Below are positions 1 through 64,000 of a stretch of DNA of 64,000 nucleotides, piece after piece (within the stretch, counting starts at the first letter, position 1; the number at the start of each line of letters is the position of its first letter). A program made the position numbers and the translations under genes. The stretch is from Candidatus Omnitrophota bacterium (GTDB lineage Bacteria; Omnitrophota; Gorgyraeia; JAFGGP01), in contig JAFGGP010000011.1 in the NCBI GenBank assembly GCA_016930485.1, positions 51,196-115,195 of the forward strand, read 5' to 3'. Below the pieces are notes generated by a model that saw only the letters and a list, made by a program, of their open reading frames with translations, searched no databases and had not been told where the DNA came from.

Positions 1-733
1 TACACCGCTTATGGACAGGAAGCCCAAGGAGCTTTCGGGCGGCCAGCGCCAGCGTGTTGCCGTTGGAAGGGCGATTGTCAGAAAGCCGCATGTTTTCTTA
101 TTTGATGAACCGCTTTCCAATCTGGATGCCAAACTGAGGGTCCAGATGAGGACCGAACTTAACAAACTGCATATCCGTCTCCAGTCAACGATGATCTATG
201 TTACCCACGATCAGGTTGAGGCGATGACGATGGGGGACAGAATCGCGGTCATGAAAGACGGCGTTGTTCAGCAGATCGATGACCCGATGACGCTCTACAA
301 TAAGCCGGTGAATCGATTTGTTGCCGGTTTTATCGGGACTCCGCCGATGAACTTCATGGCCGGCACCATCATCAAGAGCGGGGGCAAAATTTATTTCGAC
401 GAAGGCAATTTTAAGGTCCGGGTCGTCGATGATATGATGGATACATTGAGCCCGCACCTCAACCGGGACATTATTTTTGGCCTCCGCTCAGAGGATATCT
501 ACGATAAACTATTTGTTTCAGAGGCACCTCCCGAAAACATCATAAAGGTTACCGTGGAGGTAGTGGAACCGATGGGCTCGGATGTTTTTATTTACCTGAA
601 AACCAAGAAGCACTCGTTTACTGCCCGCGTCGGAGGAAATAACCAGCCGGAGGTCAATCAGGAGATCGATCTTGTCTTTGACATGAGCAAGGCCCACTTT
701 TTTGATCCGGAAACAGAACGAGCCATTGTTTAA
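1..733 (+). CDS. Sugar-type ABC transporter ATP-binding subunit (MalK/UgpC-like), 5'-truncated at the window edge
   Basis: ABC signature [16 protein letters not shown], Walker [12 protein letters not shown] and H-loop YVTHDQ are present. The C-terminal ~120 aa look like a TOBE/MalK regulatory domain. Walker A must lie upstream of the window. Confidence 0.8.
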
Positions 734-772
734 TCTGTTACACATCTCTCAGTCAACGAGAAGGCGTGCTTA

Positions 773-2200
773 ATGGGCGTTAAAACCGCACGATCTCTTA
801 TTGTTATTGCAGCGGTTTCTGTGTATTGCCTGCTTCTTCTCCTCATTTTTGCGACCCCTGCCTCACATATCACAGCCGTCCCCGAGATTCTGACTCCTTC
901 GTTGCTTCTGCTTACTATCGCGCTTGCCGTCGTGTGCGTTTCGGATGGCCCCCTGTTGACAGTCCTCTTCCTTTTTCTTTTTTCCACCATTCCTATTTGT
1001 GCAGCCCTGCGTTTTAAGCATCTTCCGTATCTCTATCACGTTATTTTTCTTTTTACAGCGGCCGGACTCATATACTTTTTTAAGACATTGGTTAACCGCG
1101 AAGGGTCAAAGATAGAGGTTGAAATTCAGCACATCACCGAGGAAAGAAATTTTTTGCTCGAGGAATACAAAAAACGGCAAACACAGCTTGAGAGCCTGAG
1201 AAAAAAGTATAAACGCTATATGAAACTCAAGGATTTTGCCGAGCAGCTCAGCGGTTCGCTGTCTCTAGAGGAGGTTGCGGCCCTTATCGTAACCTGGAGT
1301 TATCACGTGGCGGAAAAAGCGGAAACAGCGCTGCTCTTTTTAGTCGATGAAGAAAAGCAGGAACTCGCCCTTTTTTATTCCAAGGGCAAAACAGGGCATC
1401 CACGGGTCAAGACGAAGAAAGGCGATATTTTTGATCACTGGGTCCTTAAGCAGCGGCAGCCGCTGATTGTACGGGACGCGGGAAAGGACTTTCGATTCAG
1501 CCTGCAGAAGGCCGAAGAGGAGACGCACGTTTCCCGCTCTATTATTTCGGCACCCCTTTTAATTAAACAACGGGTACTGGGGGTGATACGGCTGGATTCC
1601 CCCGTTGCGGATCTTTACACGCCTGACGATTTGAGGCTGCTCGGGATTATGGCCCATATTTCAGCGGTGGCATTGGCCAATGCGTTTTTATATAAGAAAA
1701 CCCTGGAGCTTGCAACCGAAGACGGTCTGACGGGGTTATATCTCAATAGACATTTCAAGGAGCGCCTGTCCGAAGAGATGGCGCGCGCCGTTCGGGAAAA
1801 CACTCCCTGTTCGCTGCTGATGATCGATATCGATGACTTTAAGGTCTACAATGATACGTACGGCCATTCGGCAGGAGATATTGTTCTGAGGGAAATCGCA
1901 GAGATTCTCGCCACTACATACCCGGAGGATGCCATTTGTGCACGGTACGGGGGAGAGGAGTTTACCGTTATTTTACCCGGCTACAACAAAGCCCAGGCAA
2001 GGGATGCGGCTCAGAAGGTCTGCGATCAGGTTGCCGCGCATAAAATACACCTGCGTAGAGAAGAGACCTCGGTGACGGTATCCATCGGGCTCGTTGCCTT
2101 TCCCGACGATGCCATCTCTCCCGAGGAGTTAACGAAGCTGGCCGATAAGGCAATGTACAGCGCCAAACAAAAGGGCAAAAATCAGGTATGGAGTTCATAG
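773..2200 (+). CDS. Membrane-anchored GAF-GGDEF diguanylate cyclase
   Basis: Hydrophobic N-terminal segments, then a coiled-coil-like stretch and a GAF-like region. The GGDEF domain has the DGLTGLYNRHF-type turn and an RYGGEEF active site. Confidence 0.75.
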   Translation: MGVKTARSLIVIAAVSVYCLLLLLIFATPASHITAVPEILTPSLLLLTIALAVVCVSDGPLLTVLFLFLFSTIPICAALRFKHLPYLYHVIFLFTAAGLIYFFKTLVNREGSKIEVEIQHITEERNFLLEEYKKRQTQLESLRKKYKRYMKLKDFAEQLSGSLSLEEVAALIVTWSYHVAEKAETALLFLVDEEKQELALFYSKGKTGHPRVKTKKGDIFDHWVLKQRQPLIVRDAGKDFRFSLQKAEEETHVSRSIISAPLLIKQRVLGVIRLDSPVADLYTPDDLRLLGIMAHISAVALANAFLYKKTLELATEDGLTGLYLNRHFKERLSEEMARAVRENTPCSLLMIDIDDFKVYNDTYGHSAGDIVLREIAEILATTYPEDAICARYGGEEFTVILPGYNKAQARDAAQKVCDQVAAHKIHLRREETSVTVSIGLVAFPDDAISPEELTKLADKAMYSAKQKGKNQVWSS

Positions 2201-3477
2201 GGATTTTTTTGCTGTTGGTGTTTTTTGCGGGTTTTTTCTGGGGTCCGGCTGTTGCGTTATTTTTGGCCATCGGCGAGACGCTGCTGTTCTGTTTATTCTG
2301 CGCAAGGACTGTCCGTGCCCCACTACATCTCCTGGCACCGAGCGGCACTATTATTTTGGCTACCGCCGTTCCTTTGATTTATGCAAAGCTTCGCGAGCAG
2401 TTTTATGAGGAGATCTCGGGGCGACTGGAGGAGATCCGTGCCTCATATGAGGAGTTCACCGAAAAAGACCGGCAGTTACGGGGCGTTATTACCCAGCAGG
2501 AGAAAGAGATCGTCAAACTGGAGCGGATATATGAGATAGCCGAGAAGATGTCCGCGGCGCTTGAATTAAAGGGGAGCTTTGAGATCTTGACGGACATACT
2601 GAGACGCAACTTCTCGTTTGATACCGGCTATCTTGCCCTCCTCGAAGATCAGCATGAATTTGCGGTTAAGCAGATTCTGCAGATAGCCCCTGCCAAAAAG
2701 ACGGTACATCCCTCCATGGCCATTTTAGAGGTCATGAAAAAGAGCTTTGATACCAGAACTATTATTACAGGGGATCCCCGGTTCTCTCTGAGGCTCTCAT
2801 CAGAGCTTCTGTCGGTGAAGGGGACTATTGTATGCATGCCGTTTGGCGTTGAAAAAAAGATCTTCGGTTTGGTTGTGCTTGTCGGGCTTGGTGAGGAGGA
2901 CTTTGGGCGAATAGGGGTTATCGTGAATCAGTTCGGTCTTCATATGCAGCGGATACAACTGTACGAAAGGGTTCAGCAGCTTGCCCTGACCGACGGGCTG
3001 ACCGGGGTGTATGTCAGGAGACATTTTCGGGAGCGGCTTGACGAGGAGATGAAACGCGCGAAGCGACGCAAAACACCGCTTACCCTTCTTATGGTAGATC
3101 TCGATCATTTTAAGTCGTATAATGACCAATTCGGTCATCTGGTAGGCGATGTGCTTCTAAGGGAAGTGGCAGGCATCCTGAACGACAATATCCGGGAAAT
3201 AGATTTAGTGGCCCGTTACGGCGGCGAGGAGTTCTCCATCCTGCTATTGGACACTGCCCTTGAACATGCTATCCTCGTAGCAGAGCGTATCAGGAGCCAG
3301 ACGGCAAAACGGACATTCAGGGCCTACGATGAGACATTGACGTTGACCCTGAGTATCGGATTGGCGCAGTTTCCTTTGCATGCCGATTCGGAGGACGAAC
3401 TTATAGAGGCCGCCGACAGGGCACTCTATCAGGCAAAGGCAACAGGCAGAAATCGTGTTGTGGTGCATTCGGGTTAA
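2188..3477 (+). CDS. Membrane-anchored GAF-GGDEF diguanylate cyclase (paralog of the upstream gene)
   Basis: Same architecture as 773..2200 (TM segments, coiled coil, GAF-like, GGDEF with DGLTGVYVRRHF and RYGGEEF). Overlaps the upstream gene by 13 nt. Confidence 0.75.
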   Translation: MEFIGIFLLLVFFAGFFWGPAVALFLAIGETLLFCLFCARTVRAPLHLLAPSGTIILATAVPLIYAKLREQFYEEISGRLEEIRASYEEFTEKDRQLRGVITQQEKEIVKLERIYEIAEKMSAALELKGSFEILTDILRRNFSFDTGYLALLEDQHEFAVKQILQIAPAKKTVHPSMAILEVMKKSFDTRTIITGDPRFSLRLSSELLSVKGTIVCMPFGVEKKIFGLVVLVGLGEEDFGRIGVIVNQFGLHMQRIQLYERVQQLALTDGLTGVYVRRHFRERLDEEMKRAKRRKTPLTLLMVDLDHFKSYNDQFGHLVGDVLLREVAGILNDNIREIDLVARYGGEEFSILLLDTALEHAILVAERIRSQTAKRTFRAYDETLTLTLSIGLAQFPLHADSEDELIEAADRALYQAKATGRNRVVVHSG

Positions 3478-3500
3478 CCCTGTTTAATGCGAGGAGTCCC

Positions 3501-4448
3501 GTGAAGACATCCATCGGGGTAGATGTAGGTGGCACAGGAATTAAGGCAGTGATACTGAAGAAGGACGGCTCTGTTGTGGCCAAAAGAGAGATTCCGACGC
3601 CCCCGCGCTTTACCCCGCGTGAGTGTGCCTATGTCTTGAAGGAATTAATCAGGGGGCTTGCGGCCCAAAGCCGGGAGGAGAGGTGTATTGTCGAAGGCAT
3701 CGGAATCGGACTCCCCGGTCTGATAGACCGCAAGAGGGGCATCGTGCGCTATCTGGTCAATATAGAGGGGTGGCGAGATGTCCCCTTGGTGAGTATGCTT
3801 GAGAGAGACCTGAAAAAGAATATGCATATTGACAATGATGTTAACGCCATGTGTTTGGGGCAGCTGCTTTTCGGGCAGGGCCGCCGTTACAGGAATTTTT
3901 TGTGTGTTACACTGGGTACAGGTGTCGGCGGGGCACTGGTTTTTCATAAGCGTCTGTATCGCGGTTCAACGGGCAGCGCCGGGGAGATAGGGCACATGAA
4001 GCTCGTTACCGGTGGCCGGCACTGCAATTGCGGGGCAGACGGGTGCCTTGAGGCGTATATCGGCAATGCAAGGATTGCGGCTAGGGCGCGCAGGCTTTTC
4101 AGGTCCCGAAGGGCAACGCCGTCACGATATACTGCAGGTAGCACACCCGCTTTAGAGGACATTACCGCTGCCGCACGAAAGGGAGACCCTCTGGCAAAGG
4201 GAATCTGGGAGGATGTTGCTCTTTATTTGGGAACGACGCTCGCCAACATCATTAATCTCTTGGATTTGGAGGCGGTCATCGTCGGCGGCGGCGTGGCGAA
4301 CGCAGGTGGCGTCCTTTTTAATCCCCTGAGGCGTGTGATACAGGAAAAGACGATGAGGCAAAAAAACAGAAAGGTCGCCATTCTCCGGGCGATGCTCGGG
4401 AAATATGCCGGTGCTATCGGGGCAGGGGCGTTAACGTGGGAAGAGTAA
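3501..4448 (+). CDS. ROK-family sugar kinase (glucokinase-like)
   Basis: GTG start 5 nt after a GAGGAG RBS. N-terminal GVDVGGTGIKAV ATP-binding motif and the ROK zinc motif CNCGADGCLEAY. Confidence 0.75.
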   Translation: MKTSIGVDVGGTGIKAVILKKDGSVVAKREIPTPPRFTPRECAYVLKELIRGLAAQSREERCIVEGIGIGLPGLIDRKRGIVRYLVNIEGWRDVPLVSMLERDLKKNMHIDNDVNAMCLGQLLFGQGRRYRNFLCVTLGTGVGGALVFHKRLYRGSTGSAGEIGHMKLVTGGRHCNCGADGCLEAYIGNARIAARARRLFRSRRATPSRYTAGSTPALEDITAAARKGDPLAKGIWEDVALYLGTTLANIINLLDLEAVIVGGGVANAGGVLFNPLRRVIQEKTMRQKNRKVAILRAMLGKYAGAIGAGALTWEE

Positions 4449-4588
4449 ACCATGTTTGTTAAATCACGGCCTGAACGCCGGGGGTCTTCTTGCTGCCTAG
4501 GAAGCTATAACACTAGACATCGCCAGCATCAAAAATGCTCATGCGCAACACTACAGGAGCAAGGAACCTCACAAGGAACGCTCTGAAG

Positions 4589-4623
4589 GTGCCAACAAGT
4601 TGGCACGTTCGGTTGCTTTTTTT
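4589..4623 (+). terminator. Candidate intrinsic terminator after the ROK kinase gene
   Basis: 7-bp stem GTGCCAA/TTGGCAC with a 4-nt loop, followed about 10 nt later by a T7 run. The gap between stem and T-run lowers confidence. Confidence 0.35.
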
Positions 4624-4711
4624 CGTCCCTATTCAACAGTATATGAACCGGCGCTTTGAAAAGCCGGGCTTTCTGAATCTAACGGGGTAGAATCAAAAGG
4701 AGACAGAGAAG

Positions 4712-4876
4712 ATGATCGACAAAGAGCTTCTTGAGATACTGGCGTGTCCTGCGTGTAAGTCAAAGGTGAGGCTGGAGGCAGAGAAAATTGTGTGTGGAAA
4801 CTGTAAGAGGAGGTACCCCATCAGAGAGGGGATCCCTGTAATGCTTGTAGAGGAGGCAGAACAGGAAACTGTCTGA
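4712..4876 (+). CDS. Trm112/YcaR-like zinc-ribbon protein (54 aa), not in the supplied ORF track
   Basis: Translation MIDKELLEILACPACKSKVRLEAEKIVCGNCKRRYPIREGIPVMLVEEAEQETV carries the CPxC...CxxC...GIPVML pattern of the Trm112/DUF343 family. AAAAGGAG RBS sits 8 nt upstream of the ATG. Confidence 0.6.
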   Translation: MIDKELLEILACPACKSKVRLEAEKIVCGNCKRRYPIREGIPVMLVEEAEQETV

Positions 4877-4888
4877 GTATCCGATAAC

Positions 4889-7045
4889 ATGTTGTGCAGG
4901 AAAGGGTTAGCATTTATGAGAACGCCTCTCGGTATACGTATCTTTCTCGGAGCAATGTTCGTTTTTGCCTGTGCTACAGCAAGTGTGCCTAGCCCCGCTT
5001 TTTGCCAGGACGAGGACGGATCCATTATTGTCGACGGGGACGAGGTCGAATATCTTACCGACCAGGAAAAGATCAGGGCAAAAGGAAATGTGGTTGTTGT
5101 ATACGGGGGCTCACGGCTTGAGTGCGACGAGATCATAGTCGATGCCGCCACCAAGGATGCGCACTGTATCGGAAGGGTGGCGCTCTATCAGGACGGCAAC
5201 ACGATCGAGGGCGAGGACGTTGTTTATAATTTTGATAAGAATACCGGAAAGATTCAAAACGTTGTCTGGGCTGCGCCTCCTCTCTATGGAAGGGCGAGGA
5301 GCTGTCAGATTATTGCGCGCAATCATATGCGGTTTACGGACGGCTATATATCGACCTGCGATCTGCCGAGACCGCATTACAAAATAAAGGCAAAGTCCTT
5401 TACCGTGTACCCGGACAACCGGATTGAGGCAAGTAACGTCAGCGTATATGCCGGCAGGGTGCCACTCGTGTATATACCGCAGTATAGCCGTTCGCTCAAA
5501 AGCGGCACGAGAACCAGTCTCTCTGTTATCCCGGGCCGGAATAAAAAATGGGGGGAATTTCTTCTGGGTTCGTATAAATATGATTTCACTCCGGATGTGT
5601 GGGCGAATCTACGACTTGACTACCGGTACATGCTGGGTCTCGGAGACGGGGTGGATGTGGGGTATGCGACCCAGAAAGTCGGAAAGGGTCTGGCGAAATT
5701 CTACTATACCCATGAACGTGATCGACATGAAGGGGAGGACAGACCAGGAGAACGTGAACGCTTTCGCGGACAGCTGCGACACACATGGAACATTGACCGG
5801 TTTACGCAGGCATTCGTTGAGTTTCACAAGATGAAGGATGCCGATTTTTTAAAAGACTATTTCTACCGTGAGGAGTATGAACGCGATCCGACCCCCAGCT
5901 CTTTTATTTCGGTTATTCGAAATGCCCCGGATTATGCCGCCGGCATACATGCACGTAAGCGCGTCAACCGCTTTTTTTCAGAAACCGAAAAATTACCGGA
6001 GATTAAATTAAACTGGCGGAATCACCGTATTAAAGATACCGGATTCTACTATACCGCAGATTCGGCTTTTTCCAATCTGACCAATAAGACTGCCGAGAGC
6101 GGCCTTGATGACGATGTTGTACGTTTTGATGCCTCATCGAAGATTTCCTATCTCAAGCGGCTGCGGCATTATTGCGCATTCAGGCCTTTTGTCGGCCTCA
6201 GGCACACCGCATATTCAAAGGATGCCTTTGGGGATGAAACGCGGTTACGAAATTATGCTACCGCCGGCATCGATGCAACAACCCGTTTTCATAAGACATA
6301 CGATGTGACCACTCGCATCGGTTTGCTGGAGCTTAACGGTATCCGGCATATCATTACCCCTGTACTCAGGTATGAATACGTTCATGAACCGACCATTCCG
6401 GCCTCCCAGCTTCAGCAGTTTGACAGTCTGGATGCGGTAAAGATGAACGACAGGGTAACGCTGGAGGTGGAGCATACCTTTCAGACAAAGCGGGAAAAAG
6501 ACGGTCAGTCGGCAGTTGTTGATATCGCCCGTTTTCTTACCGCCGCCGATTATCATTTTGGGCCGCGGGAAGGCAGCCGGCTTGCAGATGTATCCGCCGA
6601 TCTTGAAATTTTTCCCGCTGACTGGTGTACACTCGAATCGGACGCTACCTACAATCCGAATACCAGGGATATTGAGGTATGGAATCTTGATTTTACTCTG
6701 AGGCCGACCGACAAGTGGGATGTCGGACTGGGGACCCGGTATCAACAGGATACCGAGACCGAACTAACCACCCAGATTGGATATGTTATCAACCCGAAAT
6801 GGAGCATCCGGGTCTATGAGCGGTTCGATTTTAAAGAGGTGGAGAGCGGGATAAAACGGATTAACCGGCTTAAGGCACAGGAGTATTCCATTACGAGAGA
6901 TCTTCACTGCTGGATAATGCAGCTGACGTATTCCCGTGAGGCAGAGGGGGGAGATACATTCTGGATTGTCTTTAAGCCGAAACTGTTTCCCCGTATTCCA
7001 TACAGGGTAGAGAATACCTATAAGAGCCCGTTTCCCAAGCAGTAA
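4889..7045 (+). CDS. lptD: LPS-assembly outer-membrane protein LptD (OstA family)
   Basis: Signal-peptide-like N-terminus (an alternative start at 4916, MRTPLG..., is likely). OstA/LptA-like beta-jellyroll N-domain (DGDEVEYLTDQEKIRAKGNVVVVYGGSRLECDEIIVD...GRVALYQDGNTIEGEDVVYNF), then a long beta-barrel-like C-terminal region with alternating aromatic residues. Confidence 0.65.
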   Translation: MLCRKGLAFMRTPLGIRIFLGAMFVFACATASVPSPAFCQDEDGSIIVDGDEVEYLTDQEKIRAKGNVVVVYGGSRLECDEIIVDAATKDAHCIGRVALYQDGNTIEGEDVVYNFDKNTGKIQNVVWAAPPLYGRARSCQIIARNHMRFTDGYISTCDLPRPHYKIKAKSFTVYPDNRIEASNVSVYAGRVPLVYIPQYSRSLKSGTRTSLSVIPGRNKKWGEFLLGSYKYDFTPDVWANLRLDYRYMLGLGDGVDVGYATQKVGKGLAKFYYTHERDRHEGEDRPGERERFRGQLRHTWNIDRFTQAFVEFHKMKDADFLKDYFYREEYERDPTPSSFISVIRNAPDYAAGIHARKRVNRFFSETEKLPEIKLNWRNHRIKDTGFYYTADSAFSNLTNKTAESGLDDDVVRFDASSKISYLKRLRHYCAFRPFVGLRHTAYSKDAFGDETRLRNYATAGIDATTRFHKTYDVTTRIGLLELNGIRHIITPVLRYEYVHEPTIPASQLQQFDSLDAVKMNDRVTLEVEHTFQTKREKDGQSAVVDIARFLTAADYHFGPREGSRLADVSADLEIFPADWCTLESDATYNPNTRDIEVWNLDFTLRPTDKWDVGLGTRYQQDTETELTTQIGYVINPKWSIRVYERFDFKEVESGIKRINRLKAQEYSITRDLHCWIMQLTYSREAEGGDTFWIVFKPKLFPRIPYRVENTYKSPFPKQ

Positions 7046-7132
7046 GAAGATTTTGTCTTGGGCCCTGGTTTTACTTGTGGCGGCCCATGCTTTTAGATAT
7101 AATAACATTTCAAAAACAGAGGAGCATTGATT

Positions 7133-8452
7133 ATGGATGTTGCGATTATCGGCACAGGATATGTCGGACTGGTCACTGGTACCTGTTTTGCTGAATTGGG
7201 AAACCGGGTGATCTGCGTTGATAACAATGAGAGCAAGATAGCGATGCTCAAAAAAGGGCAGATGCCGATATACGAACCGGGCCTTAAGGAGATGGTTGTT
7301 CATAACTTGAAGGAATCGCGCCTCTCATTTACGACGGATATAAAGGAAGCGGTCAAAAATTCAAAAATAATTTTTATCGCCGTCGGTACGCCCCCGCTGC
7401 CCAACGGGGAGGCCGATTTATCTTTTGTCGAGGATGTCGCATGTCAGATTGCCCGCCACATGACGTCATACCGGCTTATCGTAGAAAAAAGCACCGTACC
7501 GGTTGAGACAGGAAAGTGGGTCGAACATACCCTGCGGGTTAACCTGAAGCGAAAGATAACTTTTGACGTTGCCTCAAACCCCGAATTTTTACGGGAAGGC
7601 AGTGCCATTAATGACTTTATGCATCCGGATAGAATTGTGCTGGGTGTGGAGACAAAACGTGCACAGGCGCTCTTGGAGCAGCTCTATAAGCCGCTCGGCG
7701 CCTCTATCGTCGTTACCGACATTAAAAGCGCCGAGATTATCAAGCATGCCTCAAATTCCTTTCTTGCGGCCAAGATATCCTTTATTAACGCGATTGCCAC
7801 TGTATGCGAGCTGGTAGGGGCCGATGTCGTTAAGGTAGCAGAGGGCATGGGACTTGATGCACGCATCAGCGCCGCATTCCTGAATGCGGGCATCGGATTC
7901 GGCGGATCCTGTTTTCCCAAGGATATCGACGCCTTTATTCACATCGCCGAAAAGGCTGGGTATGACTTTTCTCTCCTTAAGGTTGTGCGTCAGATCAACG
8001 AGGCCCAGAAGGTACTGGCTGTGGAGAAGGTTAAGCAGGCATTGTGGTTGATTCCGGGAAAGACGATAGGGGTGTGGGGACTTGCCTTCAAGCCCGGCAC
8101 CGACGATATGCGCCTGGCACCCGCCATTGATATTATTAATGCACTTCAGGCAGAAGGGGCCAAGGTCCAGGCTTTTGACCCTCAGGCAATGTCCAAGGCG
8201 CGGAACGTACTCAAGAAGATTGCGTACTGCAAAGGCCCCTACGAGGCGGCCAGAGGGGCAGACTGTCTTATTATTGCCACCGAGTGGAATGAGTTCAAGA
8301 CACTCGACCTTGAGAAGGTGAAGCGCCTTATGAAGCAGCCGATCGTTGTCGACGGCAGAAACATGTATGACCCGGCAATAATGCGGAAACTAGGCTTTAC
8401 GTACATAGGAATCGGCAGGGGCTATTATCATCCATTAAAGAGGAGCACATAA
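7133..8452 (+). CDS. ugd: UDP-glucose 6-dehydrogenase
   Basis: MDVAIIGTGYVGLVTGTCFAELGN Rossmann start, catalytic-Cys region GFGGSCFPKDI, and a UDPG_MGDP_dh C-terminal domain. AGAGGAG RBS lies upstream of the ATG at 7133. Confidence 0.8.
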   Translation: MDVAIIGTGYVGLVTGTCFAELGNRVICVDNNESKIAMLKKGQMPIYEPGLKEMVVHNLKESRLSFTTDIKEAVKNSKIIFIAVGTPPLPNGEADLSFVEDVACQIARHMTSYRLIVEKSTVPVETGKWVEHTLRVNLKRKITFDVASNPEFLREGSAINDFMHPDRIVLGVETKRAQALLEQLYKPLGASIVVTDIKSAEIIKHASNSFLAAKISFINAIATVCELVGADVVKVAEGMGLDARISAAFLNAGIGFGGSCFPKDIDAFIHIAEKAGYDFSLLKVVRQINEAQKVLAVEKVKQALWLIPGKTIGVWGLAFKPGTDDMRLAPAIDIINALQAEGAKVQAFDPQAMSKARNVLKKIAYCKGPYEAARGADCLIIATEWNEFKTLDLEKVKRLMKQPIVVDGRNMYDPAIMRKLGFTYIGIGRGYYHPLKRST

Positions 8453-8455
8453 GCC

Positions 8456-8911
8456 ATGATAGACGGTGTAGCAGTAAAAAAATTGCGGGTCATCCCCGAC
8501 GGAAGAGGACGCCTCATGGAGCTGTTACGCAGCGATGAAGAGATGTTTGAGAAATTCGGCCAGGTCTATATCACTGTGGTCAATCCCGGCGTGGTCAAAG
8601 GGTGGCACTATCATAAAAAGCAGACCGATCATATTGCCTGCATCAGCGGCATGATGAAGCTCGTGCTGTATGACACGCGGGAAAAATCACCTACTTATGG
8701 CCAGGTCAATGAATTCTATTGCGGGATTCACAGTCCTGTTCTGGTAAAGATACCACCTCTGGTGGCCCACGGAATGATGTGCATTGGTTCGGTCGAGACG
8801 ATAGCGATGAACGTGCCTACGGAACTGTATAATTATACAGAACCGGACGAATTTCGCATCGCCCCTCACTCCGGAGAGATTCCCTACGAATGGACGGTTA
8901 AGGACGGATAA
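8456..8911 (+). CDS. Cupin-fold nucleotide-sugar isomerase/epimerase (WxcM/FdtA- or RmlC-like)
   Basis: 151 aa, His-rich cupin core (GWHYHKKQTDHIACISG...LVLYD...NEFYCG). The size and motifs resemble small sugar 3,4-ketoisomerases and 3,5-epimerases. Confidence 0.45.
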   Translation: MIDGVAVKKLRVIPDGRGRLMELLRSDEEMFEKFGQVYITVVNPGVVKGWHYHKKQTDHIACISGMMKLVLYDTREKSPTYGQVNEFYCGIHSPVLVKIPPLVAHGMMCIGSVETIAMNVPTELYNYTEPDEFRIAPHSGEIPYEWTVKDG

Positions 8912-8912
8912 T

Positions 8913-10232
8913 ATGTATTATAAGGAACTGAAAAGGAAGATTCTAGCCAGAAAGGCTACGATTAGCGTTATCGGATTAGGCTATGTCGGTCTTCCGCTGA
9001 GCTGCGAGTTTGCGTCGCGGGGTTTTCGGGTGATTGGTATCGATCTCGACGAAACGCGCATCCGGTCGATAGCCGAAGGCACATCGTACATTCTTGATGT
9101 GCCGAGCCAACAGGTGAAGTCGTTTGTCAGTGCCGGCAGTCTGCGGGCGGAGGGCACCTTTGATGTGTTGAAAGAGGCCGACGCCATTATTATCTGCGTT
9201 CCTACACCGCTGGGAAAAACGCGAGAACCCGATATTTCATATATACTTTCCGCAACCGAACATATCAGTAGATGGTTGCGGAAGGGGCAGTTGATTGTAC
9301 TGGAGAGCACGACGTATCCGGGGACAACGGAGGAAATTATTCTACCGATGCTGAGCCAGAAGGGCTATACGGTAGGCAGGGATTTCTTTCTTGCCTTTAG
9401 TCCTGAGCGCGTCGATCCCGGCAATACCGAATTTCCACCCCATAAGATACCGAAGGTGGTCGGCGGGGTAACTGCCCATTGCTCCCGGGTGGCCTATACC
9501 CTGTATCACTCTATTATTGAGGAGGTTATTGCCGTCTCAACGCCCAGGACGGCCGAACTGGTAAAGCTGCTGGAGAACACCTTCCGCAGTGTCAATATTG
9601 CACTGGTCAATGAGGTGGCCCTTATGTGCAATAAACTGGGAGCCGATGTATGGGAGGTGATAAGGGCGGCCGGTTCTAAGCCCTTTGGCTTTATGCCGTT
9701 TTATCCGGGCCCCGGGCTGGGCGGTCATTGCATCCCCATCGATCCGGTATATTTGACGTGGAAGTCCCGCCTGAACGGATATACGCCGAAGTTTATCGAG
9801 CTTGCCGGCGAGATCAACCAGCAGATGCCTTCATACGTATTCTCGCGCATTCAGGACTCGCTCAACCTGCGGGGGAAGAGCCTGAAACGCTCTAAGATCC
9901 TTGTGATCGGCGTTGCATACAAGAGAAATGTCTCTGATACACGGGAGTCGCCGGCGCTGGAGATCATGAATTTGCTTCTGGCAAAGGGGGCAAAAGTAGA
10001 GTACCACGATCCCTATGTCCCGCACCTTACGGTACATAATGAGAACAAAAAATCGGTATCGCTCACAAGAGAGGAACTGCGAAAATATGACTGTGTTGTT
10101 GTCATAACCGACCATTCTTCAATAGATTACAATTCTATTGTAAAGGGCTCAAAGCTGATCATCGACACACGAAATGCACTGTCAACCTACACCAAAATCA
10201 AGAGGCCTTCTAAAAAGGTGGTTAAATTATGA
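8913..10232 (+). CDS. UDP-N-acetyl-D-hexosamine 6-dehydrogenase (TviB/WbpA/WecC family)
   Basis: ISVIGLGYVGLPLSCEFA Rossmann motif and nucleotide-sugar dehydrogenase central and C-terminal domains (GGHCIPIDP catalytic-Cys region). Confidence 0.75.
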   Translation: MYYKELKRKILARKATISVIGLGYVGLPLSCEFASRGFRVIGIDLDETRIRSIAEGTSYILDVPSQQVKSFVSAGSLRAEGTFDVLKEADAIIICVPTPLGKTREPDISYILSATEHISRWLRKGQLIVLESTTYPGTTEEIILPMLSQKGYTVGRDFFLAFSPERVDPGNTEFPPHKIPKVVGGVTAHCSRVAYTLYHSIIEEVIAVSTPRTAELVKLLENTFRSVNIALVNEVALMCNKLGADVWEVIRAAGSKPFGFMPFYPGPGLGGHCIPIDPVYLTWKSRLNGYTPKFIELAGEINQQMPSYVFSRIQDSLNLRGKSLKRSKILVIGVAYKRNVSDTRESPALEIMNLLLAKGAKVEYHDPYVPHLTVHNENKKSVSLTREELRKYDCVVVITDHSSIDYNSIVKGSKLIIDTRNALSTYTKIKRPSKKVVKL

Positions 10233-11167
10233 GTGTCTATCTTGTTACCGGAGGGGCGGGGTTTATCGGTTCACACATTGCAACCGCGCTCCTCAAAAAG
10301 GGGCATGAGGTGCGGATTATCGATAATCTGGTGACAGGAAAAGAAGACAATATTTCCCACATCGCCGAGGATATCCAATTTTTTAAGGACGATATTAGAG
10401 ATGAAGATGCCCTCAGGCGGGCGTTAAAGGGAGTAGAGTATGTTATTCATCAGGCGGCCCTCAGGTCGGTTCCCAAGTCGATCGATGACCCGCTGAGTTA
10501 TAATGAGGTAAACGTAGCCGGCTCATTAAAATTACTTCTAGAGGCCAGGGCGGCCGGTGTCAGGCGTCTGGTGTTTGCTTCGTCGAGTTCGGTATACGGG
10601 GAGTCTCCGCACCTGCCCCAGACAGAGACGGATCTTCCACTTTTGATCTCGCCGTACGCAGCCACAAAACTGGCCGGGGAGTATTATAACCGGGTATTCA
10701 GCTCGGTCTATGGACTTGAGACTGTCTCACTGAGATACTTTAATGTGTTTGGACCGCGTCAGGATGTGGAATCGCAGTATGCGGTGGTCATTCCGAAGTT
10801 TATTCTGTGCATCCTCGCCGGAGAGAGTCCCCCGGTGCACGGGGATGGGCAGCAGACGCGGGATTTTACCTATGTTGATAATGTGGTAGAGGCCAATCTT
10901 TTGGCCTGTCACGCCACCGGTGCTAGCGGGGAGGTGTTTAACATTGCCTGCGGAAGCAGTAACAGTGTCCTGGATATTGTCACTCTGACAAATGACATAC
11001 TCGGAAAAGATATTCGGCCTGTCTTTACCGAAGCCCGCAAGGGTGATGTGCGACATACGCAAGCAGATATTGCCAAGGCATACAATGTATTGCAATATAA
11101 TCCGACGGTCAATTTCCAGGAAGGTCTTAGACGGACAATAGCCTATTTTGAACAGCGATTCTCTTAA
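10229..11167 (+). CDS. Extended-SDR nucleotide-sugar epimerase (TviC/WbpP-like UDP-HexNAc(A) 4-epimerase)
   Basis: VTGGAGFIGSH glycine motif and a YAATK catalytic tetrad region. Immediately downstream of, and 4-nt overlapping, the TviB-like dehydrogenase, as in tviBC/wbpOP pairs. Confidence 0.65.
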   Translation: MSVYLVTGGAGFIGSHIATALLKKGHEVRIIDNLVTGKEDNISHIAEDIQFFKDDIRDEDALRRALKGVEYVIHQAALRSVPKSIDDPLSYNEVNVAGSLKLLLEARAAGVRRLVFASSSSVYGESPHLPQTETDLPLLISPYAATKLAGEYYNRVFSSVYGLETVSLRYFNVFGPRQDVESQYAVVIPKFILCILAGESPPVHGDGQQTRDFTYVDNVVEANLLACHATGASGEVFNIACGSSNSVLDIVTLTNDILGKDIRPVFTEARKGDVRHTQADIAKAYNVLQYNPTVNFQEGLRRTIAYFEQRFS

Positions 11168-11261
11168 TTTTTGTATCGTTCTGTAGCAAGAAAAGTTAGG
11201 ATGACCAGAAGCCTTTTCAGAACCCGCCTTTTTATAAAATCCGCTTGGTTATAAAGTTTTC

Positions 11262-11290
11262 TTGACACCTTCTGCGAAATATAGTAATAT
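11262..11290 (+). promoter_or_regulatory. Sigma70-like promoter (-35 TTGACA, 17-nt spacer, -10 TAATAT) in the AT-rich 156-bp gap upstream of the wzi-like gene
   Basis: TTGACA at 11262-11267 and TAATAT at 11285-11290, the only near-consensus -35/-10 pair seen in the window. The gap is much more AT-rich than the flanking genes. Confidence 0.4.
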
Positions 11291-11323
11291 TTTTTTGTTT
11301 CTCACCTAACCCTAATTATAATT

Positions 11324-12892
11324 TTGCCTAATCAAAATCAACCGAAGACCTCACTTTTAGTACTGCTAATAGTACTTATAGTAATATGTTTACTTCCTAC
11401 CGGGAGCGTATATGCTATTAGTGCTATTAATGTCCCGGTGGGGCATTGGAGTTATGAGCGTCTGGAACGTCTGCAGGCCCTTGGTGTTATTGATGGTTTG
11501 GGTCTGTCGTCAAGGCCGCTTACCCGCATACAAATTGCGCGACTGATTGCACAGGCAATAGAAGGTATTGAAGAAGGCGGCTTTGAACAGAGTGCGCTGG
11601 ACTACGAGCGAAGCGATCTCGTCGAGGAAACGCTGTACGAGCTTATCGATGAGTATCGTACCGAGCTGATCCGGCTGGGGTTTGAGCGGTTTGAAATCGA
11701 TGATAACGGAACCCTCTGCGGAGAATACAAACTCCTTCAGTCGGTTACGTGCGCAAAGGCATTAAGCGGACTTTCAGCCGAAGAGGAGACAGTGATAGAG
11801 AACGAACGGTCTCGCCGCATTAATGACGGATTGAACTCCAGGATAAGTGCCCTTTCATGGTTCTGGTGGCGCTCTTTTATTGCCGCATCCCTTTCTCCTT
11901 CCCTGAATCTTACCACGGATGAAATCGATCCCGACCTTCTCGAGGGGTCGGTTAATCTCTCTTTTTTGAATATAATTCTTGAGGCAGGCCGGACGAGTAT
12001 GTGGTGGGGGCCGGGACATCACGGCGCCCTCCTTCTTTCGAGTAACGCCCAGGCACTGGACGTTGTCAGACTTAAAAATGACCGCCCGTTCCGGCTGCCG
12101 TCTTTCCTGCGCAGGCTTGGCCTATTCCACTGCGAGGTATTTCTCTCACAACTCGAGGACAAACGCGTGATCCCTCACGCGCTGTTGACCGGCATGCGTA
12201 TTGCCTATCGTCCCTGGTCCTGGGTTATTTTCGGATTCAATCATACCGTTCAGTTCGGCGGCGAAGGAGAGGAAATCCCTCCCATTATCGATCTCTTCGA
12301 TCTCTCAAAAGCAGGAGGCGGGGAGGAAGGGGCAAACCATATCGTGAGCGTTGACGGGAAAATACGCCTTACCAGACTTCTGAGATATTTGCCCATTGCA
12401 AACGGATTGGTAGCCTACGGAGAATTTGGCGCAGAGGACGAATCGAATATGCGCCCCCACTTTATCGGTTTTCTTATGGGGTGCTATATCTCCGACCTTT
12501 TTAAGATTCCGAAATTTGACTACAGAGTCGAATTTGCCCAGAACGACTACCAGTGGTACAACCATTTTAAATACCGGACCGGCTATTGGTACCGGGGGGA
12601 TCTTATCGGACACCACATGGGATCGAATGCCCAGGATTTATTTATGCGCTTCTCAAGGACTTTTTCCAACGACCTTACCGTGGGGATGGATTTTGATATC
12701 GAGCGCAGCGGCAGGACTCTGGCCGTGGTCGAGACCAAGGGGGAATGGGGCCTCAATTTTTCTTTCCCCTATAAAGAAGACAATACAATCACAGTAGGGT
12801 ATCGGATGCAGATATATCGGGACTTTCGTAATCGAGCCGGGGAGGATGAAATTAATCATATACTGTTATGTGAGGTGGTCCACCGTTTTTAA
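11324..12892 (+). CDS. wzi: Wzi-family outer-membrane capsule/EPS surface-assembly protein
   Basis: Apparent TTG start with no clear SD, then a signal peptide (LLVLLIVLIVICLLPTGSVYA). Wzi hallmarks are present: YERLERLQALGVIDGL...SRPLTRIQIARL, WWGPGHHGALL and GEFGAEDES. Confidence 0.65.
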   Translation: MPNQNQPKTSLLVLLIVLIVICLLPTGSVYAISAINVPVGHWSYERLERLQALGVIDGLGLSSRPLTRIQIARLIAQAIEGIEEGGFEQSALDYERSDLVEETLYELIDEYRTELIRLGFERFEIDDNGTLCGEYKLLQSVTCAKALSGLSAEEETVIENERSRRINDGLNSRISALSWFWWRSFIAASLSPSLNLTTDEIDPDLLEGSVNLSFLNIILEAGRTSMWWGPGHHGALLLSSNAQALDVVRLKNDRPFRLPSFLRRLGLFHCEVFLSQLEDKRVIPHALLTGMRIAYRPWSWVIFGFNHTVQFGGEGEEIPPIIDLFDLSKAGGGEEGANHIVSVDGKIRLTRLLRYLPIANGLVAYGEFGAEDESNMRPHFIGFLMGCYISDLFKIPKFDYRVEFAQNDYQWYNHFKYRTGYWYRGDLIGHHMGSNAQDLFMRFSRTFSNDLTVGMDFDIERSGRTLAVVETKGEWGLNFSFPYKEDNTITVGYRMQIYRDFRNRAGEDEINHILLCEVVHRF

Positions 12893-12922
12893 CAGATTGC
12901 ATCGAACCAAAAGGAGGTAGAG

Positions 12923-15787
12923 ATGTATAGACAGCTGCGTGTGGTCATGGCGGTTCTTTTTGGAATAGTTGCTGTGATGCCGGCACTTCCGTCCGGCAGC
13001 GTGTCGGCTCAGGAAGAAGTTCTCTCCGTCGGCACGACAGCTCCCTCGAGTCCGGTTAACTTCAAGCATTATGAAGAACCGGATTTTTTTACGTATCAAC
13101 GGGTCTATAAGAAGGTAAGATGTCCAAACTGCGGTATGGAATCTTACATCAAGAGGGTTCAGTCTGCTTTGGAGCTGGAAGAAGAGAGGCAGCCCAAGGA
13201 GACAAAGAAAGAAGAAGATTTTACGAAAGAAATTCTGGCAGAGGTATTTCCTGCTGAACCGACCGCCGAAGGCGAAGAGGCGCTCAAAACCTCCGAGACT
13301 ACCAAGGGCACCGGTCGTGCCGGTGCCGTATCACCGCTCGAGATGCGTCTGCAGAATAGAGAGCGGAATGCGCTGAAGCGCCAGGTAGAGATCGAGATGG
13401 TAGGGTGCCCTTATTGCCAGTTTCATTTTCATCCCACCTATACGCCGGATCAGATCCGTCAGTTATTCCAGGAAGACGAGAGCGGGCTCTCCCCGCTTGA
13501 AAGGTCATATAGTCAGGCTATTACGTATGAGATCTCGCGGGACCTGAGGCAGTTCGGCTATGATATGTTTGAAGAGGCGCAGGCACAAAAGAGGACTGAA
13601 GCAACCACCCAGACGGATTCCGGGGACGTTGCCGAAGAGAGCGCAACGCTCTTACAATCGTTAAAAAACAAGATATCGATCGCGGATAGGGATATCACCG
13701 GAGGTGGTCTGGACAATTTTTCCCAAACCCAGCCGTTCACCGTTCCGGTAGATGCGGATTATGTCATCGGTCCCGGCGACACATTTATTATTAATGTCTG
13801 GGGAACGACCCAGCAGAGCTTTCCGGTAACGGTTGATATGGAGGGAAAAATAATTCTTCCCAAGGCAGGACCGGTGTATGTGTGGGGACTGCGGTTTAAT
13901 GAGGTCGAAGACCTGATCATCCAGAGGCTCAAGCAGTATTACAGCAATTTTCAGGTTGATGTCTCGATGGGCAAGCTGAAACAAATTCGGGTTTTTGTCC
14001 TTGGCGAGGTCGAACGGCCGGGCACCCACATGCTGAGTTCACAGTCAACCGTTATGCATGCGCTGATGACCGCCGGAGGGCCGTCAAAGCTGGGCTCGTT
14101 AAGGAAGATTCAGTTGTTGCGCTCGGGCGAGGTAAAGCAGGTTATCGATCTGTACGATATTCTCATAAAAGGCGATAAGGCCTATGATTTACGCCTGATG
14201 AGCGACGATACCATTTTCGTCCCTCCTATCGGTGATGTGGTGGCTATCGCGGGCAATGTCAAGAGGCCCGGTATTTACGAGACAAGGAGCGAGATTCCGC
14301 TGAGTGACCTGCTCGGTTTTGCCGGCGGCATTATGCCGACCGGCTCGCTCCATCGGGTTCAGGTCGAACGGATCACCGATAACGAACGCCGGACCGTGCT
14401 CGATATCGACCTGAAAGGCATCTCCGATATACCTCAGTTTACGAAGACCGTATCCTTGCAAAACGGCGATCTGGTAGTTGTGGAACCGATTCATAACCTG
14501 CGCCATAATTTTGTTACCGTTGTCGGCAATGTCCAGGCCCCCGGTGATTATGAGTTAAAAACCGGCATGACCGCCAACGACCTTCTGACCGAGGCACGCG
14601 GTCTTTTGCCTGGCACACACATGGCACACGCCGAGATAGCGCGGGTCAACGAACAGGGTCAACGCCGTATTATTCCGATAGATCTGACGGCGGTGACCCG
14701 CGGTGACATCAATCAGAACCTCATGCTTTCCGAGTGGGATATTATCGTTGTCTATTCCGAGGCCGATATTACCCCGCCGGCATTTGTGGAGATTTTCGGG
14801 GCGGTGCATTTTCCCGGCACCTATGAGCTGAGTCCGGGCATACATGCAAAGGATATCATCTTCAAGGCAGGCGGGATTAAAAATACCGCCTCTTTGGACA
14901 ATGTCGAAATTTTTCACTATATCCCTGGAGAGAATCCCGTTGTTTATTCGATTAGTCTCGATAGTGAGACAGGGCCTGAGTTGGTAGACGGTGACCAGGT
15001 TTTTGTACGGGAGGATTCTGCACGGGTAGGGCGCCAGCTGATTACGCTCAAGGGTGAGGTCCGTTATCCGGGTACCTATGCGGTCCGGAAAGGCGAACGG
15101 TTAAGCTCTATTATCGAACGCGCAGGCGGCTTTACCGATAATGCCTTTTTGGAAGGCGCTGTCTTTACCAGGGAAAGCATCAAGAAGGCGCAGCAGAATG
15201 TCATAAAGCGTTTCGTAAAGATACAGATGCAGTCGATACTCGAAGAAGAATCAGCGGCCAGATCAGAGAGAGCATCGCGTCTCAACAGGACCGGTGTGGG
15301 CGGAGGAATACCCGACGCAGCTACTCCGCGCAAGCAACTTCTCCAGCTCTTGGCGTCGACCGAGGTAGAAGGCAGAATGGTGATAAAGCTTTCCCCTGAT
15401 GTAAATATGGAGGGCACAGAAGATGACATTCTGGTCGAGGGCGGCGATTCTTTGTATATACCTCAGGTGACACCGACGATTCAGGTGATCGGCGCAGTGA
15501 ATAACGCAATGAACGTCCTCTATGAAGAAGGGAAAGGACTCGATTACTATCTCGAGAAGGCCGGCGGCATGACGCGCCATGCCGATATAGAACGTACGTA
15601 TGTCATCCGGGCCAACGGGGAGGCGCAGGGCAGGTTTGCCCGCATAGCCGAGATCCATCGGGGCGATACCATCGTCGTTCCGCACGACGTACGCTATCGC
15701 ATTCCGAGAGATGCGTTTATGATGGATGTCATTGATGTCGTATCGAGAATCGCGATCGGTGTTGCTTTTATTGCAGCCGTTGATTGA
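12923..15787 (+). CDS. Large Wza/KpsD-like polysaccharide export protein (Poly_export domain plus 6 SLBB repeats)
   Basis: AAGGAGG RBS and a signal peptide. Poly_export motif IGPGDTFIINVWG. Six repeats of the SLBB pattern (V..G.V..PG.Y.L......L.D.L..AGG), starting at about aa 355, 450, 535, 620, 710 and 845. Confidence 0.75.
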   Translation: MYRQLRVVMAVLFGIVAVMPALPSGSVSAQEEVLSVGTTAPSSPVNFKHYEEPDFFTYQRVYKKVRCPNCGMESYIKRVQSALELEEERQPKETKKEEDFTKEILAEVFPAEPTAEGEEALKTSETTKGTGRAGAVSPLEMRLQNRERNALKRQVEIEMVGCPYCQFHFHPTYTPDQIRQLFQEDESGLSPLERSYSQAITYEISRDLRQFGYDMFEEAQAQKRTEATTQTDSGDVAEESATLLQSLKNKISIADRDITGGGLDNFSQTQPFTVPVDADYVIGPGDTFIINVWGTTQQSFPVTVDMEGKIILPKAGPVYVWGLRFNEVEDLIIQRLKQYYSNFQVDVSMGKLKQIRVFVLGEVERPGTHMLSSQSTVMHALMTAGGPSKLGSLRKIQLLRSGEVKQVIDLYDILIKGDKAYDLRLMSDDTIFVPPIGDVVAIAGNVKRPGIYETRSEIPLSDLLGFAGGIMPTGSLHRVQVERITDNERRTVLDIDLKGISDIPQFTKTVSLQNGDLVVVEPIHNLRHNFVTVVGNVQAPGDYELKTGMTANDLLTEARGLLPGTHMAHAEIARVNEQGQRRIIPIDLTAVTRGDINQNLMLSEWDIIVVYSEADITPPAFVEIFGAVHFPGTYELSPGIHAKDIIFKAGGIKNTASLDNVEIFHYIPGENPVVYSISLDSETGPELVDGDQVFVREDSARVGRQLITLKGEVRYPGTYAVRKGERLSSIIERAGGFTDNAFLEGAVFTRESIKKAQQNVIKRFVKIQMQSILEEESAARSERASRLNRTGVGGGIPDAATPRKQLLQLLASTEVEGRMVIKLSPDVNMEGTEDDILVEGGDSLYIPQVTPTIQVIGAVNNAMNVLYEEGKGLDYYLEKAGGMTRHADIERTYVIRANGEAQGRFARIAEIHRGDTIVVPHDVRYRIPRDAFMMDVIDVVSRIAIGVAFIAAVD

Positions 15788-15978
15788 TGCGTTCGGCAAT
15801 CGATCCGACGTTTTTACCCCGTTAGACAAGGAGAACGCCGTTTTTCAAAACGAGATGAATAAAGTAGTGAATTAATGGGGGCACAAAAGAGAGCCCTGCC
15901 TTTAGGCCGGGTTCTACTGGGGTTTGCACATCACGATGCGTGAGAGGATTTCATAGTACACCCCCTGAGAGAGGTGTC

Positions 15979-16737
15979 ATGAAACGCTCCGTCAAAAACC
16001 AGGGAGGATTCCTTATGGATACCTACAGTACTGCGTCGATACTCTATTATTTTAACGTGCTTAAAAAGTACTGGCGCTTTATAGCCGTTGTCGTAATAAT
16101 AGCAACGGTCATTTCGGGGTTAAAAGGAATGCGCACCCCGAGATCCTATACAGCGGAGGTTGTGCTTCTTCTGCCGGCGTCAGAAGGGGGAAACTCTACC
16201 TCGTCTTCTATCGGCCGTTTTTTGGGAATCCCAAACCTTTCGGGCGGCGGCTCCTCAACGAGCCTGCTAGGAGCCATCATTAAAAGCCGCAAGATGGCCG
16301 AGGATATTGTTGAACACTTTAATTTGGCGGATAAGACAAAGCCCGGTGCCTGGGAGTCTGCGATACGGGGCACTAAAGGGAAAATCTTTCTTCCCCCGTC
16401 GCTCAATACCGTAACTCTCAGCATAAAAGCGAGCGACAGGGACCCTAAACGTGCGGCTCAAATAGCCAATTTTTGCGCGGAGAATTTAGATAATATAAAC
16501 GAAGAGCTTCAGATTACGACACAGAAGCCTATGGTTAAGATACTCGATGAGGCTACCCCGCCGCTGGCGCCCAATCCCCGGGGAGTCAAAAAACGCGCTT
16601 TGACCTCTGGTTTATTCGCTGGTCTGATGTGTATCCTTGGCGTCTTTTTCCTTGAGTATATAGCGTATCTAAAGAGGAAGAAAGAACCCAACGTTACATC
16701 AGAACTGCTCGAGGAGGAATTGAGCAATATTACATGA
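15979..16737 (+). CDS. Wzz/PCP-like chain-length determinant protein (no kinase domain)
   Basis: Wzz N-terminal motif (ILYYFNVLKKYWRFIAVVVIIATVISGL), a periplasmic region, and a C-terminal TM helix (LTSGLFAGLMCILGVFFLEYIAY). Start placed at the ATG after GAGAGAGG; the track ORF begins at 15940. Confidence 0.6.
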   Translation: MKRSVKNQGGFLMDTYSTASILYYFNVLKKYWRFIAVVVIIATVISGLKGMRTPRSYTAEVVLLLPASEGGNSTSSSIGRFLGIPNLSGGGSSTSLLGAIIKSRKMAEDIVEHFNLADKTKPGAWESAIRGTKGKIFLPPSLNTVTLSIKASDRDPKRAAQIANFCAENLDNINEELQITTQKPMVKILDEATPPLAPNPRGVKKRALTSGLFAGLMCILGVFFLEYIAYLKRKKEPNVTSELLEEELSNIT

Positions 16738-16954
16738 CACTAACCGGTCTAGCCGCTGTTGACCGGAGAGGGAAAAGGGAAGACGGGTGGCCGCCCGCGG
16801 GACCTCGACCATCGGGAATATCTCAGAGATACTATTATATTATGCTCAGGATGGAATTCGGGACTGTTTCGCACATCCCGTTTTTTAAGAGATACGAACA
16901 TTGCAATGTTTCTGATTCGTTATACTTCCAATGAGTGCATACAAGGAGGAAGAG

Positions 16955-17965
16955 ATGATTGATTGGCCGAAAAAGACTATTTTATTGACCGGCGGGACAG
17001 GCTCTTTTGGACGCGCCTTCACGGAGGCCATGCTCGAAAAATATAAACCGAAGACAGTAAGGATATTCAGCCGCGATGAACTCAAACAGTACGAAATGGC
17101 CAGACATTTTCATAATTCCGAGCGCCTCCGGTTTTTTATCGGTGACATCCGGGACAAGAACAGACTGGAGCGGGCTATGGATGGCGCAGATATCGTCATT
17201 CATGCCGCCGCATTAAAGCAAGTGCCCTTATGTGAATACAACCCTTTTGAGGCGGTTAAGACCAATATCTTCGGTGCCCAAAACATAATCGACGCCGCCA
17301 TCGATCATAACATTGAAAAGGTTCTTGCCATTAGCACCGACAAGGCCGTAAGCCCGGTAAATCTGTACGGCGCGACAAAAATGTGTATGGAGAAGTTATT
17401 TATCGCAGGAAATGCGTATGTCGGTGGTGCGAGACAGACCCGCATGAGTTGCGTCAGATATGGCAATGTTGTTGGATCGCGGGGGAGTGTTATACCGCTT
17501 CTCCAGCAGCAGCGCCCATCAGGGAAAATTACCCTCACCGATCAAAAGATGACCCGTTTCTGGATCACGCTGCAACAGGGGGTGGAGCTTGTTATCCGTT
17601 CTGTAGAGAAGATGCACGGCGGGGAAATTTTTGTGCCCAAGATACCCAGCATGAAACTCGTTGATCTGGCCCATGCCATTGCACCGGATTGTGAAATCCG
17701 CTATATCGGGGTGCGCCCCGGAGAAAAAATCCACGAGGCCTTAATTACACAGGATGAGGCCCGCCATACATTGGAGTTCGACGATTTCTTTGTGATACAA
17801 CCTGAATTTCCCCGGTGGGAAACGAATAATTGGGTCGGCGGCAGGCCCCTTGCCTCCGGATTTACCTATACAAGCGACACGAACGAAAAATGGCTCACCC
17901 CGACCGAGCTTCGGGAGATGGCAGAGGCATATGAAGACCATACCGTATGGACAGCAGCGGCTTGA
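16955..17965 (+). CDS. pseB: UDP-GlcNAc 4,6-dehydratase/5-epimerase (inverting), PseB
   Basis: KTILLTGGTGSFG...IGDIRD...IHAAALKQVPLCEYNP matches the PseB/FlaA1 (Polysacc_synt_2) family. Start chosen at the ATG 5 nt after the strong AAGGAGGA RBS. Confidence 0.8.
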   Translation: MIDWPKKTILLTGGTGSFGRAFTEAMLEKYKPKTVRIFSRDELKQYEMARHFHNSERLRFFIGDIRDKNRLERAMDGADIVIHAAALKQVPLCEYNPFEAVKTNIFGAQNIIDAAIDHNIEKVLAISTDKAVSPVNLYGATKMCMEKLFIAGNAYVGGARQTRMSCVRYGNVVGSRGSVIPLLQQQRPSGKITLTDQKMTRFWITLQQGVELVIRSVEKMHGGEIFVPKIPSMKLVDLAHAIAPDCEIRYIGVRPGEKIHEALITQDEARHTLEFDDFFVIQPEFPRWETNNWVGGRPLASGFTYTSDTNEKWLTPTELREMAEAYEDHTVWTAAA

Positions 17966-19130
17966 CAGTGCCGACATTAAGAGCGTGGTAACGGTTCTGA
18001 GGTCGGAATGGCTCACCCAGGGTCCGCGGGTCAAGGACTTTGAAAGAGCCCTGTGCCGGTATACGGGGGCACGCTACGCAGTTGTGGTCTCCAGCGGGAC
18101 AGCCGCATTGCATATAGCGTGTCTGGCCGCGGAGATAAGCAAGGGGGACGAGATCATTACCTCTCCGGTTACGTTTGCCGCTTCGGCAAACTGCGCCGTT
18201 TATTGCGGCGGTCGGCCGACATTTGCCGATGTTAGAGAAAACACAATTAATATCGATCCGGAAAAAATAGCGGCAAACATCACGAAAAAAACCAGGGTGA
18301 TCATTCCCGTTCACTTTGCCGGAAATCCCTGCGACCTCACCGAGATACACGCCATCGCCAGAAAGAACGGGCTTATTGTGATCGAGGATGCCTGTCATGC
18401 CCTGGGCGCCGAGTACAAGGCGGGACGCAGGTGGCTTAAGATAGGTTCCTGCAGGCATTCGGATATGGCGGTGTTCAGTTTTCATCCCGTTAAAACCATT
18501 ACCGCGGGCGAGGGCGGGGCCGTCCTGACCAACGATGCCACTTTGTACGAACGGCTGCTTCTTCTGCGCAATCACGGTATTACCCGTAATAGAAGTCACT
18601 GGGTAAGCGCCTCCGACAATCTCAAGGATATGTGTATAACGAGCAATATCTCTTCCGCCTTCTGGTATTACGAAATGCAACTCCTCGGATACAATTACCG
18701 GATTACCGATATCCAGTGCGCGTTGGGTATTTCACAGATGAAAAAAGTGGATGCGTTCGTAGAGAGTCGCCGGCAAAAGGCCGATGCGTACCAGAAAGAA
18801 CTGGGACACGTCAAAGGGCTTCGTCTTCCCTGTGAGTCGGAAGGCACAAGGTCTTCCTGGCACATTTATCCGGTGCGGGTCTCTGGAAGGGAAAAAAGGC
18901 AGCGGCTGTTTGAGTATCTGCTGAAAAACGGGATAGGGAGCCAGGTGCATTATATCCCCGTCCACCTACAACCATACTACCGCAGGGAGTTCGGCACAAA
19001 GAACGGGGATTGTCCCGTTGCCGAAGAGTATTTTAAACAGTGTCTGAGCATCCCACTCTATCCGGGATTGTCATGGACAGACCAGTCAAAGGTAATACGG
19101 AATATAAAGGGCTTTTTCAAGAATGACTAA
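17931..19130 (+). CDS. pseC: DegT-family aminotransferase, PseC-like (UDP-4-amino-4,6-dideoxy-AltNAc transaminase)
   Basis: MKTIPYGQQRLDSADIKSVVTVLRSEWLTQGPRVKDFE N-terminus typical of PseC, and a PLP-lysine region SFHPVKTITAGEGG. Overlaps the end of pseB by 35 nt. Confidence 0.7.
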   Translation: MKTIPYGQQRLDSADIKSVVTVLRSEWLTQGPRVKDFERALCRYTGARYAVVVSSGTAALHIACLAAEISKGDEIITSPVTFAASANCAVYCGGRPTFADVRENTINIDPEKIAANITKKTRVIIPVHFAGNPCDLTEIHAIARKNGLIVIEDACHALGAEYKAGRRWLKIGSCRHSDMAVFSFHPVKTITAGEGGAVLTNDATLYERLLLLRNHGITRNRSHWVSASDNLKDMCITSNISSAFWYYEMQLLGYNYRITDIQCALGISQMKKVDAFVESRRQKADAYQKELGHVKGLRLPCESEGTRSSWHIYPVRVSGREKRQRLFEYLLKNGIGSQVHYIPVHLQPYYRREFGTKNGDCPVAEEYFKQCLSIPLYPGLSWTDQSKVIRNIKGFFKND

Positions 19131-20016
19131 TCCTTTTGTCAAAAAACTGTGCCTAGGGACGGCTCAACTGGGCATGGATTACGGAATTGCCAATAAGACC
19201 GGAAAAGTTCCACGTGATCAGGCATTAAATATAGTGCAGTATGCACACGAGGCAGGCATAGATACTTTGGATACGGCATATGTGTATGGAGACAGTGAAG
19301 AGATTATCGGTCATTTTTTATCAGGGGCAAAAAGGGCGTTCAAGGTTGTTTCTAAATTGCCGCCCCTGGACGACAAAAGCACCTTAGAAGACATAGAAGA
19401 CGCCGTTAAGACTTCTCGAGACAGATTAAAAATTCAGGTGCTGTATGGGTATTTGATCCATAGGCCTCGCGATTTCTTGCAACATAAAGGGTTATGGAAT
19501 GCATTAGAGACTCTGAGAGAAAAAGGTATTATGAAAAAAATAGGTTTTTCAATCTGTACGACTGAAGAACTTGAAATGATTTTTAAAAACAACATAGCGA
19601 TAGATATTCTTCAACTTCCGTACAGCATCTTTGATCGTCGATTTGAGAAGTATTTTTCAGAATTGAAGGAGCGTAATATTGAAATTCATGCGAGATCCGC
19701 GTTTCTTCAAGGGTTAGTTTTTTTAACGCCCGGTGCCTTGCCTTCCAATCTTTCGAAGGCAAAAGATCCTATTGAGAAGTTACACAAGGCATCCAGAGCC
19801 CTTCATTTACCAATACATGCAGTGTGTATAAATTTTGTTTTGTTGCAGTCTTATATCGATAAAGTAGTAATAGGTGTTGATCACTTGGAGCATTTAAAGA
19901 AAAACGTAGAGGCCCTGAAGGCTATACACAAGGTTAAGAAAGCATATGGTAAATTAATGCCATTAGAAATAGACGACGAACAAATCCTCCTTCCGTATAA
20001 CTGGAATATAAAATGA
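19123..20016 (+). CDS. Aldo/keto reductase family oxidoreductase
   Basis: CLGTAQLGMDYG...GIDTLDTAYVYGDSEEIIG core of the AKR superfamily. Lies in the low-GC segment. Confidence 0.7.
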   Translation: MTNPFVKKLCLGTAQLGMDYGIANKTGKVPRDQALNIVQYAHEAGIDTLDTAYVYGDSEEIIGHFLSGAKRAFKVVSKLPPLDDKSTLEDIEDAVKTSRDRLKIQVLYGYLIHRPRDFLQHKGLWNALETLREKGIMKKIGFSICTTEELEMIFKNNIAIDILQLPYSIFDRRFEKYFSELKERNIEIHARSAFLQGLVFLTPGALPSNLSKAKDPIEKLHKASRALHLPIHAVCINFVLLQSYIDKVVIGVDHLEHLKKNVEALKAIHKVKKAYGKLMPLEIDDEQILLPYNWNIK

Positions 20017-22067
20017 AAACAGTTGCGATTATTCAGGCGAGAATGGGGTCTTCGAGATTGCCGAACAAGGTCCTTATGGAGATCGAAAAAAAGCCCATGC
20101 TGTGGCATATAGTACAACGGGTTTCTTCGGCAAAATTGCTGGACGATGTTGTTATCGCTACCTCGAGGAGCCAGAGAGACAGACCACTTGAAAAGTTTGC
20201 CAGAGAAAATAAGTTCAAGCTGTTTAAGGGGGCAGAGAATAACTGCTTAGATCGATATTACAAGGCTGCCAAGGCATCAAAGGCAGACGCGATTGTACGG
20301 ATAACCGGCGACTGTCCTTTGATCTGCCCCGAAGTCATTGACAAGGTATTATCGGAATATTCGAAAGGCAAGCATGACTATGTGGCAAACACGCTCTTTT
20401 ATACTTACCCAGATGGTTGCGATGTTGAGGTATTTTCATTCAAGGCCCTGGAGAAGGCCTGGAAGGAGTGCAAGGACAGGGTAGGCAAGGAACACGTGAC
20501 CCCTTATCTTAGAAATTCAAGCATGTTTAAGTTAAAAAATGTAGAGAGCGAAACTCCAGTTGATCCAAAGGACTATAAATGGTCGGTAGATAGGCTTGAA
20601 GATCTGAATCTCGTTAGAGAGGTGTATAAACATCTGTATACAAAACAGAGGGACTTTTCAATGAATGCAATTTTCGATCTTGTAAAAAAGCACCCCTATT
20701 TAAAAAAGATCAACTCGGAAACTATCGTGAACGAGGGTTATTATAAAAGCTTTTTGAAGGCCGAGAAAATAAGGCCAAAAAAAATAAGGATTGCACAATC
20801 CCTGGCATTAAAAAAAAGGGCTAGAAGATTAATACCTGGTTGTAGTCAGACATTCAGTAAGGCTCCCTCACAGTTCGTTCAGGGCATCGCTCCGGTATTT
20901 TTGGAAAAGGGCTCAGGCAGCCATGTGTGGGATGTAGATGGGAATGAATATATCGATTATTCAATGGCGCTGGGCCCGATTATTTTAGGATACAATTATC
21001 CGCTGGTTACTAGGGCGGTCAAGGTGATGTTAGAGAAAGGCGTTACTTTTACTCTGCCTCACCGTCTTGAAGGAGAGCTGGCCGAGATGCTCTGCGAGTT
21101 GATACCGTGCGCAGAGATGGTGCGGTACGGAAAAAACGGCTCTGATGTGACCTCTGCCGCGGTGCGGGTCGCGCGGGCATATACGTCTCGCGATAAAATC
21201 GCCTGCTGTGGTTATCACGGCTGGCAGGACTGGTATATTGCCACTACGACGAGAAATAAGGGAATCCCTCAGGCGGTCAAGGATCTGACGCTCACCTTTA
21301 ACTATAACGATATAGAGAGTCTAAAAAAACTGTTTACCGAAAACAAAAATCAGATTGCCTGTGTCATTATGGAGCCGGTCGGGGTTGTTGAGCCGAAGGA
21401 TAATTTTTTGGAGAAGGTAAAAGAGCTCACCCATAAAAACGGCGCACTCTTGATATTTGATGAGGTCGTTACAGGTTTCCGGTTTTCACTGGGTGGAGCT
21501 CAAACGCTTTTCGGCGTTGTTCCTGACCTTGCCTGTTTTGGCAAGGCGATGGGAAACGGTTTTCCGATATCAACTGTTGTAGGCAGAAGAAAAATCCTCA
21601 AATTATTTGAGGAGGTATTTTTCTCTTTTACCTTTGGAGGAGAGATTCTTTCCATCGCTGCCTCAATCGTGACGATTAAAGAGCTTAAGAAAAAGAATGT
21701 TATTCAATATTTATGGAAACAGGGCAGAAAACTTAAAGACGGATACAACGTCTTAGTTAAGGCCCACCAACTTGAACGATATACCGAGTGTACAGGCTTT
21801 TCGCCGAGGACTATCATTATGTTCAGAAATAGAGAGGGGGCGACAGATCTTTTACTCAAGAGCCTTTTTCAGCAGGAGTGCATAAAGCGAGGTATCTTAT
21901 TTACCGGAGGACAGAATATGTGTTTTAGTCACTCCGACAGTGATATCGAACGTACGTTACGGGTATATAATTCTGTATTAGAAATTGTTAAAAGAGCTAT
22001 TAAACAAGATAAAGTAAGAAAGCTTATCAAAGGTGAAATAGTTAAGCCAATATTTAGAAAAGCATAA
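20013..22067 (+). CDS. Bifunctional protein: N-terminal PseF/SpsF-like nonulosonate cytidylyltransferase fused to a class-III (GSA-aminomutase-like) PLP aminotransferase
   Basis: N-terminal domain: MKTVAIIQARMGSSRLPNKVL...ITGDCPL, the cytidylyltransferase (CTP_transf_3) pattern. C-terminal domain: VRYGKNGSDVTSAAVRVARAYT...FDEVVTGFRF...CFGKAMGNGFPIS, the class-III aminotransferase pattern. One continuous 684-aa ORF. Confidence 0.7.
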   Translation: MKTVAIIQARMGSSRLPNKVLMEIEKKPMLWHIVQRVSSAKLLDDVVIATSRSQRDRPLEKFARENKFKLFKGAENNCLDRYYKAAKASKADAIVRITGDCPLICPEVIDKVLSEYSKGKHDYVANTLFYTYPDGCDVEVFSFKALEKAWKECKDRVGKEHVTPYLRNSSMFKLKNVESETPVDPKDYKWSVDRLEDLNLVREVYKHLYTKQRDFSMNAIFDLVKKHPYLKKINSETIVNEGYYKSFLKAEKIRPKKIRIAQSLALKKRARRLIPGCSQTFSKAPSQFVQGIAPVFLEKGSGSHVWDVDGNEYIDYSMALGPIILGYNYPLVTRAVKVMLEKGVTFTLPHRLEGELAEMLCELIPCAEMVRYGKNGSDVTSAAVRVARAYTSRDKIACCGYHGWQDWYIATTTRNKGIPQAVKDLTLTFNYNDIESLKKLFTENKNQIACVIMEPVGVVEPKDNFLEKVKELTHKNGALLIFDEVVTGFRFSLGGAQTLFGVVPDLACFGKAMGNGFPISTVVGRRKILKLFEEVFFSFTFGGEILSIAASIVTIKELKKKNVIQYLWKQGRKLKDGYNVLVKAHQLERYTECTGFSPRTIIMFRNREGATDLLLKSLFQQECIKRGILFTGGQNMCFSHSDSDIERTLRVYNSVLEIVKRAIKQDKVRKLIKGEIVKPIFRKA

Positions 22068-22628
22068 ATGAACTTCTTGTCTGATGTAAAGAACCAGGAA
22101 AGCACCGCGCATATCAAGGGCGAAAGAATATACCTGCGCGAAATCAACGTTTCTGACGTGAATGAACGTTATCTCGGCTGGATGAATGATTCGGAGGTCA
22201 CGCGGCATTTGCTGTGTGATGCTGAAAAATGGACGTTAGGAAAACTTAAAAAGTATGTAAAAAAGATGAAAAAGGATCCCAACTCTATATTTTTTGGGAT
22301 ATTTCTTAATGCGAATGAAACACATATAGGGAATTTAAAAATCGGTTCGATAGACTACAGGAACAACTTTGCGGATATAGGCCTACTTATTGGGGAAAGA
22401 ACAATGTGGGGCCAAGGATATGCTTCCGAGGCGATAAGATTAGCGGTCGATTTTTCCTTTAATACACTAAATCTTCATAAGTTGACTGCTAGTGTGCTTT
22501 CAATCAATATAGGTTCTGTAAGGGTTTTTCAAAAGTGCGGCTTCTCTATCGAGGGCAAAAGAGAAAAACAGTATTTTTATGATGGGGATTATCAGGATAG
22601 TATTTTATTCGGAATTATCAAAAAATGA
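22068..22628 (+). CDS. GNAT N-acetyltransferase (candidate PseH)
   Basis: 186 aa. Acetyl-CoA binding motif QGYASEAIRLAVDFSF and a RimL/PseH-like size. Positioned between the cytidylyltransferase fusion and pseG. Confidence 0.55.
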   Translation: MNFLSDVKNQESTAHIKGERIYLREINVSDVNERYLGWMNDSEVTRHLLCDAEKWTLGKLKKYVKKMKKDPNSIFFGIFLNANETHIGNLKIGSIDYRNNFADIGLLIGERTMWGQGYASEAIRLAVDFSFNTLNLHKLTASVLSINIGSVRVFQKCGFSIEGKREKQYFYDGDYQDSILFGIIKK

Positions 22629-23671
22629 AAATTGCCATACTGACTGAAGGCGGCAAAAATATCGGTTTTGGTCATATCACGCGCTGTGTGGCCCTCCTAG
22701 AGGGGTTGAAAAAGGCCGCCGGCCGGAGAGTCGCGGGCATGTTCGTGATTAATAATGACAGGAGGGCCGTGCGCTTCCTCGAAAGTCAGGGGGTGAGGCT
22801 GACGGCATTCGACTGGATTGAAAAAAGAAAAAAGACGGCCGGCATCCTGAAAGGGGCGGACCTCGTTATCATAGATTCTTATTTTGCCCCCCCGTCATTC
22901 TATTCGTTTCTTTCGCATAAGACAAAAGACACACACCCCTTTGTGGTGGCAATCGATGATTATAAACGCATTGAGTACGACGCTGATCTGGTTATCAATC
23001 CCTCGATATATGGCGATGCCCTCTCGTATGCGCCGGGCAGGGAACACAGAGCCGGTCGCCGCCCTGAATATTTACTGGGAAGGAGTTATATTATCGTACG
23101 CAGGGAGTTCTGGAATGTCCCGAGAAAAAAAATCAATAAAAAGATCCGGAACGTGCTGGTTTCTTTCGGTGGGAAGGACTACGATCCGTTTACCGAGGCT
23201 GTTTTTACATTTTTGGAGACGGAGTTTCCTCATCTTGCCTATGACGTTGTAGCCCCGTCCCGGCCGGCCGGTCTTTCCCGGTCTCGATTCAGGTTTTATT
23301 CCAATGTCTCCGCCGCGAAGATGCGTTCTCTCATGTTGAAGGCGGACCTGTGTATTTCTGCCGGCGGGCAGACCCTGCACGAGCTGGCGCGGTGCGGCGT
23401 TCCGGCCGCGTCGATTTGCTTTGCCGATAATCAGGTGAAGAATCTTAAGGGGTGGGAGAAGATCGGTTTTGCAAAGTATGTTGGCTGGTATGACGACCGA
23501 AATGTTTTTGCCAGATTAGGGAGGGCAGTCTGCGCGCTCTCGCCTTATAAGGAGAGGCTGCTCCGGAGCAGGATAGGAAGACGGATCGCAGCCAAAGGGG
23601 TAGAGAGGATAAGCAGGGTTTTACTGACCAAGACAGCACTCAAACAAAAGGAGACGGCACATGAGTCGTGA
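22625..23671 (+). CDS. pseG: UDP-2,4-diacetamido-2,4,6-trideoxy-beta-L-altropyranose hydrolase, PseG (GT28-like fold)
   Basis: MKIAILTEGGKNIGFGHITRCVALLEGL N-terminus is the PseG hallmark. C-terminal half (ISAGGQTLHELARCGVPAAS) is MurG/GT28-like. Confidence 0.7.
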   Translation: MKIAILTEGGKNIGFGHITRCVALLEGLKKAAGRRVAGMFVINNDRRAVRFLESQGVRLTAFDWIEKRKKTAGILKGADLVIIDSYFAPPSFYSFLSHKTKDTHPFVVAIDDYKRIEYDADLVINPSIYGDALSYAPGREHRAGRRPEYLLGRSYIIVRREFWNVPRKKINKKIRNVLVSFGGKDYDPFTEAVFTFLETEFPHLAYDVVAPSRPAGLSRSRFRFYSNVSAAKMRSLMLKADLCISAGGQTLHELARCGVPAASICFADNQVKNLKGWEKIGFAKYVGWYDDRNVFARLGRAVCALSPYKERLLRSRIGRRIAAKGVERISRVLLTKTALKQKETAHES

Positions 23672-24704
23672 TGGGCATGTTACTTTCAACAAGTGCTTTA
23701 TCATTGCCGAGGCAGGCAGCAATCACAATGGTTCGCTCGACCAGGCAAAACGGCTGGTAGACGTTGCAAAGGATGCGGGTGCCGATGCCGTGAAGTTTCA
23801 GCTCTTTCGCGCCAAGACCCTTTACCCCAATAAACACATAAAAGTCAAGTATTTGAAGGACATGGGGATTCGCGAGGGGTTATTCGAGATTATCAGGAAA
23901 TTCGAAATGCCCTATACCTGGGTGAAGGAACTGTATAGTTACACAAAAAAGAACGATATTATGTTCATGACCACCCCTTTTGATGCCAAGGCGGTGGAGG
24001 TTCTCAATCCTTACGTGGATATATTTAAAATTGCTTCGTACGAATCGTTGTTTTTGGACCTGATCTGTGCGGTCAAACAAACCAAAAAACCTCTTTTTAT
24101 ATCTACGGGCGGATGCACCGAGGAAGAGGTTGATTTGCTGATGAAGGGGGCCCTGTACGATTATCTTGATAAGACGACACTCCTGCACTGTATCGCGAAG
24201 TATCCGGCTCCGCTTGATCAGCTGCAGCTGCAGGTGATACCGCACTTCTCCAGAAAGTATGGTGTAACCGTCGGATATTCCGACCATTCGGAGGACCCGA
24301 TCATTGCGCCGGTGTGCGCGGTTGCGCTGGGCGCAAAGGTAATCGAGAAACACTTTACGCTGAGTAAGCAATTGCCCGGCCCGGACCACGCCTTTGCGGT
24401 CGAACCGGATGAATTACAGGCGATGGTGAAGGCCGTGCGCATGACAGAGAAGACGGTTGCGGGAAGCGGTAAAAGAACCCTGCAGCCCTGCGAGAAAGAA
24501 CTCTATTACTATAAACGCTGCCTTTACAGCAGGAGAGATTTATCGAAAGGACACAGGATCAGAAAGAGCGATGTGACGGTACTGAGAAATGTAGGGCTTA
24601 AGTGCGATTATTTTAATCCTATAGAGATCGACGACCTTATCGGCAGGACATTAAAAGGCGATAAAAGGGCCAATGATATTATAACAAAGGAAGATGTGAC
24701 ATGA
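23661..24704 (+). CDS. pseI: Pseudaminic acid synthase PseI (NeuB family, C-terminal SAF domain)
   Basis: FIIAEAGSNHNGSLDQAKRLVDVAKDAGADAVKFQ NeuB TIM-barrel motif and a C-terminal SAF/antifreeze-like domain. Confidence 0.8.
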   Translation: MSRDGHVTFNKCFIIAEAGSNHNGSLDQAKRLVDVAKDAGADAVKFQLFRAKTLYPNKHIKVKYLKDMGIREGLFEIIRKFEMPYTWVKELYSYTKKNDIMFMTTPFDAKAVEVLNPYVDIFKIASYESLFLDLICAVKQTKKPLFISTGGCTEEEVDLLMKGALYDYLDKTTLLHCIAKYPAPLDQLQLQVIPHFSRKYGVTVGYSDHSEDPIIAPVCAVALGAKVIEKHFTLSKQLPGPDHAFAVEPDELQAMVKAVRMTEKTVAGSGKRTLQPCEKELYYYKRCLYSRRDLSKGHRIRKSDVTVLRNVGLKCDYFNPIEIDDLIGRTLKGDKRANDIITKEDVT

Positions 24705-25564
24705 GCACCGAATGCACAGGAAAACTCATCTTAGAAAGAGCCGACAGAAGGCTTATAGACTGCAAAAAGTGCGGGTATATGCATATATTTCCTATGTACA
24801 CGGAAGAGGAATTGGAACATTTTTATGAGAATGTGTACTCCGAGAGTACGCCGAGTTACATCTGGTATGAAAAATTTCACAATATCCAGCGGTGGAAGCC
24901 GCAGGGTACGGTTCTTGATATCGGATGCTGGGAAGGCGCCCAGCTTGAGATTTTTAAGGAACACGGCTGGAAGTGTACCGGTATAGAACTAAATAAAAAA
25001 GCAGCGGCCACGGCAACTACAAGGGGGCTGGAGGTTCACCAGCTTTCTATTCAAGAATTTTTTAAGAAGTTTCGCGGGGCCAGAAGATGGGACGTTATTA
25101 ATGTTGCCTATATTTTGGAACACATTCCAAAACCGGCTGATTTTCTGAAAAAAATAGGCGCCTTTTTGAAAAAGGGCGGTTTTATCATCGTAGAGGTCCC
25201 TAACGAATTCAGTCCTTTCCAGATAGCCTATCTGAAGGAACACAGCATGTCCCCATATTGGATAAAGTTACCCGACCACGTTAACTACTTTAATAAAAGA
25301 GGCCTCGAGAACCTCATGAAGTCGACAGGCTGGAAAAAGATTCACGGCCACACCTCCTTTCCGATGGAGATGTTTCTCTTGATGGGGGATAACTATCTGA
25401 AGGACAACAAACTCGGAAGGCGCAGCTTTCGCAAAGTTGTCGAGATGGAGAGGATCCTGAGGCTTTACAAGACGGGACTGGTCTCGCGGATGTATTCTGC
25501 GCTCTATCACTGCGGGATAGGCAGAAGCCTTGTCATCTACGCGCAAAAGAAAAAAATGAGATGA
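24701..25564 (+). CDS. Class-I SAM-dependent methyltransferase with an N-terminal C4 zinc-ribbon
   Basis: N-terminal ...CKKCGYMH plus an upstream Cys. SAM-binding motif I (VLDIGCWEGAQL) and motif II (WDVINVAYILEHI). Confidence 0.65.
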   Translation: MSTECTGKLILERADRRLIDCKKCGYMHIFPMYTEEELEHFYENVYSESTPSYIWYEKFHNIQRWKPQGTVLDIGCWEGAQLEIFKEHGWKCTGIELNKKAAATATTRGLEVHQLSIQEFFKKFRGARRWDVINVAYILEHIPKPADFLKKIGAFLKKGGFIIVEVPNEFSPFQIAYLKEHSMSPYWIKLPDHVNYFNKRGLENLMKSTGWKKIHGHTSFPMEMFLLMGDNYLKDNKLGRRSFRKVVEMERILRLYKTGLVSRMYSALYHCGIGRSLVIYAQKKKMR

Positions 25565-26316
25565 GAATAGCCGTATTTGCCGATGTACACGGCAACATGT
25601 ATGCCTTTGAGAAGATTCTGGAGGCCCTGAAAAAAGAGAGGGCCGATCTTCATATCTTCTGCGGCGATATCTGCGGGTACTATTACCAGCAGGACGAGGT
25701 CATTCAGGCGCTTCGCCAGATGCGTAATCTGGTAAGTGTCGTAGGGAATCACGATGAGATATTTCTCAGGATGCTGGAGGATACACGTCTTGAGGAAGAG
25801 TATACAAAGCAGTACGGCAGGTCATGCTCACTCTTTAAAGAAAGCGCCGCGTTAGAAAGTGTAACATTTTTAAAGGAGTTACCGAAAAAGTATATCATTG
25901 AAGAATATGCCGTAGCCGTTTTTCACGGCAGCCCCTGGGATTACTGTAATGAGTATGTGTATCCCGATGGCGCTCTAGACAGGTTTCGTGAGCTGCCTTA
26001 TCGGTTTGTTCTGCTTGGCCACACGCATTATCCGATGGACAGAATTGCCGGCGGTGTAAGGATTATTAACCCCGGCTCATGCGGCCAGCCGAGGGATATG
26101 CATATACCCAGTTACGCGGTCCTGGATATTGACAGCGGAGAAGTTATATCCAGGCGCGTTCCGTATAATACCGAGTATTTGAAAAATGACGTCAGAAGAT
26201 ACAAAGAAGACAATCTCTATTTAGAGGAGATTTTGACAAGAGGGGAAGGGTGTTATGAGCAGGCGAACTGTACTAGTCACCGGAATCGGCGGGGATATCG
26301 GCCAGAGCGTACTTAA
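25561..26316 (+). CDS. Calcineurin-like metallophosphoesterase (YfcE/MJ0936-like)
   Basis: MRIAVFADVHGN, GDICG, GNHDE and GHTHYP metal-ligand motifs. Confidence 0.6.
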   Translation: MRIAVFADVHGNMYAFEKILEALKKERADLHIFCGDICGYYYQQDEVIQALRQMRNLVSVVGNHDEIFLRMLEDTRLEEEYTKQYGRSCSLFKESAALESVTFLKELPKKYIIEEYAVAVFHGSPWDYCNEYVYPDGALDRFRELPYRFVLLGHTHYPMDRIAGGVRIINPGSCGQPRDMHIPSYAVLDIDSGEVISRRVPYNTEYLKNDVRRYKEDNLYLEEILTRGEGCYEQANCTSHRNRRGYRPERT

Positions 26317-27241
26317 GTGTCTCAGAGAGATTCCCTATGATTTCCTCCTGGCAGGCTGTGATATCGATGCCTTTGCGGGAGGTAGGACGCTGGTCGACGC
26401 CTTTTACCATGCCCCGAAGGCCTCCGAAGCGGAAGGATATCTCGCGTTTATCAAGACTATACTGGCAAAGGAAGAGGTAAAGTATATATTTCCCGTGACC
26501 GAGATCGAGATAGATTTTTTCGATAAGCACAGGGCGTATTTTGAAAAGGACGTTACCGTTTTTATAAACACAGGCGATATCAATGAGATTTTTTTCGACA
26601 AGTATGAGACGGCGAAGTTCCTCGGCAAACACAACATTGCCTATCCGGCAACGTATTTGCTCGGGGATTACAATGATGAGTTAAGCCTACCCGTTATTGT
26701 GAAATCACGCAGGGGCTGTGGCGGCAGAGGAATGCTGATAGTGTGCGACCGTGACGAGCTTATGTTTCTAAAGAGCAAGATGAAAGATGGCATCGTACAG
26801 GAATTGGTCGGGGCCGAGGACGATGAGTATACGGTGAGCATCTTTTCCGGGGGAGGAAAAACGTATTCTATCGCCTTTCGGAGGACCCTTGGCTATGACG
26901 GACTCAGCAAGGTTGCCCGGCTGACGACAGATAACAGGATAACAGCGCTCGTTGACAGTATCGTGGAGGCGACGTCGCTCGAAGGGGTCCTGAACGTTCA
27001 GTGCAGAAAAAGGAATGCTGAGTACGTGCCCTTCGAAATCAATCCCCGGCTCTCAAGCACCGTCTACACCCGCCACTATTTTGGTTTTCAGGATGTGAAG
27101 TGGTGGATGGATACTGCCGAAGGAAAAGAAGTTGTCTATGTGCCGAAGTTCAAAGATGGCGTCGCGGTGAGGACTATCAGTGAGGTCTTTTTTGATCTTG
27201 AGTCCGCAGACAGCCCGGACAATATACGCACATTGCGATAA
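26255..27241 (+). CDS. ATP-grasp family ligase
   Basis: Pre-ATP-grasp Rossmann N-domain, then VIVKSRRGCGGRGMLIV and E..Y/N.. ATP-grasp motifs. About 330 aa, like PylC/RimK-type amide ligases. Confidence 0.55.
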   Translation: MSRRTVLVTGIGGDIGQSVLKCLREIPYDFLLAGCDIDAFAGGRTLVDAFYHAPKASEAEGYLAFIKTILAKEEVKYIFPVTEIEIDFFDKHRAYFEKDVTVFINTGDINEIFFDKYETAKFLGKHNIAYPATYLLGDYNDELSLPVIVKSRRGCGGRGMLIVCDRDELMFLKSKMKDGIVQELVGAEDDEYTVSIFSGGGKTYSIAFRRTLGYDGLSKVARLTTDNRITALVDSIVEATSLEGVLNVQCRKRNAEYVPFEINPRLSSTVYTRHYFGFQDVKWWMDTAEGKEVVYVPKFKDGVAVRTISEVFFDLESADSPDNIRTLR

Positions 27242-27250
27242 AAGGAACAA

Positions 27251-27955
27251 ATGAGCCGCCCGGATAAGAAAAGATATATTATTGCCGCCAGCAAATCCTG
27301 GAATATAGAGGCAGCCAGATCCTTTATTGCCGATAGCCCCGACTTACAGATAAAGCTTATAACAGACAAAAAGGCGCTTACCTACGGGGAGATAAAGAAC
27401 TTCAATCCCCGCTACGTCTTTTTCCTGCATTGGTCGTGGCTGATACCTCAGGCGATTCACCGGAACTACGACTGCGTCGTTTTTCATATGACTGATTTAC
27501 CTTTTGGCAGGGGCGGTAGCCCTCTCCAGAATTTGATAGAGAGAGGGATATATAAAACGAAGATTGCGGCCATAAAGGCGGTCCGGGAGCTGGACGCGGG
27601 AGATATCCTGCTTAAGAAGAGCCTGACTCTGGAGGGGTCTGCTGACGAGATATTCAGGCGCGCGACAAAAATTATCTTTACATCCATGATTCCCCGAATC
27701 ATCAAAGACGAGCCGGTTCCTGTTCCTCAGAAGGGGAAGGTGGTTCGTTTTAAAAGGCGTCTTCCCGAGCAGGGCACTATAGCCCGGTTGAGCAGTCTAA
27801 CAAAGGTCTATGATTACATAAGGATGCTGGACGCAGAGGGGTATCCGCCCGCCTTTATGGAGGTGTCCGGATTAAGGTTGGAATTTTTTGATGCACAGAA
27901 GAAAAAGGACTATATTACGGCAAAGGTCAGGCTGAGGATAAAAGATGAAACATAA
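27251..27955 (+). CDS. Formyltransferase-family protein (Fmt/PurN fold)
   Basis: HMTDLPFGRGGSPLQ matches the H-x-S/T-x-LP-x-x-RG-x-x-P-x-Q formyltransferase catalytic loop. Confidence 0.6.
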   Translation: MSRPDKKRYIIAASKSWNIEAARSFIADSPDLQIKLITDKKALTYGEIKNFNPRYVFFLHWSWLIPQAIHRNYDCVVFHMTDLPFGRGGSPLQNLIERGIYKTKIAAIKAVRELDAGDILLKKSLTLEGSADEIFRRATKIIFTSMIPRIIKDEPVPVPQKGKVVRFKRRLPEQGTIARLSSLTKVYDYIRMLDAEGYPPAFMEVSGLRLEFFDAQKKKDYITAKVRLRIKDET

Positions 27956-28625
27956 CATTTTGATTGTAGCCGCTCATCCGGACGATGAGATTCTCGGGTG
28001 CGGGGGTACGGTTGCGCGCTTGATTAAAGAAGGGCATGCAGCGTATACGTTACTGTTGGGCGAGGGGGTAACCTCGCGAGATGAGGAGCGCGACCCGAAA
28101 AAACGGGGAAAAGAGATTAACAGCCTGAGAAACCAGGCCCAGCAGGCTAACGCTGCCCTCGGGGTAAAAGAAGTTTTTATACATAGCTTTCCGGATAACA
28201 GATTTGATACGGTGCCGCTTTTGGATATTGTCAAGGTTATAGAAAAGACAAAAGAGAAAGTAAAACCTGCCCTTGTCTTTACTCATTATGCGAATGACCT
28301 CAATATCGATCACCGCATTACCTGTGCCGCAGTTCTCACCGCTACCAGACCCGTGTTGGATGAGACAGTAAAAGAAATCTACTCGTTTGAGGTACCTTCT
28401 TCTACAGAGTGGAACTATCCCTTGAGTTTTTCCCCGAATGTATATTTTGATATCTCACAGACGATAGATGTGAAGTTGCAGGCAATAAAGCAGTACGTTT
28501 CAGAGATCAAAGAGCCACCCCACCCCAGGTCTCAGGAAGGCGTAGAGCTCAATGCAAGGATGTGGGGGATGAAGGTGGGACTTGGGTATGCCGAGGCCTT
28601 TACATGCGTGAGGCGCCTGGCGTAG
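27945..28625 (+). CDS. PIG-L/LmbE-family N-deacetylase
   Basis: ILIVAAHPDDEILGCGGTVARL zinc-binding signature of LmbE/PIG-L deacetylases. Confidence 0.75.
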   Translation: MKHNILIVAAHPDDEILGCGGTVARLIKEGHAAYTLLLGEGVTSRDEERDPKKRGKEINSLRNQAQQANAALGVKEVFIHSFPDNRFDTVPLLDIVKVIEKTKEKVKPALVFTHYANDLNIDHRITCAAVLTATRPVLDETVKEIYSFEVPSSTEWNYPLSFSPNVYFDISQTIDVKLQAIKQYVSEIKEPPHPRSQEGVELNARMWGMKVGLGYAEAFTCVRRLA

Positions 28626-28657
28626 GCGTGACGGAGCGGTCAAAAAAGAGGTATTAG

Positions 28658-29758
28658 ATGTCTTTAGAGTGCATCGTTTGCAGTTCGACACAGTGCACGT
28701 TATTGATTAAACAAGGCGGGTACGACATTTTTAGGTGCCGCCGCTGCCGCCTGATTTTCGCCCATCCCCTCCCGGATGCCGGCCAGCTGGGCGCGTTTTA
28801 TCAGAATTTTGGCCATAATCGCGAAGAGGCAGACTGTCCTGATGAACAGAGACTCATTGTTGAAGGGGCGATGAGAGAAAAAATTCGTCTTGCCAGGGAA
28901 ATCGCCGTCTCGCCGATAAAGACCTTTCTCGATATAGGTGCGGGCTGCGGCTATTATCTGCACGGGGCGAAAAAGGCGGGGTTGGACGTGACAGGCGTGG
29001 AACTGGACGCTAGTGCCGTTATGTTTGCCCGGGAGCATCTGGGGCTCGAAATAAAAGAGGGAGGTTTTCTGGAGGCAGCTCTCGAGGACAATTATTTTGA
29101 CTTTGTCCACCTTCGTAACTCTATCGAGCATTTTACGGACCCAGGGGAGTGCCTTTTGAAGATAAACCATATCATGAAAAAGGGCGGGGTATTAATACTG
29201 GAGACACCGAATTCCCAAAGCCCCGAGCACCTGGTGCGCCGGTTATTTCTGGATGCCGTAAAAACCCTGAGACGGAATATGCCCGGCCGGGCCGCGTGGT
29301 GGTATTGGAAGACGGCACTTATGCGGCCCTGGGCATATGTTGATCCCCCGCGACATCTCTATGGCTTCAATAAGCACAACATCGATCTTCTTCTGGCGAC
29401 TTATGGATTCAAAAGTTACGACATTATGGCCAAGCCGCTGGGCGACCCTGTTTATCATCCTGTTTCCCCCGGCGCCCAGAGGCAACGCGATGCTGAGATG
29501 CGCGCTGCCGAGGCGCGTCTTTTTTCAAGCTCCAGGCTGCGGTATTGTCTCTATGTCTTTGGATGGAAACCTGTTGCTTTTATCTTACAAAAGATAATCG
29601 CACGGGCCGGAATGGGGAATAATCTGGTTGTGTATGCTGTAAAAGAGAAGACGGTTGCACGCAAGTGTGCGGCGCCGACCGAAGAGCTTATTACGGGACG
29701 CCGCCAGGATATGTCTACATCAGAAACAAAGAGCGCACTCATACAATGTACAGCCTAA
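28658..29758 (+). CDS. Class-I SAM-dependent methyltransferase with an N-terminal C4 zinc-ribbon (paralog of 24701..25564)
   Basis: CIVCSS...CRRCRL zinc-ribbon. SAM motif FLDIGAGCGYYL and motif II FDFVHLRNSIEHF. Same architecture as the gene at 24701. Confidence 0.65.
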   Translation: MSLECIVCSSTQCTLLIKQGGYDIFRCRRCRLIFAHPLPDAGQLGAFYQNFGHNREEADCPDEQRLIVEGAMREKIRLAREIAVSPIKTFLDIGAGCGYYLHGAKKAGLDVTGVELDASAVMFAREHLGLEIKEGGFLEAALEDNYFDFVHLRNSIEHFTDPGECLLKINHIMKKGGVLILETPNSQSPEHLVRRLFLDAVKTLRRNMPGRAAWWYWKTALMRPWAYVDPPRHLYGFNKHNIDLLLATYGFKSYDIMAKPLGDPVYHPVSPGAQRQRDAEMRAAEARLFSSSRLRYCLYVFGWKPVAFILQKIIARAGMGNNLVVYAVKEKTVARKCAAPTEELITGRRQDMSTSETKSALIQCTA

Positions 29759-31155
29759 TTATACCCACATCGGCGCCTCAGAAAAGACATTCTCGGCGAT
29801 ATAGTATGCTGTGGAAGAAAATGCGGTCTTTTTTGCGCTATACGATCAAACCCTATGTGTATATCCCCATTACCTTTACCAAGCGGGTTCTTTTGGGCAA
29901 AGACCCCTATTGGCGGCAGTACTTCTGGAGTCGGTGGGGGTATGTGCCGAGAACGGTGGCGCGGGAACTTCAAAAGGCGCAACCCTTTTTTATAGCAGCG
30001 GATAGTTTCGGAGAGGTCAACGAGCTTTTTTCTTTCTGTAAGAGGCTTAAAGAAAGTTTTCCAGAGACACCGATTCTGGTCTCGACGAATACCGAGAACG
30101 GCTTTTCTCTGGCAAAAAGGATAGAGGCTGTTGATTTTGTTATCGATGCGCCGTGGGATCTTCCCGGTCCGACAAGGAGAGTACTCAGGGCCTGTTCTCC
30201 CAGGGCCTTGATTGTGATAGAACAGATCAGATTTCCGGTGCTTGTGCGTGAGGCAAAGGAGCTGAACATACCGACACTTCTCTGCAGTGGTTTTTTATCG
30301 GAAGACTGGGAAAATGTTCTTTCAGCCTTCAGGGCTGTAACACTAAAGGCCTATACATATTTGGATGCTATTGGCGCTAAAGGCATATCTGAGGTCGATA
30401 CCTTTTTAAGGATAGGAGTTGATTCAAAAAAGATATCGGTAACCGGGGATTTAAAATGCGATCCCGGTCATATCAGGATTTCGTCGGACGAGCGTGATGA
30501 TCTGCTGAAATCGGTAGCCTGTCATGATAGCCGTCCCGTATTTCTGGCAGCAAGCATACACAAAGAGGAGGCCTCCGCGATTATAGAGGGGTACCGGTTG
30601 GCAAAAAGGCGCGTACCGTTGCTTCGGTTATTGTGCGTCCCGCGCTATCCGGGGGAATTGGATTTTTTTGAAAGACTACTAGCAAAAAACGGCCTGGCTT
30701 TTGTGAAAAAATCCCTCATCACGAAAGACACTCTATCCAACGACCACTCGATTATATTAGTGGATACTATGGGTGAGCTGGCAAAATTATACGCCGTTGC
30801 CTCCCTTGCCTTTATCGGCGGCAGTTTTATGAAGATAGAAGGTCCCGGAAGAGGGGGGCACAATATAATGGAACCGGTTATCCAGAGCTGCCCCTTTTTA
30901 TTCGGACCTTATTTGTATCATCGCAGCGACATTCTTCGTCGTCTTGCGTCTGCCTGCCCGCATATAGTGGTGAGGACAGAAGAGGATCTTGCCTCAGGTA
31001 TTCAGAAGTTGCTGGAGGATCAGCATCACCTTACGTTACTCAGGGGCGTTATGAGTGAGATTGTGAACGAGAATGCATCCACGGTAGAAGTAAACATTGA
31101 TTTCGTAAAGAGATATACGGCTGTGTCAGGGGCACCCGTTACAGCTGTAACCTAG
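29746..31155 (+). CDS. WaaA/KdtA-family (GT30) ulosonic-acid transferase homolog
   Basis: Two conserved blocks align with E. coli WaaA: VLVSTNTENGFSLAKR and ILVDTMGELAKLYAVASLAFIGGSFMKIEGPGRGGHNIMEP...FGPYLYHRSDI. The start is ambiguous (29746 or 29806). Confidence 0.7.
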   Translation: MYSLIIPTSAPQKRHSRRYSMLWKKMRSFLRYTIKPYVYIPITFTKRVLLGKDPYWRQYFWSRWGYVPRTVARELQKAQPFFIAADSFGEVNELFSFCKRLKESFPETPILVSTNTENGFSLAKRIEAVDFVIDAPWDLPGPTRRVLRACSPRALIVIEQIRFPVLVREAKELNIPTLLCSGFLSEDWENVLSAFRAVTLKAYTYLDAIGAKGISEVDTFLRIGVDSKKISVTGDLKCDPGHIRISSDERDDLLKSVACHDSRPVFLAASIHKEEASAIIEGYRLAKRRVPLLRLLCVPRYPGELDFFERLLAKNGLAFVKKSLITKDTLSNDHSIILVDTMGELAKLYAVASLAFIGGSFMKIEGPGRGGHNIMEPVIQSCPFLFGPYLYHRSDILRRLASACPHIVVRTEEDLASGIQKLLEDQHHLTLLRGVMSEIVNENASTVEVNIDFVKRYTAVSGAPVTAVT

Positions 31156-31171
31156 ATAAAGGGGAGACGCG

Positions 31172-32761
31172 TTGGCAATCACCGATCTTAAGGAAAACGT
31201 CGAGGAAAAGGACCAGGCCGCGAAGAGAGCTGACGGACAATACAGTACCAGCCAGGTGCAAAGGCGCATAGTAAAAGATACCAGTCTCTTTTCCTTTGCC
31301 AGCATCTTTTCGCTTGTCATGTCTTTTTTCAGGGGAATGGTCATTCCTAATCTGCTTGGGCCGGTATATTACGGGATGCTGAACGGCCTGTCCGTCATAT
31401 CAAACCATACTCAGTATTCTCATATGGGCATTTCCAACGGAATGTCCTTTTGGATTCCCCATTATCGCGGCAAAGGTGATGAGCGCGCGATTGAAGAAGT
31501 GCGGAACGCAACCTTTACCGTTGCGGTGATTACCGGGGCGTTTGCCTCTGCCCTTATTTTTGTCATTTTGGGTATTGTGTGGAAACGCCTGGATATACCG
31601 GTAAGGGCGGGGTTGGGGGTATTCGCCTGTTTGGTTTTTATACAAAACCTGCGTATTTTTATAAACCTTGCCTTGCGGAGCGATCACCGCTTCAAACTGA
31701 TCAGTCTGATTACCATGCTGGAGTCCTTTTTTGCCACCGGTCTGGTCATCTCGCTTGCCTGGTTTTTTAAAATCTACGGTGTCTTTGCGGCAATGCTTCT
31801 CTCAAGCGGCTATTTTTTGCTTTTTTCCTTCGTTAAGGCAAAGTACCTGTTACGGTGGTACATGAAGAAAAAGGTTTTGCTGGATTTGCTATCGGTAGGG
31901 TTTCCTTTATTTATAATAGGATTATGCAATGTATTTTTTCTGGGCATCGACAGAATTCTTATTATCAAGGTGCTGGGTTTAAAGAATCTGGGGTTTTACG
32001 CCCTTGGCCTTACCCTGGCGACCTATCTCAAGACTATTCCGATAGCCTTTTCAAAGATAATAGCCCCGAGGGTGTATGAGGAGTCAAGCAGAGAGGAAGG
32101 AGACACGGTGCAGTACCTGGTAGACCCTGTCATATGTCTTAGCCTGCTTGCCGTTACCATGATCGGCTTTTTATATTTGATAGTGCCATGGTTTTTTTCC
32201 GAGATTTTTCCGGCCTATATTTCAGGCATACGCAGCGGACAGATTCTTTTGATCTCCGCCTATTTCCCTATCGTTGCCCTTATACCCAGTCAGATTATTA
32301 TTGGGCAGAGGAGGATGGCCCAGGTATTGGTGTTTCAGTTACTCGCTATCGGGGTGGCCTTTTTCTTCGGCCTTCTGGCCTTCAAGAGGGGGATGGGCAT
32401 CGAAGGTATGGCAGCCGCCATGCTCTTAGCCCATGCCCTATATGCTGTTCTTGCGTTATATGGCGCGTCACGCCTGACTATAAAAAACCGATGTAACATG
32501 CTCACTTTTTTTGCCTCTTTATCAGGTATTTTCTGCTACGGGATTCTGACGGCATATGGATTAGAGGGTTGTGGCTGGTTTTTCGGCTGCCGTGAAGGGT
32601 GCGCCCTTGTCCTCAAGACCCTTGTTTTTGTCGCAGGTCTTATTCCTGTGTATTATGTCGTGTCGCGTCGGTCATGGATGTTTAAAGAAATTGTTACATT
32701 AAGCGGGCTCGGCCTTTCCCGCATTAAAAATCGTATGAATGGAACAACCCTAGAGGTGTAA
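31172..32761 (+). CDS. Wzx-like polysaccharide flippase (MOP superfamily, Polysacc_synt type)
   Basis: TTG start 5 nt after an AAAGGGGAG RBS. About 12-14 predicted TM helices across 529 aa with no soluble domain. Confidence 0.55.
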   Translation: MAITDLKENVEEKDQAAKRADGQYSTSQVQRRIVKDTSLFSFASIFSLVMSFFRGMVIPNLLGPVYYGMLNGLSVISNHTQYSHMGISNGMSFWIPHYRGKGDERAIEEVRNATFTVAVITGAFASALIFVILGIVWKRLDIPVRAGLGVFACLVFIQNLRIFINLALRSDHRFKLISLITMLESFFATGLVISLAWFFKIYGVFAAMLLSSGYFLLFSFVKAKYLLRWYMKKKVLLDLLSVGFPLFIIGLCNVFFLGIDRILIIKVLGLKNLGFYALGLTLATYLKTIPIAFSKIIAPRVYEESSREEGDTVQYLVDPVICLSLLAVTMIGFLYLIVPWFFSEIFPAYISGIRSGQILLISAYFPIVALIPSQIIIGQRRMAQVLVFQLLAIGVAFFFGLLAFKRGMGIEGMAAAMLLAHALYAVLALYGASRLTIKNRCNMLTFFASLSGIFCYGILTAYGLEGCGWFFGCREGCALVLKTLVFVAGLIPVYYVVSRRSWMFKEIVTLSGLGLSRIKNRMNGTTLEV

Positions 32762-32768
32762 TGGCGCA

Positions 32769-34664
32769 ATGGAACACCCTGCCCCTCATTCTTATAAGAG
32801 CAATAAGTCAGTCATGATGGTTTTTGCCGCGCCGGTCGAAGAGAGACGTTACGAACAGCTGGTTAAGAAGATGACGTCCCGCTTTGAAAGGGTATCCGTT
32901 ATTTTCTTAAACGGTGAACCCCGGCAGATTCTATTCTCGAACGGATGTCCGAGGCATCTTCAAACAAAAGACATTCCTTACGAGACTGCCTTCCGGAAGG
33001 CGAAGTCCTTGTCAAAGGAGATCATCGAAAACATAACCGCGTTCCCGGAGAAGATGTTTTATTTTGGTTCGGTTTCGCTGGAGCCGGCATTTGATAAAAG
33101 CCTTCTCAAACGGCTTATGCAGTATGTGGGGGGATTTCTCAGGCTTGAAGATGCATTAAAAGACGAGCACCCCGACAGTATCTTTATTTACACAGAAGAT
33201 CTTTTCGAACGTGCACTGTTCTCTTCGCTAAAGAACGTTTTTCCGCAGGGTGCCTTTCACTTTGTTTCCGGTTTTTCATTGCGCCGGGCCGCATTTTTTT
33301 CTTTGTACATCAAAGGCTGGATGAGATTGTTTCGAGACCTTGCCTATGAACCGAGACCGCCTTTTAGACATGCAGGCCGTGCTGACGAGGCGAATGCATC
33401 ACCGTCCGCTGTTTTCCTGGACGATCACCCGCTTTTATTGGAAAGAATGGCGCCCCTTTTTAAGCGTTTTGTCGAGCAGAACTGGAAGGTAACCGTGGTC
33501 GGCTTTGGCAAAACGCGTAAAAGCGGCTGGGAACAGGCGGGTCTTGCGAGCCGCGTTTTTGGGAATCACCCGATAGGATTCCGGCTTCTTTTGGAGCGCT
33601 GGCGCTATATACTACGTTTCAGGAAGGTATATAGAAAGAGGGGCTTTACTCCTCACAGTGAGAAATGGAATGAGATGAGGCGGTATATTGCCTGTGAGGA
33701 AACCTATCGTATTATCTATACCTATCAAAAGATCAACCAGGCGTTGAGCGACCTTCAGCCAGAGGCCATTCTTTTTACTAATCGGCAGGTATTCGGTACG
33801 TTAATCGGTCTTGTGGCCAGGGCATCCGGGATTCCCGCGGTATGGATCCAGGAGGCCGGCCACTTCCTCCAGACGGCGATGTCAGTTAACAATGAGCATC
33901 TTATAGCGGATTACTTTCTTGTGTGGGGAGACGTCAGTCGGGAGACGCTGGTAGAGGGCGGTATCGACAGGGATAAGATCTTTATAACAGGGGCCCTTAT
34001 GTTTGAGAACCTCTTAAAAGAAGCGCGGGATATCACTGTCGGCCAGCGGTGTATCTTTGAGGGCGACAAGGAGCGGAAGGAACCCGTATGCCGCGTACTG
34101 CTCATCTCCGTTTTTCCCAGCGACGGGGCTGTGACCAATCCCCAGCCGTCAAGCAGACTGAAAGAGGATATTTTGAAGGCGGTAGGCAATGTTATGAAGG
34201 ATATCCCATCGGCTGTGCTGGTGATCAAGCCGCACCCCTTTGATGAAAACGGGTCGTCTTTTGATGAAAAGATCATCGGAGCTATACTTCCCCGTTCACA
34301 GTATGAGATAGCATCCTCTGCGAGCGATCTTGTGACACTGGTTAAGGAGTCAGACGCCATGTTTCTTATGCACGGGTCGACTGCTGGTCTGTATGCGGTG
34401 CTCTTCGGCAAGCCCATTGTGATGATGTCAGAAAAAAGCAACCTGGCATTTAATTTATTCGTAGAAGAAAAGATGTCCGTTTACGCCGCTACACCCGCGG
34501 ACATCAAAGACGCGCTTCATTCGGCCCTTTTTGACAAGGAGACACAGGACCGTTTGTTTAATAAAAGAAACGAATTCCTGGATCGGTACCTCAGCGTGAA
34601 TAATGAGGGTTTGCCTTCGGAAAATATCAGTACTTTTTTGAAGGAGCGCGTGTTAAGGACATGA
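32769..34664 (+). CDS. KpsS/KpsC/LpsZ-like (Capsule_synth family) putative glycosyltransferase with a long N-terminal extension
   Basis: C-terminal block VLVIKPHPFDE...DAMFLMHGSTAGLYAVLFGKPIVMM resembles the HP...S-T-x-G...G-K-P motif set of KpsS/LpsZ capsule transferases. The N-terminal ~350 aa are unassigned. Weak call. Confidence 0.4.
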   Translation: MEHPAPHSYKSNKSVMMVFAAPVEERRYEQLVKKMTSRFERVSVIFLNGEPRQILFSNGCPRHLQTKDIPYETAFRKAKSLSKEIIENITAFPEKMFYFGSVSLEPAFDKSLLKRLMQYVGGFLRLEDALKDEHPDSIFIYTEDLFERALFSSLKNVFPQGAFHFVSGFSLRRAAFFSLYIKGWMRLFRDLAYEPRPPFRHAGRADEANASPSAVFLDDHPLLLERMAPLFKRFVEQNWKVTVVGFGKTRKSGWEQAGLASRVFGNHPIGFRLLLERWRYILRFRKVYRKRGFTPHSEKWNEMRRYIACEETYRIIYTYQKINQALSDLQPEAILFTNRQVFGTLIGLVARASGIPAVWIQEAGHFLQTAMSVNNEHLIADYFLVWGDVSRETLVEGGIDRDKIFITGALMFENLLKEARDITVGQRCIFEGDKERKEPVCRVLLISVFPSDGAVTNPQPSSRLKEDILKAVGNVMKDIPSAVLVIKPHPFDENGSSFDEKIIGAILPRSQYEIASSASDLVTLVKESDAMFLMHGSTAGLYAVLFGKPIVMMSEKSNLAFNLFVEEKMSVYAATPADIKDALHSALFDKETQDRLFNKRNEFLDRYLSVNNEGLPSENISTFLKERVLRT

Positions 34665-34668
34665 CTTC

Positions 34669-35727
34669 ATGAGACTATACTTATCGACGTTAGCGAAAAA
34701 AATCGGGGTTTCCTGCTCCTATCGATTGAAGAAGGCGCGGCACAACGCCTTTTTGGCAGAGGCAACCCTCCCGCGCGTTGTTCACATCGAAAACACAAAC
34801 GCCTGTAACGCACGCTGTGTCATGTGTCCCCGCGAGAAAATGAAACGGCCTGTAGGATATATGGACCTGGCTCTTTTTAAGCGACTTATCGATGAATGCA
34901 GCCAGTGGGACTCTTTGGAGGAGGTGCATTTGCATGGGTTCGGTGAGCCCCTTATCGATCCCTATCTGACGGAGCGGGTGCGGTATGCCAAGGAAAAGGG
35001 CATACGAGATACCTATGTCGTTACTAATGCCTCTCTCCTGACCTCTGAGGTTTCAGAAAGGTTGATATGTGCCGGTCTGGACAGGATCAAAGTGAGTTTC
35101 TACGGGGCCACCAAGGAGGCCTATGAGGTTATCCATAGAGGGCTGACCTTTGAGGTAGTAAAGGACAATGTGCGGGATCTTTTTGATGTCCGGAGACGTC
35201 TTGATCGCAGCAATCCGAGGATATGCCTTCAATTTTTGCCCCAGAGCGCCAATAGTCATGAAGAAGGGATTTTTAAGGACACCTGGCAGGATATCATAGA
35301 CCTCTCCAGGGGCGATCGTCTTTCACAGGCACAGCTGCACAACTATGCGACGGGAAGGGTGTATAACCCGGTCAACAAGAAGGCCAGACGAACGAGTTGC
35401 GGGCTCCCGTTCGAAACGATGCACATTTTGTGGAACGGCGATGTAGCGCCCTGTTGTTACGATTATAACGGTTGTCTTGTATTGGGAAATGTAGTAGCTG
35501 CGGGCCTCAGGGAGGTCTGGAATAATAAGGCATTCCAGCACCTGAGAAAGGTTCATAGGAACAGGACTTTTTCGCGGGTTCCCTTGTGCGACGGCTGCGA
35601 TCAGCTCAAGGTGCCACGCTCGATAGAAAAAAGGCTGCTCTCTTATTTTGCTCTTACCATACCTCCCGAAAGGGATGTGGCAGTGGCAGGAGGGGCGGAA
35701 AAAAGAGAAGCCGCATTAAAGAGTTAA
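34669..35727 (+). CDS. Radical SAM enzyme with a C-terminal SPASM/twitch-type auxiliary Fe-S domain
   Basis: CNARCVMC (CxxxCxxC) radical-SAM cluster motif and a GFGEPL SAM-binding motif. Cys-rich C-terminus (CGLPFE...CCYDYNGC...CDGCDQ) typical of SPASM domains. Paralog of the C-terminal domain of 58515..60686. Confidence 0.8.
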   Translation: MRLYLSTLAKKIGVSCSYRLKKARHNAFLAEATLPRVVHIENTNACNARCVMCPREKMKRPVGYMDLALFKRLIDECSQWDSLEEVHLHGFGEPLIDPYLTERVRYAKEKGIRDTYVVTNASLLTSEVSERLICAGLDRIKVSFYGATKEAYEVIHRGLTFEVVKDNVRDLFDVRRRLDRSNPRICLQFLPQSANSHEEGIFKDTWQDIIDLSRGDRLSQAQLHNYATGRVYNPVNKKARRTSCGLPFETMHILWNGDVAPCCYDYNGCLVLGNVVAAGLREVWNNKAFQHLRKVHRNRTFSRVPLCDGCDQLKVPRSIEKRLLSYFALTIPPERDVAVAGGAEKREAALKS

Positions 35728-35777
35728 GACACACGGATTTGGTTACGGACAAGGACGTTTCCTGAAAAGGAGCCATA

Positions 35778-36983
35778 GTGCAAGAACGCATTAAACTGTT
35801 ATGTATCTGCAATGACCTGGCTATGGGGGGGATCCAGAAACTCCTGGTCACCACGGCCTCTGTTTTAAACAGGGATTTTTTTGATATTACGGTTTGTTCC
35901 ATAGGGAGCGATGTGACACTGGCTAAGGAGTTGGAAGATCTCGGTGTCAAGATTATTGCGTTAGGCCGAAGGTGTAAAATCTATAATATTCTTATTGCGG
36001 GGGATCTGTTTGACATCATAAGAACAACGAAGCCCCACATCGTGCATACACATTCATTCTACTCCAATTTTCACGGCAGGCTCGCGGCCTTTTTTTTAGG
36101 AGTTCCCTGCATCGTCGCAAGCGAACACGGGACCTATTCCAGCCGCAAGGGGCTGCGGCACAGACTGCTGGATTTGTGTTTGTCCGCCGTTTCCGACCGC
36201 GTTATTGCGGTATCACGTGCGGTGAAGAATTTTCTGGTCCAGGAAGAACATATTCCAGAGAAGAAAATCAGCGTTATCTATAACACCTTGGATTTCACAA
36301 AGATGGTTTCTCGCGATAGGGCCGTTGCACGGAAAGAGTTTCAATGGGAGGCCTCTGCCGTCTTATTGGGGCATGTGGGCACGTATACACCGACCAAGGG
36401 ACAGGATATAGCTATCGAGGTAATGAATCGCATCGTCCGCGATATCCCTCAGGCCTGCCTCATTCTGGTTGGGGCTGATCCAGTAAGGTATCGGAAGGTG
36501 CTTTCGGAGAGGGTGAGAGAACTGGGGCTGACCGGGAAGGTGCAGTTTTTTGACCGGGTAGATGATATGACCCTTTTTCTGAGCGCCCTCGATCTTTTTT
36601 TGTTCCCCTCTGCTACAGAGGGGTTTGGTCTTGCTGTTCTCGAGGCAGCCGCGATGGGAGTCCCGGTTGTCGCCTATGCTACCGAGGGAATACAGGAGAT
36701 ATTCGAAGACACCAGGGGCGTTTATCTGGTTTCGGAGAGAAGTCCCGAAGCGATCTCACACGCGACAAAAACGGTTATTTACAATATCGAACAGGCACGG
36801 GTCGATGCACTTCTGGTCAAGGAACATGTCAGAGAGAAATTTGCTCCAGGGATTTTTGCCGGCCAGCTAGAGAAACTCTACACGGATATTTTAACAGCGA
36901 AGGGCGTTGCGGTATTGCCGAAGGAATCGGTCTCCCGGTCGGAGCCAGCCCTTACCCAAACCTTTACCCGGAAGCCATCATGA
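35778..36983 (+). CDS. GT4-family glycosyltransferase
   Basis: GTG start after an AAAAGGAG RBS. C-terminal E-x7-E region FPSATEGFGLAVLEAAAMGVPVVA. Confidence 0.75.
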   Translation: MQERIKLLCICNDLAMGGIQKLLVTTASVLNRDFFDITVCSIGSDVTLAKELEDLGVKIIALGRRCKIYNILIAGDLFDIIRTTKPHIVHTHSFYSNFHGRLAAFFLGVPCIVASEHGTYSSRKGLRHRLLDLCLSAVSDRVIAVSRAVKNFLVQEEHIPEKKISVIYNTLDFTKMVSRDRAVARKEFQWEASAVLLGHVGTYTPTKGQDIAIEVMNRIVRDIPQACLILVGADPVRYRKVLSERVRELGLTGKVQFFDRVDDMTLFLSALDLFLFPSATEGFGLAVLEAAAMGVPVVAYATEGIQEIFEDTRGVYLVSERSPEAISHATKTVIYNIEQARVDALLVKEHVREKFAPGIFAGQLEKLYTDILTAKGVAVLPKESVSRSEPALTQTFTRKPS

Positions 36984-38071
36984 GACTTGTAACGGTTCTT
37001 GGAGCGCGGCCGCAGTTTATTAAGGCCGCATTACTTTCGCGTCTCCTCAGAGATGAGGGGGTGTCGGAAATCCTGGTCCATACCGGTCAGCATTATGAGG
37101 CGGAACTTTCGGATATCTTTTTCAGGGATCTTCAGATACCGACACCGGATTATGAACTGGGGGTGGGTTCGGGCAGTCACGCAGCACAGACCGCCTCTAT
37201 GATGGAGCGGCTCGAGCATGTTCTATGCAAAGAGAACCCTGATTATGTCCTGGTGTACGGGGATACCAATTCAACACTGGCTGCTGCCCTGGTGGCCGCA
37301 AAACTGAACATTCCCGTGGCGCACGTCGAGGCGGGTCTGCGCAGTTATAACCGCACCATGCCGGAAGAGATCAATCGCGTCATTACCGATCATCTTTCTT
37401 CTTTGCTTTTTTGTCCGACCGCTACCGCGGTTGACAACTTAAAGGCCGAGGGCATCACAGAAGGGATTTTTTGGGTCGGTGACATTATGTACGAATTATT
37501 TCTGCGTACACACGCGCGCTTGGAACTGAGTAGCGCGGTATGTGAAAAGTGGGGCATCCAGGAAAACCGCTATTATTTACTGACCCTGCACCGTCCGGGC
37601 AATGTTGACCACACAGAAACGCTGCGACTTACCCTGGATACCCTTTCCCGGCTTAAAGAAAAGATTATTTTTCCGCTGCACCCGCGGACAGCAAAGACCG
37701 TGAACATGCTCTATCAGGACGGCTTTGCGTTCGGCGACAATTTCATCGTCATGAAACCGGTTGGGTATCTTGAGATGTTGCAGCTGGAACGGTGTGCCAA
37801 GGCGATTATTACCGATTCGGGGGGTGTGCAGAAAGAGGCCTTTTTTCTTAGAAAGCCGTGTTTCACCCTGCGCCCGCAGACCGAGTGGATCGAGACGGTC
37901 AAGACCGGCTGGAATCAGTTGCTGTCGGTTGGGCCGGCTATGCTTGATGCACTTGAGGCCGTCAGGGAAGGCGGGGCATATGATGAGACCCTGTTCGGAG
38001 ACGGGGATACCGCCCGGAAGATATACTCTATCTTTAAAGAGCACGTTGTAACCCAAGAGGTGCCCAGGTGA
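36980..38071 (+). CDS. UDP-N-acetylglucosamine 2-epimerase (non-hydrolysing; WecB/WbpI/MnaA family)
   Basis: MRLVTVLGARPQFIKAA...VHTGQHYE...GDTNSTLA motifs of the Epimerase_2 family. Confidence 0.8.
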   Translation: MRLVTVLGARPQFIKAALLSRLLRDEGVSEILVHTGQHYEAELSDIFFRDLQIPTPDYELGVGSGSHAAQTASMMERLEHVLCKENPDYVLVYGDTNSTLAAALVAAKLNIPVAHVEAGLRSYNRTMPEEINRVITDHLSSLLFCPTATAVDNLKAEGITEGIFWVGDIMYELFLRTHARLELSSAVCEKWGIQENRYYLLTLHRPGNVDHTETLRLTLDTLSRLKEKIIFPLHPRTAKTVNMLYQDGFAFGDNFIVMKPVGYLEMLQLERCAKAIITDSGGVQKEAFFLRKPCFTLRPQTEWIETVKTGWNQLLSVGPAMLDALEAVREGGAYDETLFGDGDTARKIYSIFKEHVVTQEVPR

Positions 38072-39063
38072 ATAAGATTGTCGTGACGGGCTGCTGCGGT
38101 TTTATCGGGTCTCATGTCGTTGACGCCTTACTCAAAAAAGGGTACGAGGTAACCGGGATCGACGATCTCTCTATGGGGAATATGGACAATATGAGGGACG
38201 CCCTCTCTCAGGGTCATTTTACGTTTGAGAGATGCGACGTGTGCGACGCACAAAAAACAAAAGAGCTCTGTCGTTCCGCCGACGGCATTATACATTTAGC
38301 CGCGTATAAAATCCCCCGTTATAGCAGTGCCCTGCGGACCCTCACGGTTAACTCGTTCGGCACCTACAATATACTGGAGGCGGCACGGGAGGGAAAGGCG
38401 AAGGTTGTATTCGCATCTACCTCCGATGTCTACGGGAAAGGCGCTCAGATTCCCTTTGCGGAAGACGGCGACTCTGTCCTTGGCGCGAGCGATATCAACC
38501 GGTGGGCATATGCCACCTCGAAGCGCTTCGACGAACACCTCGGGTTTGCCTATATCCAGGAGTTCGGACTGCCGGTCGTGATACTCCGCTTTTTCGGTTC
38601 CTACGGCCCGAGACATCACCTGTCCTGGTGGGGCGGTCCGCAGAGCGTCTTTATCAGCGCCTTTCTGAAAGACGAACCGGTTACCATTCACGGCGACGGT
38701 CTGCAGACGCGCACCTTCATGTATATTGCCGATACGGTGCGCGGCGTGCTGGCCGCTTTGGAAAACGAGGAGGCAGACGGCGAAATAATCAACATAGGCT
38801 CTGAAACGGAAGTAACCATACTTAATTTAGCAAAAACTATCTACCGGCTTATGGGGAAGAGCGGTGAGCTGCCGCTCGAATTTGTTCCTTATGCAGCTTT
38901 TAAAAATCGCTATGAGGATGTGAGGAGACGGGTTCCTGATGTGTCAAAGGCCGAAAGACTGCTCGGTTTTAAGGCCAGGGTCGGTCTGGAAGAGGGGCTG
39001 ACCAGGACGATAAAGTGGCAAAGGGCGGCGATTACATCGATGGATAATCTTCAAACGACATGA
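38068..39063 (+). CDS. Extended-SDR NAD-dependent nucleotide-sugar epimerase/dehydratase/decarboxylase (ArnA-C-terminal/UXS-like candidate)
   Basis: VTGCCGFIGSH, YATSK catalytic region. 331 aa. Translationally coupled to the downstream formyltransferase. Confidence 0.65.
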   Translation: MNKIVVTGCCGFIGSHVVDALLKKGYEVTGIDDLSMGNMDNMRDALSQGHFTFERCDVCDAQKTKELCRSADGIIHLAAYKIPRYSSALRTLTVNSFGTYNILEAAREGKAKVVFASTSDVYGKGAQIPFAEDGDSVLGASDINRWAYATSKRFDEHLGFAYIQEFGLPVVILRFFGSYGPRHHLSWWGGPQSVFISAFLKDEPVTIHGDGLQTRTFMYIADTVRGVLAALENEEADGEIINIGSETEVTILNLAKTIYRLMGKSGELPLEFVPYAAFKNRYEDVRRRVPDVSKAERLLGFKARVGLEEGLTRTIKWQRAAITSMDNLQTT

Positions 39064-39857
39064 AAAAAATGCGAATCTATATCATGACGATGGACGAGCC
39101 ATTTTTTTTACCACGCTTTTTTCAGAAAATCGTGGAAACATATAAAGATGAGATAATCGAGATCGGCACCGTATCTTTTATTCCTCCCGGCAAATCCGTT
39201 ATCGCCTATGCACTCAATGAGATGAGGATGATGGGTCCGGGCGCATTTTTCAAGCAGATGTGTCTCTACCTATACTATCGTATATTAGACCGGATCTCGT
39301 CCGTCTTGCCTTTAAAAGGGGTATACTCAGTCAGGGCTTTGGGTGAGCGATACAGCATTCGGGTGCGAAGATTCGGAGATATAAATGCCCCCGAGGTCGT
39401 TGATTATCTAGCGTCCAGAGATATCGATCTTATTGTAAATCAGGCCCCGCAGATCTTTAAAAAGGAGTTACTGAACGTTCCCAGATTAGGCTGCATCAAT
39501 AAACACGCCTCTCTATTGCCAAGATATAGGGGGCTCTATCCTGTTTTTAGGGCGCTTCTGAATGATGAGAGGACGATGGGCGTTTCTATTCATTTTATGA
39601 ACGAAAAAATAGATGCCGGCAGCGTTATAGTCCAGGAATCATTTGTGGTAAAGGAAAGCGAAACCGTCTTTGATATGTATAAGAAGGTCTTTGATATAGG
39701 AGCCCGACTGATGATAGAAGCGATCGAACAGTGTCGTCTGGGTGTGCAGCCGTGTCTCTCTGTTTCTCTTTCGCATGAGTCCGGGGGTCATTTTTTTTCG
39801 GCGCCAAACGATGAAGAGATACATGCCTTTAGAAAAAAGGGATGGAAATTTATATAA
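39060..39857 (+). CDS. Formyltransferase-family protein (ArnA-N-terminal/Fmt-like)
   Basis: INKHASLLPRYRGLYP matches the H-x-SLLP-x-x-RG formyltransferase catalytic loop. Sits between an SDR and a DPM1-like GT2. Confidence 0.65.
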   Translation: MKKMRIYIMTMDEPFFLPRFFQKIVETYKDEIIEIGTVSFIPPGKSVIAYALNEMRMMGPGAFFKQMCLYLYYRILDRISSVLPLKGVYSVRALGERYSIRVRRFGDINAPEVVDYLASRDIDLIVNQAPQIFKKELLNVPRLGCINKHASLLPRYRGLYPVFRALLNDERTMGVSIHFMNEKIDAGSVIVQESFVVKESETVFDMYKKVFDIGARLMIEAIEQCRLGVQPCLSVSLSHESGGHFFSAPNDEEIHAFRKKGWKFI

Positions 39858-39868
39858 GGAAAAATAGC

Positions 39869-40672
39869 ATGATTTATTTTATAGTGCCTGCCTATAACGA
39901 AGAAAAAAATATCGAGACCCTGATTGCCAAAACTGCCGAAAAAATGGAGGAGCTCAATGAAGACTACCGCATTTTGGTCGTCAATGACGGTTCCTCAGAT
40001 AATACCGATCGCATTGTGCGGTCATTCACGGGCAAGGCAAACGTCGACATTCTGACGCATCCGACCAATTTAGGCGTGGGCGCGGCGTTCAGGAACGGCT
40101 TCAAAAAAGCCCTGGCAGAAACTACCGATGACGACATTATTGTGACCAAGGAGGCCGACAACACAAGCGATCTTTCCATATTAAAGGATATGACGCTCCA
40201 GATACGCGGCGGTTCGGACGTTGTGCTTGCCTCCTGTTTTACAAAGGGGGGAGGGGTAAAGAATTCTACCCCGTATCGCCATATGCTCTCCGCAGGGGCA
40301 AATGCGTTGATAAAGCTCTTTTTTAATATGAGGGGACTGCATACATTTAGTTCTTTTTACAGGGCGTATCGCCCTTCTATTCTGCGGACGGCTTTAGCAT
40401 GTTATGGTGGCAGACTTATTGAAGAGCCCGGCTACGAATGCATGGTAGACTCCTTGATAAAATTACACCGGCTTACCAGAAATATTTCAGAGGTCCCCAT
40501 GGTCCTGAGGTGCGATATGAGAGAGGGGAAGAGCAAGATGAAAGTGCTCAGGACAATCAGGGGTTATTTGAGGGTGGTATTTAAAAATCTCTTTTTGTTT
40601 CACGTAGGGAGAACGGGAAGCGATCACGACGATTTTCGCCGGGCAGTCAAAGGAGAGGAAAGAACGACGTGA
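39869..40672 (+). CDS. GT2 polyprenyl-phosphate sugar transferase (DPM1/ArnC/GtrB-like)
   Basis: MIYFIVPAYNEEKNIE...YRILVVNDGSSDNT DXD-containing GT-A core. Start chosen after an AAGGA RBS; the track ORF starts at 39842. Confidence 0.7.
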   Translation: MIYFIVPAYNEEKNIETLIAKTAEKMEELNEDYRILVVNDGSSDNTDRIVRSFTGKANVDILTHPTNLGVGAAFRNGFKKALAETTDDDIIVTKEADNTSDLSILKDMTLQIRGGSDVVLASCFTKGGGVKNSTPYRHMLSAGANALIKLFFNMRGLHTFSSFYRAYRPSILRTALACYGGRLIEEPGYECMVDSLIKLHRLTRNISEVPMVLRCDMREGKSKMKVLRTIRGYLRVVFKNLFLFHVGRTGSDHDDFRRAVKGEERTT

Positions 40673-42231
40673 ACAGAATAAAGAATTACTTTATCGACAA
40701 CGCCTGGCTTATCAGCTTGGTTATGGCTACGTTACTGTTCAGGCTGCCGGGTATTTTTCGGCCTGAAACCATAGGGGATGAAGGTAAGGCAGTTGCTATT
40801 ATACAAAAACCATGGGGGCAGTTTATAGATCAGCTCATTTATCTGGATGCCCACCCGCCGCTCTATTTCTGTTTCATAAAATGGTGGGGCACAATGAGTA
40901 GAGATCTATGGTTTTTAAGGATGTTTTCTATTATGTTGTCTGTCCTGACGTGTATAGTGCTTTTTAAACTCACCCGAAGGCTTTTTAATAAGACGGCGGC
41001 GATCATAACCGCTTATTTATTCACCATCTCCCCGCAACTGGTTTTTGTATTTCAGTATCTGCGGCCGTATGCACTGGCCACTTTCTTCTTTTCCGTTTTT
41101 TTATACCTGGCTGTACTGTTTATGCATGCCGGTTCCTTCAGGAAAGCGGCAGTACTTGGAATATGCCTCGGCGCAATCTCTTTTTTGCTTGCCTATACCT
41201 TTTATCTATCTGTTTTTATTCTCTTTGCCTTTGCCCTGGTTGCTGTAAAGATACTCTTCAAAGATAAAAAGAAATTGTGGCTCTTTCTCTCTTCCCAGGC
41301 CCTCGCCCTGTTGCTCTATGTGCATTGGCTTCCCATACTGCAGGCCCAGACGAGAGAATTATACGCAGGGACGGGAGGCAGCAATCCGTTATTACATGCC
41401 GAAAGAATAGGTTTTTATGCCGGCAGATTGCATGTGGGCAATTTTTGTAAGCTATGTGCCGGCCTTTTGCAGTTCGAGGATATCATAGGGCATTCGAGAA
41501 GATTTTCCGAACGGTTGCCGGCATTCTGGTTGTTTTTTATTACGGGGGCCGCTATCCTTTTTTGCGTGTATATACTGGCTGCATCAATGAAGCATATATC
41601 GAAGAATGAAAGATATAAAAATACGGGCCAGCTTCTTTTGGGAACTCTTATGCTGTCGGTCTTTTTTATTTCATTGAAACTGGTGGCCGGAGATTATGGC
41701 ATCGGATTTCCCGTGCATATGAATATGCGGTATCTCTGTCAGCTATCTATCATAGTCCTTATTATAATGGGTGTTCTCCTGGCGGCTCTCTCTAGAGCAA
41801 AAAGAACCCTCATCCTGACCGGCATCTCTCTTTTTTATATCGCCCAGGTTTTGTATATAAATTCATATCCGATGAATATGTACAGGGCAGCATTTGCATT
41901 TCTGAAAGGAAAGAATGTCGATACGATTATTGCCTGCCCTCAAAGCCCGTCATGGATTGCCTATGTGGATAAAGAGCAGGAGATAGAAAAAAGAGTGAAT
42001 ATCATCGAATGTAGAGATGAGGCGACCGAGAAGAATACCCTCAAACGCGTTTCTTTGCTTGATGAGGTTTGTGTGTATTATTTGAATAAGGCGGAAAATA
42101 CCATCAGATTTACCGGCATATACGAAGATCTGCTGACAGAGTTACATACTATGGGATTTGTTGAGCAGGACGCCAAAAACATAAATGACCTGATTGTGTT
42201 GAAGTATCTGGTACGGCGAACACGCTCATAG
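40669..42231 (+). CDS. GT-C fold polytopic membrane glycosyltransferase (ArnT/PMT_2-like)
   Basis: About 12 TM helices. First periplasmic loop carries GDEGK, a DE-type motif as in ArnT/PMT GT-C enzymes. Lies immediately downstream of the ArnC-like GT2. Confidence 0.55.
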   Translation: MNRIKNYFIDNAWLISLVMATLLFRLPGIFRPETIGDEGKAVAIIQKPWGQFIDQLIYLDAHPPLYFCFIKWWGTMSRDLWFLRMFSIMLSVLTCIVLFKLTRRLFNKTAAIITAYLFTISPQLVFVFQYLRPYALATFFFSVFLYLAVLFMHAGSFRKAAVLGICLGAISFLLAYTFYLSVFILFAFALVAVKILFKDKKKLWLFLSSQALALLLYVHWLPILQAQTRELYAGTGGSNPLLHAERIGFYAGRLHVGNFCKLCAGLLQFEDIIGHSRRFSERLPAFWLFFITGAAILFCVYILAASMKHISKNERYKNTGQLLLGTLMLSVFFISLKLVAGDYGIGFPVHMNMRYLCQLSIIVLIIMGVLLAALSRAKRTLILTGISLFYIAQVLYINSYPMNMYRAAFAFLKGKNVDTIIACPQSPSWIAYVDKEQEIEKRVNIIECRDEATEKNTLKRVSLLDEVCVYYLNKAENTIRFTGIYEDLLTELHTMGFVEQDAKNINDLIVLKYLVRRTRS

Positions 42232-42252
42232 AAAGGGACAGAGAAACTCGAT

Positions 42253-43002
42253 ATGCGTATTACCCACCCTGAAAAAAGGCTTTTTCGCTTTTACGGCGAA
42301 GTAGTAGCGGCACAAAATAGAGAAATAATCCGGTTAATAACCGGAAAAAGGATTTTGGAAGTTGGTTCTGGTTATGGTGCCTTGATTCATCAGATTAAAA
42401 CAGAGAAGACGGATGTAGAAAACATTACGGGGATCGAGATTGATCCGGACTCAATTGATATAGCAAAAAAATTATATAACATCGATATTATGCACTCTTC
42501 GGTTTACCAAATGGATTTCGAGGACAATGCGTTTGACACGGTCATATTGAGACATGTTGTCCATCACTTAAATGAAGACGGCAATTTAAAAGGGGCATTG
42601 GAAGAGATAAAAAGGGTGTGCAGTAGAGAACTCATTATCTTCGACCCAAACCCTACATGGCTCTTGCGTTTTTGCAGAAAGATGATAAGGCATGTGGATC
42701 CCGAGGCCTCTCTGGATTACGTGATAGATGCATTACAAAGGAGCGGTTTTGAGGTCGCATCCTATACGTGGAGAGACGTCCTGGCATTTCCCTTGAGCGG
42801 GGGATTTGTAGGTGCGGAGCTTGTGCCCAACCATGCTGGCATTGAAAACGCCATTCTTCGATTCGATACTTTTTTAAATACTGTCTTGTTAAAACTGCGT
42901 CTGCAAAAGTACTTTTGCTGGCGGTATCTGATATATGCCACAAAGTGCGGTTGTCATGCAGCCGGCGCTTTTGCCGGGAAACAGGAGGTAGGCGCATTGT
43001 GA
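42253..43002 (+). CDS. Class-I SAM-dependent methyltransferase (Methyltransf_11-like)
   Basis: ILEVGSGYGAL motif I and FDTVILRHVVHHL motif II. Confidence 0.65.
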   Translation: MRITHPEKRLFRFYGEVVAAQNREIIRLITGKRILEVGSGYGALIHQIKTEKTDVENITGIEIDPDSIDIAKKLYNIDIMHSSVYQMDFEDNAFDTVILRHVVHHLNEDGNLKGALEEIKRVCSRELIIFDPNPTWLLRFCRKMIRHVDPEASLDYVIDALQRSGFEVASYTWRDVLAFPLSGGFVGAELVPNHAGIENAILRFDTFLNTVLLKLRLQKYFCWRYLIYATKCGCHAAGAFAGKQEVGAL

Positions 43003-43934
43003 TTATTACGGTTCAAGTGGACCTTGACGGGTTATGGGTACTCAAAAAGGCCCTCGGCACCGAAGGGGATCCTGCCGAGGACACACTCTATGAGATTGCC
43101 CTGCGCCGGGCCCTGCAGTTTTTCGCGAAGTTCGGGATAACGGCGACTTTTTTCGTGATTGGGAGAGATCTTGAGATCGGTTGGAAGCGTTCACTGCTCA
43201 AGGACGTGCTCATCAAAGGGCATGAGATTGCCTCTCATGGTTTCAGTCATTCATATCTGACACACTGCGCATCCAGGCACAAGACGGAGGAGATATGGCG
43301 TTCGAGCGAAATTATAAAAAGGGAACTGGGGGTTTCCGCGCAGGGCTTTCGGGCGCCCGGTTATGCTGTTGACGAAGAGACGCTGGAGGTAATACACGAG
43401 GCGGGATTTGTTTATGATTCATCGGTTTTGCCCACCCGGTGGCTGTGGGCACTGTCTCTCCTTCAGAGAATGCGTTCCAATGAAAAGAGCGCCGGATATA
43501 CCGGGGGAAACTGGGGGAACGCCCCGAACCGCCCTTACTTTCATATGCTGAAACAGGGCTCTTTGCCGTTACTTGAAATACCCGTTACTGTTTCGCCGAT
43601 TGGGCGACTTCCGATTCATTTCAGCTATCTTGAGAAGTATCTATCTCCGGGCATCTTTGAATTTTTTATAAAAAAGATTGCCACCAGAGAAGATTTTCTT
43701 AATTTTGTCTTTCACCTGATTGATTTCGTTGACCGGACCGAGGACGATCGCGTCAACAGGCTGCTGTGCCTTTCCCGCGATTGGAAGAAGAAATGCGCCC
43801 TTATTGAGAATGTGCTTACGACGATTACCAAGAGAGGGAGGACGGTTGCTACGCGGGATGCGGCAGAGACCATACGCGCATGCAATACACCCTGTCTGAG
43901 AGAGGAGACGCATGACGTTATTACTTCCCGATAA
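42999..43934 (+). CDS. NodB-homology polysaccharide/carbohydrate deacetylase (ArnD-like candidate)
   Basis: TATFFVIGRDLE and GHEIASHGFSHS NodB motifs. Start placed at the GTG 7 nt after an AGGAGGTAGG RBS, overlapping the upstream stop; the track ORF starts at 42915. Confidence 0.7.
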   Translation: MIITVQVDLDGLWVLKKALGTEGDPAEDTLYEIALRRALQFFAKFGITATFFVIGRDLEIGWKRSLLKDVLIKGHEIASHGFSHSYLTHCASRHKTEEIWRSSEIIKRELGVSAQGFRAPGYAVDEETLEVIHEAGFVYDSSVLPTRWLWALSLLQRMRSNEKSAGYTGGNWGNAPNRPYFHMLKQGSLPLLEIPVTVSPIGRLPIHFSYLEKYLSPGIFEFFIKKIATREDFLNFVFHLIDFVDRTEDDRVNRLLCLSRDWKKKCALIENVLTTITKRGRTVATRDAAETIRACNTPCLREETHDVITSR

Positions 43935-44556
43935 AAGAAATATCTGTGTCACCGGCCCCACAGACCCGACGCACCGGCACTACCAGTTTGGTGTCCGCTA
44001 TTTTATGAATAAGAGGCTGGAGATGGCACTTGAACTGCTTGAGGGGGCTGGCGGGGTGCGGGGGAGGTTTCTGGATGCGGGTTGCGGAGGCGGGGTCTTT
44101 TTACCGGAACTGTCGCGCTATTCCGACCGGCTCTATGCGATTGACATACACCGCAATCTCGCCGCCGTCGAACAAATGTGTAAGAACGAGGAAATCAAAG
44201 CGCATTTTTCATGCGCCTCACTTAAGGATATACCTTTTCAGGATGAGACATTTGATACGGTTATCTCGATTAGCGTACTCGAATTTGTTGACGATCTGGA
44301 GCGTGCCGTGGCTGAACTCAAACGTGTCTTAAAAAAGAGCGGCAGGCTAATCGTTGGCTTTCCTGTGTTAAACTACGTGACCAGACTCGGTTATTTCTTG
44401 ATCGGATGTTTTATCGCGGAGAAGGTCCATACCGCGACCCATACGGAGATCCTGGCGGCTTTAAACAGGGAGTTCAAAAGCGGAAGGGTGAATTATTTTC
44501 CGAAATATGCACCTTCTCATGCCGCACTCTATGCCTGCGGTTTGTTTAGCAGATAA
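43912..44556 (+). CDS. Class-I SAM-dependent methyltransferase
   Basis: FLDAGCGGGVF motif I, FDTVISISVLEFV motif II, AGAGGAG RBS. Confidence 0.6.
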   Translation: MTLLLPDKRNICVTGPTDPTHRHYQFGVRYFMNKRLEMALELLEGAGGVRGRFLDAGCGGGVFLPELSRYSDRLYAIDIHRNLAAVEQMCKNEEIKAHFSCASLKDIPFQDETFDTVISISVLEFVDDLERAVAELKRVLKKSGRLIVGFPVLNYVTRLGYFLIGCFIAEKVHTATHTEILAALNREFKSGRVNYFPKYAPSHAALYACGLFSR

Positions 44557-44568
44557 AAGGGGACAGCG

Positions 44569-46026
44569 ATGAACACGCTTGCGCAGTCTTTACAGGGCAC
44601 ACCCTGTGAAACGAAACAATACTGGATTATCCTAACTTTGATAAGCGCCTGTCTAGGGGCGATTCCATTGATGCCTCTTGAGATACTGTGCCCTCTTACG
44701 ATTATTGTGGGCGGCATCCTGCTGGGGGCGTTATTCATAGGCACAACTGCGCGGGAAGAATTCGATAAGGTATTTACCGTATTTTTTGTGACATTTTTGT
44801 TGAAAGTTATACTGGCGACCGGTCTGGCCACACTCAGTTTGGCTGATGACGGCGACGCGTTTTTTCTCAGCCGGGATGATGCGGCCTACAGCATTGATGG
44901 GGAATGGATTGCCCGGATGTGGAATATGGGGTATTTTCTGAGCCGCTCCGAGATACTTACTGTGTATATGCCCTGGAATGGCTCTTTGGGTAATTATGAT
45001 TTCTGGAATGCGAAAATCTATTATTTCTGCGGGTACAGTCCTTTTTCTTTGCTGTATCTTAACTGTCTTGCCGTGAGCCTCGCGGTCATTTTAGTGTACT
45101 TAATCTGCAGGGAAATGGGATTGAAGAAAGCGGGTATTATAGCCGCATGGTTGACCGCGTTTTGCCCCTCGTTAAACCTGTGGGCTACCCAGAATCTGAA
45201 AGACCCTTTTCTGATTTTGGCGACTCTTGCAGGGGTATGGTCGTTAATGCGCCTGCGGAGGGGGTTTCATTTCGTTGCCTGTATTATGCTTGGAGTAGCC
45301 GGTATACTGCTGTTTTATTTCAGACTGCCTCTGCTTGCCTTATTTATGGCGGTTATTCCGCTGTGGTTATTTTTCACATCGGACATATGGTTTTTGCACA
45401 AGCGCAGATGGATAAAGGTGTTTTTACTGTGTGCCCTTATCGCATTTCCCTTCATGAATGTCATAAGGGCGAGGATATCTATACACCATATATTGGGTAT
45501 TCCAGGGGATACCAACATCTTTCACTGGATAGATTTTAACAGATCGGTCAGGGCCTACGGGGCCACTGCCTTTATGCCGGATGTTGATCTATCGAGTCCT
45601 CTGGCCATTCTGAAATTTCTGCCTGTGGGCATGTTTGTGGCTATTTTTTCCCCGTTCCCCTGGCAGTTGGGGAGCTCCCGTCAGATAGTCAGTGCGCCCG
45701 AGATGCTCCTTGTGTATCTTCTGTTTCCCTACGCCATTGCCGGGATCTCGTATATATGGAAAAACAGGTATCGGGAAACAGCGCTGATTGCCGCCGTTAT
45801 GCTTACCACGTTTAGCTTTATCGCCCTTTTCGATGCGAATATCGGTACTATGTTCAGACATAAGTCCATAGTATTTCCGTTTATCATCATTTTTATCGCT
45901 CAGGGCTACTGTTTGAAGAAGGAAGAGGCCCTTGCGGAAAAGAAGGGTGTTTGTGCGCAGCCAGGGAGAGGCGATACATCATACGCGGGGGATATTTCTG
46001 AAACATGTGATACATATGAGCAATAA
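44569..46026 (+). CDS. Polytopic membrane protein, putative GT-C-like glycosyltransferase or Wzy/ligase-type polymerase
   Basis: At least 11 hydrophobic helices with no soluble domain. Asp-rich first loop (ADDGDAFFLSRDD). Family assignment is uncertain. Confidence 0.35.
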   Translation: MNTLAQSLQGTPCETKQYWIILTLISACLGAIPLMPLEILCPLTIIVGGILLGALFIGTTAREEFDKVFTVFFVTFLLKVILATGLATLSLADDGDAFFLSRDDAAYSIDGEWIARMWNMGYFLSRSEILTVYMPWNGSLGNYDFWNAKIYYFCGYSPFSLLYLNCLAVSLAVILVYLICREMGLKKAGIIAAWLTAFCPSLNLWATQNLKDPFLILATLAGVWSLMRLRRGFHFVACIMLGVAGILLFYFRLPLLALFMAVIPLWLFFTSDIWFLHKRRWIKVFLLCALIAFPFMNVIRARISIHHILGIPGDTNIFHWIDFNRSVRAYGATAFMPDVDLSSPLAILKFLPVGMFVAIFSPFPWQLGSSRQIVSAPEMLLVYLLFPYAIAGISYIWKNRYRETALIAAVMLTTFSFIALFDANIGTMFRHKSIVFPFIIIFIAQGYCLKKEEALAEKKGVCAQPGRGDTSYAGDISETCDTYEQ

Positions 46027-46039
46027 GAGAGTGAACGCA

Positions 46040-47296
46040 ATGTATATTTCTTATTACGGCCTCACCGAGCCCTTACTGCATTCACAGGGCCTTCCCTATA
46101 TAAAGGGACTCTCGAAAGCAGGGGTGCATTTTGATATCCTCTCTTTCGAAAAACCGCACCTCGTAACGCCCGATGCGGTGGACGCTATACAGCAAAAGCT
46201 TTCGTTATATAACATCGGCTGGCGCCGTTTTACCTATCATAAGAGGCCGCGTTTTCTCGCGACGCTTTTTGATGTCATACAGGGCTTTTGTTTTTTGCTC
46301 CGCTATATTCCGGAGAAAAAAATCCATATTGTCCATGCCCGGAGTGCCATTCCTGCCATTATGAGCTATCTGCCGGCCCGTCTGTGGAGAAGGAAATTCA
46401 TATTTGACGTAAGAGGACTCATGGCGGAGGAATATGCGGATGCCGGGACACTCAAAAGATCATCGTGGTTGTTTAAAGTTCTTAACAGAGTTGAAAAGAC
46501 ATTAATTGCCCGGGCAGACGGTATTATCGTGCTCACCGAAAAAATAGCGGGGGCGTTTCGTAACGGATATATCGCCGCGGCAAAGAAACCGCGCATCACG
46601 CAGATTATTCCCTGCTGCGCTGATTTGGAAAAATATACCCCGCAGACGCCGGATACGTTTTTGCGGGACACACTCGGCATTTCAGGCTGGCCTGTTTTTA
46701 TCTATGTGGGCTCGCTCGGAAGCTGGTATGCACTCGATGAGATGCTCGATTTTTTTCTTGCCGCTCAACGGCGCTGGAGAGACGCACAGCTTTTAATCAT
46801 TACGCAATCCGATCGTGCAATGGTAAAAAACCGTCTTTCCTCGAAGGGCGTCTCCGAAAAAAAGACGGTAATTATGGCCGTTGACCATGAGGCCATTCAG
46901 CGATATATCGCGCTTGCGCACGTCGGCCTCCTTTTTTATAAACCGGCTTTTTCCCGGTGCGCAACGTCGCCCACCAAGCTTGCGGAGTACCTTGGGTGCG
47001 GTTTGCCGGTGGTAGTCACAGAGGGCGTCGGCGATACGTCTGAATTGGTAGAGCGGGAGAAGATAGGGACTGTCCTAAAGGATGTTACAGTTTCAGGCTA
47101 TCAGCGCGCCGTCGATGAGATCGAACGTCTGTTATCAGGCAATCATAGAGAGACGGTTGCTCGATGCAGAAGTGCCGCCGAGCGTTATTTTGATATCCAG
47201 ACAGGTATTATGCTTTACCGAAAGGTGTACGGGGCCCTCACAGATCTCCAGGAGGACACCGGGGAGGGAGCCGTCAGAGAAAGTGCGTATGTATAA
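46040..47296 (+). CDS. GT4-family glycosyltransferase
   Basis: C-terminal ...TSPTKLAEYLGCGLPVVVTEGVGDTSELVE region is the GT4 E-x7-E motif. Start ambiguous; the track ORF begins at 45932, overlapping the upstream gene. Confidence 0.7.
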   Translation: MYISYYGLTEPLLHSQGLPYIKGLSKAGVHFDILSFEKPHLVTPDAVDAIQQKLSLYNIGWRRFTYHKRPRFLATLFDVIQGFCFLLRYIPEKKIHIVHARSAIPAIMSYLPARLWRRKFIFDVRGLMAEEYADAGTLKRSSWLFKVLNRVEKTLIARADGIIVLTEKIAGAFRNGYIAAAKKPRITQIIPCCADLEKYTPQTPDTFLRDTLGISGWPVFIYVGSLGSWYALDEMLDFFLAAQRRWRDAQLLIITQSDRAMVKNRLSSKGVSEKKTVIMAVDHEAIQRYIALAHVGLLFYKPAFSRCATSPTKLAEYLGCGLPVVVTEGVGDTSELVEREKIGTVLKDVTVSGYQRAVDEIERLLSGNHRETVARCRSAAERYFDIQTGIMLYRKVYGALTDLQEDTGEGAVRESAYV

Positions 47297-47335
47297 AAGA
47301 TACACAACAGAAGTTCGATTGCTCGCGATTAAATA

Positions 47336-48370
47336 ATGAACAGGGAGGGATGCGTGAATACAGTAGCTGTTGTCGGATGCGGGTATTGGGGGCCAAACCT
47401 TATCAGGAATTTTTTCCAAATGCCCAATGTGCACCTCGCCGCATTATGCGATCTTAATAAAGGGCGTCTGAGCAAGCTTGCTGCGCAGTACAGGATCGAG
47501 AAGATCACGACCGATTATCGCGAACTCATTGCCGATTCCGCCATCGATGCGATTGTCGTAGCGACCTCCGTCTCAACACACTACTCAATAGCCAGGGACT
47601 GCCTTCTGGGCGGAAAAGACGTGCTGGTCGAAAAACCCCTTACCTTTGATGCCGCCCAGGCACGGGAGCTGGTGGATATAGCCAAAAAAGACGGGCGCAT
47701 TCTTATGGTCGGCCACACCTTCGAATTTAATCCGGCCGTTATTAAATTAAAAGAGCTGATTGACTCCGGCGAACTCGGAGACATTTATTATGTATATTCA
47801 ACGCGCCTTAACCTCGGGGTCATCAGGGAAGATATTAATGCAATGTGGAATCTGGCGCCTCACGATATCTCGATTCTGTTGTTTCTTCTGGGAAACATGC
47901 CTCTTGCCCTCAGGGCATTTGGCAAGAGCTATCTCCAGAAGGGCATCGAAGACGTTGTATTCGCTACCGTCGATTTTCCCGGTAATATCTGTGCTCATAT
48001 CCATGTGAGCTGGCTTGATCCGAGCAAGACACGAAAGATAACGGTGGTGGGCAGCAGAAAAATGGTTGTCTATGACGACATTAACAACGAGGGGAAGCTC
48101 TGGATATACGACAAAGGGGTTGACAAGCTTGTCTCCGAGGACGGGGGCTACGGTGAGTTCCAGATTAAACTACGGGCAGGCGATCTTCTGGTTCCGAAGA
48201 TCCAACTCGTTGAACCCCTCAGGAGCGAATGTGAACATTTTATTGAGTGCGTCGAAAAACGCCTGAGGCCCCAGACCGACGGCGAGAACGGCTACCGGGT
48301 AGTGAAAATATTGGAGATAGCGGAAAAATCACTCAAGGCAAACGGAAGGGAAATGGAGGTCACACTGTAA
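47336..48370 (+). CDS. Gfo/Idh/MocA-family NAD(P)-dependent oxidoreductase (WbpB-like sugar 3-dehydrogenase candidate)
   Basis: VAVVGCGYWGPN Rossmann motif and a GFO_IDH_MocA C-terminal region. An alternative GTG start at 47354 has a better GGGAGGG RBS. Confidence 0.75.
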   Translation: MNREGCVNTVAVVGCGYWGPNLIRNFFQMPNVHLAALCDLNKGRLSKLAAQYRIEKITTDYRELIADSAIDAIVVATSVSTHYSIARDCLLGGKDVLVEKPLTFDAAQARELVDIAKKDGRILMVGHTFEFNPAVIKLKELIDSGELGDIYYVYSTRLNLGVIREDINAMWNLAPHDISILLFLLGNMPLALRAFGKSYLQKGIEDVVFATVDFPGNICAHIHVSWLDPSKTRKITVVGSRKMVVYDDINNEGKLWIYDKGVDKLVSEDGGYGEFQIKLRAGDLLVPKIQLVEPLRSECEHFIECVEKRLRPQTDGENGYRVVKILEIAEKSLKANGREMEVTL

Positions 48371-49513
48371 ATGAAAAATGCACAATCACCTGCAAAGGCA
48401 AGGATGAGTGTCCCTCTGGCCGATCTCAAACTGCAGTACCGGGCCATGAAGGATGAGATCGACAGGGCTATTTTTGAGGTTATCGAGGATACAGCGTTTA
48501 TCCTTGGCAAGTATGCCCAGGAATTTGAAAGGGAGTTCGCTGCGTATTGCACGACGAAACATGCCATAGGCGTCTGTTCGGGGACCTCGGCCTTGAGGGT
48601 GGCCCTTTTGAGCAGCGGTATCAAGGCGGGGGATGAGGTAATCACCACCCCCTATACCTTTATTGCCACCGTTGAGGCAATCACTGGCATGGGCGCAAAA
48701 CCGGTCTTTGTGGATATTCAGAAGGATACCTATAATATGAATCCTCGCCATATCGAAGAAAAGATCACCGAGAGGACAAAGGCGATTATCCCGGTCCATA
48801 TCTATGGTCAGCCGTGCGATATGGACCCTATTGTGGCGCTCGGCAGAAAATATAGTCTTACGGTAATCGAGGATGCTGCCCAGGCGCACGGGGCTTACTA
48901 TAACTCCCGCCGCGTAGGTTCGCTTGGTGACTGCGCCTGTTTCAGTTTCTATCCCGGAAAAAATCTCGGTGCCTACGGTGATGCGGGGGGCATTACGACC
49001 GACTCGGACAACCTTGCCCAGGAGGCGCGCCTGTGGCGGGATCACGGCAGAAGCAGCAAGTACTTTCACCAGCGAGAAGGGTTTAACTTCCGATTGGACG
49101 GCATCCAGGCGAACATACTGAAGGCGAAACTTGCCTATCTGGAGGAGTGGAACAGGCGCCGCGGCGAAAACGCAGCGCGCTACAACCGTCTGCTTGCCGA
49201 TATAGACGAGGTAACGACACCGTTCGTTGCCCCCCAGGCCACGCATGTCTATCATCTGTATGTCATAAAGGTGTCTGATAGGGACGCGCTTTTTGATCAT
49301 CTGCGGGCGCATGGTGTAGGCGTAGGCGTACACTATCCAGTACCGCTCCATCTCCAGGAGGCGTACACGCACCTCGGCCTGGGCGAGGGCGCGTTTCCGG
49401 TAGCCGAAGAGTGCGCGCAGTCTGTCTTGTCGCTTCCGGTTTTTCCGGAGCTGACACAGGAGCAGATTGAATATGTTGTTCAGTGTATAAAAGACTTTTA
49501 TACAAAGGGGTGA
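48371..49513 (+). CDS. DegT/DnrJ/EryC1/StrS-family PLP aminotransferase (WbpE/ArnB-like)
   Basis: GVCSGTSALRVALL, DEVITTPYTFIAT, and a PLP-lysine region SFYPGKNLGA. Confidence 0.8.
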   Translation: MKNAQSPAKARMSVPLADLKLQYRAMKDEIDRAIFEVIEDTAFILGKYAQEFEREFAAYCTTKHAIGVCSGTSALRVALLSSGIKAGDEVITTPYTFIATVEAITGMGAKPVFVDIQKDTYNMNPRHIEEKITERTKAIIPVHIYGQPCDMDPIVALGRKYSLTVIEDAAQAHGAYYNSRRVGSLGDCACFSFYPGKNLGAYGDAGGITTDSDNLAQEARLWRDHGRSSKYFHQREGFNFRLDGIQANILKAKLAYLEEWNRRRGENAARYNRLLADIDEVTTPFVAPQATHVYHLYVIKVSDRDALFDHLRAHGVGVGVHYPVPLHLQEAYTHLGLGEGAFPVAEECAQSVLSLPVFPELTQEQIEYVVQCIKDFYTKG

Positions 49514-49517
49514 TATC

Positions 49518-50477
49518 GTGATAACCGGGAAAAGACTGTTTATTACCGGCGGGGCCGGTTTTATCGGGACACATATCATTTCCCGTTTAATCGAGCATAA
49601 CGAGATTGTACTCTTTGACAATCTCAGGAGAAACGCCCTTCAGTATTTCGGGCTTGCCGACCACCCTCATCTGAAGAGCGTTACCGGAGACATTCTGGAC
49701 GCAAAGGCGCTTACCGGGGCCATGACAGGATGTGATCTGGTATTTCATCTGGCCGCGGTCGCGGGGGTTTCTTCATATTACAAAACACCCCTCAAGACCA
49801 TGGAGGTCAACGCCCTGGGGACCTACAATGTACTTACGGCCGCCAAAGAAGCCGGCGCCGGTCTCTTTGTTAACTTTTCGACCAGTGAGGTCTACGGCCC
49901 TGAGGCCGAGTGCGTATCCGAAGAGGATCTGACCAAACAGGGGTCGGTTACCGATAGACGGTGGACCTATTCGGTAAGCAAACTTGCCGCTGAACACCTG
50001 TGTTTTGCCTTTAGTGCCGAAGAGGGACTCCCGGTTATCTCATTCAGGCCCTTTAATGTCTACGGACCGGGGCAGGTGGGTGAGGGGGCCGTACAGATAT
50101 TTTGTCGAAACTGTCTACAAAACAAGGAGTTAGAAATTACCGGAGACGGTTCCCAGGTCCGGGCCTGGTGTTACATCGATGATATGGTCGATGCGGTTCT
50201 TCTGGGTGTGGAAAACAAGAAGGCACTCAACAATACCTTTAATATAGGCAACCCACAGGCGGCATGTACGATCAAGGAGTTGGCCTTACAGGTGATCGAA
50301 CTTTCCGCCTCAGGTTCCCGGATTACCCGTGTTCCGCATCCGGGAACGGATGTCTCGGTGCGCATTCCGGATATATCCAAGGCGCAAACACTGCTTGGTT
50401 TCCTTCCCGCTGTTTCACTCAGGGAAGGGATACAAAGGAGTCTCCAATGGTATGTACAAACCCTGAGGGCATTATGA
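49518..50477 (+). CDS. Extended-SDR NAD-dependent nucleotide-sugar epimerase/dehydratase/decarboxylase
   Basis: GTG start. ITGGAGFIGTH, YSVSK catalytic region. 319 aa. Confidence 0.7.
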   Translation: MITGKRLFITGGAGFIGTHIISRLIEHNEIVLFDNLRRNALQYFGLADHPHLKSVTGDILDAKALTGAMTGCDLVFHLAAVAGVSSYYKTPLKTMEVNALGTYNVLTAAKEAGAGLFVNFSTSEVYGPEAECVSEEDLTKQGSVTDRRWTYSVSKLAAEHLCFAFSAEEGLPVISFRPFNVYGPGQVGEGAVQIFCRNCLQNKELEITGDGSQVRAWCYIDDMVDAVLLGVENKKALNNTFNIGNPQAACTIKELALQVIELSASGSRITRVPHPGTDVSVRIPDISKAQTLLGFLPAVSLREGIQRSLQWYVQTLRAL

Positions 50478-51604
50478 AGATCCCTATCGCAAAGACGCAG
50501 TTTAGTGACAGGGTGGACGCCGAGCTGGTCAAGGTTGTCCGCTCAGGCTGGGTGGCGCAGGGGCCTAAGGTAAAAGAACTGGAAGAAAAACTAGCCGGCT
50601 ATACCGGCGCACGCCATGCGGTTGCCGTAAGTACCGGGACGGCCGCATTGCATCTGGCTATTCTGGCATATGGTCTTACCGAAGGCGATGAGGTCATCAT
50701 GCCTTCCTTCAGTTTTATTGCTACGGCCAATGCGGTTGTCTATGCCGGTCTGCGCCCTGTTTTCTGCGATATCGACCCGGTTACCTATAACATCGACCCT
50801 GATGTGATAGAGACATTAATTACCGAACGTACCCGGGCTATTATGCCGGTACATCAGTTTGGCATGCCATGCGACATGACAAAGATCGCACAGATCGCCG
50901 GCAGACACGATATTAAAATTATTGAGGATGCCGCCTGTGCACTCGGCTCGCTCTATAATGGCGTTCCTATCGGCAAGACGACCGGCATCGCCTGCTTCAG
51001 TTTTCATCCCCGCAAAACAATTACTACCGCCGAGGGGGGCATGATTACTACTGACGACATATCCGTCGCCGACCGCCTGTTTCGGCTGAGAAATCACGGC
51101 GACAACAGCTCAGGGCTCTCTACCGGAAAGTCCCCCGGCTTTCCCGATCAGTACGGCATCCTGGGCTTTAATTACCGCATGAGCGACGTGCATGCGGTGC
51201 TCGGGCTTGATCAGATAGACAGACTGGAGGAGTTTACGGTCTCACGGAATAACATCGCCGCCAGGTACAACGAGCGGTTGCGCGATATGGACTGCCTGCA
51301 GCTTCCGGTAATCCCCGAGGACAACGACAGGTGTAATTTTCAGTCGTATCTCCTCAGGCTCAGAAGCGACGCCCCCCTGAGCAGGGATGAGTTGGTAAGC
51401 AGGCTTTTGGTCAGGGGAATCGGCACAAAACAGGGGATACCACCGATACATTTACAGAGTATTTATACGGAAAAGGTGGGCAGGGTGCGTTTGCCGGTGA
51501 CCGAAGAGGTAGCATACGACTCATTTTTTCTCCCGATATTTCCGGCATTGACGGATCGGGAGTTTGATTACATTATCGGCACCCTTCGAAAAGTGCTTGC
51601 CTGA
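50474..51604 (+). CDS. DegT-family PLP aminotransferase (second copy)
   Basis: ATGA start/stop overlap with the upstream SDR. VAVSTGTAALHLAI, DEVIMPSFSFIATAN, SFHPRKTITTAEGG. Confidence 0.8.
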   Translation: MKIPIAKTQFSDRVDAELVKVVRSGWVAQGPKVKELEEKLAGYTGARHAVAVSTGTAALHLAILAYGLTEGDEVIMPSFSFIATANAVVYAGLRPVFCDIDPVTYNIDPDVIETLITERTRAIMPVHQFGMPCDMTKIAQIAGRHDIKIIEDAACALGSLYNGVPIGKTTGIACFSFHPRKTITTAEGGMITTDDISVADRLFRLRNHGDNSSGLSTGKSPGFPDQYGILGFNYRMSDVHAVLGLDQIDRLEEFTVSRNNIAARYNERLRDMDCLQLPVIPEDNDRCNFQSYLLRLRSDAPLSRDELVSRLLVRGIGTKQGIPPIHLQSIYTEKVGRVRLPVTEEVAYDSFFLPIFPALTDREFDYIIGTLRKVLA

Positions 51605-51764
51605 TGATGGACGCGAACAGATCTATCGGAGAGTATGTTGCGGGAATCGCGTGGCGCCGAACGGTGTACTCTTGGCGGTTCGGGCTACCGGAAAGAGGAG
51701 CCGTTTTTGAATATGACGGGCGTCACCGGCGCGCCGATCAGGACGTTACGGACAAAAGAGGGAT

Positions 51765-54029
51765 ATGAAAAACGATAACACCCGTCCAATCAAAGTGCTT
51801 TGCATCGTACCCTATTCAACCGAAGGGGCCAGCAACCGATATCGGATAGAGCAGTATCTTCCTTTTCTTCGGGAGAGAGGCATCGAGTGCACCCTCAGTG
51901 CATTTGTCAGCCGGCGTTTTTTTTCTATCCTCTATAAAGAAGGAAACGCGCCCCGGAAACTCTGGTATTTTTTAAAGGGCGTTATCAGGCGTATATATGA
52001 TGTATTGCGGGTGCATGCATACGATGTGGTTATCATACACCGCGAGGCATGCCCGTTCGGCCCGCCCGTGTTCGAACGGTTACTCTCGTTTTTTAAAAAA
52101 CCGATTATCTATGATTTTGACGATGCCATCTATCTTCCGAACTATGATCCGGCAAACCGCCTGTACAGTTTTTTTAAATACCCGGCAAAGACCAGAAAAA
52201 TCATCAGGCTTAGCAGTCATGTCATAGTGGCGAATCATTTCCTGAAGCGCTTTGCCGAACAGCACAGCCCCCGCGTTACCGTTATACCTACCTGCGTCGA
52301 CACCGAGAGGTATGCCAGGAGGGGCGGGGAGGCGAAAGGCAAAAAACCGGTAATCGGCTGGGTCGGCTCAAAGACGACCGCGCCGTATCTTACATTGCTT
52401 TACCCTGTACTGCAGCGGTTGGCCAGGGAGTGCGATTTTATCTTTCGGGTTGTGGGCGCATCCGCGCCGATCGTGATCCCGGGGGTTACGGTAGAAAATA
52501 TTCCGTGGTCTCTGGAGAGCGAGTGGGCTTATTTTTCGTCTCTCGATATCGGCGTCTATCCGCTTATCAATGATGAGTGGGCCCGGGGGAAGGCGGCGTT
52601 TAAGGCGATCCTCTATATGTGCGCCGGCATCCCGGTTGTTGCCTCGGGCGTGGGCATGAATGCGGAGGTGGTCAAAGACGGCGAAAACGGTTTTCTTGCC
52701 TCAAGCGCAGATGAATGGTACGAAAAGCTCCTCAGACTTGTACAGGATGAATCACTGCGCAGGAGATTTGCCGAGAGGGGGCGGGATACCGTCGAAAGAC
52801 GCTTTTCCCTGGCGGTTAACGCGCCGTTATTCGCGGATATTATCAGGAACGTGCGCATGCCTGAGAAAACAAACGGGAGGGTCCGCGTGCTTCACCTGAT
52901 TACCGACCTCGATATCGGAGGGACGCCTATCGTGTTAAACGCCCTGCTGGAACACCCCGCCTTTTCCTGCTACGACATATATGTAGGCAGCCTCAAGAGC
53001 CGCTCGGTCATGAGCGTTGCCGATCAGATAGAATCGCGGGGGACGCGCGTCATCTTTTTTGATGCCTATCACTTCAATACACCGCTTATTTTCTGGCGGC
53101 TTTACCTGTTTTTAAGGGATTACCGGATCGACATTATACATTCATGGCTCTTTCACGCGAATATACTGGGCAGGATATGCGGGTGCCTTGCCGGCGTCAA
53201 GGCCGTTATCTCGACCGAGCTGGCGATAGATTTGCAAAAGGGGCCGGTGCGGGTATTTTTGGACAAGGTAACCTCCGCGTTGAGCACGGCGATTATAACA
53301 AATGCCCGGGCGGTCAAGAAGGCCTTGGTACAAAGAGAGGGCATTGATCCCGAGAAGATCACAGTCATTCACAATGGTATCGATTTTCGCCAGTTTCATG
53401 ATACCGGTGCCCGCGAGATAGTGCGAAGTTATCTGGGGTTCAAAAAAGACGATATCGTTCTTATTACCGTAGCCCGACTCCATCCGGTTAAAGGACACGT
53501 ATATCTTATCGATGCGGTCAAGAGGCTTCGTCCGCATATCCCGCGTCTTACCCTGCTTTTTGTCGGTGACGGCCTGTATCGCCGGCACATAGAAAGGAAG
53601 GTGCGCAGGGAGCGGTTGTCAGGGGCCGTGATCTTTGCGGGCGTTGCCCACGACGTAACCTCTTTCTTAGACGCCGCTGATATATTCGTGCTACCCTCCT
53701 TGGAGGAGGGATTTCCCGGGTCTATTCTTGAGGCGATGGCTATGGAAAAGCCGGTTATTGCCTCGCGTATCGGCGGGATACCCGAGATGATCGAGGACGG
53801 CAGGGAAGGGCTGCTGGTCGCACCGCGCGATATCACCGGCCTCGAAGACGCCGTAAGAAAGATAATAGAGGATGAGCATTTTGCGCACGAAATCACCGGT
53901 CATGCCCGCAGGAAGGTCGAACGATTTACTATCGAGTCTATGGCACGGAATATAGAAAAACTGTATGAACAAAACACACGAAAACCCAGGGAGGCGCAGC
54001 ATGATGAGCCCGTTGCATATCACCGTTAA
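51765..54029 (+). CDS. Tandem two-domain GT4 glycosyltransferase (754 aa)
   Basis: Two consecutive GT-B/GT4 modules. The first ends at about ...ERGRDTVERRFSL; the second begins with RVRVLHLITDLDIGGTP and has its E-x7-E region at EEGFPGSILEAMAMEKPVIAS. Confidence 0.7.
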   Translation: MKNDNTRPIKVLCIVPYSTEGASNRYRIEQYLPFLRERGIECTLSAFVSRRFFSILYKEGNAPRKLWYFLKGVIRRIYDVLRVHAYDVVIIHREACPFGPPVFERLLSFFKKPIIYDFDDAIYLPNYDPANRLYSFFKYPAKTRKIIRLSSHVIVANHFLKRFAEQHSPRVTVIPTCVDTERYARRGGEAKGKKPVIGWVGSKTTAPYLTLLYPVLQRLARECDFIFRVVGASAPIVIPGVTVENIPWSLESEWAYFSSLDIGVYPLINDEWARGKAAFKAILYMCAGIPVVASGVGMNAEVVKDGENGFLASSADEWYEKLLRLVQDESLRRRFAERGRDTVERRFSLAVNAPLFADIIRNVRMPEKTNGRVRVLHLITDLDIGGTPIVLNALLEHPAFSCYDIYVGSLKSRSVMSVADQIESRGTRVIFFDAYHFNTPLIFWRLYLFLRDYRIDIIHSWLFHANILGRICGCLAGVKAVISTELAIDLQKGPVRVFLDKVTSALSTAIITNARAVKKALVQREGIDPEKITVIHNGIDFRQFHDTGAREIVRSYLGFKKDDIVLITVARLHPVKGHVYLIDAVKRLRPHIPRLTLLFVGDGLYRRHIERKVRRERLSGAVIFAGVAHDVTSFLDAADIFVLPSLEEGFPGSILEAMAMEKPVIASRIGGIPEMIEDGREGLLVAPRDITGLEDAVRKIIEDEHFAHEITGHARRKVERFTIESMARNIEKLYEQNTRKPREAQHDEPVAYHR

Positions 54030-54282
54030 TATCTTAATCGGCATTATAGTCGGTTTTTTCGCGGATCTGTTTTCCCTGCAGCGGGTCCCTCTGGGTGTGA
54101 TTGCCTTCATGCTGGTCGGCGTCGCGGGTAGTTTTGCAGGGGAGTTTATTGTCAGATTGCTGATAGAGCACGGAAAACTGCTTCCCCTGTTCTACAGCAA
54201 ACATTTTATCGTTATAGAAAATGCCCTCTCGGCATGTATTTTTGTGTATCTCTTTAACCTTATAAAATGGGACTATAGATGA
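54001..54282 (+). CDS. Small GlsB/YeaQ/YmgE-like (transglycosylase-associated) membrane protein
   Basis: 93 aa, three Gly-rich helices (ILIGIIVGFFADLF...VIAFMLVGVAGSFAGEFIV) resembling the YeaQ/YmgE family. Overlaps the end of the upstream GT. Confidence 0.4.
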   Translation: MMSPLHITVNILIGIIVGFFADLFSLQRVPLGVIAFMLVGVAGSFAGEFIVRLLIEHGKLLPLFYSKHFIVIENALSACIFVYLFNLIKWDYR

Positions 54283-55052
54283 AGTTGTATTATAGGGGTT
54301 TACGGCGACTTTTTTTTCGAAAGAACGCGATAATGATTATTGCCGTTCTTGTGCTTTTTGGTATCGCGCACATCCCGGTTACCGAAAAATACGGCGTTAA
54401 TTTCACCTATTACCAGAGGACCATGCCGCTTTACGAAAAGGCGGTGCATTTTATCTCCCGGCATCTCTTATATCGGAGATTGGCGCGTGAGATTACCCTG
54501 CAGGCGACTACTCCCGAAGAGGCCCTCGAGGCTATTTTAGAGTGGATGCGCGACAACATCCATAACGGGATTCCGCAGGGATTGCGGGTGTGTGATGATC
54601 ATATAGCCAGTATTATTATCAGGGGCTATGGGGCCGACGATCAGATTGTGGATGTCTTTTGTGTGCTCTCTACCTACAGCGGCATGCGGGCATCGATGTA
54701 TAAACTTCCGAAATCGGCCGATGGCACATCTTTTCGGGTTGCCGCTATTGTTGAGGTAGACGGCCTCTGGAGGCTTGCCGATCCGAATTATCATCTGATC
54801 TTCAGAGACGAACGTGGAGATCTCATGACATTGAATACCCTTATTGGCGATCCCCACAGCATTGAGAGGTCGCCGTCCCTGGAGGCGCTCCCGGGAGCAA
54901 AAGAGCCTTATCTTATGTATTTTCAATATATTAAGCCCGTCGGCGAAATTAAAACAGTCAGGGCCGAACTGCAGATTCCGTTGAGGCGTTTGCTGTTTGA
55001 GATACGAAAGGCGTTCCGGCTGGAGGACAATCCACCCCTCTTTGTCGGGTAG
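54279..55052 (+). CDS. Hypothetical N-terminally membrane-anchored protein with a weak transglutaminase-like fold signature
   Basis: One TM helix (IMIIAVLVLFGIAHI). Downstream, ...VEVDGLWRLADPNYH resembles the His/Asp region of transglutaminase-like domains, but the canonical Cys position is GAD. Function unknown. Confidence 0.3.
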   Translation: MKLYYRGLRRLFFRKNAIMIIAVLVLFGIAHIPVTEKYGVNFTYYQRTMPLYEKAVHFISRHLLYRRLAREITLQATTPEEALEAILEWMRDNIHNGIPQGLRVCDDHIASIIIRGYGADDQIVDVFCVLSTYSGMRASMYKLPKSADGTSFRVAAIVEVDGLWRLADPNYHLIFRDERGDLMTLNTLIGDPHSIERSPSLEALPGAKEPYLMYFQYIKPVGEIKTVRAELQIPLRRLLFEIRKAFRLEDNPPLFVG

Positions 55053-55062
55053 AAAGGAAACC

Positions 55063-56229
55063 ATGCTTACTATCTGTTCCCCGCAACTGAGCATTGCCCA
55101 TGATGCACATCTAGGGGGCGCGGTGACCGACAGGGAGTTTTTATGCCATCTTGCAAAGAGGGGCTATCATATTAAGGTGTTGCTTCCCGAGGGGGAAAGC
55201 TACAAGTCTGCCGACAATGTGGAGATTATTTTCCTGAAACGGAATATGTTGCTCGATCATTCGTATACGGCCAATTTTTTCTTTCTGAAGACACTTGACC
55301 GGGTGCTCTCCGAGGGTCGTGTAGATATCCTTAGGGTTCATTCACCCTATAGCATCGGTATCGGGGCGAGCCTGTTGAAGACGTTTCGCAGGGAGATGCC
55401 TCCGCTGTGGTTTTCGTTTCTTCATCTCGAAAAGCGATGGGACTGGCACATTCTTGATAAGACGTTACCGTTTTTTGCCGATGGTATTACGGCCTTGAGC
55501 GAAGACACTATGGGCGACTTAAGACGGCGTTTTCCTTATTTGGATAAAAAGATCACGCGGGTTACCCCCTTGGGAATAGACACGGATGTGTTTTTCCGCA
55601 TCGAGAACCCCGTGCTTCACGAACTCAACGGGATTGATACCGCAAAACCGATCGTCCTTTTTGTCGGGTCTCTGATAAAGCGGAAAGGCGTTGACCTTCT
55701 TTTGGAAAGCTGGCCCAAGATAAAAACAATCTGCCCCGATGCCCAGCTGGTTATTGTCGGACAGGGGCCTTCGGAATTTATGATAACGGAATATCTCGAC
55801 AGATATCCGGATATGTACCATGTGCGTTTTTTGACACAGGAACGCCTGGTGCACTATTACTCTACCGCCAGCGTCTTTGCCTTTCCCTCTCGAAAGGAGG
55901 GATTTGGTATGGTAGTGGGGGAGGCCATGAGCTGCGGTGTGCCGGTCGTTGCTTTCCGGACCCACGGGGTGCAGAGGCTGGTTGAGGATGGGCGAAGCGG
56001 ATACATGGTAGATCCTGAGGATGTGGATGTGTTTGCCGAGAAGGTCGGCCATCTCATTCGCCATCCGGAAGATGCCATCCAGATGGGCAACCGGGCACGA
56101 CGGCGCATCGCGAAGGAATTTTCCTGGGACGTTACCATTCTCGAGGTGGAACAGTTTATGACACAGCTTCTCGCACGCCGGAGATACAGGTCGTCACAAT
56201 CGCAGAAGGCATATAGCGCCGCACCATGA
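55063..56229 (+). CDS. GT4-family glycosyltransferase
   Basis: AAAGGAAA RBS. FPSRKEGFGMVVGEAMSCGVPVVA E-x7-E motif. Confidence 0.75.
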   Translation: MLTICSPQLSIAHDAHLGGAVTDREFLCHLAKRGYHIKVLLPEGESYKSADNVEIIFLKRNMLLDHSYTANFFFLKTLDRVLSEGRVDILRVHSPYSIGIGASLLKTFRREMPPLWFSFLHLEKRWDWHILDKTLPFFADGITALSEDTMGDLRRRFPYLDKKITRVTPLGIDTDVFFRIENPVLHELNGIDTAKPIVLFVGSLIKRKGVDLLLESWPKIKTICPDAQLVIVGQGPSEFMITEYLDRYPDMYHVRFLTQERLVHYYSTASVFAFPSRKEGFGMVVGEAMSCGVPVVAFRTHGVQRLVEDGRSGYMVDPEDVDVFAEKVGHLIRHPEDAIQMGNRARRRIAKEFSWDVTILEVEQFMTQLLARRRYRSSQSQKAYSAAP

Positions 56230-57179
56230 CAAACGCCTCTGTACCGTTACATATCGGAGTTATTATAGGCACTCGCAACCGAGTGGCCGCGCTGTTGACG
56301 TGCGTCTCTTCGCTCGTGAGTCAGACGAGAAGACCCGATGAGGTAATCATTATTGATGACGGTGCAATGGATGATACCGGTATCAGAAGGCTCTTCGCCC
56401 GGCACTCGATACGGTATCGGTACGTAAAAAAAGAAGATCACTTCGGCCTGGTCTATTCGCGGAATATGGGTGCGCGGCTGCTTACCTCGGATATCGCCCT
56501 TTTTCTGGACGACGATGTTATTCTGGACCGGGGCTATATCGAGGCGATCCTCAGGGTCTATCAGCAGGATACGGATGGCACGGTGGGGGGCGTCGGCGGA
56601 GTCCTGGTAGACAGAAGGGCAAGCTACGCAAAGAGGCTATTCCTGTGGATTTTCGGACTCTACCGTTTTCACAAAGACGGCCTGATTCTACCGAACGGTT
56701 TCGGGGTTCTTATAAGGGATATCGATCAGATAGAACGCGTGGATTGGCTGAGCGGATGCAATATGAGTTTCCGCAGGGCGGTGGTCGAAGAGTTCCGGTT
56801 TGACGAATCCCTGAGAGACAACGGATGGGGGGATGACAAGGATTTCAGTTACCGGGTAGCGCGGAGGTATACCTTGCTGGCAACGCCGCATGCACGCGTC
56901 GTGCACCTTGAGGATAAAGAAGGCAGGGTTACGAAGAGGGAGTTCGGTTTTATCGAGATATACCATCAGTATGTTTTTTTTCGCAATCATATGTCCAAAT
57001 GCCCCGGTACCTGGCTTGCCTTTTGGTGGGCGCTTACGGGACTTCTTTTGAAGAACCTCCTGACGGCACGCCTCAATCAGGCAGGAGGCAACCTGAGCGC
57101 TATGGCGGCTATCGTAAAAGAAACTATCAGGAAAGGAGACGGCACAGATGTATCTTGCAACACTCAGGCGATACTTTAA
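56226..57179 (+). CDS. GT2-family glycosyltransferase
   Basis: IGVIIGTRNRVAALLTCVSSL...VIIIDDGAMDD GT-A DXD region. Confidence 0.7.
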   Translation: MTNASVPLHIGVIIGTRNRVAALLTCVSSLVSQTRRPDEVIIIDDGAMDDTGIRRLFARHSIRYRYVKKEDHFGLVYSRNMGARLLTSDIALFLDDDVILDRGYIEAILRVYQQDTDGTVGGVGGVLVDRRASYAKRLFLWIFGLYRFHKDGLILPNGFGVLIRDIDQIERVDWLSGCNMSFRRAVVEEFRFDESLRDNGWGDDKDFSYRVARRYTLLATPHARVVHLEDKEGRVTKREFGFIEIYHQYVFFRNHMSKCPGTWLAFWWALTGLLLKNLLTARLNQAGGNLSAMAAIVKETIRKGDGTDVSCNTQAIL

Positions 57180-58467
57180 AAAAAGCTGGCTGGGCATTCC
57201 CCTCGGCGTATGGCTTATTGCGGGTATCGCGCTTGCTCTGAAAGTCACATTTTTAATGACATATCAGAACGGCCGGTTTTTGAAGGAGGTGGTACGCGCG
57301 AGCGACGGACACCATTATTATGCCCTGGCAAAGAATATGCTGACGGGCAAGGGATACGTCTTATGGAACCACCCCAGTTCCTATCGCCCACCGCTCTATC
57401 CGCTTATACTGGTCCTGTCATTTTTTACCTTCGACTACAGCATTGTTGCGGTACGCTTTATCCAGACGGTTCTTTCAGCGGTGACCTGTCTTATGATGTA
57501 CATATTAGGAAAAGAGAGTGTCAATGAACGTATCGGCTTTCTTTCGGCACTCTTCACTATGCTCTATTTTCGGTTTACCTTCTGGTCGATTTACATACTT
57601 ACTGAAACCCTGTATATATTTTTATCGGTGCTTACCATTACATTTCTCATATCTGCGCTCAAGGGCACCTCACGTTTTCGTTTTTTTATGACGGGCATTC
57701 TGTGGGGAATTACCTTTTTATGCCGCCCCGAATTCGGAGGTTTTCTGGTCTTTGTGCTCGGATATATGGCGCTCCGGGAGGGAATTCTGACAAAGGCCTT
57801 TATGCAGCGGGCCTCCCTGTTGGTTATCGGTACCTTGATTGCTATTGCACCCTGGGCTATCCGAAACGCCCTCGTACACCACGCCTTTATCCTGGGTACC
57901 ACGACATTCGGGACCCAGCTGTACGGCGGCAATAGCCCTTACACGACAGGGGGTACCGACGGGTGGGCATCGGTTGGTGTGGATTATGATTTCCCACCCG
58001 GCATTAAACCAAACAGAATGCCCGAGGTCGAGTGTCAATCTATTTTAGTCAAAGAGGCGCTGCAGTACATCCGGGAGAATCCCGGCCGCATCGTACGGAT
58101 ATGGCCGCGGAAACTGCTCAATTTTTACCGCATCTATCCTTCAACCGCCTCGTTGCGGCACAAAATTTTTATGGGGTTTCAGGATGGTTTTCTCTATGTG
58201 TTTACCTTGATCGGTACCGTCGTTGCTTTTCGTCGGTATCCGCTCGCGCGGCTCTTTTTCCTGTACGGGGTGTTCTATACCATTCTTATCACGCTGCTTA
58301 TCTCCGAGCTGCGCTATCGTTTTTACATTACGCCGTTTTGGATCGTGCTTGCGGCAGTGGGCTTTGATGCGGTTTCGGGTCTCTTCAGAAAGAAAAAGAA
58401 GGCCCGAGCGAATACCTCTTCGTTTCATGTCATGACGGCGAATGAGGCTGTAGAGATCTCCAGATGA
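57148..58467 (+). CDS. GT-C fold polytopic membrane glycosyltransferase (PMT_2/ArnT-like)
   Basis: About 11 TM helices. First loop SDGHHYYALAKNM resembles the GT39/PMT_2 loop-1 motif. Confidence 0.5.
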   Translation: MYLATLRRYFKKSWLGIPLGVWLIAGIALALKVTFLMTYQNGRFLKEVVRASDGHHYYALAKNMLTGKGYVLWNHPSSYRPPLYPLILVLSFFTFDYSIVAVRFIQTVLSAVTCLMMYILGKESVNERIGFLSALFTMLYFRFTFWSIYILTETLYIFLSVLTITFLISALKGTSRFRFFMTGILWGITFLCRPEFGGFLVFVLGYMALREGILTKAFMQRASLLVIGTLIAIAPWAIRNALVHHAFILGTTTFGTQLYGGNSPYTTGGTDGWASVGVDYDFPPGIKPNRMPEVECQSILVKEALQYIRENPGRIVRIWPRKLLNFYRIYPSTASLRHKIFMGFQDGFLYVFTLIGTVVAFRRYPLARLFFLYGVFYTILITLLISELRYRFYITPFWIVLAAVGFDAVSGLFRKKKKARANTSSFHVMTANEAVEISR

Positions 58468-58514
58468 GTTATATGTGTATGTAACGGTCCTGTAAGCAGG
58501 GCCTGGGAAAAAAT

Positions 58515-60686
58515 ATGCACAATGAAGCGGCCATGATTATCGGCGTTCTTCCCGAGCAGGGAGGCAGTATTACGTCCTACAGTTTTTCAGGTCAGGATGA
58601 GCGGCTGGTTACCTACTATCTCGGTTCGTATGCCCGCTCCTTTGATAAGACATATTTTTTCTCCTACAGGAAGGAATCAAAGGACCTGCCCGCCCGGTGC
58701 GAGCTCGCGGACAATAAGTGGGGGCTGCACCGGTGGCTCTATGGACCTCTCCTTCCGATTCTTTATAAAAGGCACTTTAGACGATGTTCGCTGTTGCGCG
58801 TGATGCAGGCAACGGGAGAGGTGCCGGCCCTTCTTGCCAAGGCATTGTTCAGGGTGCCGGTCGTGGCTACGTACGGGTATCGTTATGACCTGCATGCGCG
58901 TTTAGAGGGACACTGGTTCAGGTCGCTTCTCTTCAGACTGAGAGAGCGCATTGCGCTGCCTCGGTTTGATGCCGTTATCATTACCAATAGCGAGACATAC
59001 AGGCATGTATCGCGCTATCTTCCTCCGGAGAGGATATGGTATATCCCTAACGGGGTCGATACCGCCCTTTTTCGACCCGATCCGGAAGGGGAAAAGCAGA
59101 GTAAGGTAAAAACGGTTATTGCTGTGGGGGGATTAAGACGGCAGAAAAATTATCCCCTTTTACTCGAGGCTATTTCACGGCTGGGGAGAGGGGTAAAGCT
59201 TAAGATTATCGGAGACGGGACATTGCTGGAGGGGCTCAGGACACATGCCCGGCAGCTTAAGGTGGATGTTGAATTTACCGGGAGCATACCTCATGAAAAA
59301 CTGCCCCCCTACCTTAATCAGGCGGATGTCTTTGTAATGAGTTCTTATGCCGAGGGACATCCAAAGGCCCTCCTTGAGGCGATGAGCTGCGGCTTGCCCT
59401 GTGTCGGTGTCGCTATTGAGGGGATCAAAGATGTGATTACCGATGGCGTCAACGGTCTTGTGTGTCAGGCAGAGCCAGGAGATCTGGCGCGGGCGATCGC
59501 CCGTTTACTGGATGACAAAGCGCTTTCGCAGAGGCTGGGCGAGGAGGCCCGCCGGTCGGTACAGGAGTGCTATGAACTTACTGATCTCATCGATCAGGAG
59601 ATTGCACGCCACAGGGATTTAATCGCCTTACAGACGCGCGGCACCACATCTTCCTGGATAGCGGCTTTACGGGGTCGCATTGCACGGATTAACGGGGTCC
59701 GCGATCTTATTCATAAAGTACGGGAAAAAATCCTCAACGGGGTCTGGTCTGTTTTTACGATACGGGGGATGAAGGTGCGCGCCCTCATCAGAAAAAGAAA
59801 GCAGCACGTTTCACAGAAAAGGGCGCTGCGATTTCCCGATACGCTGCACATTGAGCTGACCAACAGGTGCAACCTTAACTGTGCCATGTGTTCGCACGAC
59901 AGGATGAAACGGATCAGAAAAGATATGGATTTTCATCTCTTTAGGTGCCTGATCGACGAATGCAGGAATTACCCGGTAGATGCGATATCGCTTTACTATT
60001 TCGGCGAGGCCCTCCTTTACCCCCACCTTCTAGAGGCTATCCGGTATGCGCATCAGACACTGGACGGTGTTCATACACGCATCCGTACCAATGCACAGCT
60101 TCTTACCGAGCGCAGGACGAGGGAGCTTTTGGCCTCGGGATTGACGGCCCTTGAGTTTTCTCTCGAGGGTTACACCAGGGAGGTCTATGAGACACTCATG
60201 AAGGGGGCATCTTACGAAGAGACCCTCGAGCGCCTCGGCAGGTATTTCCGTCTGAAGAAGGAACTGGGCATCCGCCAGCAGAACGCTATCGTGACCGTGG
60301 CCATGGATGAAACACTACCGGCGATGAAGCAGTTTGTACGCGCCTGGTCACGATTCGCGCCGGTAAGCGTTACCAGGCTCCATTCGGGTTTCGTGACAGG
60401 AGAGTCTTCTCTGCCGGGAAAAACGGCGTATCAACGCACTATACCATGCCCCGAGCCCTTTTATCACGCAATGGTTCTTTCTAACGGCGAAGTAACGTTT
60501 TGCTGCTGCGATGTCGAAGGGGCGCTCTCCATAGGCAATATCACAAGACACAATCTGCATACTATCTGGAACAGTCGGCGCGCAGAGGAGATTCGGCGCT
60601 TACACCGTGAGTGTGCGTTCGACACCCTTCCTATCTGCAGGCAGTGTTCGAACGGCATTCTCCGCCAGGGGGTCATCAGACGATGA
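58515..60686 (+). CDS. Fusion protein: N-terminal GT4 glycosyltransferase plus C-terminal radical SAM/SPASM domain
   Basis: aa 1-~380: GT4 (SSYAEGHPKALLEAMSCGLPCVGVA E-x7-E). aa ~430-723: radical SAM (TNRCNLNCAMC = CxxxCxxC; YFGEALL) followed by a Cys-rich SPASM tail (CPEPF...FCCCDVEG...CRQCSNG). One uninterrupted ORF. Confidence 0.8.
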   Translation: MHNEAAMIIGVLPEQGGSITSYSFSGQDERLVTYYLGSYARSFDKTYFFSYRKESKDLPARCELADNKWGLHRWLYGPLLPILYKRHFRRCSLLRVMQATGEVPALLAKALFRVPVVATYGYRYDLHARLEGHWFRSLLFRLRERIALPRFDAVIITNSETYRHVSRYLPPERIWYIPNGVDTALFRPDPEGEKQSKVKTVIAVGGLRRQKNYPLLLEAISRLGRGVKLKIIGDGTLLEGLRTHARQLKVDVEFTGSIPHEKLPPYLNQADVFVMSSYAEGHPKALLEAMSCGLPCVGVAIEGIKDVITDGVNGLVCQAEPGDLARAIARLLDDKALSQRLGEEARRSVQECYELTDLIDQEIARHRDLIALQTRGTTSSWIAALRGRIARINGVRDLIHKVREKILNGVWSVFTIRGMKVRALIRKRKQHVSQKRALRFPDTLHIELTNRCNLNCAMCSHDRMKRIRKDMDFHLFRCLIDECRNYPVDAISLYYFGEALLYPHLLEAIRYAHQTLDGVHTRIRTNAQLLTERRTRELLASGLTALEFSLEGYTREVYETLMKGASYEETLERLGRYFRLKKELGIRQQNAIVTVAMDETLPAMKQFVRAWSRFAPVSVTRLHSGFVTGESSLPGKTAYQRTIPCPEPFYHAMVLSNGEVTFCCCDVEGALSIGNITRHNLHTIWNSRRAEEIRRLHRECAFDTLPICRQCSNGILRQGVIRR

Positions 60687-62023
60687 ATATAGCGTTTATG
60701 ACTGAGTACTTTTCTCCGTTTGTGATCGGCGGCGCAGAGCTGAGCGCCTACGCGCTTGCCCGGGAGCTGACCGGGCGGGGGCATTCGGTGACCGTCGTTA
60801 CCCCCAACTACGGTGCCCGCGAGTACGAGGAGATCGGCGGAATCAGGATATACCGCATCGCCTTTCCGCAGAAACTGAAACCCGGCGACCAGGCCCGCTC
60901 GTTCTTCATGCACAGCGTATTCATGCAGCTGTACTTCGCGCGGTGTCTTGTCCGGATCTGCCGCCGTCATAAGATAGAAGTTATACACGCGCAACACACC
61001 AATGCCATTATCCCGGCGTTTGTAGCGGCAGCATTTACCCGGTGCCGTTCGGTGGTGACGCTCAGGGATTTTCATTCGATTACCGCCGGCAGCGTGTTGT
61101 GGCTTAACCGGCGTTCCGGCGAAGAGAACATTCAGGCTGCCGGCGGATATTTCCGGAGCGCCTTTCGATTTCAGAAATTTTTCAATCCCGATCAAAACGG
61201 TTTCGCCCGCCTAAAGGCGTGGTGCGATATCATATATCGGTGGCCGGATCTCCGGTTACGCCAGTTTTGTCTGCGCCGTTTCGATACGGTTATCGGGGTG
61301 AGCGAGAACCTCCGGGCGCTCTATTTCGAGAACGGTTTTGCCTGCCTCAAAGGCCGTTTCCGGGTTCTCTATAATATACCACCTGACTGTTCGCGGGTTC
61401 CCTATAACCCGGAGGGAATAAAGAGGAAGTATGTCATCCCGGAGGATGCCCGCGTCGTATTGTGGGCGGGCAGGCGGACGCCTGCCAAGGGGTTCGATGT
61501 TTTTCTTAGGGGTATCCCGCTGGTGCGGGACCGCCTATCGGATGTCTGTTTCGTCGTGGCGGGGAGAGGCCTTGCGTGCGATGAATCATTACAGAGTATA
61601 AGCGCCATCCGAGATCTGGGCGTTCTTCCAAATCAGGAGATTCTGAAACTGATGACAATCTCTGATGTGGTCGTTGTCCCGTCGCAGTGGGACGAGCCCC
61701 TCAGCAGAACCATGATAGAGGCCCTCTCGATGGGCAGACCGGTTATTGGTACCTCTGCCGGGGGGACACCTGAGCTGATCAGTGACGGGGAAAACGGTTT
61801 TTTGATCAGGCCGGGTGATGCCGGGGATCTGGCGGAAAAAATAGCACTCATTATCAGTGACCGCGAACTGCAAAAAAGACTGTCGCTTCGGGCAATCGAG
61901 TCAATAAGACGCATATGCAGTCCGGAGCGCATTACCGATGAGGTCCTCGCTGTATACCGGGGCGATCAGGTAGTGCAAAGGTCTCAGCCTGAGACGGCAT
62001 CTTCTTATATCGGTAGATTATGA
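60683..62023 (+). CDS. GT4-family glycosyltransferase
   Basis: ATGA overlap with the upstream gene. MNIAFMTEYFSPFVIGGAE N-terminus and a SQWDEPLSRTMIEALSMGRPVIGT E-x7-E region. Confidence 0.75.
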   Translation: MNIAFMTEYFSPFVIGGAELSAYALARELTGRGHSVTVVTPNYGAREYEEIGGIRIYRIAFPQKLKPGDQARSFFMHSVFMQLYFARCLVRICRRHKIEVIHAQHTNAIIPAFVAAAFTRCRSVVTLRDFHSITAGSVLWLNRRSGEENIQAAGGYFRSAFRFQKFFNPDQNGFARLKAWCDIIYRWPDLRLRQFCLRRFDTVIGVSENLRALYFENGFACLKGRFRVLYNIPPDCSRVPYNPEGIKRKYVIPEDARVVLWAGRRTPAKGFDVFLRGIPLVRDRLSDVCFVVAGRGLACDESLQSISAIRDLGVLPNQEILKLMTISDVVVVPSQWDEPLSRTMIEALSMGRPVIGTSAGGTPELISDGENGFLIRPGDAGDLAEKIALIISDRELQKRLSLRAIESIRRICSPERITDEVLAVYRGDQVVQRSQPETASSYIGRL

Positions 62024-63774
62024 AACAGGGATATCTTTTAAAAGAGCGGCTTCTGCTTATCGCGATTCTTATGGGCGCGCTTTTTGTGCGGGTCTATAAA
62101 GGGGGAGATCACTTTACCGGAGGAGATGAGGCCGACCGGGTGCTGTATGCCCTGCAGTTATTTCGTGGCAGCCTGTTTAGCATCGACCCTCTGTATAATC
62201 CTGTCGGAAGGCTCGTTATCTACTCCTACAGCTGGATACATATGGTGCTTTTTTCTATCGTTATCGGCCTGGCCTCTTTATTAAGGCTGCCCCTTAACGA
62301 GCTGGTTTTTTCGCTGCCCAATGTTATAGAGGGTGTGGCATCGGTGTATCTGCTTTATCTCCTGGTAAAACGGCTGTCGAATGTCCGCTCAGGGCTCCTT
62401 GCCGCACTGCTTTTAGCCATTAACCCGTTACACGTAGCCTGGTCACGTGATACCAACGAAGGGGCAATATCGCTGTTTCTTTTCATGCTTATTATCTATG
62501 CCTTTAGCCGATACTTTAGTAATCCTTCACCACAAAAAGGATGGTTTGCCTCAACCTGTTTTGGCATGTATCTGGTGCAAGATGTCAGGGCCTATTTTTT
62601 AATACCCCTTATCCCAGCATTGGGTATCTGTGAATATTATGCGACAGAAAAACGGACCGATACTGTGTCAAAAAAACAGATGCTCAAGGATGTCTTTGGA
62701 AAGCTCCTCCGGAAGGAAATTGTGCTAATGCCGCTGCTTTTTATAGGGTTTTATCTGCTTCTCCATGCAGGCTTTGTCCTGGCGGGGCATCCGGAAAAAG
62801 GGTTTTTCGGCCGCATACTCGTTAAAGACATGAACCGCTATCCTGTCTGGGGGTTTCATGGGCTGGCATTTGTGAGGGCCCTGTGGCCGAATAACGGTCC
62901 GGGCCTTGCCCTTTTTGCCCCCCTCGTTCTTCTCTATGGCATGTACCGCTCACCCGCCAATCCGCGGACAGCATTTGTAGTTCTGTGGGCATTGTTTCTT
63001 GCCCTGCCGTTTTTATTTGTTCTGGATCCTTCAACCCCTGGCATGGAGACAGAGATGCTGCAGACCTTTGTCCCGATTATTATTTTAACCGCTGTGTTTC
63101 TTGAGGAGTCCGTTAGAAGGATTACTGCCCCGCGGAGATCCCGCCTTGCCCGCGTTCTTATCCGTGTCGTGCCGATGACCATCGGTGTCTTTATCGTAGT
63201 GACGACATTTCTGGGCATGTATCTTATGGTGTATTCGGTCGAAATAAAGGGTTGGCGCCTGAGGCCTGTTTTGAGCAGTGCCCACCCCAATTACGGCATA
63301 AAGAGCGCCGGTGTCTACCTCAGGGAGAGGGCGGATAGGTATGCGCGCATTTATTCGGAAGAGGAGCTTACGAATATGATGTTTTATGCCAATAGGATAT
63401 CGTCGAACTGGAATTATAAGGACAGGGATTTTTTGCTTGTGCCGAAAATCTCTCTGCGCTACCGGGAACGGCGGTATCCTCCGTCTGAGTACCTGAGAGA
63501 TAATTATTTTCATGTGGCCGAGATTCGCTCGCAGGGCAAAGGCGTTTTGGATATTTTCGCAAAAGAGAAATTGCCGTTCGAAGTACTGGATGTCGAGACC
63601 TGTGACCGGCTCTTTGACCGGAAATACGCCAACCTTCATGAGTTGGTGAGTGCGCCGTTTTGCTCGACCCAGATCGCGCAGAATCGGCTGCATTTTGAAA
63701 AAATGGACGAGGTATATCAAAAATGGATTACGGCGGTCAAGGAGGATGTAAAGGCACAGGAAACTATCCGGTAA
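62020..63774 (+). CDS. GT-C fold polytopic membrane glycosyltransferase (ArnT/PMT_2-like)
   Basis: At least 12 TM helices. First periplasmic loop GGDEADRVLYALQLF is a DE...Y motif as in ArnT/GT39. A C-terminal soluble domain of about 180 aa follows. Confidence 0.55.
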   Translation: MKQGYLLKERLLLIAILMGALFVRVYKGGDHFTGGDEADRVLYALQLFRGSLFSIDPLYNPVGRLVIYSYSWIHMVLFSIVIGLASLLRLPLNELVFSLPNVIEGVASVYLLYLLVKRLSNVRSGLLAALLLAINPLHVAWSRDTNEGAISLFLFMLIIYAFSRYFSNPSPQKGWFASTCFGMYLVQDVRAYFLIPLIPALGICEYYATEKRTDTVSKKQMLKDVFGKLLRKEIVLMPLLFIGFYLLLHAGFVLAGHPEKGFFGRILVKDMNRYPVWGFHGLAFVRALWPNNGPGLALFAPLVLLYGMYRSPANPRTAFVVLWALFLALPFLFVLDPSTPGMETEMLQTFVPIIILTAVFLEESVRRITAPRRSRLARVLIRVVPMTIGVFIVVTTFLGMYLMVYSVEIKGWRLRPVLSSAHPNYGIKSAGVYLRERADRYARIYSEEELTNMMFYANRISSNWNYKDRDFLLVPKISLRYRERRYPPSEYLRDNYFHVAEIRSQGKGVLDIFAKEKLPFEVLDVETCDRLFDRKYANLHELVSAPFCSTQIAQNRLHFEKMDEVYQKWITAVKEDVKAQETIR

Positions 63775-63784
63775 AGGAATATAC

Positions 63785-64000
63785 ATGAATACGCATATCG
63801 CATCTATAAGTAACACAAGGCCTCACAGCGGGACAGGGACCACCAACGAATTAGCGGTTATTATCCCTGTTTATAACGAGGCAGACGGCGTAGAAAAAAA
63901 TATCGGAGACTGGATCAGGGCGTTATCCAGGCTCGGTATCAGATATCGTATTTTTGCCATCAATGACGGATCGACGGATGCAACCGGGGCTATTTTGGAA
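63785..64000 (+). CDS. GT2 polyprenyl-phosphate sugar transferase (DPM1/ArnC-like), 3'-truncated at the window edge
   Basis: LAVIIPVYNEADGVEKNI...YRIFAINDGSTDATGAILE closely parallels the N-terminus of the gene at 39869. Confidence 0.6.
   Translation, partial: MNTHIASISNTRPHSGTGTTNELAVIIPVYNEADGVEKNIGDWIRALSRLGIRYRIFAINDGSTDATGAILE

Follow-up and report, generated by a model that had tools for sequence, protein, structure and literature searches.

The locus lies in a 64,000-nucleotide stretch of DNA (the window) from a Candidatus Omnitrophota bacterium, where we confirmed seven pathway open reading frames at the expected positions, all on the plus strand and tightly packed, with gene borders that overlap or are spaced by 1–30 nt. 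A first-pass annotation had read them as a complete CMP-pseudaminic acid (CMP-Pse) pathway within a cell-envelope polysaccharide locus. The genes and their common orientation were found as described, but "complete" goes too far: among the pathway genes, only PseB and PseC reach their NCBIfam equivalog cut-offs. The first gene (16931..17965) encodes PseB, the inverting UDP-GlcNAc 4,6-dehydratase (TIGR03589, 499.6 bits; cut-off 407.75), with H. pylori PseB/FlaA1 (2GN4) as its closest PDB structure at 380 bits, compared with 251 for CapE and 138 for PglF. We place its start at 16931; position 16955, used previously, is the second in-frame ATG. PseC, the UDP-4-amino-4,6-dideoxy-AltNAc transaminase of the DegT family, follows at 17931..19130 (start taken from the Logan gene call), with 497.1 bits to TIGR03588 (cut-off 423.5). 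The match of PseC to the LegC family, 244.6, is under the cut-off of 420.

Two further genes come next. An aldo/keto reductase (AKR) gene at 19123..20016 (PF00248, 123.7 bits), which had been passed over along with seven downstream tailoring genes, encodes the oxidoreductase partner of a 684-aa fusion protein (20013–22067, plus strand) that joins an N-terminal CTP_transf_3 domain to a C-terminal Aminotran_3 domain. The cytidylyltransferase (CT) domain (20013..20780; PF02348, 110.9 bits) is the presumed CMP-nonulosonate (CMP-NulO) synthetase. It had been called PseF/SpsF-like, of which the second half holds: it is of the SpsF/KdsB type, with its best PDB match to a "cytidylyltransferase" (6OEW, 137.6 bits; KdsB, 42), and scores only 27.1 bits against the PseF cut-off of 205.7 (TIGR03584). 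Neither the window operon nor the accessory-gene clusters annotated in related loci yielded another cytidylyltransferase. The aminotransferase domain (AT3; 20781..22067) is a class-III, GSAM-like PLP enzyme (PF00202, 173 bits; PRK06209, 452, under the cut-off of 486). Its PLP lysine and DEVVTGFR motif are conserved, and the stretch corresponding to the GSAM gating loop is nine residues shorter; its HemL score is under the cut-off (TIGR00713, 281 against 527). After GSAM, its PDB relatives include FumI and aminoglycoside C-6′ aminotransferases, and by PDB comparison aminomutases are nearest in similarity. The canonical CMP-Pse pathway has no class-III aminotransferase, whereas here one is fused to the CT domain.

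The GNAT N-acetyltransferase (22068..22628) had been proposed as a PseH candidate, an assignment we do not retain: it scores 47.2 against the TIGR03585 cut-off of 93.1 and belongs to an extra, SpeG-like GNAT family (SpeG, 56.6), with spermidine acetyltransferases as its closest PDB matches. No PseH-type GNAT was found in the window; a related locus (L004) has a true PseH (177 bits). The following protein (22625..23671), a UDP-sugar hydrolase with a GT28-like fold, is best called PseG-like. TIGR03590 is its sole NCBIfam match, with a score of 135.6 bits just under the cut-off of 153.55, and C. jejuni PseG (3HBM, E=0.007) its sole PDB match; its homologues in related loci clear that cut-off with 235–241 bits. 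The nonulosonate synthase (23661..24704; PF03102, NeuB family, plus SAF) is not PseI, as had been supposed, but falls in a SpsE-like clade. It scores below cut-off as PseI (262.5 against 340.25) and as the NeuB equivalog (288.1 against 399.65), and its PDB matches run from SpsE (207.6 bits) to PseI (172) and NmNeuB (94). It is 41.9% identical to SpsE and 36.2% to PseI, and in neighbor-joining bootstraps of a reference set from which LegI was absent, it grouped with B. subtilis SpsE without PseI in 189 of 200 replicates, outside the well-supported PseI clade. The clade test put forward with the original annotation thus speaks in part against PseI, but not against PseB.

The biosynthetic operon does not stop with the synthase at 24704. 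We found no internal terminator or promoter in it that was convincing above shuffle expectation; it extends unbroken to at least 31155 and probably to 36983. The seven pathway genes form the central part of this single long operon, which starts at about 16931. The downstream genes, also on the plus strand, begin with a SAM-dependent methyltransferase, MT1 (24701..25564; Methyltransf_23, 78.4 bits), a YfcE-type metallophosphoesterase (25561..26316; Metallophos_2, 90.4 bits; TIGR00040, 72.7, above the cut-off of 56.25) and a PylC-like/PRK12767 ATP-grasp ligase (26255..27241; NF009402, 216.9 bits against a cut-off of 218; ATP-grasp_3 and PylC-like_N), a candidate amide-forming N-acyl ligase. MT1 accompanies the other two in related loci L002, L003 and L007, at 61% identity; in L004 a HAD hydrolase replaces the metallophosphoesterase. 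Then follow a formyltransferase-like protein (27251..27955; Formyl_trans_C_2, 75.7 bits, with a weak match to the ArnA formyltransferase domain) and a PIG-L family N-deacetylase (27945..28625; PF02585, 90.3 bits), a pair that is found between PseG and NeuB in L027, L031, L047, L054 and L081. A second SAM-dependent methyltransferase, MT2 (28658..29758; Pfam Methyltransf_23/11/12/25/31, with a weak UbiG-like match), precedes a GT30 Kdo-transferase-like glycosyltransferase (29746..31155; PF04413, 97.5 bits; NF004388, 209 against 438), which is a candidate either for the transferase of a CMP-activated ulosonic acid or for a divergent WaaA. Beyond a Wzx-type flippase (31172..32761; Polysacc_synt_3, 55.3 bits), a 631-aa GT-B-like protein (32769..34664; weak matches to TIGR04396 surf_polysacc, 36.9, Epimerase_2, 33.7, and Capsule_synth, 24.2) is a further candidate NulO transferase.

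On the other side, export genes occupy 11324..16737 of the plus strand: Wzi (11324–12892; Caps_assemb_Wzi, 213 bits), a Wza-like gene (12923–15787; Poly_export and six SLBB repeats) and a Wzz-like gene (15979–16737; Wzz, 31.5 bits), with an LptD-like gene flanking them at 4889–7045. Profile matches thus bear out all the neighbors named by the first-pass annotation, and our Pfam and/or NCBIfam scan of all window ORFs of at least 150 aa agreed that flagellin and Maf are absent. With the pathway genes set between the Wzi/Wza/Wzz-like genes and the Wzx flippase, and with PseB and PseC genuine, the reading as a NulO pathway within a cell-surface polysaccharide locus is sound, and this gene context makes capsule, EPS or LPS a plausible destination for the sugar. 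The window also encodes four GT-C/PMT_2 proteins, so protein or lipid glycosylation is possible too.

We confirmed relatives of the CT-AT3 fusion in many phyla, with a total of at least 589 species genomes. The best 80 loci, drawn from more than 10 phyla plus archaea, were retrieved; in 80/80 the match covers nearly the whole fusion length. The fusion is nearly always within a PseB/PseC/PseG/NeuB cluster: in the 59 fully flanked loci we found PseB in 55, PseC in 55, NeuB in 58 and PseG in at least 44, a recurrence which argues that the arrangement is not due to chance. An oxidoreductase (GFO_IDH_MocA or AKR) is fused to CT-AT3 or lies no more than three genes away in 64 of 74 evaluable loci (86%), comprising 25 with a triple GFO-CT-AT3 fusion (~1028 aa), 30 with a nearby GFO and nine with a nearby AKR. 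Seven of ten synthases sampled from these loci are true PseI (488–544 bits). Among the fully flanked loci, PIG-L is present in 14/59 (identity up to 67%) and the ATP-grasp ligase, at a stringent threshold, in 2/59. Most CT-AT3 loci have a PseH-type domain in the form of a PseG-GNAT fusion, and many triple-fusion loci have a single GNAT only. The window GNAT matches the free GNATs of loci that also carry PseG-GNAT fusions at 100–196 bits, against 15–30 bits for the GNAT domains fused to PseG; judged by these scores, it is orthologous to the free GNATs that elsewhere accompany PseH-type domains.

Dehydrogenases of the GFO/IDH/MocA type paired with aminotransferases (WbpB/WbpE, NtdC/NtdA) are sugar amination modules. 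We favor, with some confidence, a non-canonical Pse-like route to a CMP-activated 5,7-diamino-type NulO, the predicted product being not Pse5Ac7Ac but a Pse-type sugar with further tailoring, perhaps a 5,7,8-triamino form. PseB and PseC would convert UDP-GlcNAc to UDP-4-amino-4,6-dideoxy-L-AltNAc; the GNAT, or else the ATP-grasp or formyltransferase-like enzyme, would N-acylate the amine of this intermediate; the PseG-like enzyme would release the free hexose and the synthase would condense it with PEP. The Pse-type nonulosonate would then probably undergo oxidation and transamination ahead of CMP activation: the oxidoreductase would oxidize a secondary alcohol, likeliest at C8 because the product there is a methyl ketone, the fused aminotransferase would turn the ketone into an amine, and the fused SpsF-type domain would form the CMP-sugar. 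Fusion of such a module to the activating enzyme suggests a further-modified, possibly extra-aminated, sugar; whether the step acts at C8 or C4, and whether it aminates, deaminates or epimerizes, we infer from sequence. PIG-L, the formyltransferase-like protein, the ATP-grasp ligase, the phosphoesterase and the two methyltransferases may remodel N- and O-substituents, as has been reported in Kuenenia, where a deacetylase, a formyltransferase and methylation tailor at the CMP-NulO level (bioRxiv 10.64898/2026.04.20.719630). The GT30-like and/or 631-aa GT-B protein would transfer the sugar, Wzx would flip the unit, and Wza/Wzi would export it. The extra SpeG-like GNATs that occur in CT-AT3 loci beside a PseH-type domain fit a third amine to be acylated, but in the many triple-fusion loci with one GNAT such an amine would remain free. 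Also against the proposal, with no PseH-type GNAT in the window the acylating enzyme for the PseC amine is only a candidate, and clustering of the synthase with SpsE counts against treating Pse-type stereochemistry as settled, since legionaminic acid (Leg) is the reported product of the sps genes in B. subtilis (PMC7439481).

That report invites the alternative of an sps-type, UDP-linked pathway to Leg or another non-Pse stereoisomer, as with B. subtilis SpsC/D/E/F/G, and the synthase grouping and identities, the SpsF-type cytidylyltransferase, the PseG/SpsG-like hydrolase and the GNAT all suit it. We nevertheless think it quite unlikely. The window dehydratase is clearly PseB, while B. subtilis uses a separate dehydratase, SpsM, characterized in the same study; PseC is above its equivalog cut-off with the LegC family below; most relatives with this operon type have true PseI; and the SpsE grouping comes from a tree without LegI. 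Still less probable, in our view, is the canonical CMP-Pse5Ac7Ac pathway with AKR and AT3 as unrelated passengers or housekeeping enzymes. It has a candidate gene for every step (PseB, PseC, PseH, PseG, PseI and PseF), two of them equivalogs, and the SpsF-like FlmC of Caulobacter, one of six enzymes of a glycosylation pathway reconstituted in E. coli, was proposed for the CMP-Pse step from its cytidylyltransferase resemblance and could stand in for PseF (PMC7591256). Yet covalent AT3-CT fusion in the window and in all retrieved loci, together with the frequency of the oxidoreductase, is not passenger behavior, and a housekeeping role sits poorly with the sub-threshold HemL score and shortened gating loop. 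The synthase outside the PseI clade, a GNAT not of PseH type and seven tailoring genes in the same operon weigh against it as well.

A minor but more credible possibility is that the oxidoreductase and aminotransferase add no backbone amine. They might instead epimerize C8 (or C7/C8), either in the manner of EpaA/EpaB or through a GSAM-like amino/oxo shift; they might replace an amine by a hydroxyl group (NH2 to C=O to OH); or they might supply a side chain, an amino or hydroxy acid, for attachment by the ATP-grasp ligase. AKRs are commonly reductases acting on carbonyls, aminomutases resemble AT3 most, and the ligase, phosphoesterase and methyltransferases are at hand in the operon; lack of a PseH-type GNAT in the window means that a free 7-amine could exist. 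In the nearest precedent, from A. baumannii, EpaA (which fuses CTP_transf_3 to Aldo_ket_red) and EpaB together turn Pse5Ac7Ac into the 8-epimer, 8-epi-Pse (PMC12053666), which shows that a cytidylyltransferase of this type cooperates with C8 redox chemistry; the result there is epimerization, however, where we propose amination. Epimerization needs no PLP enzyme, the ligase is missing from most fusion loci, and the PseH-type domain of most such loci would block the 7-amine there. The amination role of GFO/IDH/MocA-aminotransferase pairs, and fusion to the CMP-transferase, which indicates the NulO itself as substrate, again favor amination.

We found no characterization of the oxidoreductase/AT3 module in open-access text. 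Joined to the activating enzyme, it is a widespread and uncharacterized module, and through this non-standard pathway the organism would make a variant of the CMP-activated nine-carbon acidic sugars of the pseudaminic acid type for its cell-surface polysaccharide.

The window contains one long run of plus-strand genes, within which PseB (16931-17965), PseC (17931-19130), an aldo/keto reductase (AKR, 19123-20016), a two-domain protein of 684 aa (20013-22067), a GNAT (22068-22628), a PseG-like protein (22625-23671) and a NeuB-family protein with an SAF domain (23661-24704) follow one another on the + strand. Adjacent genes share a few bases or leave gaps of less than 35 nt, and a scan of the operon found no enrichment of promoter-like or terminator-like matches over shuffled sequence; the genes therefore look like one operon. 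The first-pass annotation, which had listed the pathway ORFs as present and co-oriented, was right on that point; it had passed over the AKR, and it ended at 24704, beyond which the operon continues. Next come two methyltransferase genes enclosing, in order, those for a YfcE-type metallophosphoesterase, an ATP-grasp ligase, a formyltransferase-like protein and a PIG-L deacetylase; a Kdo-transferase-like GT30, Wzx, a GT-B-like protein of 631 aa, a radical-SAM/SPASM protein and a GT4 follow. On the upstream side are genes for an LptD-like protein, two UDP-sugar dehydrogenases, Wzi, Wza and a short Wzz-like protein. Profile matches uphold the earlier placing of the pathway amid Wzi-, Wza- and Wzz-like, Wzx and LptD-like genes, and none of the window's ORFs of 150 aa or more, all of them scanned, is a flagellin or Maf gene, as had also been stated. 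Proteins identical to the window's have already been deposited for a Candidatus Omnitrophica MAG.

The locus had been presented as a complete CMP-pseudaminic acid (CMP-Pse) pathway, PseB through PseF. Measured in bits against the curated NCBIfam equivalog cut-offs, the first two steps hold: PseB scores 499.6 against 407.75 (TIGR03589), with H. pylori PseB (2GN4, 380 bits) well ahead of CapE (251) and PglF (138) in PDB comparisons, and PseC scores 497.1 against 423.5 (TIGR03588). Three later steps fall below their cut-offs, namely the GNAT as PseH (47.2 against 93.1, TIGR03585), the synthase as PseI (262.5 against 340.25, TIGR03586) and the N-terminal, cytidylyltransferase (CT) domain of the two-domain protein as PseF (27.1 against 205.7, TIGR03584). 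The PDB matches of the GNAT are spermidine acetyltransferases rather than PseH, and the PseH function could be covered by this GNAT or by another enzyme. The PseG-like protein has TIGR03590 as its sole family match, slightly under the cut-off (135.6 against 153.55), and a single, weak PDB match, to C. jejuni PseG (3HBM, E=0.007). The CT domain is instead KdsB/SpsF-like (6OEW 137.6 bits, KdsB about 42), and the SpsF/FlmC type has been proposed as a functional analogue of PseF (PMC7591256).

Two other nonulosonic acid (NulO) pathways have to be weighed against a Pse-type start. For legionaminic acid (Leg), whether GDP- or UDP-linked, a retaining dehydratase of LegB/PglF type and a LegC aminotransferase would be expected, but the window's dehydratase and aminotransferase score far under the equivalog cut-offs (LegB TIGR04180, 61.6 against 475; LegC TIGR04181, 244.6 against 420); the synthase does join SpsE, a reported Leg maker, in a tree built without C. 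jejuni or Legionella LegI. For Neu5Ac, the synthase is a NeuB-family protein, but it reaches only 288.1 against 399.65 for NeuB_NnaB and 94 bits against N. meningitidis NeuB, compared with 207.6 for B. subtilis SpsE and 172 for PseI (8H2C); we set the sialic-acid pathway aside on these scores, and a 6-deoxy diamino substrate is what PseB and PseC produce. The tree (neighbour-joining, 258 aligned columns; homologues from related loci, database matches and PDB references) groups the window synthase with SpsE and haloarchaeal and Dehalococcoidia sequences apart from PseI in 189 of 200 bootstraps, and a PseI clade that takes in C. jejuni PseI and the majority of related loci leaves it out in 199 of 200. 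The first-pass annotation had staked its reading on PseI and PseB homologues falling in Pse clades; the dehydratase gives no cause to depart from it, whereas the synthase stands outside the PseI clade. Its title overstates the locus, which falls short of a complete, canonical CMP-Pse pathway. Judged from sequence, this is a Pse-initiated, SpsE/SpsF-type NulO pathway, with a predicted oxidoreductase/aminotransferase module fused to the activating enzyme and many putative tailoring genes.

In the 684-aa protein, the last 434 residues form a class-III, GSAM-like PLP aminotransferase domain (AT3; the whole fusion is CT-AT3 below), scoring 173 with PF00202. Its closest sequence matches are the glutamate-1-semialdehyde aminomutases (GSAM, HemL), at about 230 bits, the next solved relatives being FumI and aminoglycoside C-6' aminotransferases; automatic annotation hides the fusion under the label 'glutamate-1-semialdehyde aminomutase' or a generic 'class III aminotransferase'. 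In an alignment with Synechococcus GSAM, AT3 retains the PLP lysine and the aspartate of the DEVxTGFR motif, but has Lys for Arg32 and Thr for Ser29, and nine residues are missing from the region aligned to the gating loop, which we take to be residues 153-181. It falls short of the HemL cut-off (TIGR00713, 281-283 against 527.3), as it does of PRK06209 (452 against 486), and, unlike HemL, it is joined to a cytidylyltransferase and lies inside NulO operons with no haem context. The sub-cut-off score, the shortened loop and this setting led us to reject a genuine HemL, and the residue changes and the nine-residue gap make that function appear unlikely. We found no second cytidylyltransferase among the window's operon genes or the annotated accessory-gene clusters of related loci, and the fused CT domain is therefore presumed to be the CMP-NulO synthetase.

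The fusion is widespread. The best 120 database matches are all fusions of about 683 aa, and a scan of one genome per species confirmed a relative in at least 589 species genomes. Among the best 80 of these loci, in which the match spans nearly the whole length of the fusion, are Omnitrophota, Acidobacteriota, Desulfobacterota, Dehalococcoidia, Planctomycetota, Verrucomicrobiota, Elusimicrobiota, Aquificota, Woesearchaeota and others. In the 59 fully flanked loci the fusion occurs together with PseB in 55, PseC in 55, NeuB in 58 and PseG in at least 44; seven of ten synthases sampled from these loci are true PseI (488-544 bits), and the PseG proteins there, fused or free, exceed the PseG cut-off. 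Pse-type operons thus include the fusion as an integral component. Oxidoreductases also keep close company with it: 64 of 74 evaluable loci have one fused to or near the fusion, as a GFO_IDH_MocA oxidoreductase (GFO) within three genes (30 loci), an AKR within three genes (9 loci) or an in-frame GFO-CT-AT3 protein (25 loci), and the gene immediately upstream is nearly always an oxidoreductase. Across hundreds of species the three parts are joined in pairs or as one protein, the triple fusion running to about 1028 aa in the order GFO/IDH/MocA, SpsF-type CT, class-III aminotransferase. Triple fusions were seen at L026, L028, L032, L040, L066 and about 20 more Acidobacteriaceae loci, with the ORF at about 8960-12050 in each.

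Cultured organisms are among the carriers. Pseudosulfitobacter pseudonitzschiae pSMR1-1 (L086, 7063-16661) has the order pseB-pseC-AKR-GNAT-hypothetical-CT/AT3-pseG(+GNAT)-pseI, and its module adjoins a Wzy-like polymerase. A Halorussus aquaticus plasmid (L087, 3968-16127) carries GFO, CT and AT3 as separate genes alongside an SpsE-like synthase; it also encodes a protein annotated 'alpha-2,8-polysialyltransferase family protein'. In two Desulfobacterota loci (L010, at 12111-12503, and L011) a 130-aa gene of the PD-(D/E)XK nuclease family stands between the fusion gene and pseG. Two potential counter-examples proved uninformative. The K-antigen of Sinorhizobium (S.) fredii NGR234 is a plain Pse-type sugar, and its AT3 homologue (41% identity) is outside any such cluster, with no cytidylyltransferase, PseB, PseC or NeuB within ±20 kb; the PRK06209-like aminotransferase family thus has other contexts as well. 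That stand-alone homologue (L085, 20019-21335) is on pNGR234b, and rhizobial megaplasmids carry such genes. The Leg cluster of Halorubrum PV6 has NeuA/NeuC-type enzymes and no CT-AT3. The gene family, then, is already deposited and widespread, and the window is one member; nothing relevant to the fusion or to triamino NulOs was found in the searchable (open-access) literature, where the oxidoreductase/CT/AT3 module appears to be undescribed.

What might the module do? EpaA of an Acinetobacter (A.) baumannii prophage is a CTP_transf_3/Aldo_ket_red fusion which, with the SDR EpaB, turns Pse5Ac7Ac into 8-epi-Pse5Ac7Ac (PMC12053666), and we regard this pair as the closest experimental precedent, one in which redox tailoring at C8 goes with a dedicated CMP-transferase. 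In a Vibrio Pse cluster, a comparable SpsF-AKR fusion precedes a dehydrogenase (PMC7371886). For the SpsF-like FlmC of Caulobacter, which together with five other enzymes made up a glycosylation pathway rebuilt in E. coli, the CMP-Pse step was proposed from its cytidylyltransferase resemblance (PMC7591256). From these three cases, SpsF-type cytidylyltransferases appear repeatedly coupled to redox tailoring of a finished nonulosonate. A sugar dehydrogenase or reductase paired with a PLP aminotransferase, the partners found in the window and in hundreds of genomes, classically converts a secondary alcohol to an amine, as in WbpB/WbpE, NtdC/NtdA, KdnB/KdnA (which make Kdo8N) and GenQ/GenB1, the last acting on the C6' methyl carbinol of G418. 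The C8 of a 9-deoxy nonulosonate is likewise a methyl carbinol, whose ketone would suit a class-III transaminase.

Given these partners and this carbinol, the synthase product would be oxidized at C8 by the oxidoreductase, the ketone would be transaminated by AT3, and the aminated NulO would then be activated by the fused CT; we infer both the site and the direction of this chemistry. Oxidoreductase, SpsF-type CT and AT3 might accordingly constitute an unrecognised and widespread NulO branch leading through a C8 methyl ketone to CMP-5,7,8-triamino-3,5,7,8,9-pentadeoxy-nonulosonic acids, a reading that we put forward tentatively and hold at clearly less than even confidence. The GNAT lends some support to this: the window protein is orthologous to the free SpeG-like GNATs of loci with a PseG-fused PseH-type domain (100-196 bits) but reaches only 15-30 bits against those fused domains, and such an 'extra' SpeG-like family would fit acylation of a third amine. 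A triamino NulO has reportedly been described chemically from the O-antigen of Tenacibaculum maritimum; we found no link to the module in a genomics paper on that O-antigen.

The window also stands out in its tailoring genes. Most CT-AT3 relatives combine a true PseI with a PseH-type domain, whereas the window and three related loci (L002, L003 and L007) have SpsE-clade synthases (64% identity to one another), no PseH-type GNAT, and a trio of methyltransferase, metallophosphoesterase and ATP-grasp genes. At a further locus, L004, a HAD hydrolase takes the position of the metallophosphoesterase. Because these three features vary together, they suggest, with low confidence, that PseC's amine is acylated with something other than acetyl, perhaps with a (methyl)aminoacyl group supplied by the ATP-grasp ligase, and that the synthase would be adapted to that substrate. 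Other loci too have a PIG-L/formyltransferase-like pair between PseG and NeuB, and the pair is paralleled by tailoring in Kuenenia, where deacetylation, formylation and methylation are reported at the CMP-NulO level (bioRxiv 10.64898/2026.04.20.719630).

Comparison with named systems shows where the operon departs from each. With the canonical Pse pathway of H. pylori and C. jejuni it shares PseB and PseC equivalogs, a PseG-like hydrolase and the overall logic of UDP-GlcNAc to 6-deoxy diamino hexose, PEP condensation and CMP activation; it differs in a synthase off the PseI clade, an SpsF/KdsB-type CT fused to an aminotransferase, the lack of a PseH-type GNAT, an extra oxidoreductase and the many tailoring genes. 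The likeness to EpaA/EpaB, compared by published architecture rather than by EpaA sequence, lies in PF02348 and PF00248 occurring in adjacent, overlapping genes. The fused partner in EpaA, however, is the AKR, whereas here it is the PLP aminotransferase and the AKR is separate; profile scans found no EpaB-like SDR (adh_short_C2-type) in the window operon, a class-III aminotransferase standing in its place. The best 120 AKR homologues are all stand-alone, with no link to EpaA-type fusions, and no EpaA-like protein was found in the phage collection searched. The B. subtilis sps system (SpsC/D/E/F/G and SpsM) and Caulobacter FlmC/FlmD resemble the window in their SpsF/FlmC-type CT, SpsE-like synthase clade and SpsG/FlmD/PseG-like hydrolase, but have neither an aminotransferase fusion nor an adjoining oxidoreductase (PMC7439481, PMC7591256), and their glycans are destined for the spore crust or flagellin, unlike a Wza/Wzi-exported polymer; the sps product is reported to be Leg, made via a different dehydratase from the window's (PMC7439481). 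The lipopolysaccharide cluster of Legionella (L.) pneumophila Sg6/12 lists a GNAT, PseG, 'GSA aminomutase', cytidylyltransferase and aryl-alcohol dehydrogenase (PMC3694923), a set that the window shares (the last corresponding to the AKR), but beside a Leg pathway. The gene order of P. pseudonitzschiae pSMR1-1 is nearly the window's, with true PseI and PseG equivalogs.

As to the destination of the sugar, Wzi, Wza and Wzx are all present, as in a Wzx/Wzy-dependent, group-1-like capsule locus, and these together with the Wzz-like protein and the many glycosyltransferases argue for an exported polysaccharide; capsule, EPS or LPS rather than flagellin is a reasonable destination. The Wza-like exporter (12923-15787) is unusually long (954 aa), with Poly_export and six SLBB repeats. 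We identified no Wzc tyrosine autokinase, the Wzz-like protein (252-265 aa) having no kinase domain, and no Pfam match to a Wzy or O-antigen polymerase in the window. The GT30 gene within the NulO operon (29746-31155; 209 bits against the WaaA cut-off of 438), of which neither a metagenome pattern scan nor 83 related loci yielded a relative, may encode a transferase for the CMP-activated nonulosonate or a divergent housekeeping WaaA. Four GT-C/PMT_2 (ArnT-like) membrane glycosyltransferases (40669-42231, 44569-46026, 57148-58467 and 62020-63774, the last with a weak STT3 match) could serve periplasmic lipid or protein glycosylation instead of, or besides, capsule. Directly upstream of the polysaccharide locus, tandem diguanylate cyclases (773-2200 and 2188-3477; one GAF+GGDEF, the other GGDEF) hint at c-di-GMP control of exopolysaccharide. 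Elsewhere, a 723-aa GT4 and radical-SAM/SPASM fusion (58515-60686) is of unusual architecture, and a separate rSAM/SPASM gene (34669-35727) is inside the NulO operon. A second amino-sugar set (47336-51604) comprises GFO/IDH/MocA (47336-48370), DegT (48371-49513), SDR (49518-50477) and DegT (50264-51604) genes, the first two (47336-49513) resembling a WbpB/WbpE-type 3-amination pair.

NulOs cap bacterial surface glycans and influence surface charge, immune recognition and susceptibility to phage. There is nothing unusual in itself about a Pse cluster in a polysaccharide locus; the value of this one is its membership in a large, unstudied operon family in which the CMP-activating enzyme is physically joined to a PLP aminotransferase and linked to a dehydrogenase/reductase, and whose carriers include culturable Pseudosulfitobacter, haloarchaea and L. 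pneumophila Sg6/12. Amination of the sugar backbone by the module would define a new NulO class and provide enzymes with which CMP-NulO analogues could be made chemo-enzymatically; should the module perform epimerisation, deamination or another reaction instead, it would still be a widely distributed, uncharacterised tailoring route. Should the triamino reading prove true, the missing genetics of triamino NulOs would be supplied, together with a new surface sugar, zwitterionic or re-acylatable, for Omnitrophota, Acidobacteriota, Desulfobacterota, haloarchaea and some Legionella serogroups. The main value is a concrete hypothesis, amination or other C8 modification of Pse-type sugars, that is testable in cultured organisms.

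Follow-up and report, generated by a model that had tools for sequence, protein, structure and literature searches.

Bioinformatic analysis of a 64,000-nucleotide stretch of Candidatus Omnitrophota DNA (the window) led us to a gene in which an SpsF-type cytidylyltransferase is fused to a class-III PLP aminotransferase. Judging from sequence comparisons, it would encode an enzyme with two functions in a nonulosonic-acid pathway of the Pse type, within a capsule/EPS locus, its first domain activating the sugar with CMP and its second, together with a neighboring oxidoreductase, adding an amino group to it. We propose this explanation, taken as a whole, tentatively and at a little under an even chance.

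The fusion gene and its operon

The fusion gene is a single frame of 684 codons with one stop, the terminal one, while the remaining two frames contain 38 and 49 stops, including 6-9 over the domain junction. In its product, Pfam searches located a CTP_transf_3 match (aa 4-174, E 1e-31) followed by an Aminotran_3 match (PF00202; aa 294-584, E 9e-51), which bears out the original prediction that these two domains are fused. An identical protein from a Candidatus Omnitrophota MAG is present in NCBI, and the best 120 database matches were all full-length fusions from independent assemblies (58-73% identity), ruling out an assembly artefact as the origin of the fusion. Since more than 120 independent full-length fused homologues exist, and at least 597 species have relatives, whether fused or split into neighboring genes, the gene is not a false fusion created by a frameshift, a possibility that the original prediction had raised together with that of a degenerate domain. 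Nor is either domain degenerate: across 131 fused homologues, conservation is 100% for the PLP-lysine K511 and for D483 and 95-100% for the cytidylyltransferase residues R10, R15, K19, and D100, so the fusion appears to be catalytically competent. The AlphaFold2 model of the whole protein had a pLDDT of 91.8 and a pTM of 0.91.

The locus was assigned to the Pse type because its PseB and PseC products exceed their equivalog cutoffs (Table 1). The PseC open reading frame as listed opens at a TTG overlapping pseB, and its real start probably lies further downstream. By sequence comparison, the PseG-like, NeuB/PseI-like, and GNAT genes are family-level matches only; the NeuB-family product scored 262.5 bits with PseI and 288.1 bits with NeuB_NnaB, each under its cutoff. 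As had been noticed from the sequence, an aldo-keto reductase (AKR) gene precedes the fusion gene, its stop overlapping the start of the latter (ATGA), and the GNAT gene directly follows (TAA then ATG). Further downstream, a set of translationally coupled tailoring genes probably acts on the (CMP-)nonulosonate, and the GT30-like product is a candidate CMP-nonulosonate transferase. In another locus (L001), genes for a methyltransferase, an ATP-grasp enzyme, a phosphatase, and a PIG-L protein likewise come after the fusion gene. We agree with the earlier statement that class-III aminotransferases have no part in canonical Pse biosynthesis, which takes six enzymes.

Table 1. Features of the Pse-type locus, with positions in the window.
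Feature	Position	Strand	Details
PseB, inverting UDP-GlcNAc 4,6-dehydratase, first Pse-type step	16931..17965	+	TIGR03589 499.6 bits (cutoff 407.75); Polysacc_synt_2 E 1.5e-101
PseC, DegT-family aminotransferase	17850..19130	+	TIGR03588 497.1 bits (cutoff 423.5)
AKR	19123..20016	+	Aldo_ket_red E 1e-35
Fusion gene, SpsF-type cytidylyltransferase + class-III PLP aminotransferase	20013..22067	+	684 aa
SpsF-type CTP_transf_3 domain, aa 1-247	20013..20753	+	predicted CMP-nonulosonate synthetase
Class-III GSA-aminomutase-like PLP domain, aa 259-684	20787..22064	+	
D483 codon	21459-21461	+	
PLP-lysine K511 codon	21543-21545	+	
GNAT N-acetyltransferase, PseH-like, weak match	22068..22628	+	Acetyltransf_3 E 2e-24; PseH TIGR03585 47.2 bits (cutoff 93.1)
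PseG-like UDP-sugar hydrolase	22625..23671	+	TIGR03590 135.6 bits (cutoff 153.55)
NeuB-family nonulosonate synthase, PseI-like, SAF domain	23661..24704	+	NeuB E 9.5e-75
Tailoring genes, translationally coupled	24701..29758	+	
Methyltransferase	24701-25564	+	
Metallophosphoesterase	25561-26316	+	
ATP-grasp ligase	26255-27241	+	
Formyltransferase-like	27251-27955	+	
PIG-L de-N-acetylase	27945-28625	+	
Methyltransferase (second)	28658-29758	+	
GT30 Kdo-transferase-like glycosyltransferase	29665..31155	+	Glycos_transf_N E 1e-27; NF004388 209 bits (cutoff 438)

The N-terminal domain

The N-terminal domain was classed as SpsF-type on account of its full-length similarity and its conserved ARxGSxRLPxK, GDxP, and VDxxxD motifs, present here as ARMGSSRLPNK (R10, R15, K19), TGDCP (D100), and VDRLED (D193, D197). 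Conservation among 131 or 43 homologues was 0.95 for R10, 0.98 for R15, 0.98 for K19, and 1.00 for D100, with D193 and D197 invariant. It aligns end to end with PDB 6oew (a "cytidylyltransferase"; E 5e-39 across aa 1-243) and with 73 standalone SpsF-type proteins, and it has the nucleotide-binding and acidic motifs of the group (COG1861) to which Bacillus subtilis SpsF belongs; it differs from B. subtilis SpsF in being fused to a class-III aminotransferase and in that its cluster is of the Pse type, not the Leg type.

An HMM made from those 73 proteins matched the fusion gene at 345 bits (E 5e-105), and no second cytidylyltransferase-like open reading frame was found with it in the 64 kb window (next match E > 2), in keeping with the claim that this is the only CMP-sugar-synthetase-like domain of the pathway. 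The domain is therefore the sole cytidylyltransferase in a pseB/pseC/pseG/pseI operon, the context expected for PseF. With PseF it has in common the superfamily (CTP_transf_3), the predicted reaction, and the pathway position; however, the sugar-binding C-terminal half of PseF cannot be aligned with it, and its score with the PseF equivalog TIGR03584 was just 27 bits (cutoff 205.7), with aa 4-51 alone aligning. Among 40 Pse-type loci, the cytidylyltransferase adjoining the aminotransferase was SpsF-type in 33, canonical PseF in 5, and both in 1. PseF in those loci (TIGR03584, 186-214 bits) is found in the order PseF-Gfo-aminotransferase, at the same position as the SpsF-type gene. This alternation indicates that SpsF-type proteins and PseF are interchangeable and, together with the lack of another cytidylyltransferase in the window, that the N-terminal domain is most likely a CMP-nonulosonate synthetase standing in for the absent PseF. 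In the RefSeq annotation of a Pseudosulfitobacter fused-gene neighborhood, pseB, pseC, pseG, and pseI are annotated and pseF is not. It has been reported that B. subtilis spsF mutants make legionaminic acid that is not transferred (PMC7439481), and an SpsF-AKR fusion in a Vibrio/Moritella Pse cluster has been proposed as a NeuA replacement (PMC7371886); in the literature we found no in vitro CMP-sugar product of any SpsF-type enzyme.

The C-terminal domain

The C-terminal domain belongs to the class-III (fold-type I) PLP aminotransferases, as indicated by its Aminotran_3 match and its GSAM/omega-transaminase fold. Homology to this class extends over aa 259 to 683, and the nearest named family is NF004856 (PRK06209, "GSA aminomutase"; 451.7 bits, below the cutoff of 486), whose rhizobial members, at ~41% identity, lie outside Pse clusters. 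Searches against PDB sequences retrieved GSAM (E 3.5e-67), FumI (E 3.7e-46), and a GenB-type enzyme, 7lm0 (E 4e-40), and Foldseek comparison of the model gave TM values of 0.83-0.91 to GSAM, FumI, PctV, and omega-transaminases. Of these structural relatives, FumI acts on a CH3-CH(NH2)- terminus and PctV transaminates a cyclic keto-acid. The closest solved fold is that of HemL (PDB 2gsa and 3k28; TM 0.87-0.89, 30-33% identity), with the same PLP-lysine and aspartate: K511 and D483 align to the GSAM "GK" and "DEV" motifs.

We considered whether the domain could be a genuine glutamate-1-semialdehyde aminomutase, a housekeeping HemL fused by chance into a sugar operon. Glutamate-1-semialdehyde 2,1-aminomutase is indeed the family name given at JGI and NCBIfam, and the best PDB matches are GSAMs. 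Nevertheless, the domain reached 280.8 bits with the HemL equivalog TIGR00713, whose cutoff is 527.3, and it lacks features of GSAM, namely the NSPVRAF substrate motif with S29 and R32, a full-length active-site lid loop, and an intact E406 segment. QTFSKAP replaces NSPVRAF, with Q279, T280, S282, and K283 invariant within the fusion family, and in the alignment with 3k28, 9 residues are missing from the lid-loop region after YHG and 4 from the FEGLF segment. In addition, the gene is embedded in nonulosonate operons, with NeuB adjoining in 72 of 80 loci, rather than in a heme synthesis context, and there are no heme genes close by. These results effectively refute HemL identity, which we regard as scarcely credible.

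The same alterations bear on a second alternative, in which the PLP domain would deaminate, or act as a mutase on, a free amine of the sugar (e.g., N7 before acetylation) and the AKR or a Gfo protein would reduce the ketone. This would lead to an amine-to-hydroxyl exchange, to transposition from 7-amino/8-hydroxy to 7-hydroxy/8-amino, or to epimerization, and thus to an isomeric or deaminated nonulosonate and no triamino sugar. Such a role would agree with the GSA aminomutases being the closest solved relatives, with AKRs being typically reductases and class-III enzymes including epimerases and racemases, and with the redox neutrality of a mutase plus one oxidoreductase. However, the domain has kept neither the substrate motif of GSAM nor its lid loop, which retains the diamino intermediate, and this disfavors a true GSA-type mutase; installing an amine by PseC only to remove it would be wasteful; and most loci keep GNAT/PseH and PseG, which need a 4-N-acetylated sugar. 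We consider this alternative distinctly unlikely. Accordingly, of the extra amino-group transfer or mutase step originally suggested, the mutase lost ground, while the amino transfer was strengthened by the oxidoreductase partner found across 40 loci.

The oxidoreductase partner

In a comparative genomic analysis, of the kind that the original prediction had advised, 40 Pse-type loci with the aminotransferase were compared. The aminotransferase was accompanied by an AKR only in 22 of them, by a Gfo/Idh/MocA protein only in 15, by both in none, and by neither in 3, of which two lie at contig edges and one has an AKR more than 6 kb away. The AKR of the window thus occupies the slot held by Gfo/Idh/MocA in 15 other loci, and its catalytic tetrad (D50, Y55, K78, H113) is at least 95% conserved in 24 orthologues. 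Triple Gfo-SpsF-aminotransferase fusions of 1026-1051 aa were found, a haloarchaeal plasmid carries the three genes in the same order, and in a second locus type an SDR adjoins the aminotransferase. Because the aminotransferase is accompanied by one or the other oxidoreductase, never both and sometimes fused, the sequence data suggest a dehydrogenase/transaminase tailoring pair that would replace a nonulosonate hydroxyl by an amine.

The pair could instead make a small amino- or hydroxy-acid, of the GABA, succinic-semialdehyde, or 4-hydroxybutyrate type or a beta-amino-acid, which the ATP-grasp ligase would join to N5 or N7 through an amide bond following deacetylation by PIG-L, leaving the nonulosonate skeleton untouched and the SpsF domain as merely a CMP-Pse synthetase. 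Pse and Leg often occur as N-acyl variants, GABA-type and beta-transaminases are among the class-III enzymes, and ATP-grasp, PIG-L, and methyltransferase genes lie just downstream both in the window and in L001. But the oxidoreductase/aminotransferase pair is universal while ATP-grasp is present in few of the 40 loci, and the minimal acidobacterial loci consist of PseB, PseC, Gfo-SpsF-aminotransferase, PseG-GNAT, and NeuB only, with no ligase. Moreover, that the aminotransferase and oxidoreductase have repeatedly become fused to the cytidylyltransferase speaks for a sugar substrate common to all three. As a whole, supply of such a side chain is improbable.

With respect to the fate of the new amine under the tailoring-pair reading, at least two N-modifying genes (formyltransferase, FemAB, extra GNAT, hexapeptide transferase, or ATP-grasp) were present in 26 of the 40 loci. 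A single N-acyltransferase in 10 of the 40 counts against that reading, since the amine would there be left free, which is possible but unusual.

The timing of the reaction was also considered. The aminotransferase is linked to NeuB and a cytidylyltransferase in both locus types, including loci without PseB and PseC, which fits action after condensation. Alternatively, the pair would act before NeuB on an open-chain hexose, at the C5-OH of 2,4-diacetamido-2,4,6-trideoxy-L-altrose, or on some different sugar or sugar-phosphate, giving the same triamino nonulosonate with no functional coupling of the aminotransferase to the CMP step. This is chemically feasible, since free sugars expose the C5 hydroxyl in the open-chain form only, and the split transketolase, SDR, and HAD phosphatase of the second locus type suggest sugar-phosphate work upstream of NeuB; those loci may use the aminotransferase before NeuB, so that action after NeuB is not certain. 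Nevertheless, recurrent fusion joins the aminotransferase to the last pathway enzyme, not to PseG or NeuB, and NeuB enzymes are usually hexose-selective, for which reasons we find the earlier timing unlikely.

Proposed pathway

Taking the post-condensation tailoring pair as the preferred reading, we propose a four-step Pse-type pathway with an extra amination, C8 being favored over C4, in which our confidence falls somewhat short of one half. From family membership, PseB, PseC, GNAT, and the PseG-like and NeuB-like proteins would convert UDP-GlcNAc to a 5,7-diacylamido-3,5,7,9-tetradeoxy-nonulosonate. The N-terminal SpsF-type domain, in place of PseF, would then form the CMP-sugar, a step well supported by comparison. 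The AKR, acting as a dehydrogenase, would oxidize a secondary hydroxyl that is free only after NeuB condensation, most likely the C8-OH beside the C9 methyl, giving a methyl ketone, or alternatively the C4-OH; the class-III PLP domain would transaminate this ketone to yield a triamino nonulosonate (8-amino-8-deoxy Pse-type) as free acid or CMP ester. Finally, the new amine and those exposed by PIG-L would be decorated by the formyltransferase-like, ATP-grasp, and methyltransferase enzymes, and the sugar would be installed by the GT30-like transferase. The choice of C8 over C4, and of free sugar or CMP-sugar as substrate, comes from chemical reasoning alone; AKRs being usually reductases, the pair could also run in reverse or reduce a different carbonyl.

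Similar pairs are known, among them KdnB/KdnA, WbpB/WbpE, and NeoQ/NeoB, in which KdnA, WbpE, and NeoB are the aminotransferases. WbpB/WbpE follows the same logic with a Gfo/Idh/MocA protein, but WbpE is of the DegT family whereas the enzyme here is of class III. NeoQ/NeoB and GenQ/GenB of aminoglycosides combine 6'-oxidation with a GSAM-like class-III aminotransferase, and the GenB-type C-6' enzymes are detectable relatives of the C-terminal domain. Compared with these pairs, the oxidoreductase in the present case is an AKR (or Gfo, or SDR), and the predicted substrate is a nine-carbon 9-deoxy nonulosonate reacting through a secondary alcohol and methyl ketone, not a terminal aldehyde. In Shewanella, KdnB/KdnA also generate a carbonyl that is then aminated by an adjacent PLP enzyme; the product, Kdo8N, is an amino-ulosonic acid made by an oxidase and a transaminase according to a passage of PMC5125639 that cites Gattis 2013. 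A natural sugar of the predicted kind is 8-amino-3,5,7,8,9-pentadeoxy-manno-nonulosonic acid, a Pse-like (manno) component of the Tenacibaculum (Flexibacter) maritimum O-antigen with a third amine at C8 amide-linked to a hydroxy-acid (PMC3210612). The gene set found here is also listed, without assigned function, in PMC3694923, beside CapD/PseB, DegT, PseG, and GNAT genes; there, unlike here, its members are unfused, with acetamidino genes (HisH/HisF) in between.

Distribution and implications of the module

The analysis defines a conserved module of an oxidoreductase and a class-III aminotransferase that databases label "glutamate-1-semialdehyde aminomutase" and whose most plausible function is to give the sugar a third amino group. 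That AKR or Gfo/Idh/MocA proteins plus this aminotransferase form an unrecognized module in at least 597 species of many bacterial and archaeal phyla, converting CMP-Pse-type acids to 8-amino (5,7,8-triamino) nonulosonic acids, is a broader proposal that is possible but on balance doubtful. Were it true, the module would be the missing genetic basis for the T. maritimum sugar, explaining an orphan natural product; zwitterionic or tri-N-acylated surface sugars resembling sialic acids would form a large class so far hidden; and the sister clade of Bacteroidota/Ignavibacteriota, which is associated with transketolase, SDR, and HAD genes, would produce a further amino-ulosonic acid. As decorations of flagella, capsules, LPS, and S-layers, nonulosonic acids such as pseudaminic and legionaminic acid affect motility, immune recognition, and phage adsorption. 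Confirmation would widen nonulosonate chemistry, provide enzymes with which amino-modified analogues of sialic acid could be synthesized chemoenzymatically, and correct a widespread misannotation that could inflate heme-pathway gene predictions. Many Pse-type clusters seem to "lack pseF", and the SpsF-type domain as its likely filler improves metagenome pathway calls.

Meaning of the fusion

The original prediction had read the fusion as channeling of the aminotransferase step with CMP activation, which the comparison did not support. Adjacent but separate genes occur as often as fusions, both fusion and fission having occurred repeatedly, and SpsF-type domains are also fused to PseB, AKR, GNAT, and the Wzx flippase. 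The fusion therefore mainly reflects operon neighborhood, which would ensure 1:1 expression of the two domains, and is in itself no evidence for obligatory channeling.

Architecture and Distribution of the Fusion Gene

The gene had been predicted to code for a cytidylyltransferase fused to a class III PLP aminotransferase (AT), and this was borne out: Pfam placed CTP_transf_3 at residues 4–174 (E 1e-31) and Aminotran_3 at residues 294–584 (E 9e-51) of a protein encoded on the + strand by one uninterrupted frame of 684 codons. At full sensitivity the N-terminal homology extended to residue 243 (PDB 6oew, "cytidylyltransferase", E 5e-39) and the C-terminal homology ran from residue 259 onward (NF004856), leaving an interdomain linker of just 15 or so residues. 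An AlphaFold2 model generated with 43 homologues as input was confident throughout (pLDDT 91.8, pTM 0.91), and both folds were confirmed in this predicted structure. The C-domain of the model superposed on glutamate-1-semialdehyde 2,1-aminomutases (GSAM; TM 0.87–0.89), FumI (0.91), and PctV (0.88); structure comparison found no solved chain spanning both domains.

The two circumstances that would have undermined the original prediction, a fusion created by a frameshift and a degenerate domain, were examined and neither holds. The first was ruled out by the single frame, by the 38 and 49 stops in the alternative frames, several of them spanning the domain junction, and by the existence of more than 120 full-length homologues. 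The second was ruled out by the catalytic residues: across 131 fused homologues, the PLP-lysine K511 and D483 are invariant, D100 of the GDCP motif is 100% conserved, D193 and D197 are at least 98% conserved, and R10, R15, and K19 of the cytidylyltransferase motifs are 95–98% conserved.

The fusion is not a lone case. NCBI holds an identical protein from a Candidatus Omnitrophota MAG, and the best 120 matches in a collection of 5.8 billion proteins were all full-length fusions (663–700 aa, 58–73% identity) from Omnitrophota, Nitrospiraceae, Desulfobacterales, and Thermodesulfobacteriota assemblies. When one genome per species was scanned, relatives turned up in no fewer than 597 species; among those listed were Acidobacteriota, Chloroflexota, Alpha-, Beta-, and Gammaproteobacteria, Paenibacillus, Bacteroidota, Planctomycetota, and DPANN archaea, and relatives also occur on haloarchaeal and roseobacter plasmids. 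Carriers available in culture include Pseudosulfitobacter pseudonitzschiae SMR1 (plasmid pSMR1-1), Janthinobacterium sp. CG3, Paenibacillus thalictri, and Legionella pneumophila serogroup 6. In a neighbour-joining tree of the AT domains, fused and split forms alternated, the fused ones making up four or more distinct clades, indicating that fusion or fission occurred repeatedly. Databases already contain this architecture, as does one Legionella gene table (PMC3694923), in neither case with comment. No characterised member of the family was found in the literature, only gene-table mentions, and publications on Leptospira and on Clostridium pseudaminic acid (Pse) contained nothing bearing on the fusion.

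Genomic Context and Function of the Cytidylyltransferase Domain

The fusion gene sits in a long co-directional polysaccharide locus, in which the genes from PseB to the flippase form one translationally coupled block. The predicted aldo-keto reductase (AKR) does precede it, the AKR stop overlapping the fusion start (ATGA), and the TAA of the fusion gene abuts the next ATG. Searched with an HMM of 73 standalone SpsF-type sequences, the 526 ORFs of the window yielded a single match, the fusion ORF (E 5e-105; next E > 2), and Pfam scans of the remaining window genes detected no other nucleotidyltransferase. A second cytidylyltransferase in the window was thereby discounted, and the domain is, as claimed, the only CMP-sugar synthetase-like one. 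The observation on which the original prediction was built was thus confirmed in every respect.

Features of the window and of comparison loci (locus positions refer to each locus)
Feature	Position	Remarks
GGDEF diguanylate cyclases	773–3477	Two adjacent genes
UDP-sugar dehydrogenases and epimerases		Upstream part of polysaccharide locus
Wzi	11324–12892	Upstream of Pse block
Wza-like	12923–15787	Upstream of Pse block
Wzz-like	15940–16737	Upstream of Pse block
PseB	16931–17965	TIGR03589, 499.6 bits, above cutoff
PseC	End 19130	TIGR03588, 497.1 bits, above cutoff
AKR	19123–20016	Directly before fusion gene
SpsF-AT fusion	20013–22067	+ strand, 684 aa
GNAT	22068–22628	Directly after fusion gene
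PseG-like	22625–23671
NeuB/PseI-like	23661–24704
Methyltransferase, metallophosphoesterase, ATP-grasp		In this order after NeuB/PseI-like
Formyltransferase-like, PIG-L deacetylase	27251–28625	Overlapping pair
Methyltransferase		After PIG-L deacetylase
GT30 Kdo-transferase-like	29665–31155	NF004388, 209 bits, cutoff 438
Flippase		After GT30
631-aa protein	32769–34664
Radical SAM/SPASM protein	34669–35727
Second amino-sugar module	47336–51604
GT4/GT1–radical SAM/SPASM fusion	58515–60686	723 aa
Acidobacterial triple fusion (L005, L006, L007, L011)	About 8900–12043
FemAB-family protein (L055)	14643–15731
Rhizobial paralogue (L082)	11959–13404	pNGR234b
Type-2 loci (L025–L079)	L048, 7101–14306; L085, 7247–13692	Examples

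The N-domain is a full-length SpsF-type protein, and its scores excluded it as a canonical PseF (27 bits, cutoff 205.7) or KdsB (51.8 bits, cutoff 155.2). In order to compare gene neighbourhoods, genes around 80 genomic loci were clustered and the cluster representatives annotated; 40 of the loci were of the Pse type. The cytidylyltransferase beside the AT was SpsF-type in 33 of these 40 and canonical PseF (TIGR03584, 186–214 bits) in five, two of which have it in exactly the same place (PseF-Gfo-AT, Gfo being a Gfo/Idh/MocA oxidoreductase); only one locus had both. Alternation of this kind is typical of two enzymes with one job. Furthermore, spsF mutants of B. subtilis accumulate legionaminic acid and lose its delivery to the spore surface (PMC7439481), and an SpsF-AKR fusion in a Vibrio/Moritella Pse cluster was proposed by its authors as a NeuA replacement (PMC7371886). 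Taken together, these data support well the prediction of the N-domain as a CMP-nonulosonate synthetase, which we consider likely.

By the Rosetta-stone argument, the fusion shows that the AT acts in the same pathway. The further proposal that amination is channelled with CMP activation was not supported: among the best 150 representatives of 19,161 relatives, we found PseB-SpsF, AKR-SpsF, SpsF-AKR, SpsF-GNAT, SpsF-AT, Gfo-SpsF-AT, SpsF-Wzx, and SpsF-SpsF fusions. SpsF-type domains are promiscuous fusion partners, and fusion alone therefore does not show channelling.

The Aminotransferase Domain Is Not a Glutamate-1-Semialdehyde Aminomutase

A housekeeping HemL fused into a sugar operon is effectively excluded, since the C-domain scored 280.8 bits against the HemL equivalog TIGR00713 (cutoff 527.3) and its GSAM segments are altered. 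Aligned to B. anthracis GSAM, it has QTFSKAP in place of NSPVRAF, a segment that in GSAM carries the substrate-holding serine and arginine; Q279, T280, S282, and K283 are invariant in the family, as are K374 and R626. Nine residues are missing after YHG, in the region forming the GSAM active-site lid, and four at the FEGLF segment. The NeuB gene adjoins the AT gene in 72 of the 80 loci, and Pfam scans of the 64-kb window showed no heme genes near the fusion gene. These results indicated that the name "glutamate-1-semialdehyde aminomutase" is a misannotation by similarity. The same loss of GSAM-specific features argues against the mutase reaction that had been suggested, and relocation or removal of an amine by the PLP domain is quite unlikely.

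The C-domain scored 451.7 bits against NF004856, just under the cutoff of 486. Paralogues from rhizobia that bear the name "glutamate-1-semialdehyde aminomutase" (about 41% identity; for example in L082, a locus of Sinorhizobium fredii NGR234) are found on many Rhizobium, Sinorhizobium, and Agrobacterium plasmids outside Pse clusters, so NF004856 probably lumps at least two functions. The rkp-3 cluster of NGR234, whose RkpN is homologous to PseF and whose RkpO is PseG (PMC7591256), was considered as a characterised example of the AT (RkpP/RkpO) and rejected, because the NGR234 homologue lies outside Pse clusters.

An Oxidoreductase Accompanies the Aminotransferase

Pse-type loci share the order PseB-PseC-[oxidoreductase]-SpsF-AT-PseG-NeuB, PseG often being fused to a GNAT. 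The oxidoreductase beside the AT was an AKR in 22 of the 40 loci and a Gfo/Idh/MocA protein in 15, never both; of the three with neither, two lay at contig edges and one had an AKR more than 6 kb away. Four acidobacterial genomes encode Gfo/Idh/MocA, SpsF, and AT as one polypeptide, as does the metagenomic protein P0131 (1026–1051 aa in all). The acidobacterial triple fusion, of 1028–1051 aa, makes up a minimal five-gene pathway with PseB, PseC, PseG-GNAT, and NeuB; on a Halorussus plasmid the three are adjacent genes in the order Gfo, SpsF-like, AT. The AKR family of these loci keeps the catalytic tetrad D50/Y55/K78/H113, and PDB relatives of both oxidoreductases were too distant for substrate assignment.

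The replacement of one oxidoreductase by a non-homologous one at a fixed position beside the AT is the hallmark of a dehydrogenase/transaminase pair converting CH-OH to CH-NH2. Such pairs include WbpB/WbpE, KdnB/KdnA for Kdo8N, and NeoQ/NeoB. For Kdo8N, synthesis by an oxidase and a transaminase is confirmed (PMC5125639). AKR and AT might instead make a unit for N-acylation of the nonulosonate, but a ligase is absent from most loci, and we regard this as unlikely. An extra amino-transfer step is the best reading, backed by the AT-oxidoreductase pairing in the 40 Pse-type loci, and the original interpretation is partly supported: its amino transfer is retained, while its channelling and its mutase alternative found no support.

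Predicted Site of Amination

In the locus comparison, the AT went with NeuB and the cytidylyltransferase rather than with PseB/PseC. By chemical reasoning, the only hydroxyls of a Pse-type sugar are at C4 and C8, and both become free only after NeuB condensation, since in the UDP-hexose the C8 hydroxyl serves as ring oxygen and C4 as aldehyde carbon. Action of AT and oxidoreductase on the hexose before NeuB, giving the same product by another order of steps, is considered unlikely. After NeuB, oxidation of the C8 hydroxyl would give a methyl ketone, and class III amine transaminases classically take substrates of that shape. FumI, among the closest structural relatives of the C-domain, acts on a CH3-CH(NH2)- terminus, and PctV, another relative, transaminates a cyclic keto-acid. 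The O-antigen of Tenacibaculum (Flexibacter) maritimum contains 5,7-diacylamido-8-amino-3,5,7,8,9-pentadeoxy-manno-nonulosonic acid (PMC3210612), a natural product of the type predicted here; the text of the article on its O-antigen cluster makes no mention of NeuB, a cytidylyltransferase, or a class III enzyme. The post-NeuB hydroxyls, the fit of a methyl ketone to the class III relatives, and the T. maritimum sugar point to an 8-amino Pse-type sugar, or less likely a 4-amino one, whose amine would be installed at the stage of the free acid or of the CMP-sugar. That the pathway makes an extra-aminated Pse-type sugar at all is put forward tentatively, and the position of the amine, C8 or C4, with lower confidence.

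N-Modifying Genes and Other Features of the Loci

At least two N-modifying genes (formyltransferases, FemAB-family, extra GNAT, hexapeptide transferase, ATP-grasp, PseA/HisH/HisF) were present in 26 of the 40 Pse-type loci. This surplus fits an additional amine to decorate, weakly so because 10 loci had only one such gene. The formyltransferase-like protein of the window, in which Pfam sees only a C-terminal Formyl_trans_C_2 (with weak ArnA/formyltransferase matches), and the overlapping PIG-L/BshB-like de-N-acetylase recur as a pair in eight related loci. They match the deacetylase and formyltransferase of Ca. Kuenenia proposed to act on CMP-nonulosonates, giving free-amine or N-formyl forms (bioRxiv 10.64898/2026.04.20.719630). 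In proteobacterial clusters (loci L043, L055, L065, L071, and L077), a FemAB-family protein (TIGR04421, 282 bits) comes directly after NeuB, which suggests that a free amine of the sugar is aminoacylated in an aminoacyl-tRNA-dependent manner.

A second, conserved kind of locus (type-2; about 36–40 of the 80), found in Bacteroidota, Ignavibacteriota, and Chloroflexota and on a Methylomagnum plasmid, has no PseB/PseC/PseG. The genes in it run Epimerase_2-like, SpsF-like, split transketolase (N and C halves), AT, SDR, HAD-IIIA phosphatase, NeuB, and fatty-acid hydroxylase; the NeuB is short and lacks the SAF domain, and the class III AT belongs to a sister clade of that of the fusion. These loci look like a route to a CMP-activated amino-ulosonic acid. 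LplT and OlsB/OlsA-like acyltransferases come next in Methylomagnum, and the product is possibly a lipid head group.

In the window, the GT30 Kdo-transferase-like protein directly following the nonulosonate genes and the 631-aa protein, whose C-terminus is weakly "surface carbohydrate biosynthesis"/BFO_1060-like, are candidate CMP-nonulosonate transferases. The polysaccharide locus also contains a WbpB/WbpE-like amino-sugar module (Gfo/Idh/MocA, DegT aminotransferase, SDR epimerase/dehydratase, and another DegT aminotransferase) and two radical SAM/SPASM proteins, one fused to a glycosyltransferase, which are unusual partners in sugar-polymer synthesis. Upstream of the locus, the two diguanylate cyclases, of which one has a GAF domain, may exert c-di-GMP control over capsule/EPS production.

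Follow-up and report, generated by a model that had tools for sequence, protein, structure and literature searches.

Six co-directional, closely packed open reading frames (ORFs), all confirmed in an ORF check, occupy positions 24701 to 29758 on the plus strand of the window, the 64,000-nucleotide stretch of DNA analyzed here. In order, they encode a class I SAM methyltransferase with an N-terminal three-cysteine knuckle (MT1; 24701 to 25564, 287 aa), a YfcE-family calcineurin-like metallophosphoesterase (MPE; 25561 to 26316, 251 aa), a carboxylate-amine ligase of the PRK12767 or "carbamoyl-phosphate-synthase-like" type (ATP-grasp; 26255 to 27241, 328 aa), a short formyltransferase-like protein of the PDB 1ZGH family (FTL; 27251 to 27955, 234 aa), an LmbE/PIG-L family zinc N-deacetylase (LmbE; 27945 to 28625, 226 aa), and a class I SAM methyltransferase with a C4 zinc ribbon (MT2; 28658 to 29758, 366 aa), so that methyltransferases flank the module. 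The region sits within a Pse-type nonulosonic acid (NulO) operon, which is part of a polysaccharide locus of the Wzi/Wza/Wzx kind. The upstream core (16931 to 24704, plus strand) encodes PseB, PseC, an aldo/keto reductase (Aldo_ket_red match), a cytidylyltransferase fused to a class III aminotransferase (CTP_transf_3 plus Aminotran_3), a PseH-like GNAT, a PseG-like hydrolase, and a NeuB/PseI-like synthase, whose gene (23661 to 24704) overlaps that of MT1 by 4 nt. The FTL and LmbE genes overlap by 11 nt, and the MT2 stop overlaps the start of the first of three putative users of the product (29746 to 34664, plus strand): a GT30 Kdo-transferase-like glycosyltransferase (Glycos_transf_N, 9.7e-28), a Wzx-type flippase (Polysacc_synt_3), and a 631-aa putative NulO transferase (Capsule_synth/Epimerase_2, with weak matches to a BFO_1060-family glycosyltransferase and TIGR04396). 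Promoter and terminator signals inside the operon showed no clear excess over shuffled controls.

Domains and families were assigned with Pfam and NCBIfam profiles and their curated cutoffs. PseB passes TIGR03589 (499.6 bits; cutoff, 407.75) and PseC passes TIGR03588 (497.5 bits; cutoff, 423.5), and because both clear equivalog cutoffs, the Pse-type label is reasonable. The operon shares with the Campylobacter and Helicobacter CMP-Pse5Ac7Ac pathway (PseB, C, H, G, I, and F) these two enzymes and PseH-, PseG-, PseI-, and PseF-like genes, but it extends that pathway with the six tailoring genes, the aldo/keto reductase, and the aminotransferase-cytidylyltransferase fusion. Its late enzymes are divergent, all lying under equivalog cutoffs, including the PseG-like protein (135.6 versus 153.55) and the PseH-like GNAT (47.2 versus 93.1). 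A sequence-only reading had placed the tailoring genes after a Pse synthase; the six genes are real, but the synthase falls short of both the PseI cutoff (262.5 versus 340.25) and the NeuB cutoff (288 versus 400).

LmbE matches PIG-L (Pfam, 1.9e-25) and is most closely related to BshB1/BshB2 and to deacetylases of diacetylchitobiose, and its zinc motifs, AHPDDE and D-x-DH, are kept in 71 orthologs. Among 80 loci from genomes found via FTL, 75 have LmbE immediately after FTL, across many phyla; NeuB is present in 73, PseB in 46, and PseC in 45. The adjacency and the NeuB linkage support the earlier proposal that the deacetylase and the formyltransferase-like gene function as a unit linked to NulO synthesis. 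In the 46 well-covered FTL loci, candidates for the N4-acyltransferase consist of a GNAT only (28 loci), a formyltransferase of the FTL2 or c18 type only (6 loci), both (1 locus), or neither (11 loci), and the GNATs and these formyltransferases are mutually exclusive (Fisher P = 0.007). Since a separate N4-acyltransferase is usually encoded, the FTL-LmbE pair looks like a distinct, constant step; in the 11 loci that lack one, acylation of the 4-amino group could fall to FTL.

FTL matches Formyl_trans_C_2 (2.1e-21), whereas its Formyl_trans_N score (16.7 bits) is under the cutoff of 26.1. It aligns with 1ZGH at an E value of 1.1e-73, with about 60% identity as read from the alignment, and 1ZGH, deposited as a "methionyl-tRNA formyltransferase" of Clostridium thermocellum, is a direct member of the FTL family. 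More than 7,800 homologs at 52 to 64% identity span bacterial and archaeal phyla, relatives are encoded in at least 581 species genomes, and the motif FHMTDLPFGRGGSPLQNLI is invariant. Sugar N-formyltransferases, such as ArnA, WbkC, and the dTDP-Qui4N formyltransferases, have in common with FTL the formyltransferase fold, a C-terminal OB-like domain, the His and Asp residues, and the LP..RG loop. Unlike them, FTL has a shortened N-terminal subdomain (234 aa in all) and has lost the catalytic Asn of the N-x-H...D triad, which is V77 here and Val, Ile, or Ala in the family. FTL is thus not the canonical formyltransferase it had been taken for, and judging from the missing Asn and the low Formyl_trans_N score, formyl transfer might not occur at all. 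An FTL2 paralog, which also lacks the Asn, stands in for the acetyltransferase in six loci, suggesting that Asn-less members are active acyltransferases. The pairing of FTL with an amidohydrolase follows the logic of ArnA and ArnD, although here the partner is an LmbE-family protein and ArnD is a CE4-family one.

MPE matches Metallophos_2 (1.5e-25) and passes the YfcE family profile TIGR00040 (72.7 bits; cutoff, 56.25), and its metal motifs (DxHGN, GD, GNH, HG, GHxH, and NPGSxGQPR) are kept across 48 orthologs. In 43 of the 50 loci that could be judged, an MPE lies no more than two ORFs upstream of ATP-grasp. ATP-grasp matches ATP-grasp_3 (2.3e-11) as well as ATPgrasp_Ter and PylC-like_N, and it scores 216.9 bits against NF009402, just under the cutoff of 218. 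Its nearest solved relative, both by sequence (E = 3e-10) and as the first-ranked Foldseek match to the AF2 model (pLDDT, 91.4), is 2PN1 from Exiguobacterium sibiricum, deposited as [quoted passage not shown] The names given to 1ZGH and 2PN1 are generic homology labels, almost certainly wrong for a NulO context. Fold neighbors of ATP-grasp include biotin carboxylase, PurK, PurT, L-amino-acid ligase, and PylC, a comparison that does not point to a particular acid as the substrate.

A search for ATP-grasp homologs returned 624. NeuB is nearby in 15 of the 16 well-flanked loci, while LmbE is found in 3 and FTL in 1; therefore, ATP-grasp has no general need for an LmbE-freed amine. The MT1-MPE-ATP-grasp cassette recurs beside NeuB, including in flagellin glycosylation islands of Clostridium botulinum and Jeotgalibacillus. 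A complete flagellar locus in Jeotgalibacillus (L083) reads flagellin-Maf-PseB-PseC-CT-PseG-MPE-ATPgrasp-NeuB and contains no GNAT, LmbE, or FTL, with LmbE absent within 10 kb. In a C. botulinum genome (L082), orthologs of MPE (45% identity), ATP-grasp (45%), and MT1 (32%) lie beside NeuB, with no FTL and with LmbE absent within 10 kb. The window's own order, MPE-ATPgrasp-FTL(-LmbE), recurs in four loci (L065, L134, L153, and L154), and LmbE directly adjoins MPE-ATPgrasp, without FTL, in two (L097 and L104). In other genomes, ATP-grasp is the sole candidate for the PseH-type step.

The methyltransferases differ in their reach. MT1 (Methyltransf_23 in Pfam, 6.6e-22) scores only 17 bits against the Pse_Me-ase profile TIGR03587, far under the cutoff of 112. 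Of 82 loci, 28 have an MT1-like gene near ATP-grasp; of the 16 well-flanked ones, 10 do. MT1's closest subclade keeps both its three-Cys pattern (C5, C21, and C24) and a GCWEG variant of SAM motif I. The C. botulinum ortholog beside MPE and ATP-grasp (E = 2e-50, scored as a full-length match) aligns only from MT1 residue 18 and has no CxxC there. MT2 (Methyltransf_23, 7.8e-18) has a canonical DIGAGCG SAM motif and ribbon cysteines C5, C8, C27, and C30, so that of two supposed zinc-ribbon methyltransferases, MT2 has the full CxxC...CxxC and MT1 only three cysteines. The supposed paralogy of the two holds, but it is distant (25% identity, E = 1e-18). With just one homolog above 30% identity in a search of 5.8 billion clusters, MT2 is a near-orphan, lineage-specific methyltransferase and not a conserved NulO gene.

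Three other systems resemble parts of this region. First, the flagellin modification operon sfmABCDE of Shewanella oneidensis acts on a mono-acetylated diamino-NulO with a further methylated acyl moiety. Like the window, it combines a gene of the NeuB family with genes for a SAM methyltransferase and an ATP-grasp ligase, but SfmE (ATP-grasp_4, 412 aa) belongs to another subfamily, and the operon lacks the phosphoesterase, LmbE, and FTL, all of which the window has.

Second, "Ca. Kuenenia stuttgartiensis" is reported to make CMP-NulOs with one free amine, one N-formyl, and no acetyl, along with +14-Da methyl variants, and its NulO cluster includes, flanked by the genes for the aminotransferase and the synthase, "a deacetylase and a formyltransferase" with a role assigned by gene proximity only (SugarBase preprint, bioRxiv 10.64898/2026.04.20.719630). 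These products match the window's content of LmbE, FTL, and methyltransferases, the enzymes being likened by description. However, the Kuenenia cluster is legionaminic acid-like, whereas the window is Pse type by its PseB and PseC equivalogs and adds a GNAT and the ATP-grasp cassette.

Third, the FGI-II island of C. botulinum F Langeland is listed as LegC, LegB, an acyltransferase, an "N-acetylglucosamine deacetylase," LegF, "CarB," LegI, a methyltransferase, and LegG, and its strain group carries Leg5GluNMe7Ac, a NulO with an N-methyl-glutamyl amide. This combination offers, by analogy, a possible precedent in which aminoacylation and methylation come after deacetylation. FGI-II has in common with the window the NulO core, the deacetylase, a CarB-like ATP-grasp, and the methyltransferase; the phosphoesterase and FTL are in the window but not in the Langeland list. 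The C. botulinum islands target flagellin via Maf transferases, whereas the window is a Wzx/Wza polysaccharide locus. L082, which holds true MPE, ATP-grasp, and MT1 orthologs, is a different C. botulinum genome from Langeland.

We propose that the region combines two independently distributed NulO-tailoring cassettes, MT1-MPE-ATP-grasp and FTL-LmbE, with one lineage-specific methyltransferase inside a Pse-type operon whose product enters an exported surface polysaccharide, and we put the probability of this reading, including the stepwise scheme below, at roughly one-half. The genes present, the intactness of their catalytic motifs, their grouping into cassettes, and the NeuB linkage are direct observations, and both cassettes are widespread near NeuB, with roles suggested by sequence context. 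On a sialic acid-like surface sugar, the tailoring genes probably bring about the exchange of the customary N-acetyl groups for others, and the enzymes probably act on nucleotide-sugar intermediates within the pathway, not merely after the synthase step. The six genes had been viewed as one deacetylation and reacylation module. The FTL-LmbE pairing with NeuB favors that idea for these two genes, but it does not extend to ATP-grasp, which keeps company with MPE and MT1 and has neither LmbE nor FTL beside it in most loci.

We infer the substrates, the order of steps, the nitrogen modified by each enzyme, and formyl as the transferred group as follows. LmbE would strip the UDP-GlcNAc-derived N-acetyl at C2 of the UDP-sugar (the future N5 of the NulO), and FTL would reacylate the freed amine, most probably with formyl. 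The distribution of the FTL-LmbE pair, together with the separate 4-amino acyltransferase, makes this N5-acetyl-to-formyl exchange the most likely role for the pair. The 4-amino group (the future N7) would be acylated by a separate enzyme, in the window the PseH-like GNAT. ATP-grasp would turn a carboxylic acid into an acyl phosphate and couple it to a NulO amine, so that the most likely role of its cassette is to add, unaided, another kind of acyl group; MPE, we conjecture, probably takes a phosphate off the acyl donor, and MT1 would methylate the group that ATP-grasp adds. MT2 may add another methyl somewhere on the sugar or glycan. Since three candidate N-acylating activities (GNAT, FTL, and ATP-grasp) face two Pse amines, either one or more of these assignments are in error or the sugar is made in more than one form.

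An unlikely alternative couples the cassettes: LmbE would free N5, FTL and ATP-grasp would compete or alternate there to give N-formyl or N-aminoacyl groups, and the methyltransferases would methylate the aminoacyl group, as in Leg5GluNMe7Ac. The Langeland gene list and sugar are in keeping with this, as are the four loci with the window's ATPgrasp-FTL-LmbE order, the two with LmbE beside MPE-ATPgrasp, and the JGI label for the window's ATP-grasp homologs, "carbamoyl-phosphate synthase large subunit," which is also the CarB label. However, the Langeland proteins are likened to the window's by gene labels only, the L083 and L082 cassettes have no nearby LmbE, and ATP-grasp occurs in only 3 to 4 of the 80 FTL-LmbE loci. 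The coupling of ATP-grasp to LmbE that the sequence-only reading assumed is not supported: 13 of the 16 well-flanked loci lack LmbE.

It is quite doubtful that FTL is instead the N4 (future N7) formyltransferase, with LmbE exposing an N5 that stays free or is otherwise acylated to yield a zwitterionic sugar of the Pse5N7Fo type or, in a variant, removing a transient formyl, as ArnD does after ArnA. To our knowledge, all characterized sugar N-formyltransferases act on NDP-aminosugars, and ArnA, WbkC, and VioF formylate amines made by a DegT-type aminotransferase. The Kuenenia NulOs fit equally well, and 11 of the 46 loci have no other N4 candidate. Against this, FTL would be redundant at N4 in the 28 loci, the window included, that also have a PseH-like GNAT and in the six where a second formyltransferase takes the GNAT's place, and in the variant, formylation, deformylation, and then acetylation would be unparsimonious where PseH is present.

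Decidedly improbable, too, is a non-formyltransferase FTL, an Asn-less partner of LmbE in other acyl transfer, hydrolysis, or substrate presentation, with ATP-grasp either using ATP to attach a small acid, formate or acetate (the folds closest to its model include PurT and PurK), or joining a phosphorylated amine to the NulO carboxylate as an amide, from which MPE would then take the phosphate, as with Cj1438/Cj1435 in the Campylobacter jejuni capsule: the lost Asn, the subthreshold Formyl_trans_N match, and a canonical short formyltransferase (c18, N-x-H-x-SLLP) beside FTL in seven loci agree with it, but FTL keeps His79, Asp115, the xxLPxxRG loop, the whole 1ZGH fold, and extreme conservation, and FTL2 substitutes for the acetyltransferase. 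Also in its favor, a class III aminotransferase (AT3) lies near the ATP-grasp cassette in 8 of 16 loci, and an oxidoreductase (SDR or c54) is a frequent neighbor next to MPE; this aminotransferase, however, adjoins the cytidylyltransferase or is fused to it, rather than to ATP-grasp, and is often present without ATP-grasp.

The six open reading frames named by the sequence-only reading, which lie 3' of a NeuB/PseI-like synthase gene, were all recovered on the + strand with coordinates exactly as it gave them. The S-adenosylmethionine (SAM) methyltransferase genes MT1 (24701-25564; Methyltransf_23, 6.6e-22) and MT2 (28658-29758; Methyltransf_23, 7.8e-18) enclose the genes for a YfcE-type metallophosphoesterase (MPE; 25561-26316; Metallophos_2, 1.5e-25), an ATP-grasp protein (26255-27241; ATP-grasp_3, ATPgrasp_Ter, and PylC-like_N, with 216.9 versus 218 bits for NF009402), a formyltransferase-like protein (FTL; 27251-27955; Formyl_trans_C_2, 2.1e-21, with Formyl_trans_N below cutoff at 16.7 bits), and an LmbE/PIG-L deacetylase (LmbE; 27945-28625; PIG-L, 1.9e-25). 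Neighboring genes overlap by 4 to 62 nt or are separated by gaps of at most 32 nt. A promoter and terminator scan of 15.8 to 35.8 kb revealed no clear internal operon boundary and no site marking one inside the six-gene stretch: promoter-like matches were within one standard deviation of shuffled controls, and terminator-like matches showed only a modest excess, about two standard deviations above them. Co-occurrence across 80 genome and 80 metagenome loci rules out a single module, because the genes fall into separate cassettes, namely, cassette A (MT1-MPE-ATP-grasp) and cassette B (FTL-LmbE).

The surrounding DNA, from about 4.9 to 64 kb of the window, is one + strand surface-polysaccharide region. 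It opens with an LptD-like gene, UDP-sugar dehydrogenases, Wzi, a large Wza, and a Wzz-like gene, followed by PseB and PseC; then come an aldo/keto reductase, a cytidylyltransferase/class-III aminotransferase fusion, a PseH-like GNAT, a PseG-like hydrolase, and the NeuB/PseI-like synthase; then the six genes; then a GT30 Kdo-transferase-like gene, Wzx, a 631-aa protein, and a radical-SAM/SPASM protein; and, last, glycosyltransferases and an Arn-like set. PseB (TIGR03589, 499.6 bits; cutoff, 407.75) and PseC (TIGR03588, 497.5 bits; cutoff, 423.5) score above their curated equivalog cutoffs. The remaining core enzymes match the right families with scores below cutoff, as evidenced by the PseH-like GNAT (47.2 versus 93.1) and the PseG-like hydrolase (135.6 versus 153.55); the synthase is likewise below cutoff for both PseI (262.5 versus 340.25) and NeuB_NnaB, where it scores higher (288.1 versus 399.65). 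This gene content points to a Pse-type nonulosonic acid (NulO), bound for an exported polysaccharide and not for flagellin, as the predicted product of the locus.

Between PseC and the GNAT, the + strand interval 19123-22067 encodes the aldo/keto reductase and then a CMP-NulO-type cytidylyltransferase fused to a class-III (glutamate-1-semialdehyde-aminomutase-like) aminotransferase. These three functions are carried by separate, adjacent genes in other genomes, and the set recurs in 12 to 13 of 80 FTL loci and in 8 of 16 well-flanked ATP-grasp loci, with or without cassettes A and B. It appears to be a third cassette that recurs in NulO loci.

Cassette B is widespread. The FTL family comprises more than 7,800 protein clusters at 52 to 64% identity, ranging over Omnitrophota, Planctomycetota, Elusimicrobiota, Thermotogota, Clostridia, CPR phyla, and archaea, and when one genome per species was scanned, relatives turned up in at least 581 species-level genomes. 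Neighbors were counted in the best 80 loci from these genomes. There, an LmbE gene directly follows FTL in 75 loci, and the loci contain a NeuB-family gene (73), PseB (46), PseC (45), and PseG (39 to 42), usually in the order NeuB-[GNAT]-FTL-LmbE-[PseG] or PseG-FTL-LmbE-[GNAT]-NeuB. ATP-grasp together with MPE occurs in just 3 to 4 of the 80 loci, and an MT1-like gene occurs in 7.

Most FTL loci also carry a separate candidate for acylating the amino group that PseC makes at position 4: a PseH-like GNAT, the canonical short formyltransferase c18, or FTL2, an FTL paralogue of 212 to 235 aa with 25% identity to FTL and the motif NLVVHESxLPQGKGW(S/A)P. GNAT and FTL2/c18 are mutually exclusive (28 loci with GNAT only, 6 with an alternative only, 1 with both, and 11 with neither; Fisher P = 0.007), as expected if they are alternatives for one step at N4, later N7. 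The pattern is the one expected if FTL-LmbE performs a different, constant step apart from N4 acylation. FTL2 was observed in seven loci (L003, L004, L013, L023, L028, L032, and L052; e.g., L004:11336-12010), where it sits in the position that a PseH-like GNAT would occupy, and GNAT is absent from six of the seven. Its probable role is to N-acylate the 4-amino group that would otherwise be acetylated.

FTL aligns with PDB entry 1ZGH (E = 1e-73), a structural-genomics entry labelled methionyl-tRNA formyltransferase, and also with FMT, ArnA, and GDP-perosamine formyltransferase. Its N-terminal domain scores below the PF00551 cutoff of 26.1 bits, and only the C-terminal PF21553 passes (75.7 bits). 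The triad residues His79 and Asp115 and the LP..RG loop are retained and invariant (FHMTDLPFGRGGSPLQNLI). The catalytic Asn of the N-x-H motif aligns with V77 of FTL, a position occupied by V, I, or A across 20 family members, and its loss is seen against both 4IQF and the window's canonical formyltransferase (39060-39857). FTL thus departs from 10-formyl-THF-dependent formyltransferases in two respects, the Formyl_trans_N gathering score and the Asn-x-His...Asp triad. FTL2 likewise has no such Asn, yet it replaces the acetyltransferase in six loci, which suggests that Asn-less members of this formyltransferase-like family are active acyltransferases. The partner enzyme LmbE is a clear PIG-L member (PF02585, 90.3 bits; cutoff, 28.2), and its zinc motifs, AHPDDE and D-x-DH, are intact and at least 95% conserved across 71 orthologues.

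Four FTL-LmbE NulO loci (L025:6867-8917 from Clostridium sporogenes, L019, L035, and L036) encode an FkbH-like HAD-family protein of 548 aa that has weak, sub-cutoff Pfam matches to NIF, Hydrolase, and FkbH_N; except in L036, it is adjoined by a small protein (about 135 aa). FkbH enzymes convert bisphosphoglycerate into glyceryl thioesters. By analogy with this chemistry, the FkbH-like protein may provide a route to N-glyceroyl NulOs. For Tannerella, the papers on its N-glyceroyl groups state that the installing enzymes are not known.

Cassette A has its own distribution. For ATP-grasp, 624 homologues were detected, some of them from Clostridium botulinum, C. tetani, Jeotgalibacillus, and Aquibacillus, and the gene is found in at least 502 metagenome loci. 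A C. botulinum genome locus (L082) has the order flagellin, Maf, cytidylyltransferase, MPE, ATP-grasp, methyltransferase, NeuB, PseB-like, and GNAT, with identities to the window's proteins of 45% for MPE, 45% for ATP-grasp, and 32% for MT1. The flagellar locus of Jeotgalibacillus (L083) contains flagellin, Maf, PseB, PseC, cytidylyltransferase, PseG, MPE, ATP-grasp, and NeuB, and GNAT, LmbE, and FTL are all absent from it. Among 80 metagenome loci, MPE lies no more than two ORFs 5' of ATP-grasp in 43 of the 50 that could be judged. An SDR or NAD-dependent epimerase gene often precedes MPE. When only the 16 loci flanked by at least 4 kb on each side are considered, NeuB is present in 15, MPE in 13, MT1 in 10, GNAT and the class-III aminotransferase in 8 each, LmbE in 3, and FTL in 1. 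These neighbor counts tie cassette A to NulO synthesis but not to cassette B, and several loci that look complete offer no other candidate for the PseH step.

ATP-grasp exceeds the cutoffs for PF02655 and PF15632 and has a three-domain ATP-grasp fold, and its AF2 model has a pLDDT of 91.4. Foldseek matched it to 2PN1, biotin carboxylase, PurK, PurT, L-amino-acid ligase, and PylC (E = 1e-20 to 1e-16). Because these fold neighbors, which span the whole BC/PurK/PurT/L-amino-acid-ligase/PylC clade, use bicarbonate, formate, or amino acids, the structure does not discriminate among candidate carboxylate and amine substrates. MPE matches TIGR00040 (72.7 bits; cutoff, 56.25), and its metal-binding motifs are complete and conserved in 48 orthologues. 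About a dozen metagenome loci also have ORFs of about 600 to 715 aa 3' of cassette A (e.g., L087:12172-14064, L106:1595-3526, and similar ones of 630 to 690 aa); none occurs in the window. Four were scanned, of which one matched Asn_synthase, one gave a weak, sub-cutoff GATase_7 match, and two had no match. The Asn_synthase and GATase_7 matches would be compatible with carboxylate amidation in the same glycans.

The sequence-only reading had LmbE, FTL, and ATP-grasp jointly strip an N-acetyl group and re-acylate the freed amine, by formylation or aminoacylation. The order MPE-ATP-grasp-FTL(-LmbE) does recur in Flavobacterium aquariorum (L065) and three metagenome contigs, and LmbE adjoins MPE-ATP-grasp, with no FTL, in L097 and L104. 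In addition, C. botulinum F Langeland, from a strain group whose flagellin Leg bears an N-methyl-glutamyl amide, has a deacetylase, "CarB," and a methyltransferase among its Leg genes. Such coupling may therefore operate in some loci; against it as the general rule stands the scarcity of LmbE (3 of 16) and FTL (1 of 16) around well-flanked ATP-grasp genes. What survives of the proposed tailoring is the pairing of FTL with LmbE and its linkage to NeuB, with the ATP-grasp cassette generally separate.

The claim of two paralogous zinc-ribbon methyltransferases is also only partly borne out: MT2 has a true CxxC...CxxC arrangement, whereas MT1 has just three of the Cys residues, and the paralogy is distant (25% identity). 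MT1 is not the Pse-associated methylase TIGR03587 (Pse_Me-ase; 17.4 versus 112.05 bits), and MT2 was not among the TIGR03587 matches; in other FTL loci, that role falls to a different protein family, c13. A single protein in the whole 5.8-billion-cluster database exceeds 30% identity to MT2. This near-orphan status excludes MT2 as a conserved NulO gene; it belongs to the same methyltransferase superfamily as MT1 and is lineage specific.

A bolder reading, given a probability of roughly one in five, is that cassettes A and B are two uncharacterized enzyme systems that generate a large part of the N-acyl variants still unexplained in NulOs of bacteria and archaea. In this reading, the Asn-less formyltransferase-like family, obligately paired with LmbE, may rewrite the "inherited" N5-acetyl group. 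An ATP-dependent, acetyl-CoA-independent route may replace PseH, drawing the acyl group from a phosphorylated acid (e.g., glyceroyl from 3-phosphoglycerate or seryl from phosphoserine), with MPE dephosphorylating and MT1 methylating it. Both systems together may give the Omnitrophota locus a Pse derivative lacking any N-acetyl group. Apart from this bolder reading, the mechanism that we propose is as follows. PseB and PseC, whose family membership is established, would make UDP-4-amino-4,6-dideoxy-β-L-AltNAc. GNAT and/or ATP-grasp, using ATP and some acid, would acylate the 4-amine, after which MPE would strip phosphate from the added acyl group and MT1 would methylate that group. LmbE would take off the 2-N-acetyl group, and FTL would formylate the freed amine. 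PseG, the synthase, and the cytidylyltransferase domain would complete the CMP-sugar, from which the GT30-like protein or the 631-aa protein would move the NulO onto the glycan.

The weak point of this mechanism is that there are three acylating activities for only two amines. The products might be heterogeneous; alternatively, GNAT, which directly follows ATP-grasp in eight loci, might modify the acyl group once it is attached, or a further amine might arise through the fused aminotransferase and the reductase. This last option would yield a "triamino" NulO and so explain the surplus; we found no paper describing one.

NulOs decorate flagella, capsules, S-layers, and lipopolysaccharide, affecting immune recognition, the attachment of phages, and the charge of the surface, and their formyl, glyceroyl, aminoacyl, and free-amine N variants are known chemically. 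A NulO cluster with N-acyl tailoring is a known kind of system; the particular enzymes of the six-gene region are uncharacterized, and their combination predicts a Pse derivative not yet described. With FTL in at least 581 species-level genomes and ATP-grasp in at least 502 metagenome loci, the flagged genes are not a one-off, and their database labels, "methionyl-tRNA formyltransferase" for FTL and "carbamoyl-phosphate synthase" for ATP-grasp, are wrong. Cultivable carriers allow clean tests: Jeotgalibacillus and C. botulinum have ATP-grasp-MPE only, Hathewaya and C. sporogenes have FTL-LmbE only, and Flavobacterium aquariorum has both cassettes. Assigned activities would improve genome-based glycan prediction and provide enzymes for modified Pse/Leg donors.

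Comparable chemistry is described for "Candidatus Kuenenia stuttgartiensis," whose CMP-NulOs have one free amine and one N-formyl group, with +14-Da variants, and whose genome has "a deacetylase and a formyltransferase" between legB/legF/legC and neuB/legF/legG (bioRxiv 10.64898/2026.04.20.719630). An earlier Kuenenia glycoproteomic paper reported NulO fragments of 261, 275, and 289, which by arithmetic equal a diamino-NulO plus formyl with zero, one, or two methyl groups. By gene description, the free amine, N-formyl, and methyl variants match the window's LmbE, FTL, and methyltransferase content. For a possible formyl transfer by FTL from 10-formyl-THF to an amine, the Kuenenia N-formyl NulO is the only pointer, and an indirect one. 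The 5-N-formyl-Leg of Halorubrum PV6 was set aside as an FTL example; the 953-bp reverse transcription-PCR product of its predicted formyltransferase gene points to a larger protein than FTL, and the description makes no mention of a deacetylase.

Other genes of the polysaccharide region deserve mention. The 631-aa protein (32769-34664, +) has weak matches to the BFO_1060-family glycosyltransferase model, TIGR04396, and Capsule_synth. The BFO_1060 family includes the Tannerella transferases for Pse/Leg derivatives, and the 631-aa protein is a candidate for transferring the modified NulO; no homologue of it turned up in the other loci analyzed. The Arn-like set (38068-46026, +) consists of an SDR/decarboxylase-like gene with ArnA C-terminal similarity, a canonical short formyltransferase (N-x-H-x-SLLP), a GT2, two PMT_2 (ArnT-like) membrane transferases, a polysaccharide deacetylase (ArnD-like), and two methyltransferases, and its content suggests an aminoarabinose-type lipid-linked sugar modification. 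The radical-SAM/SPASM gene at 34669-35727 is a separate gene with homologues in seven other NulO loci, and at 58515-60686 (+), a GT4 glycosyltransferase and a radical-SAM/SPASM domain are joined in a single 723-aa ORF. Just 5' of the region, at 773-3477 (+), lie two adjacent GGDEF diguanylate cyclase genes, one with a GAF domain, through which c-di-GMP may control the polysaccharide locus.
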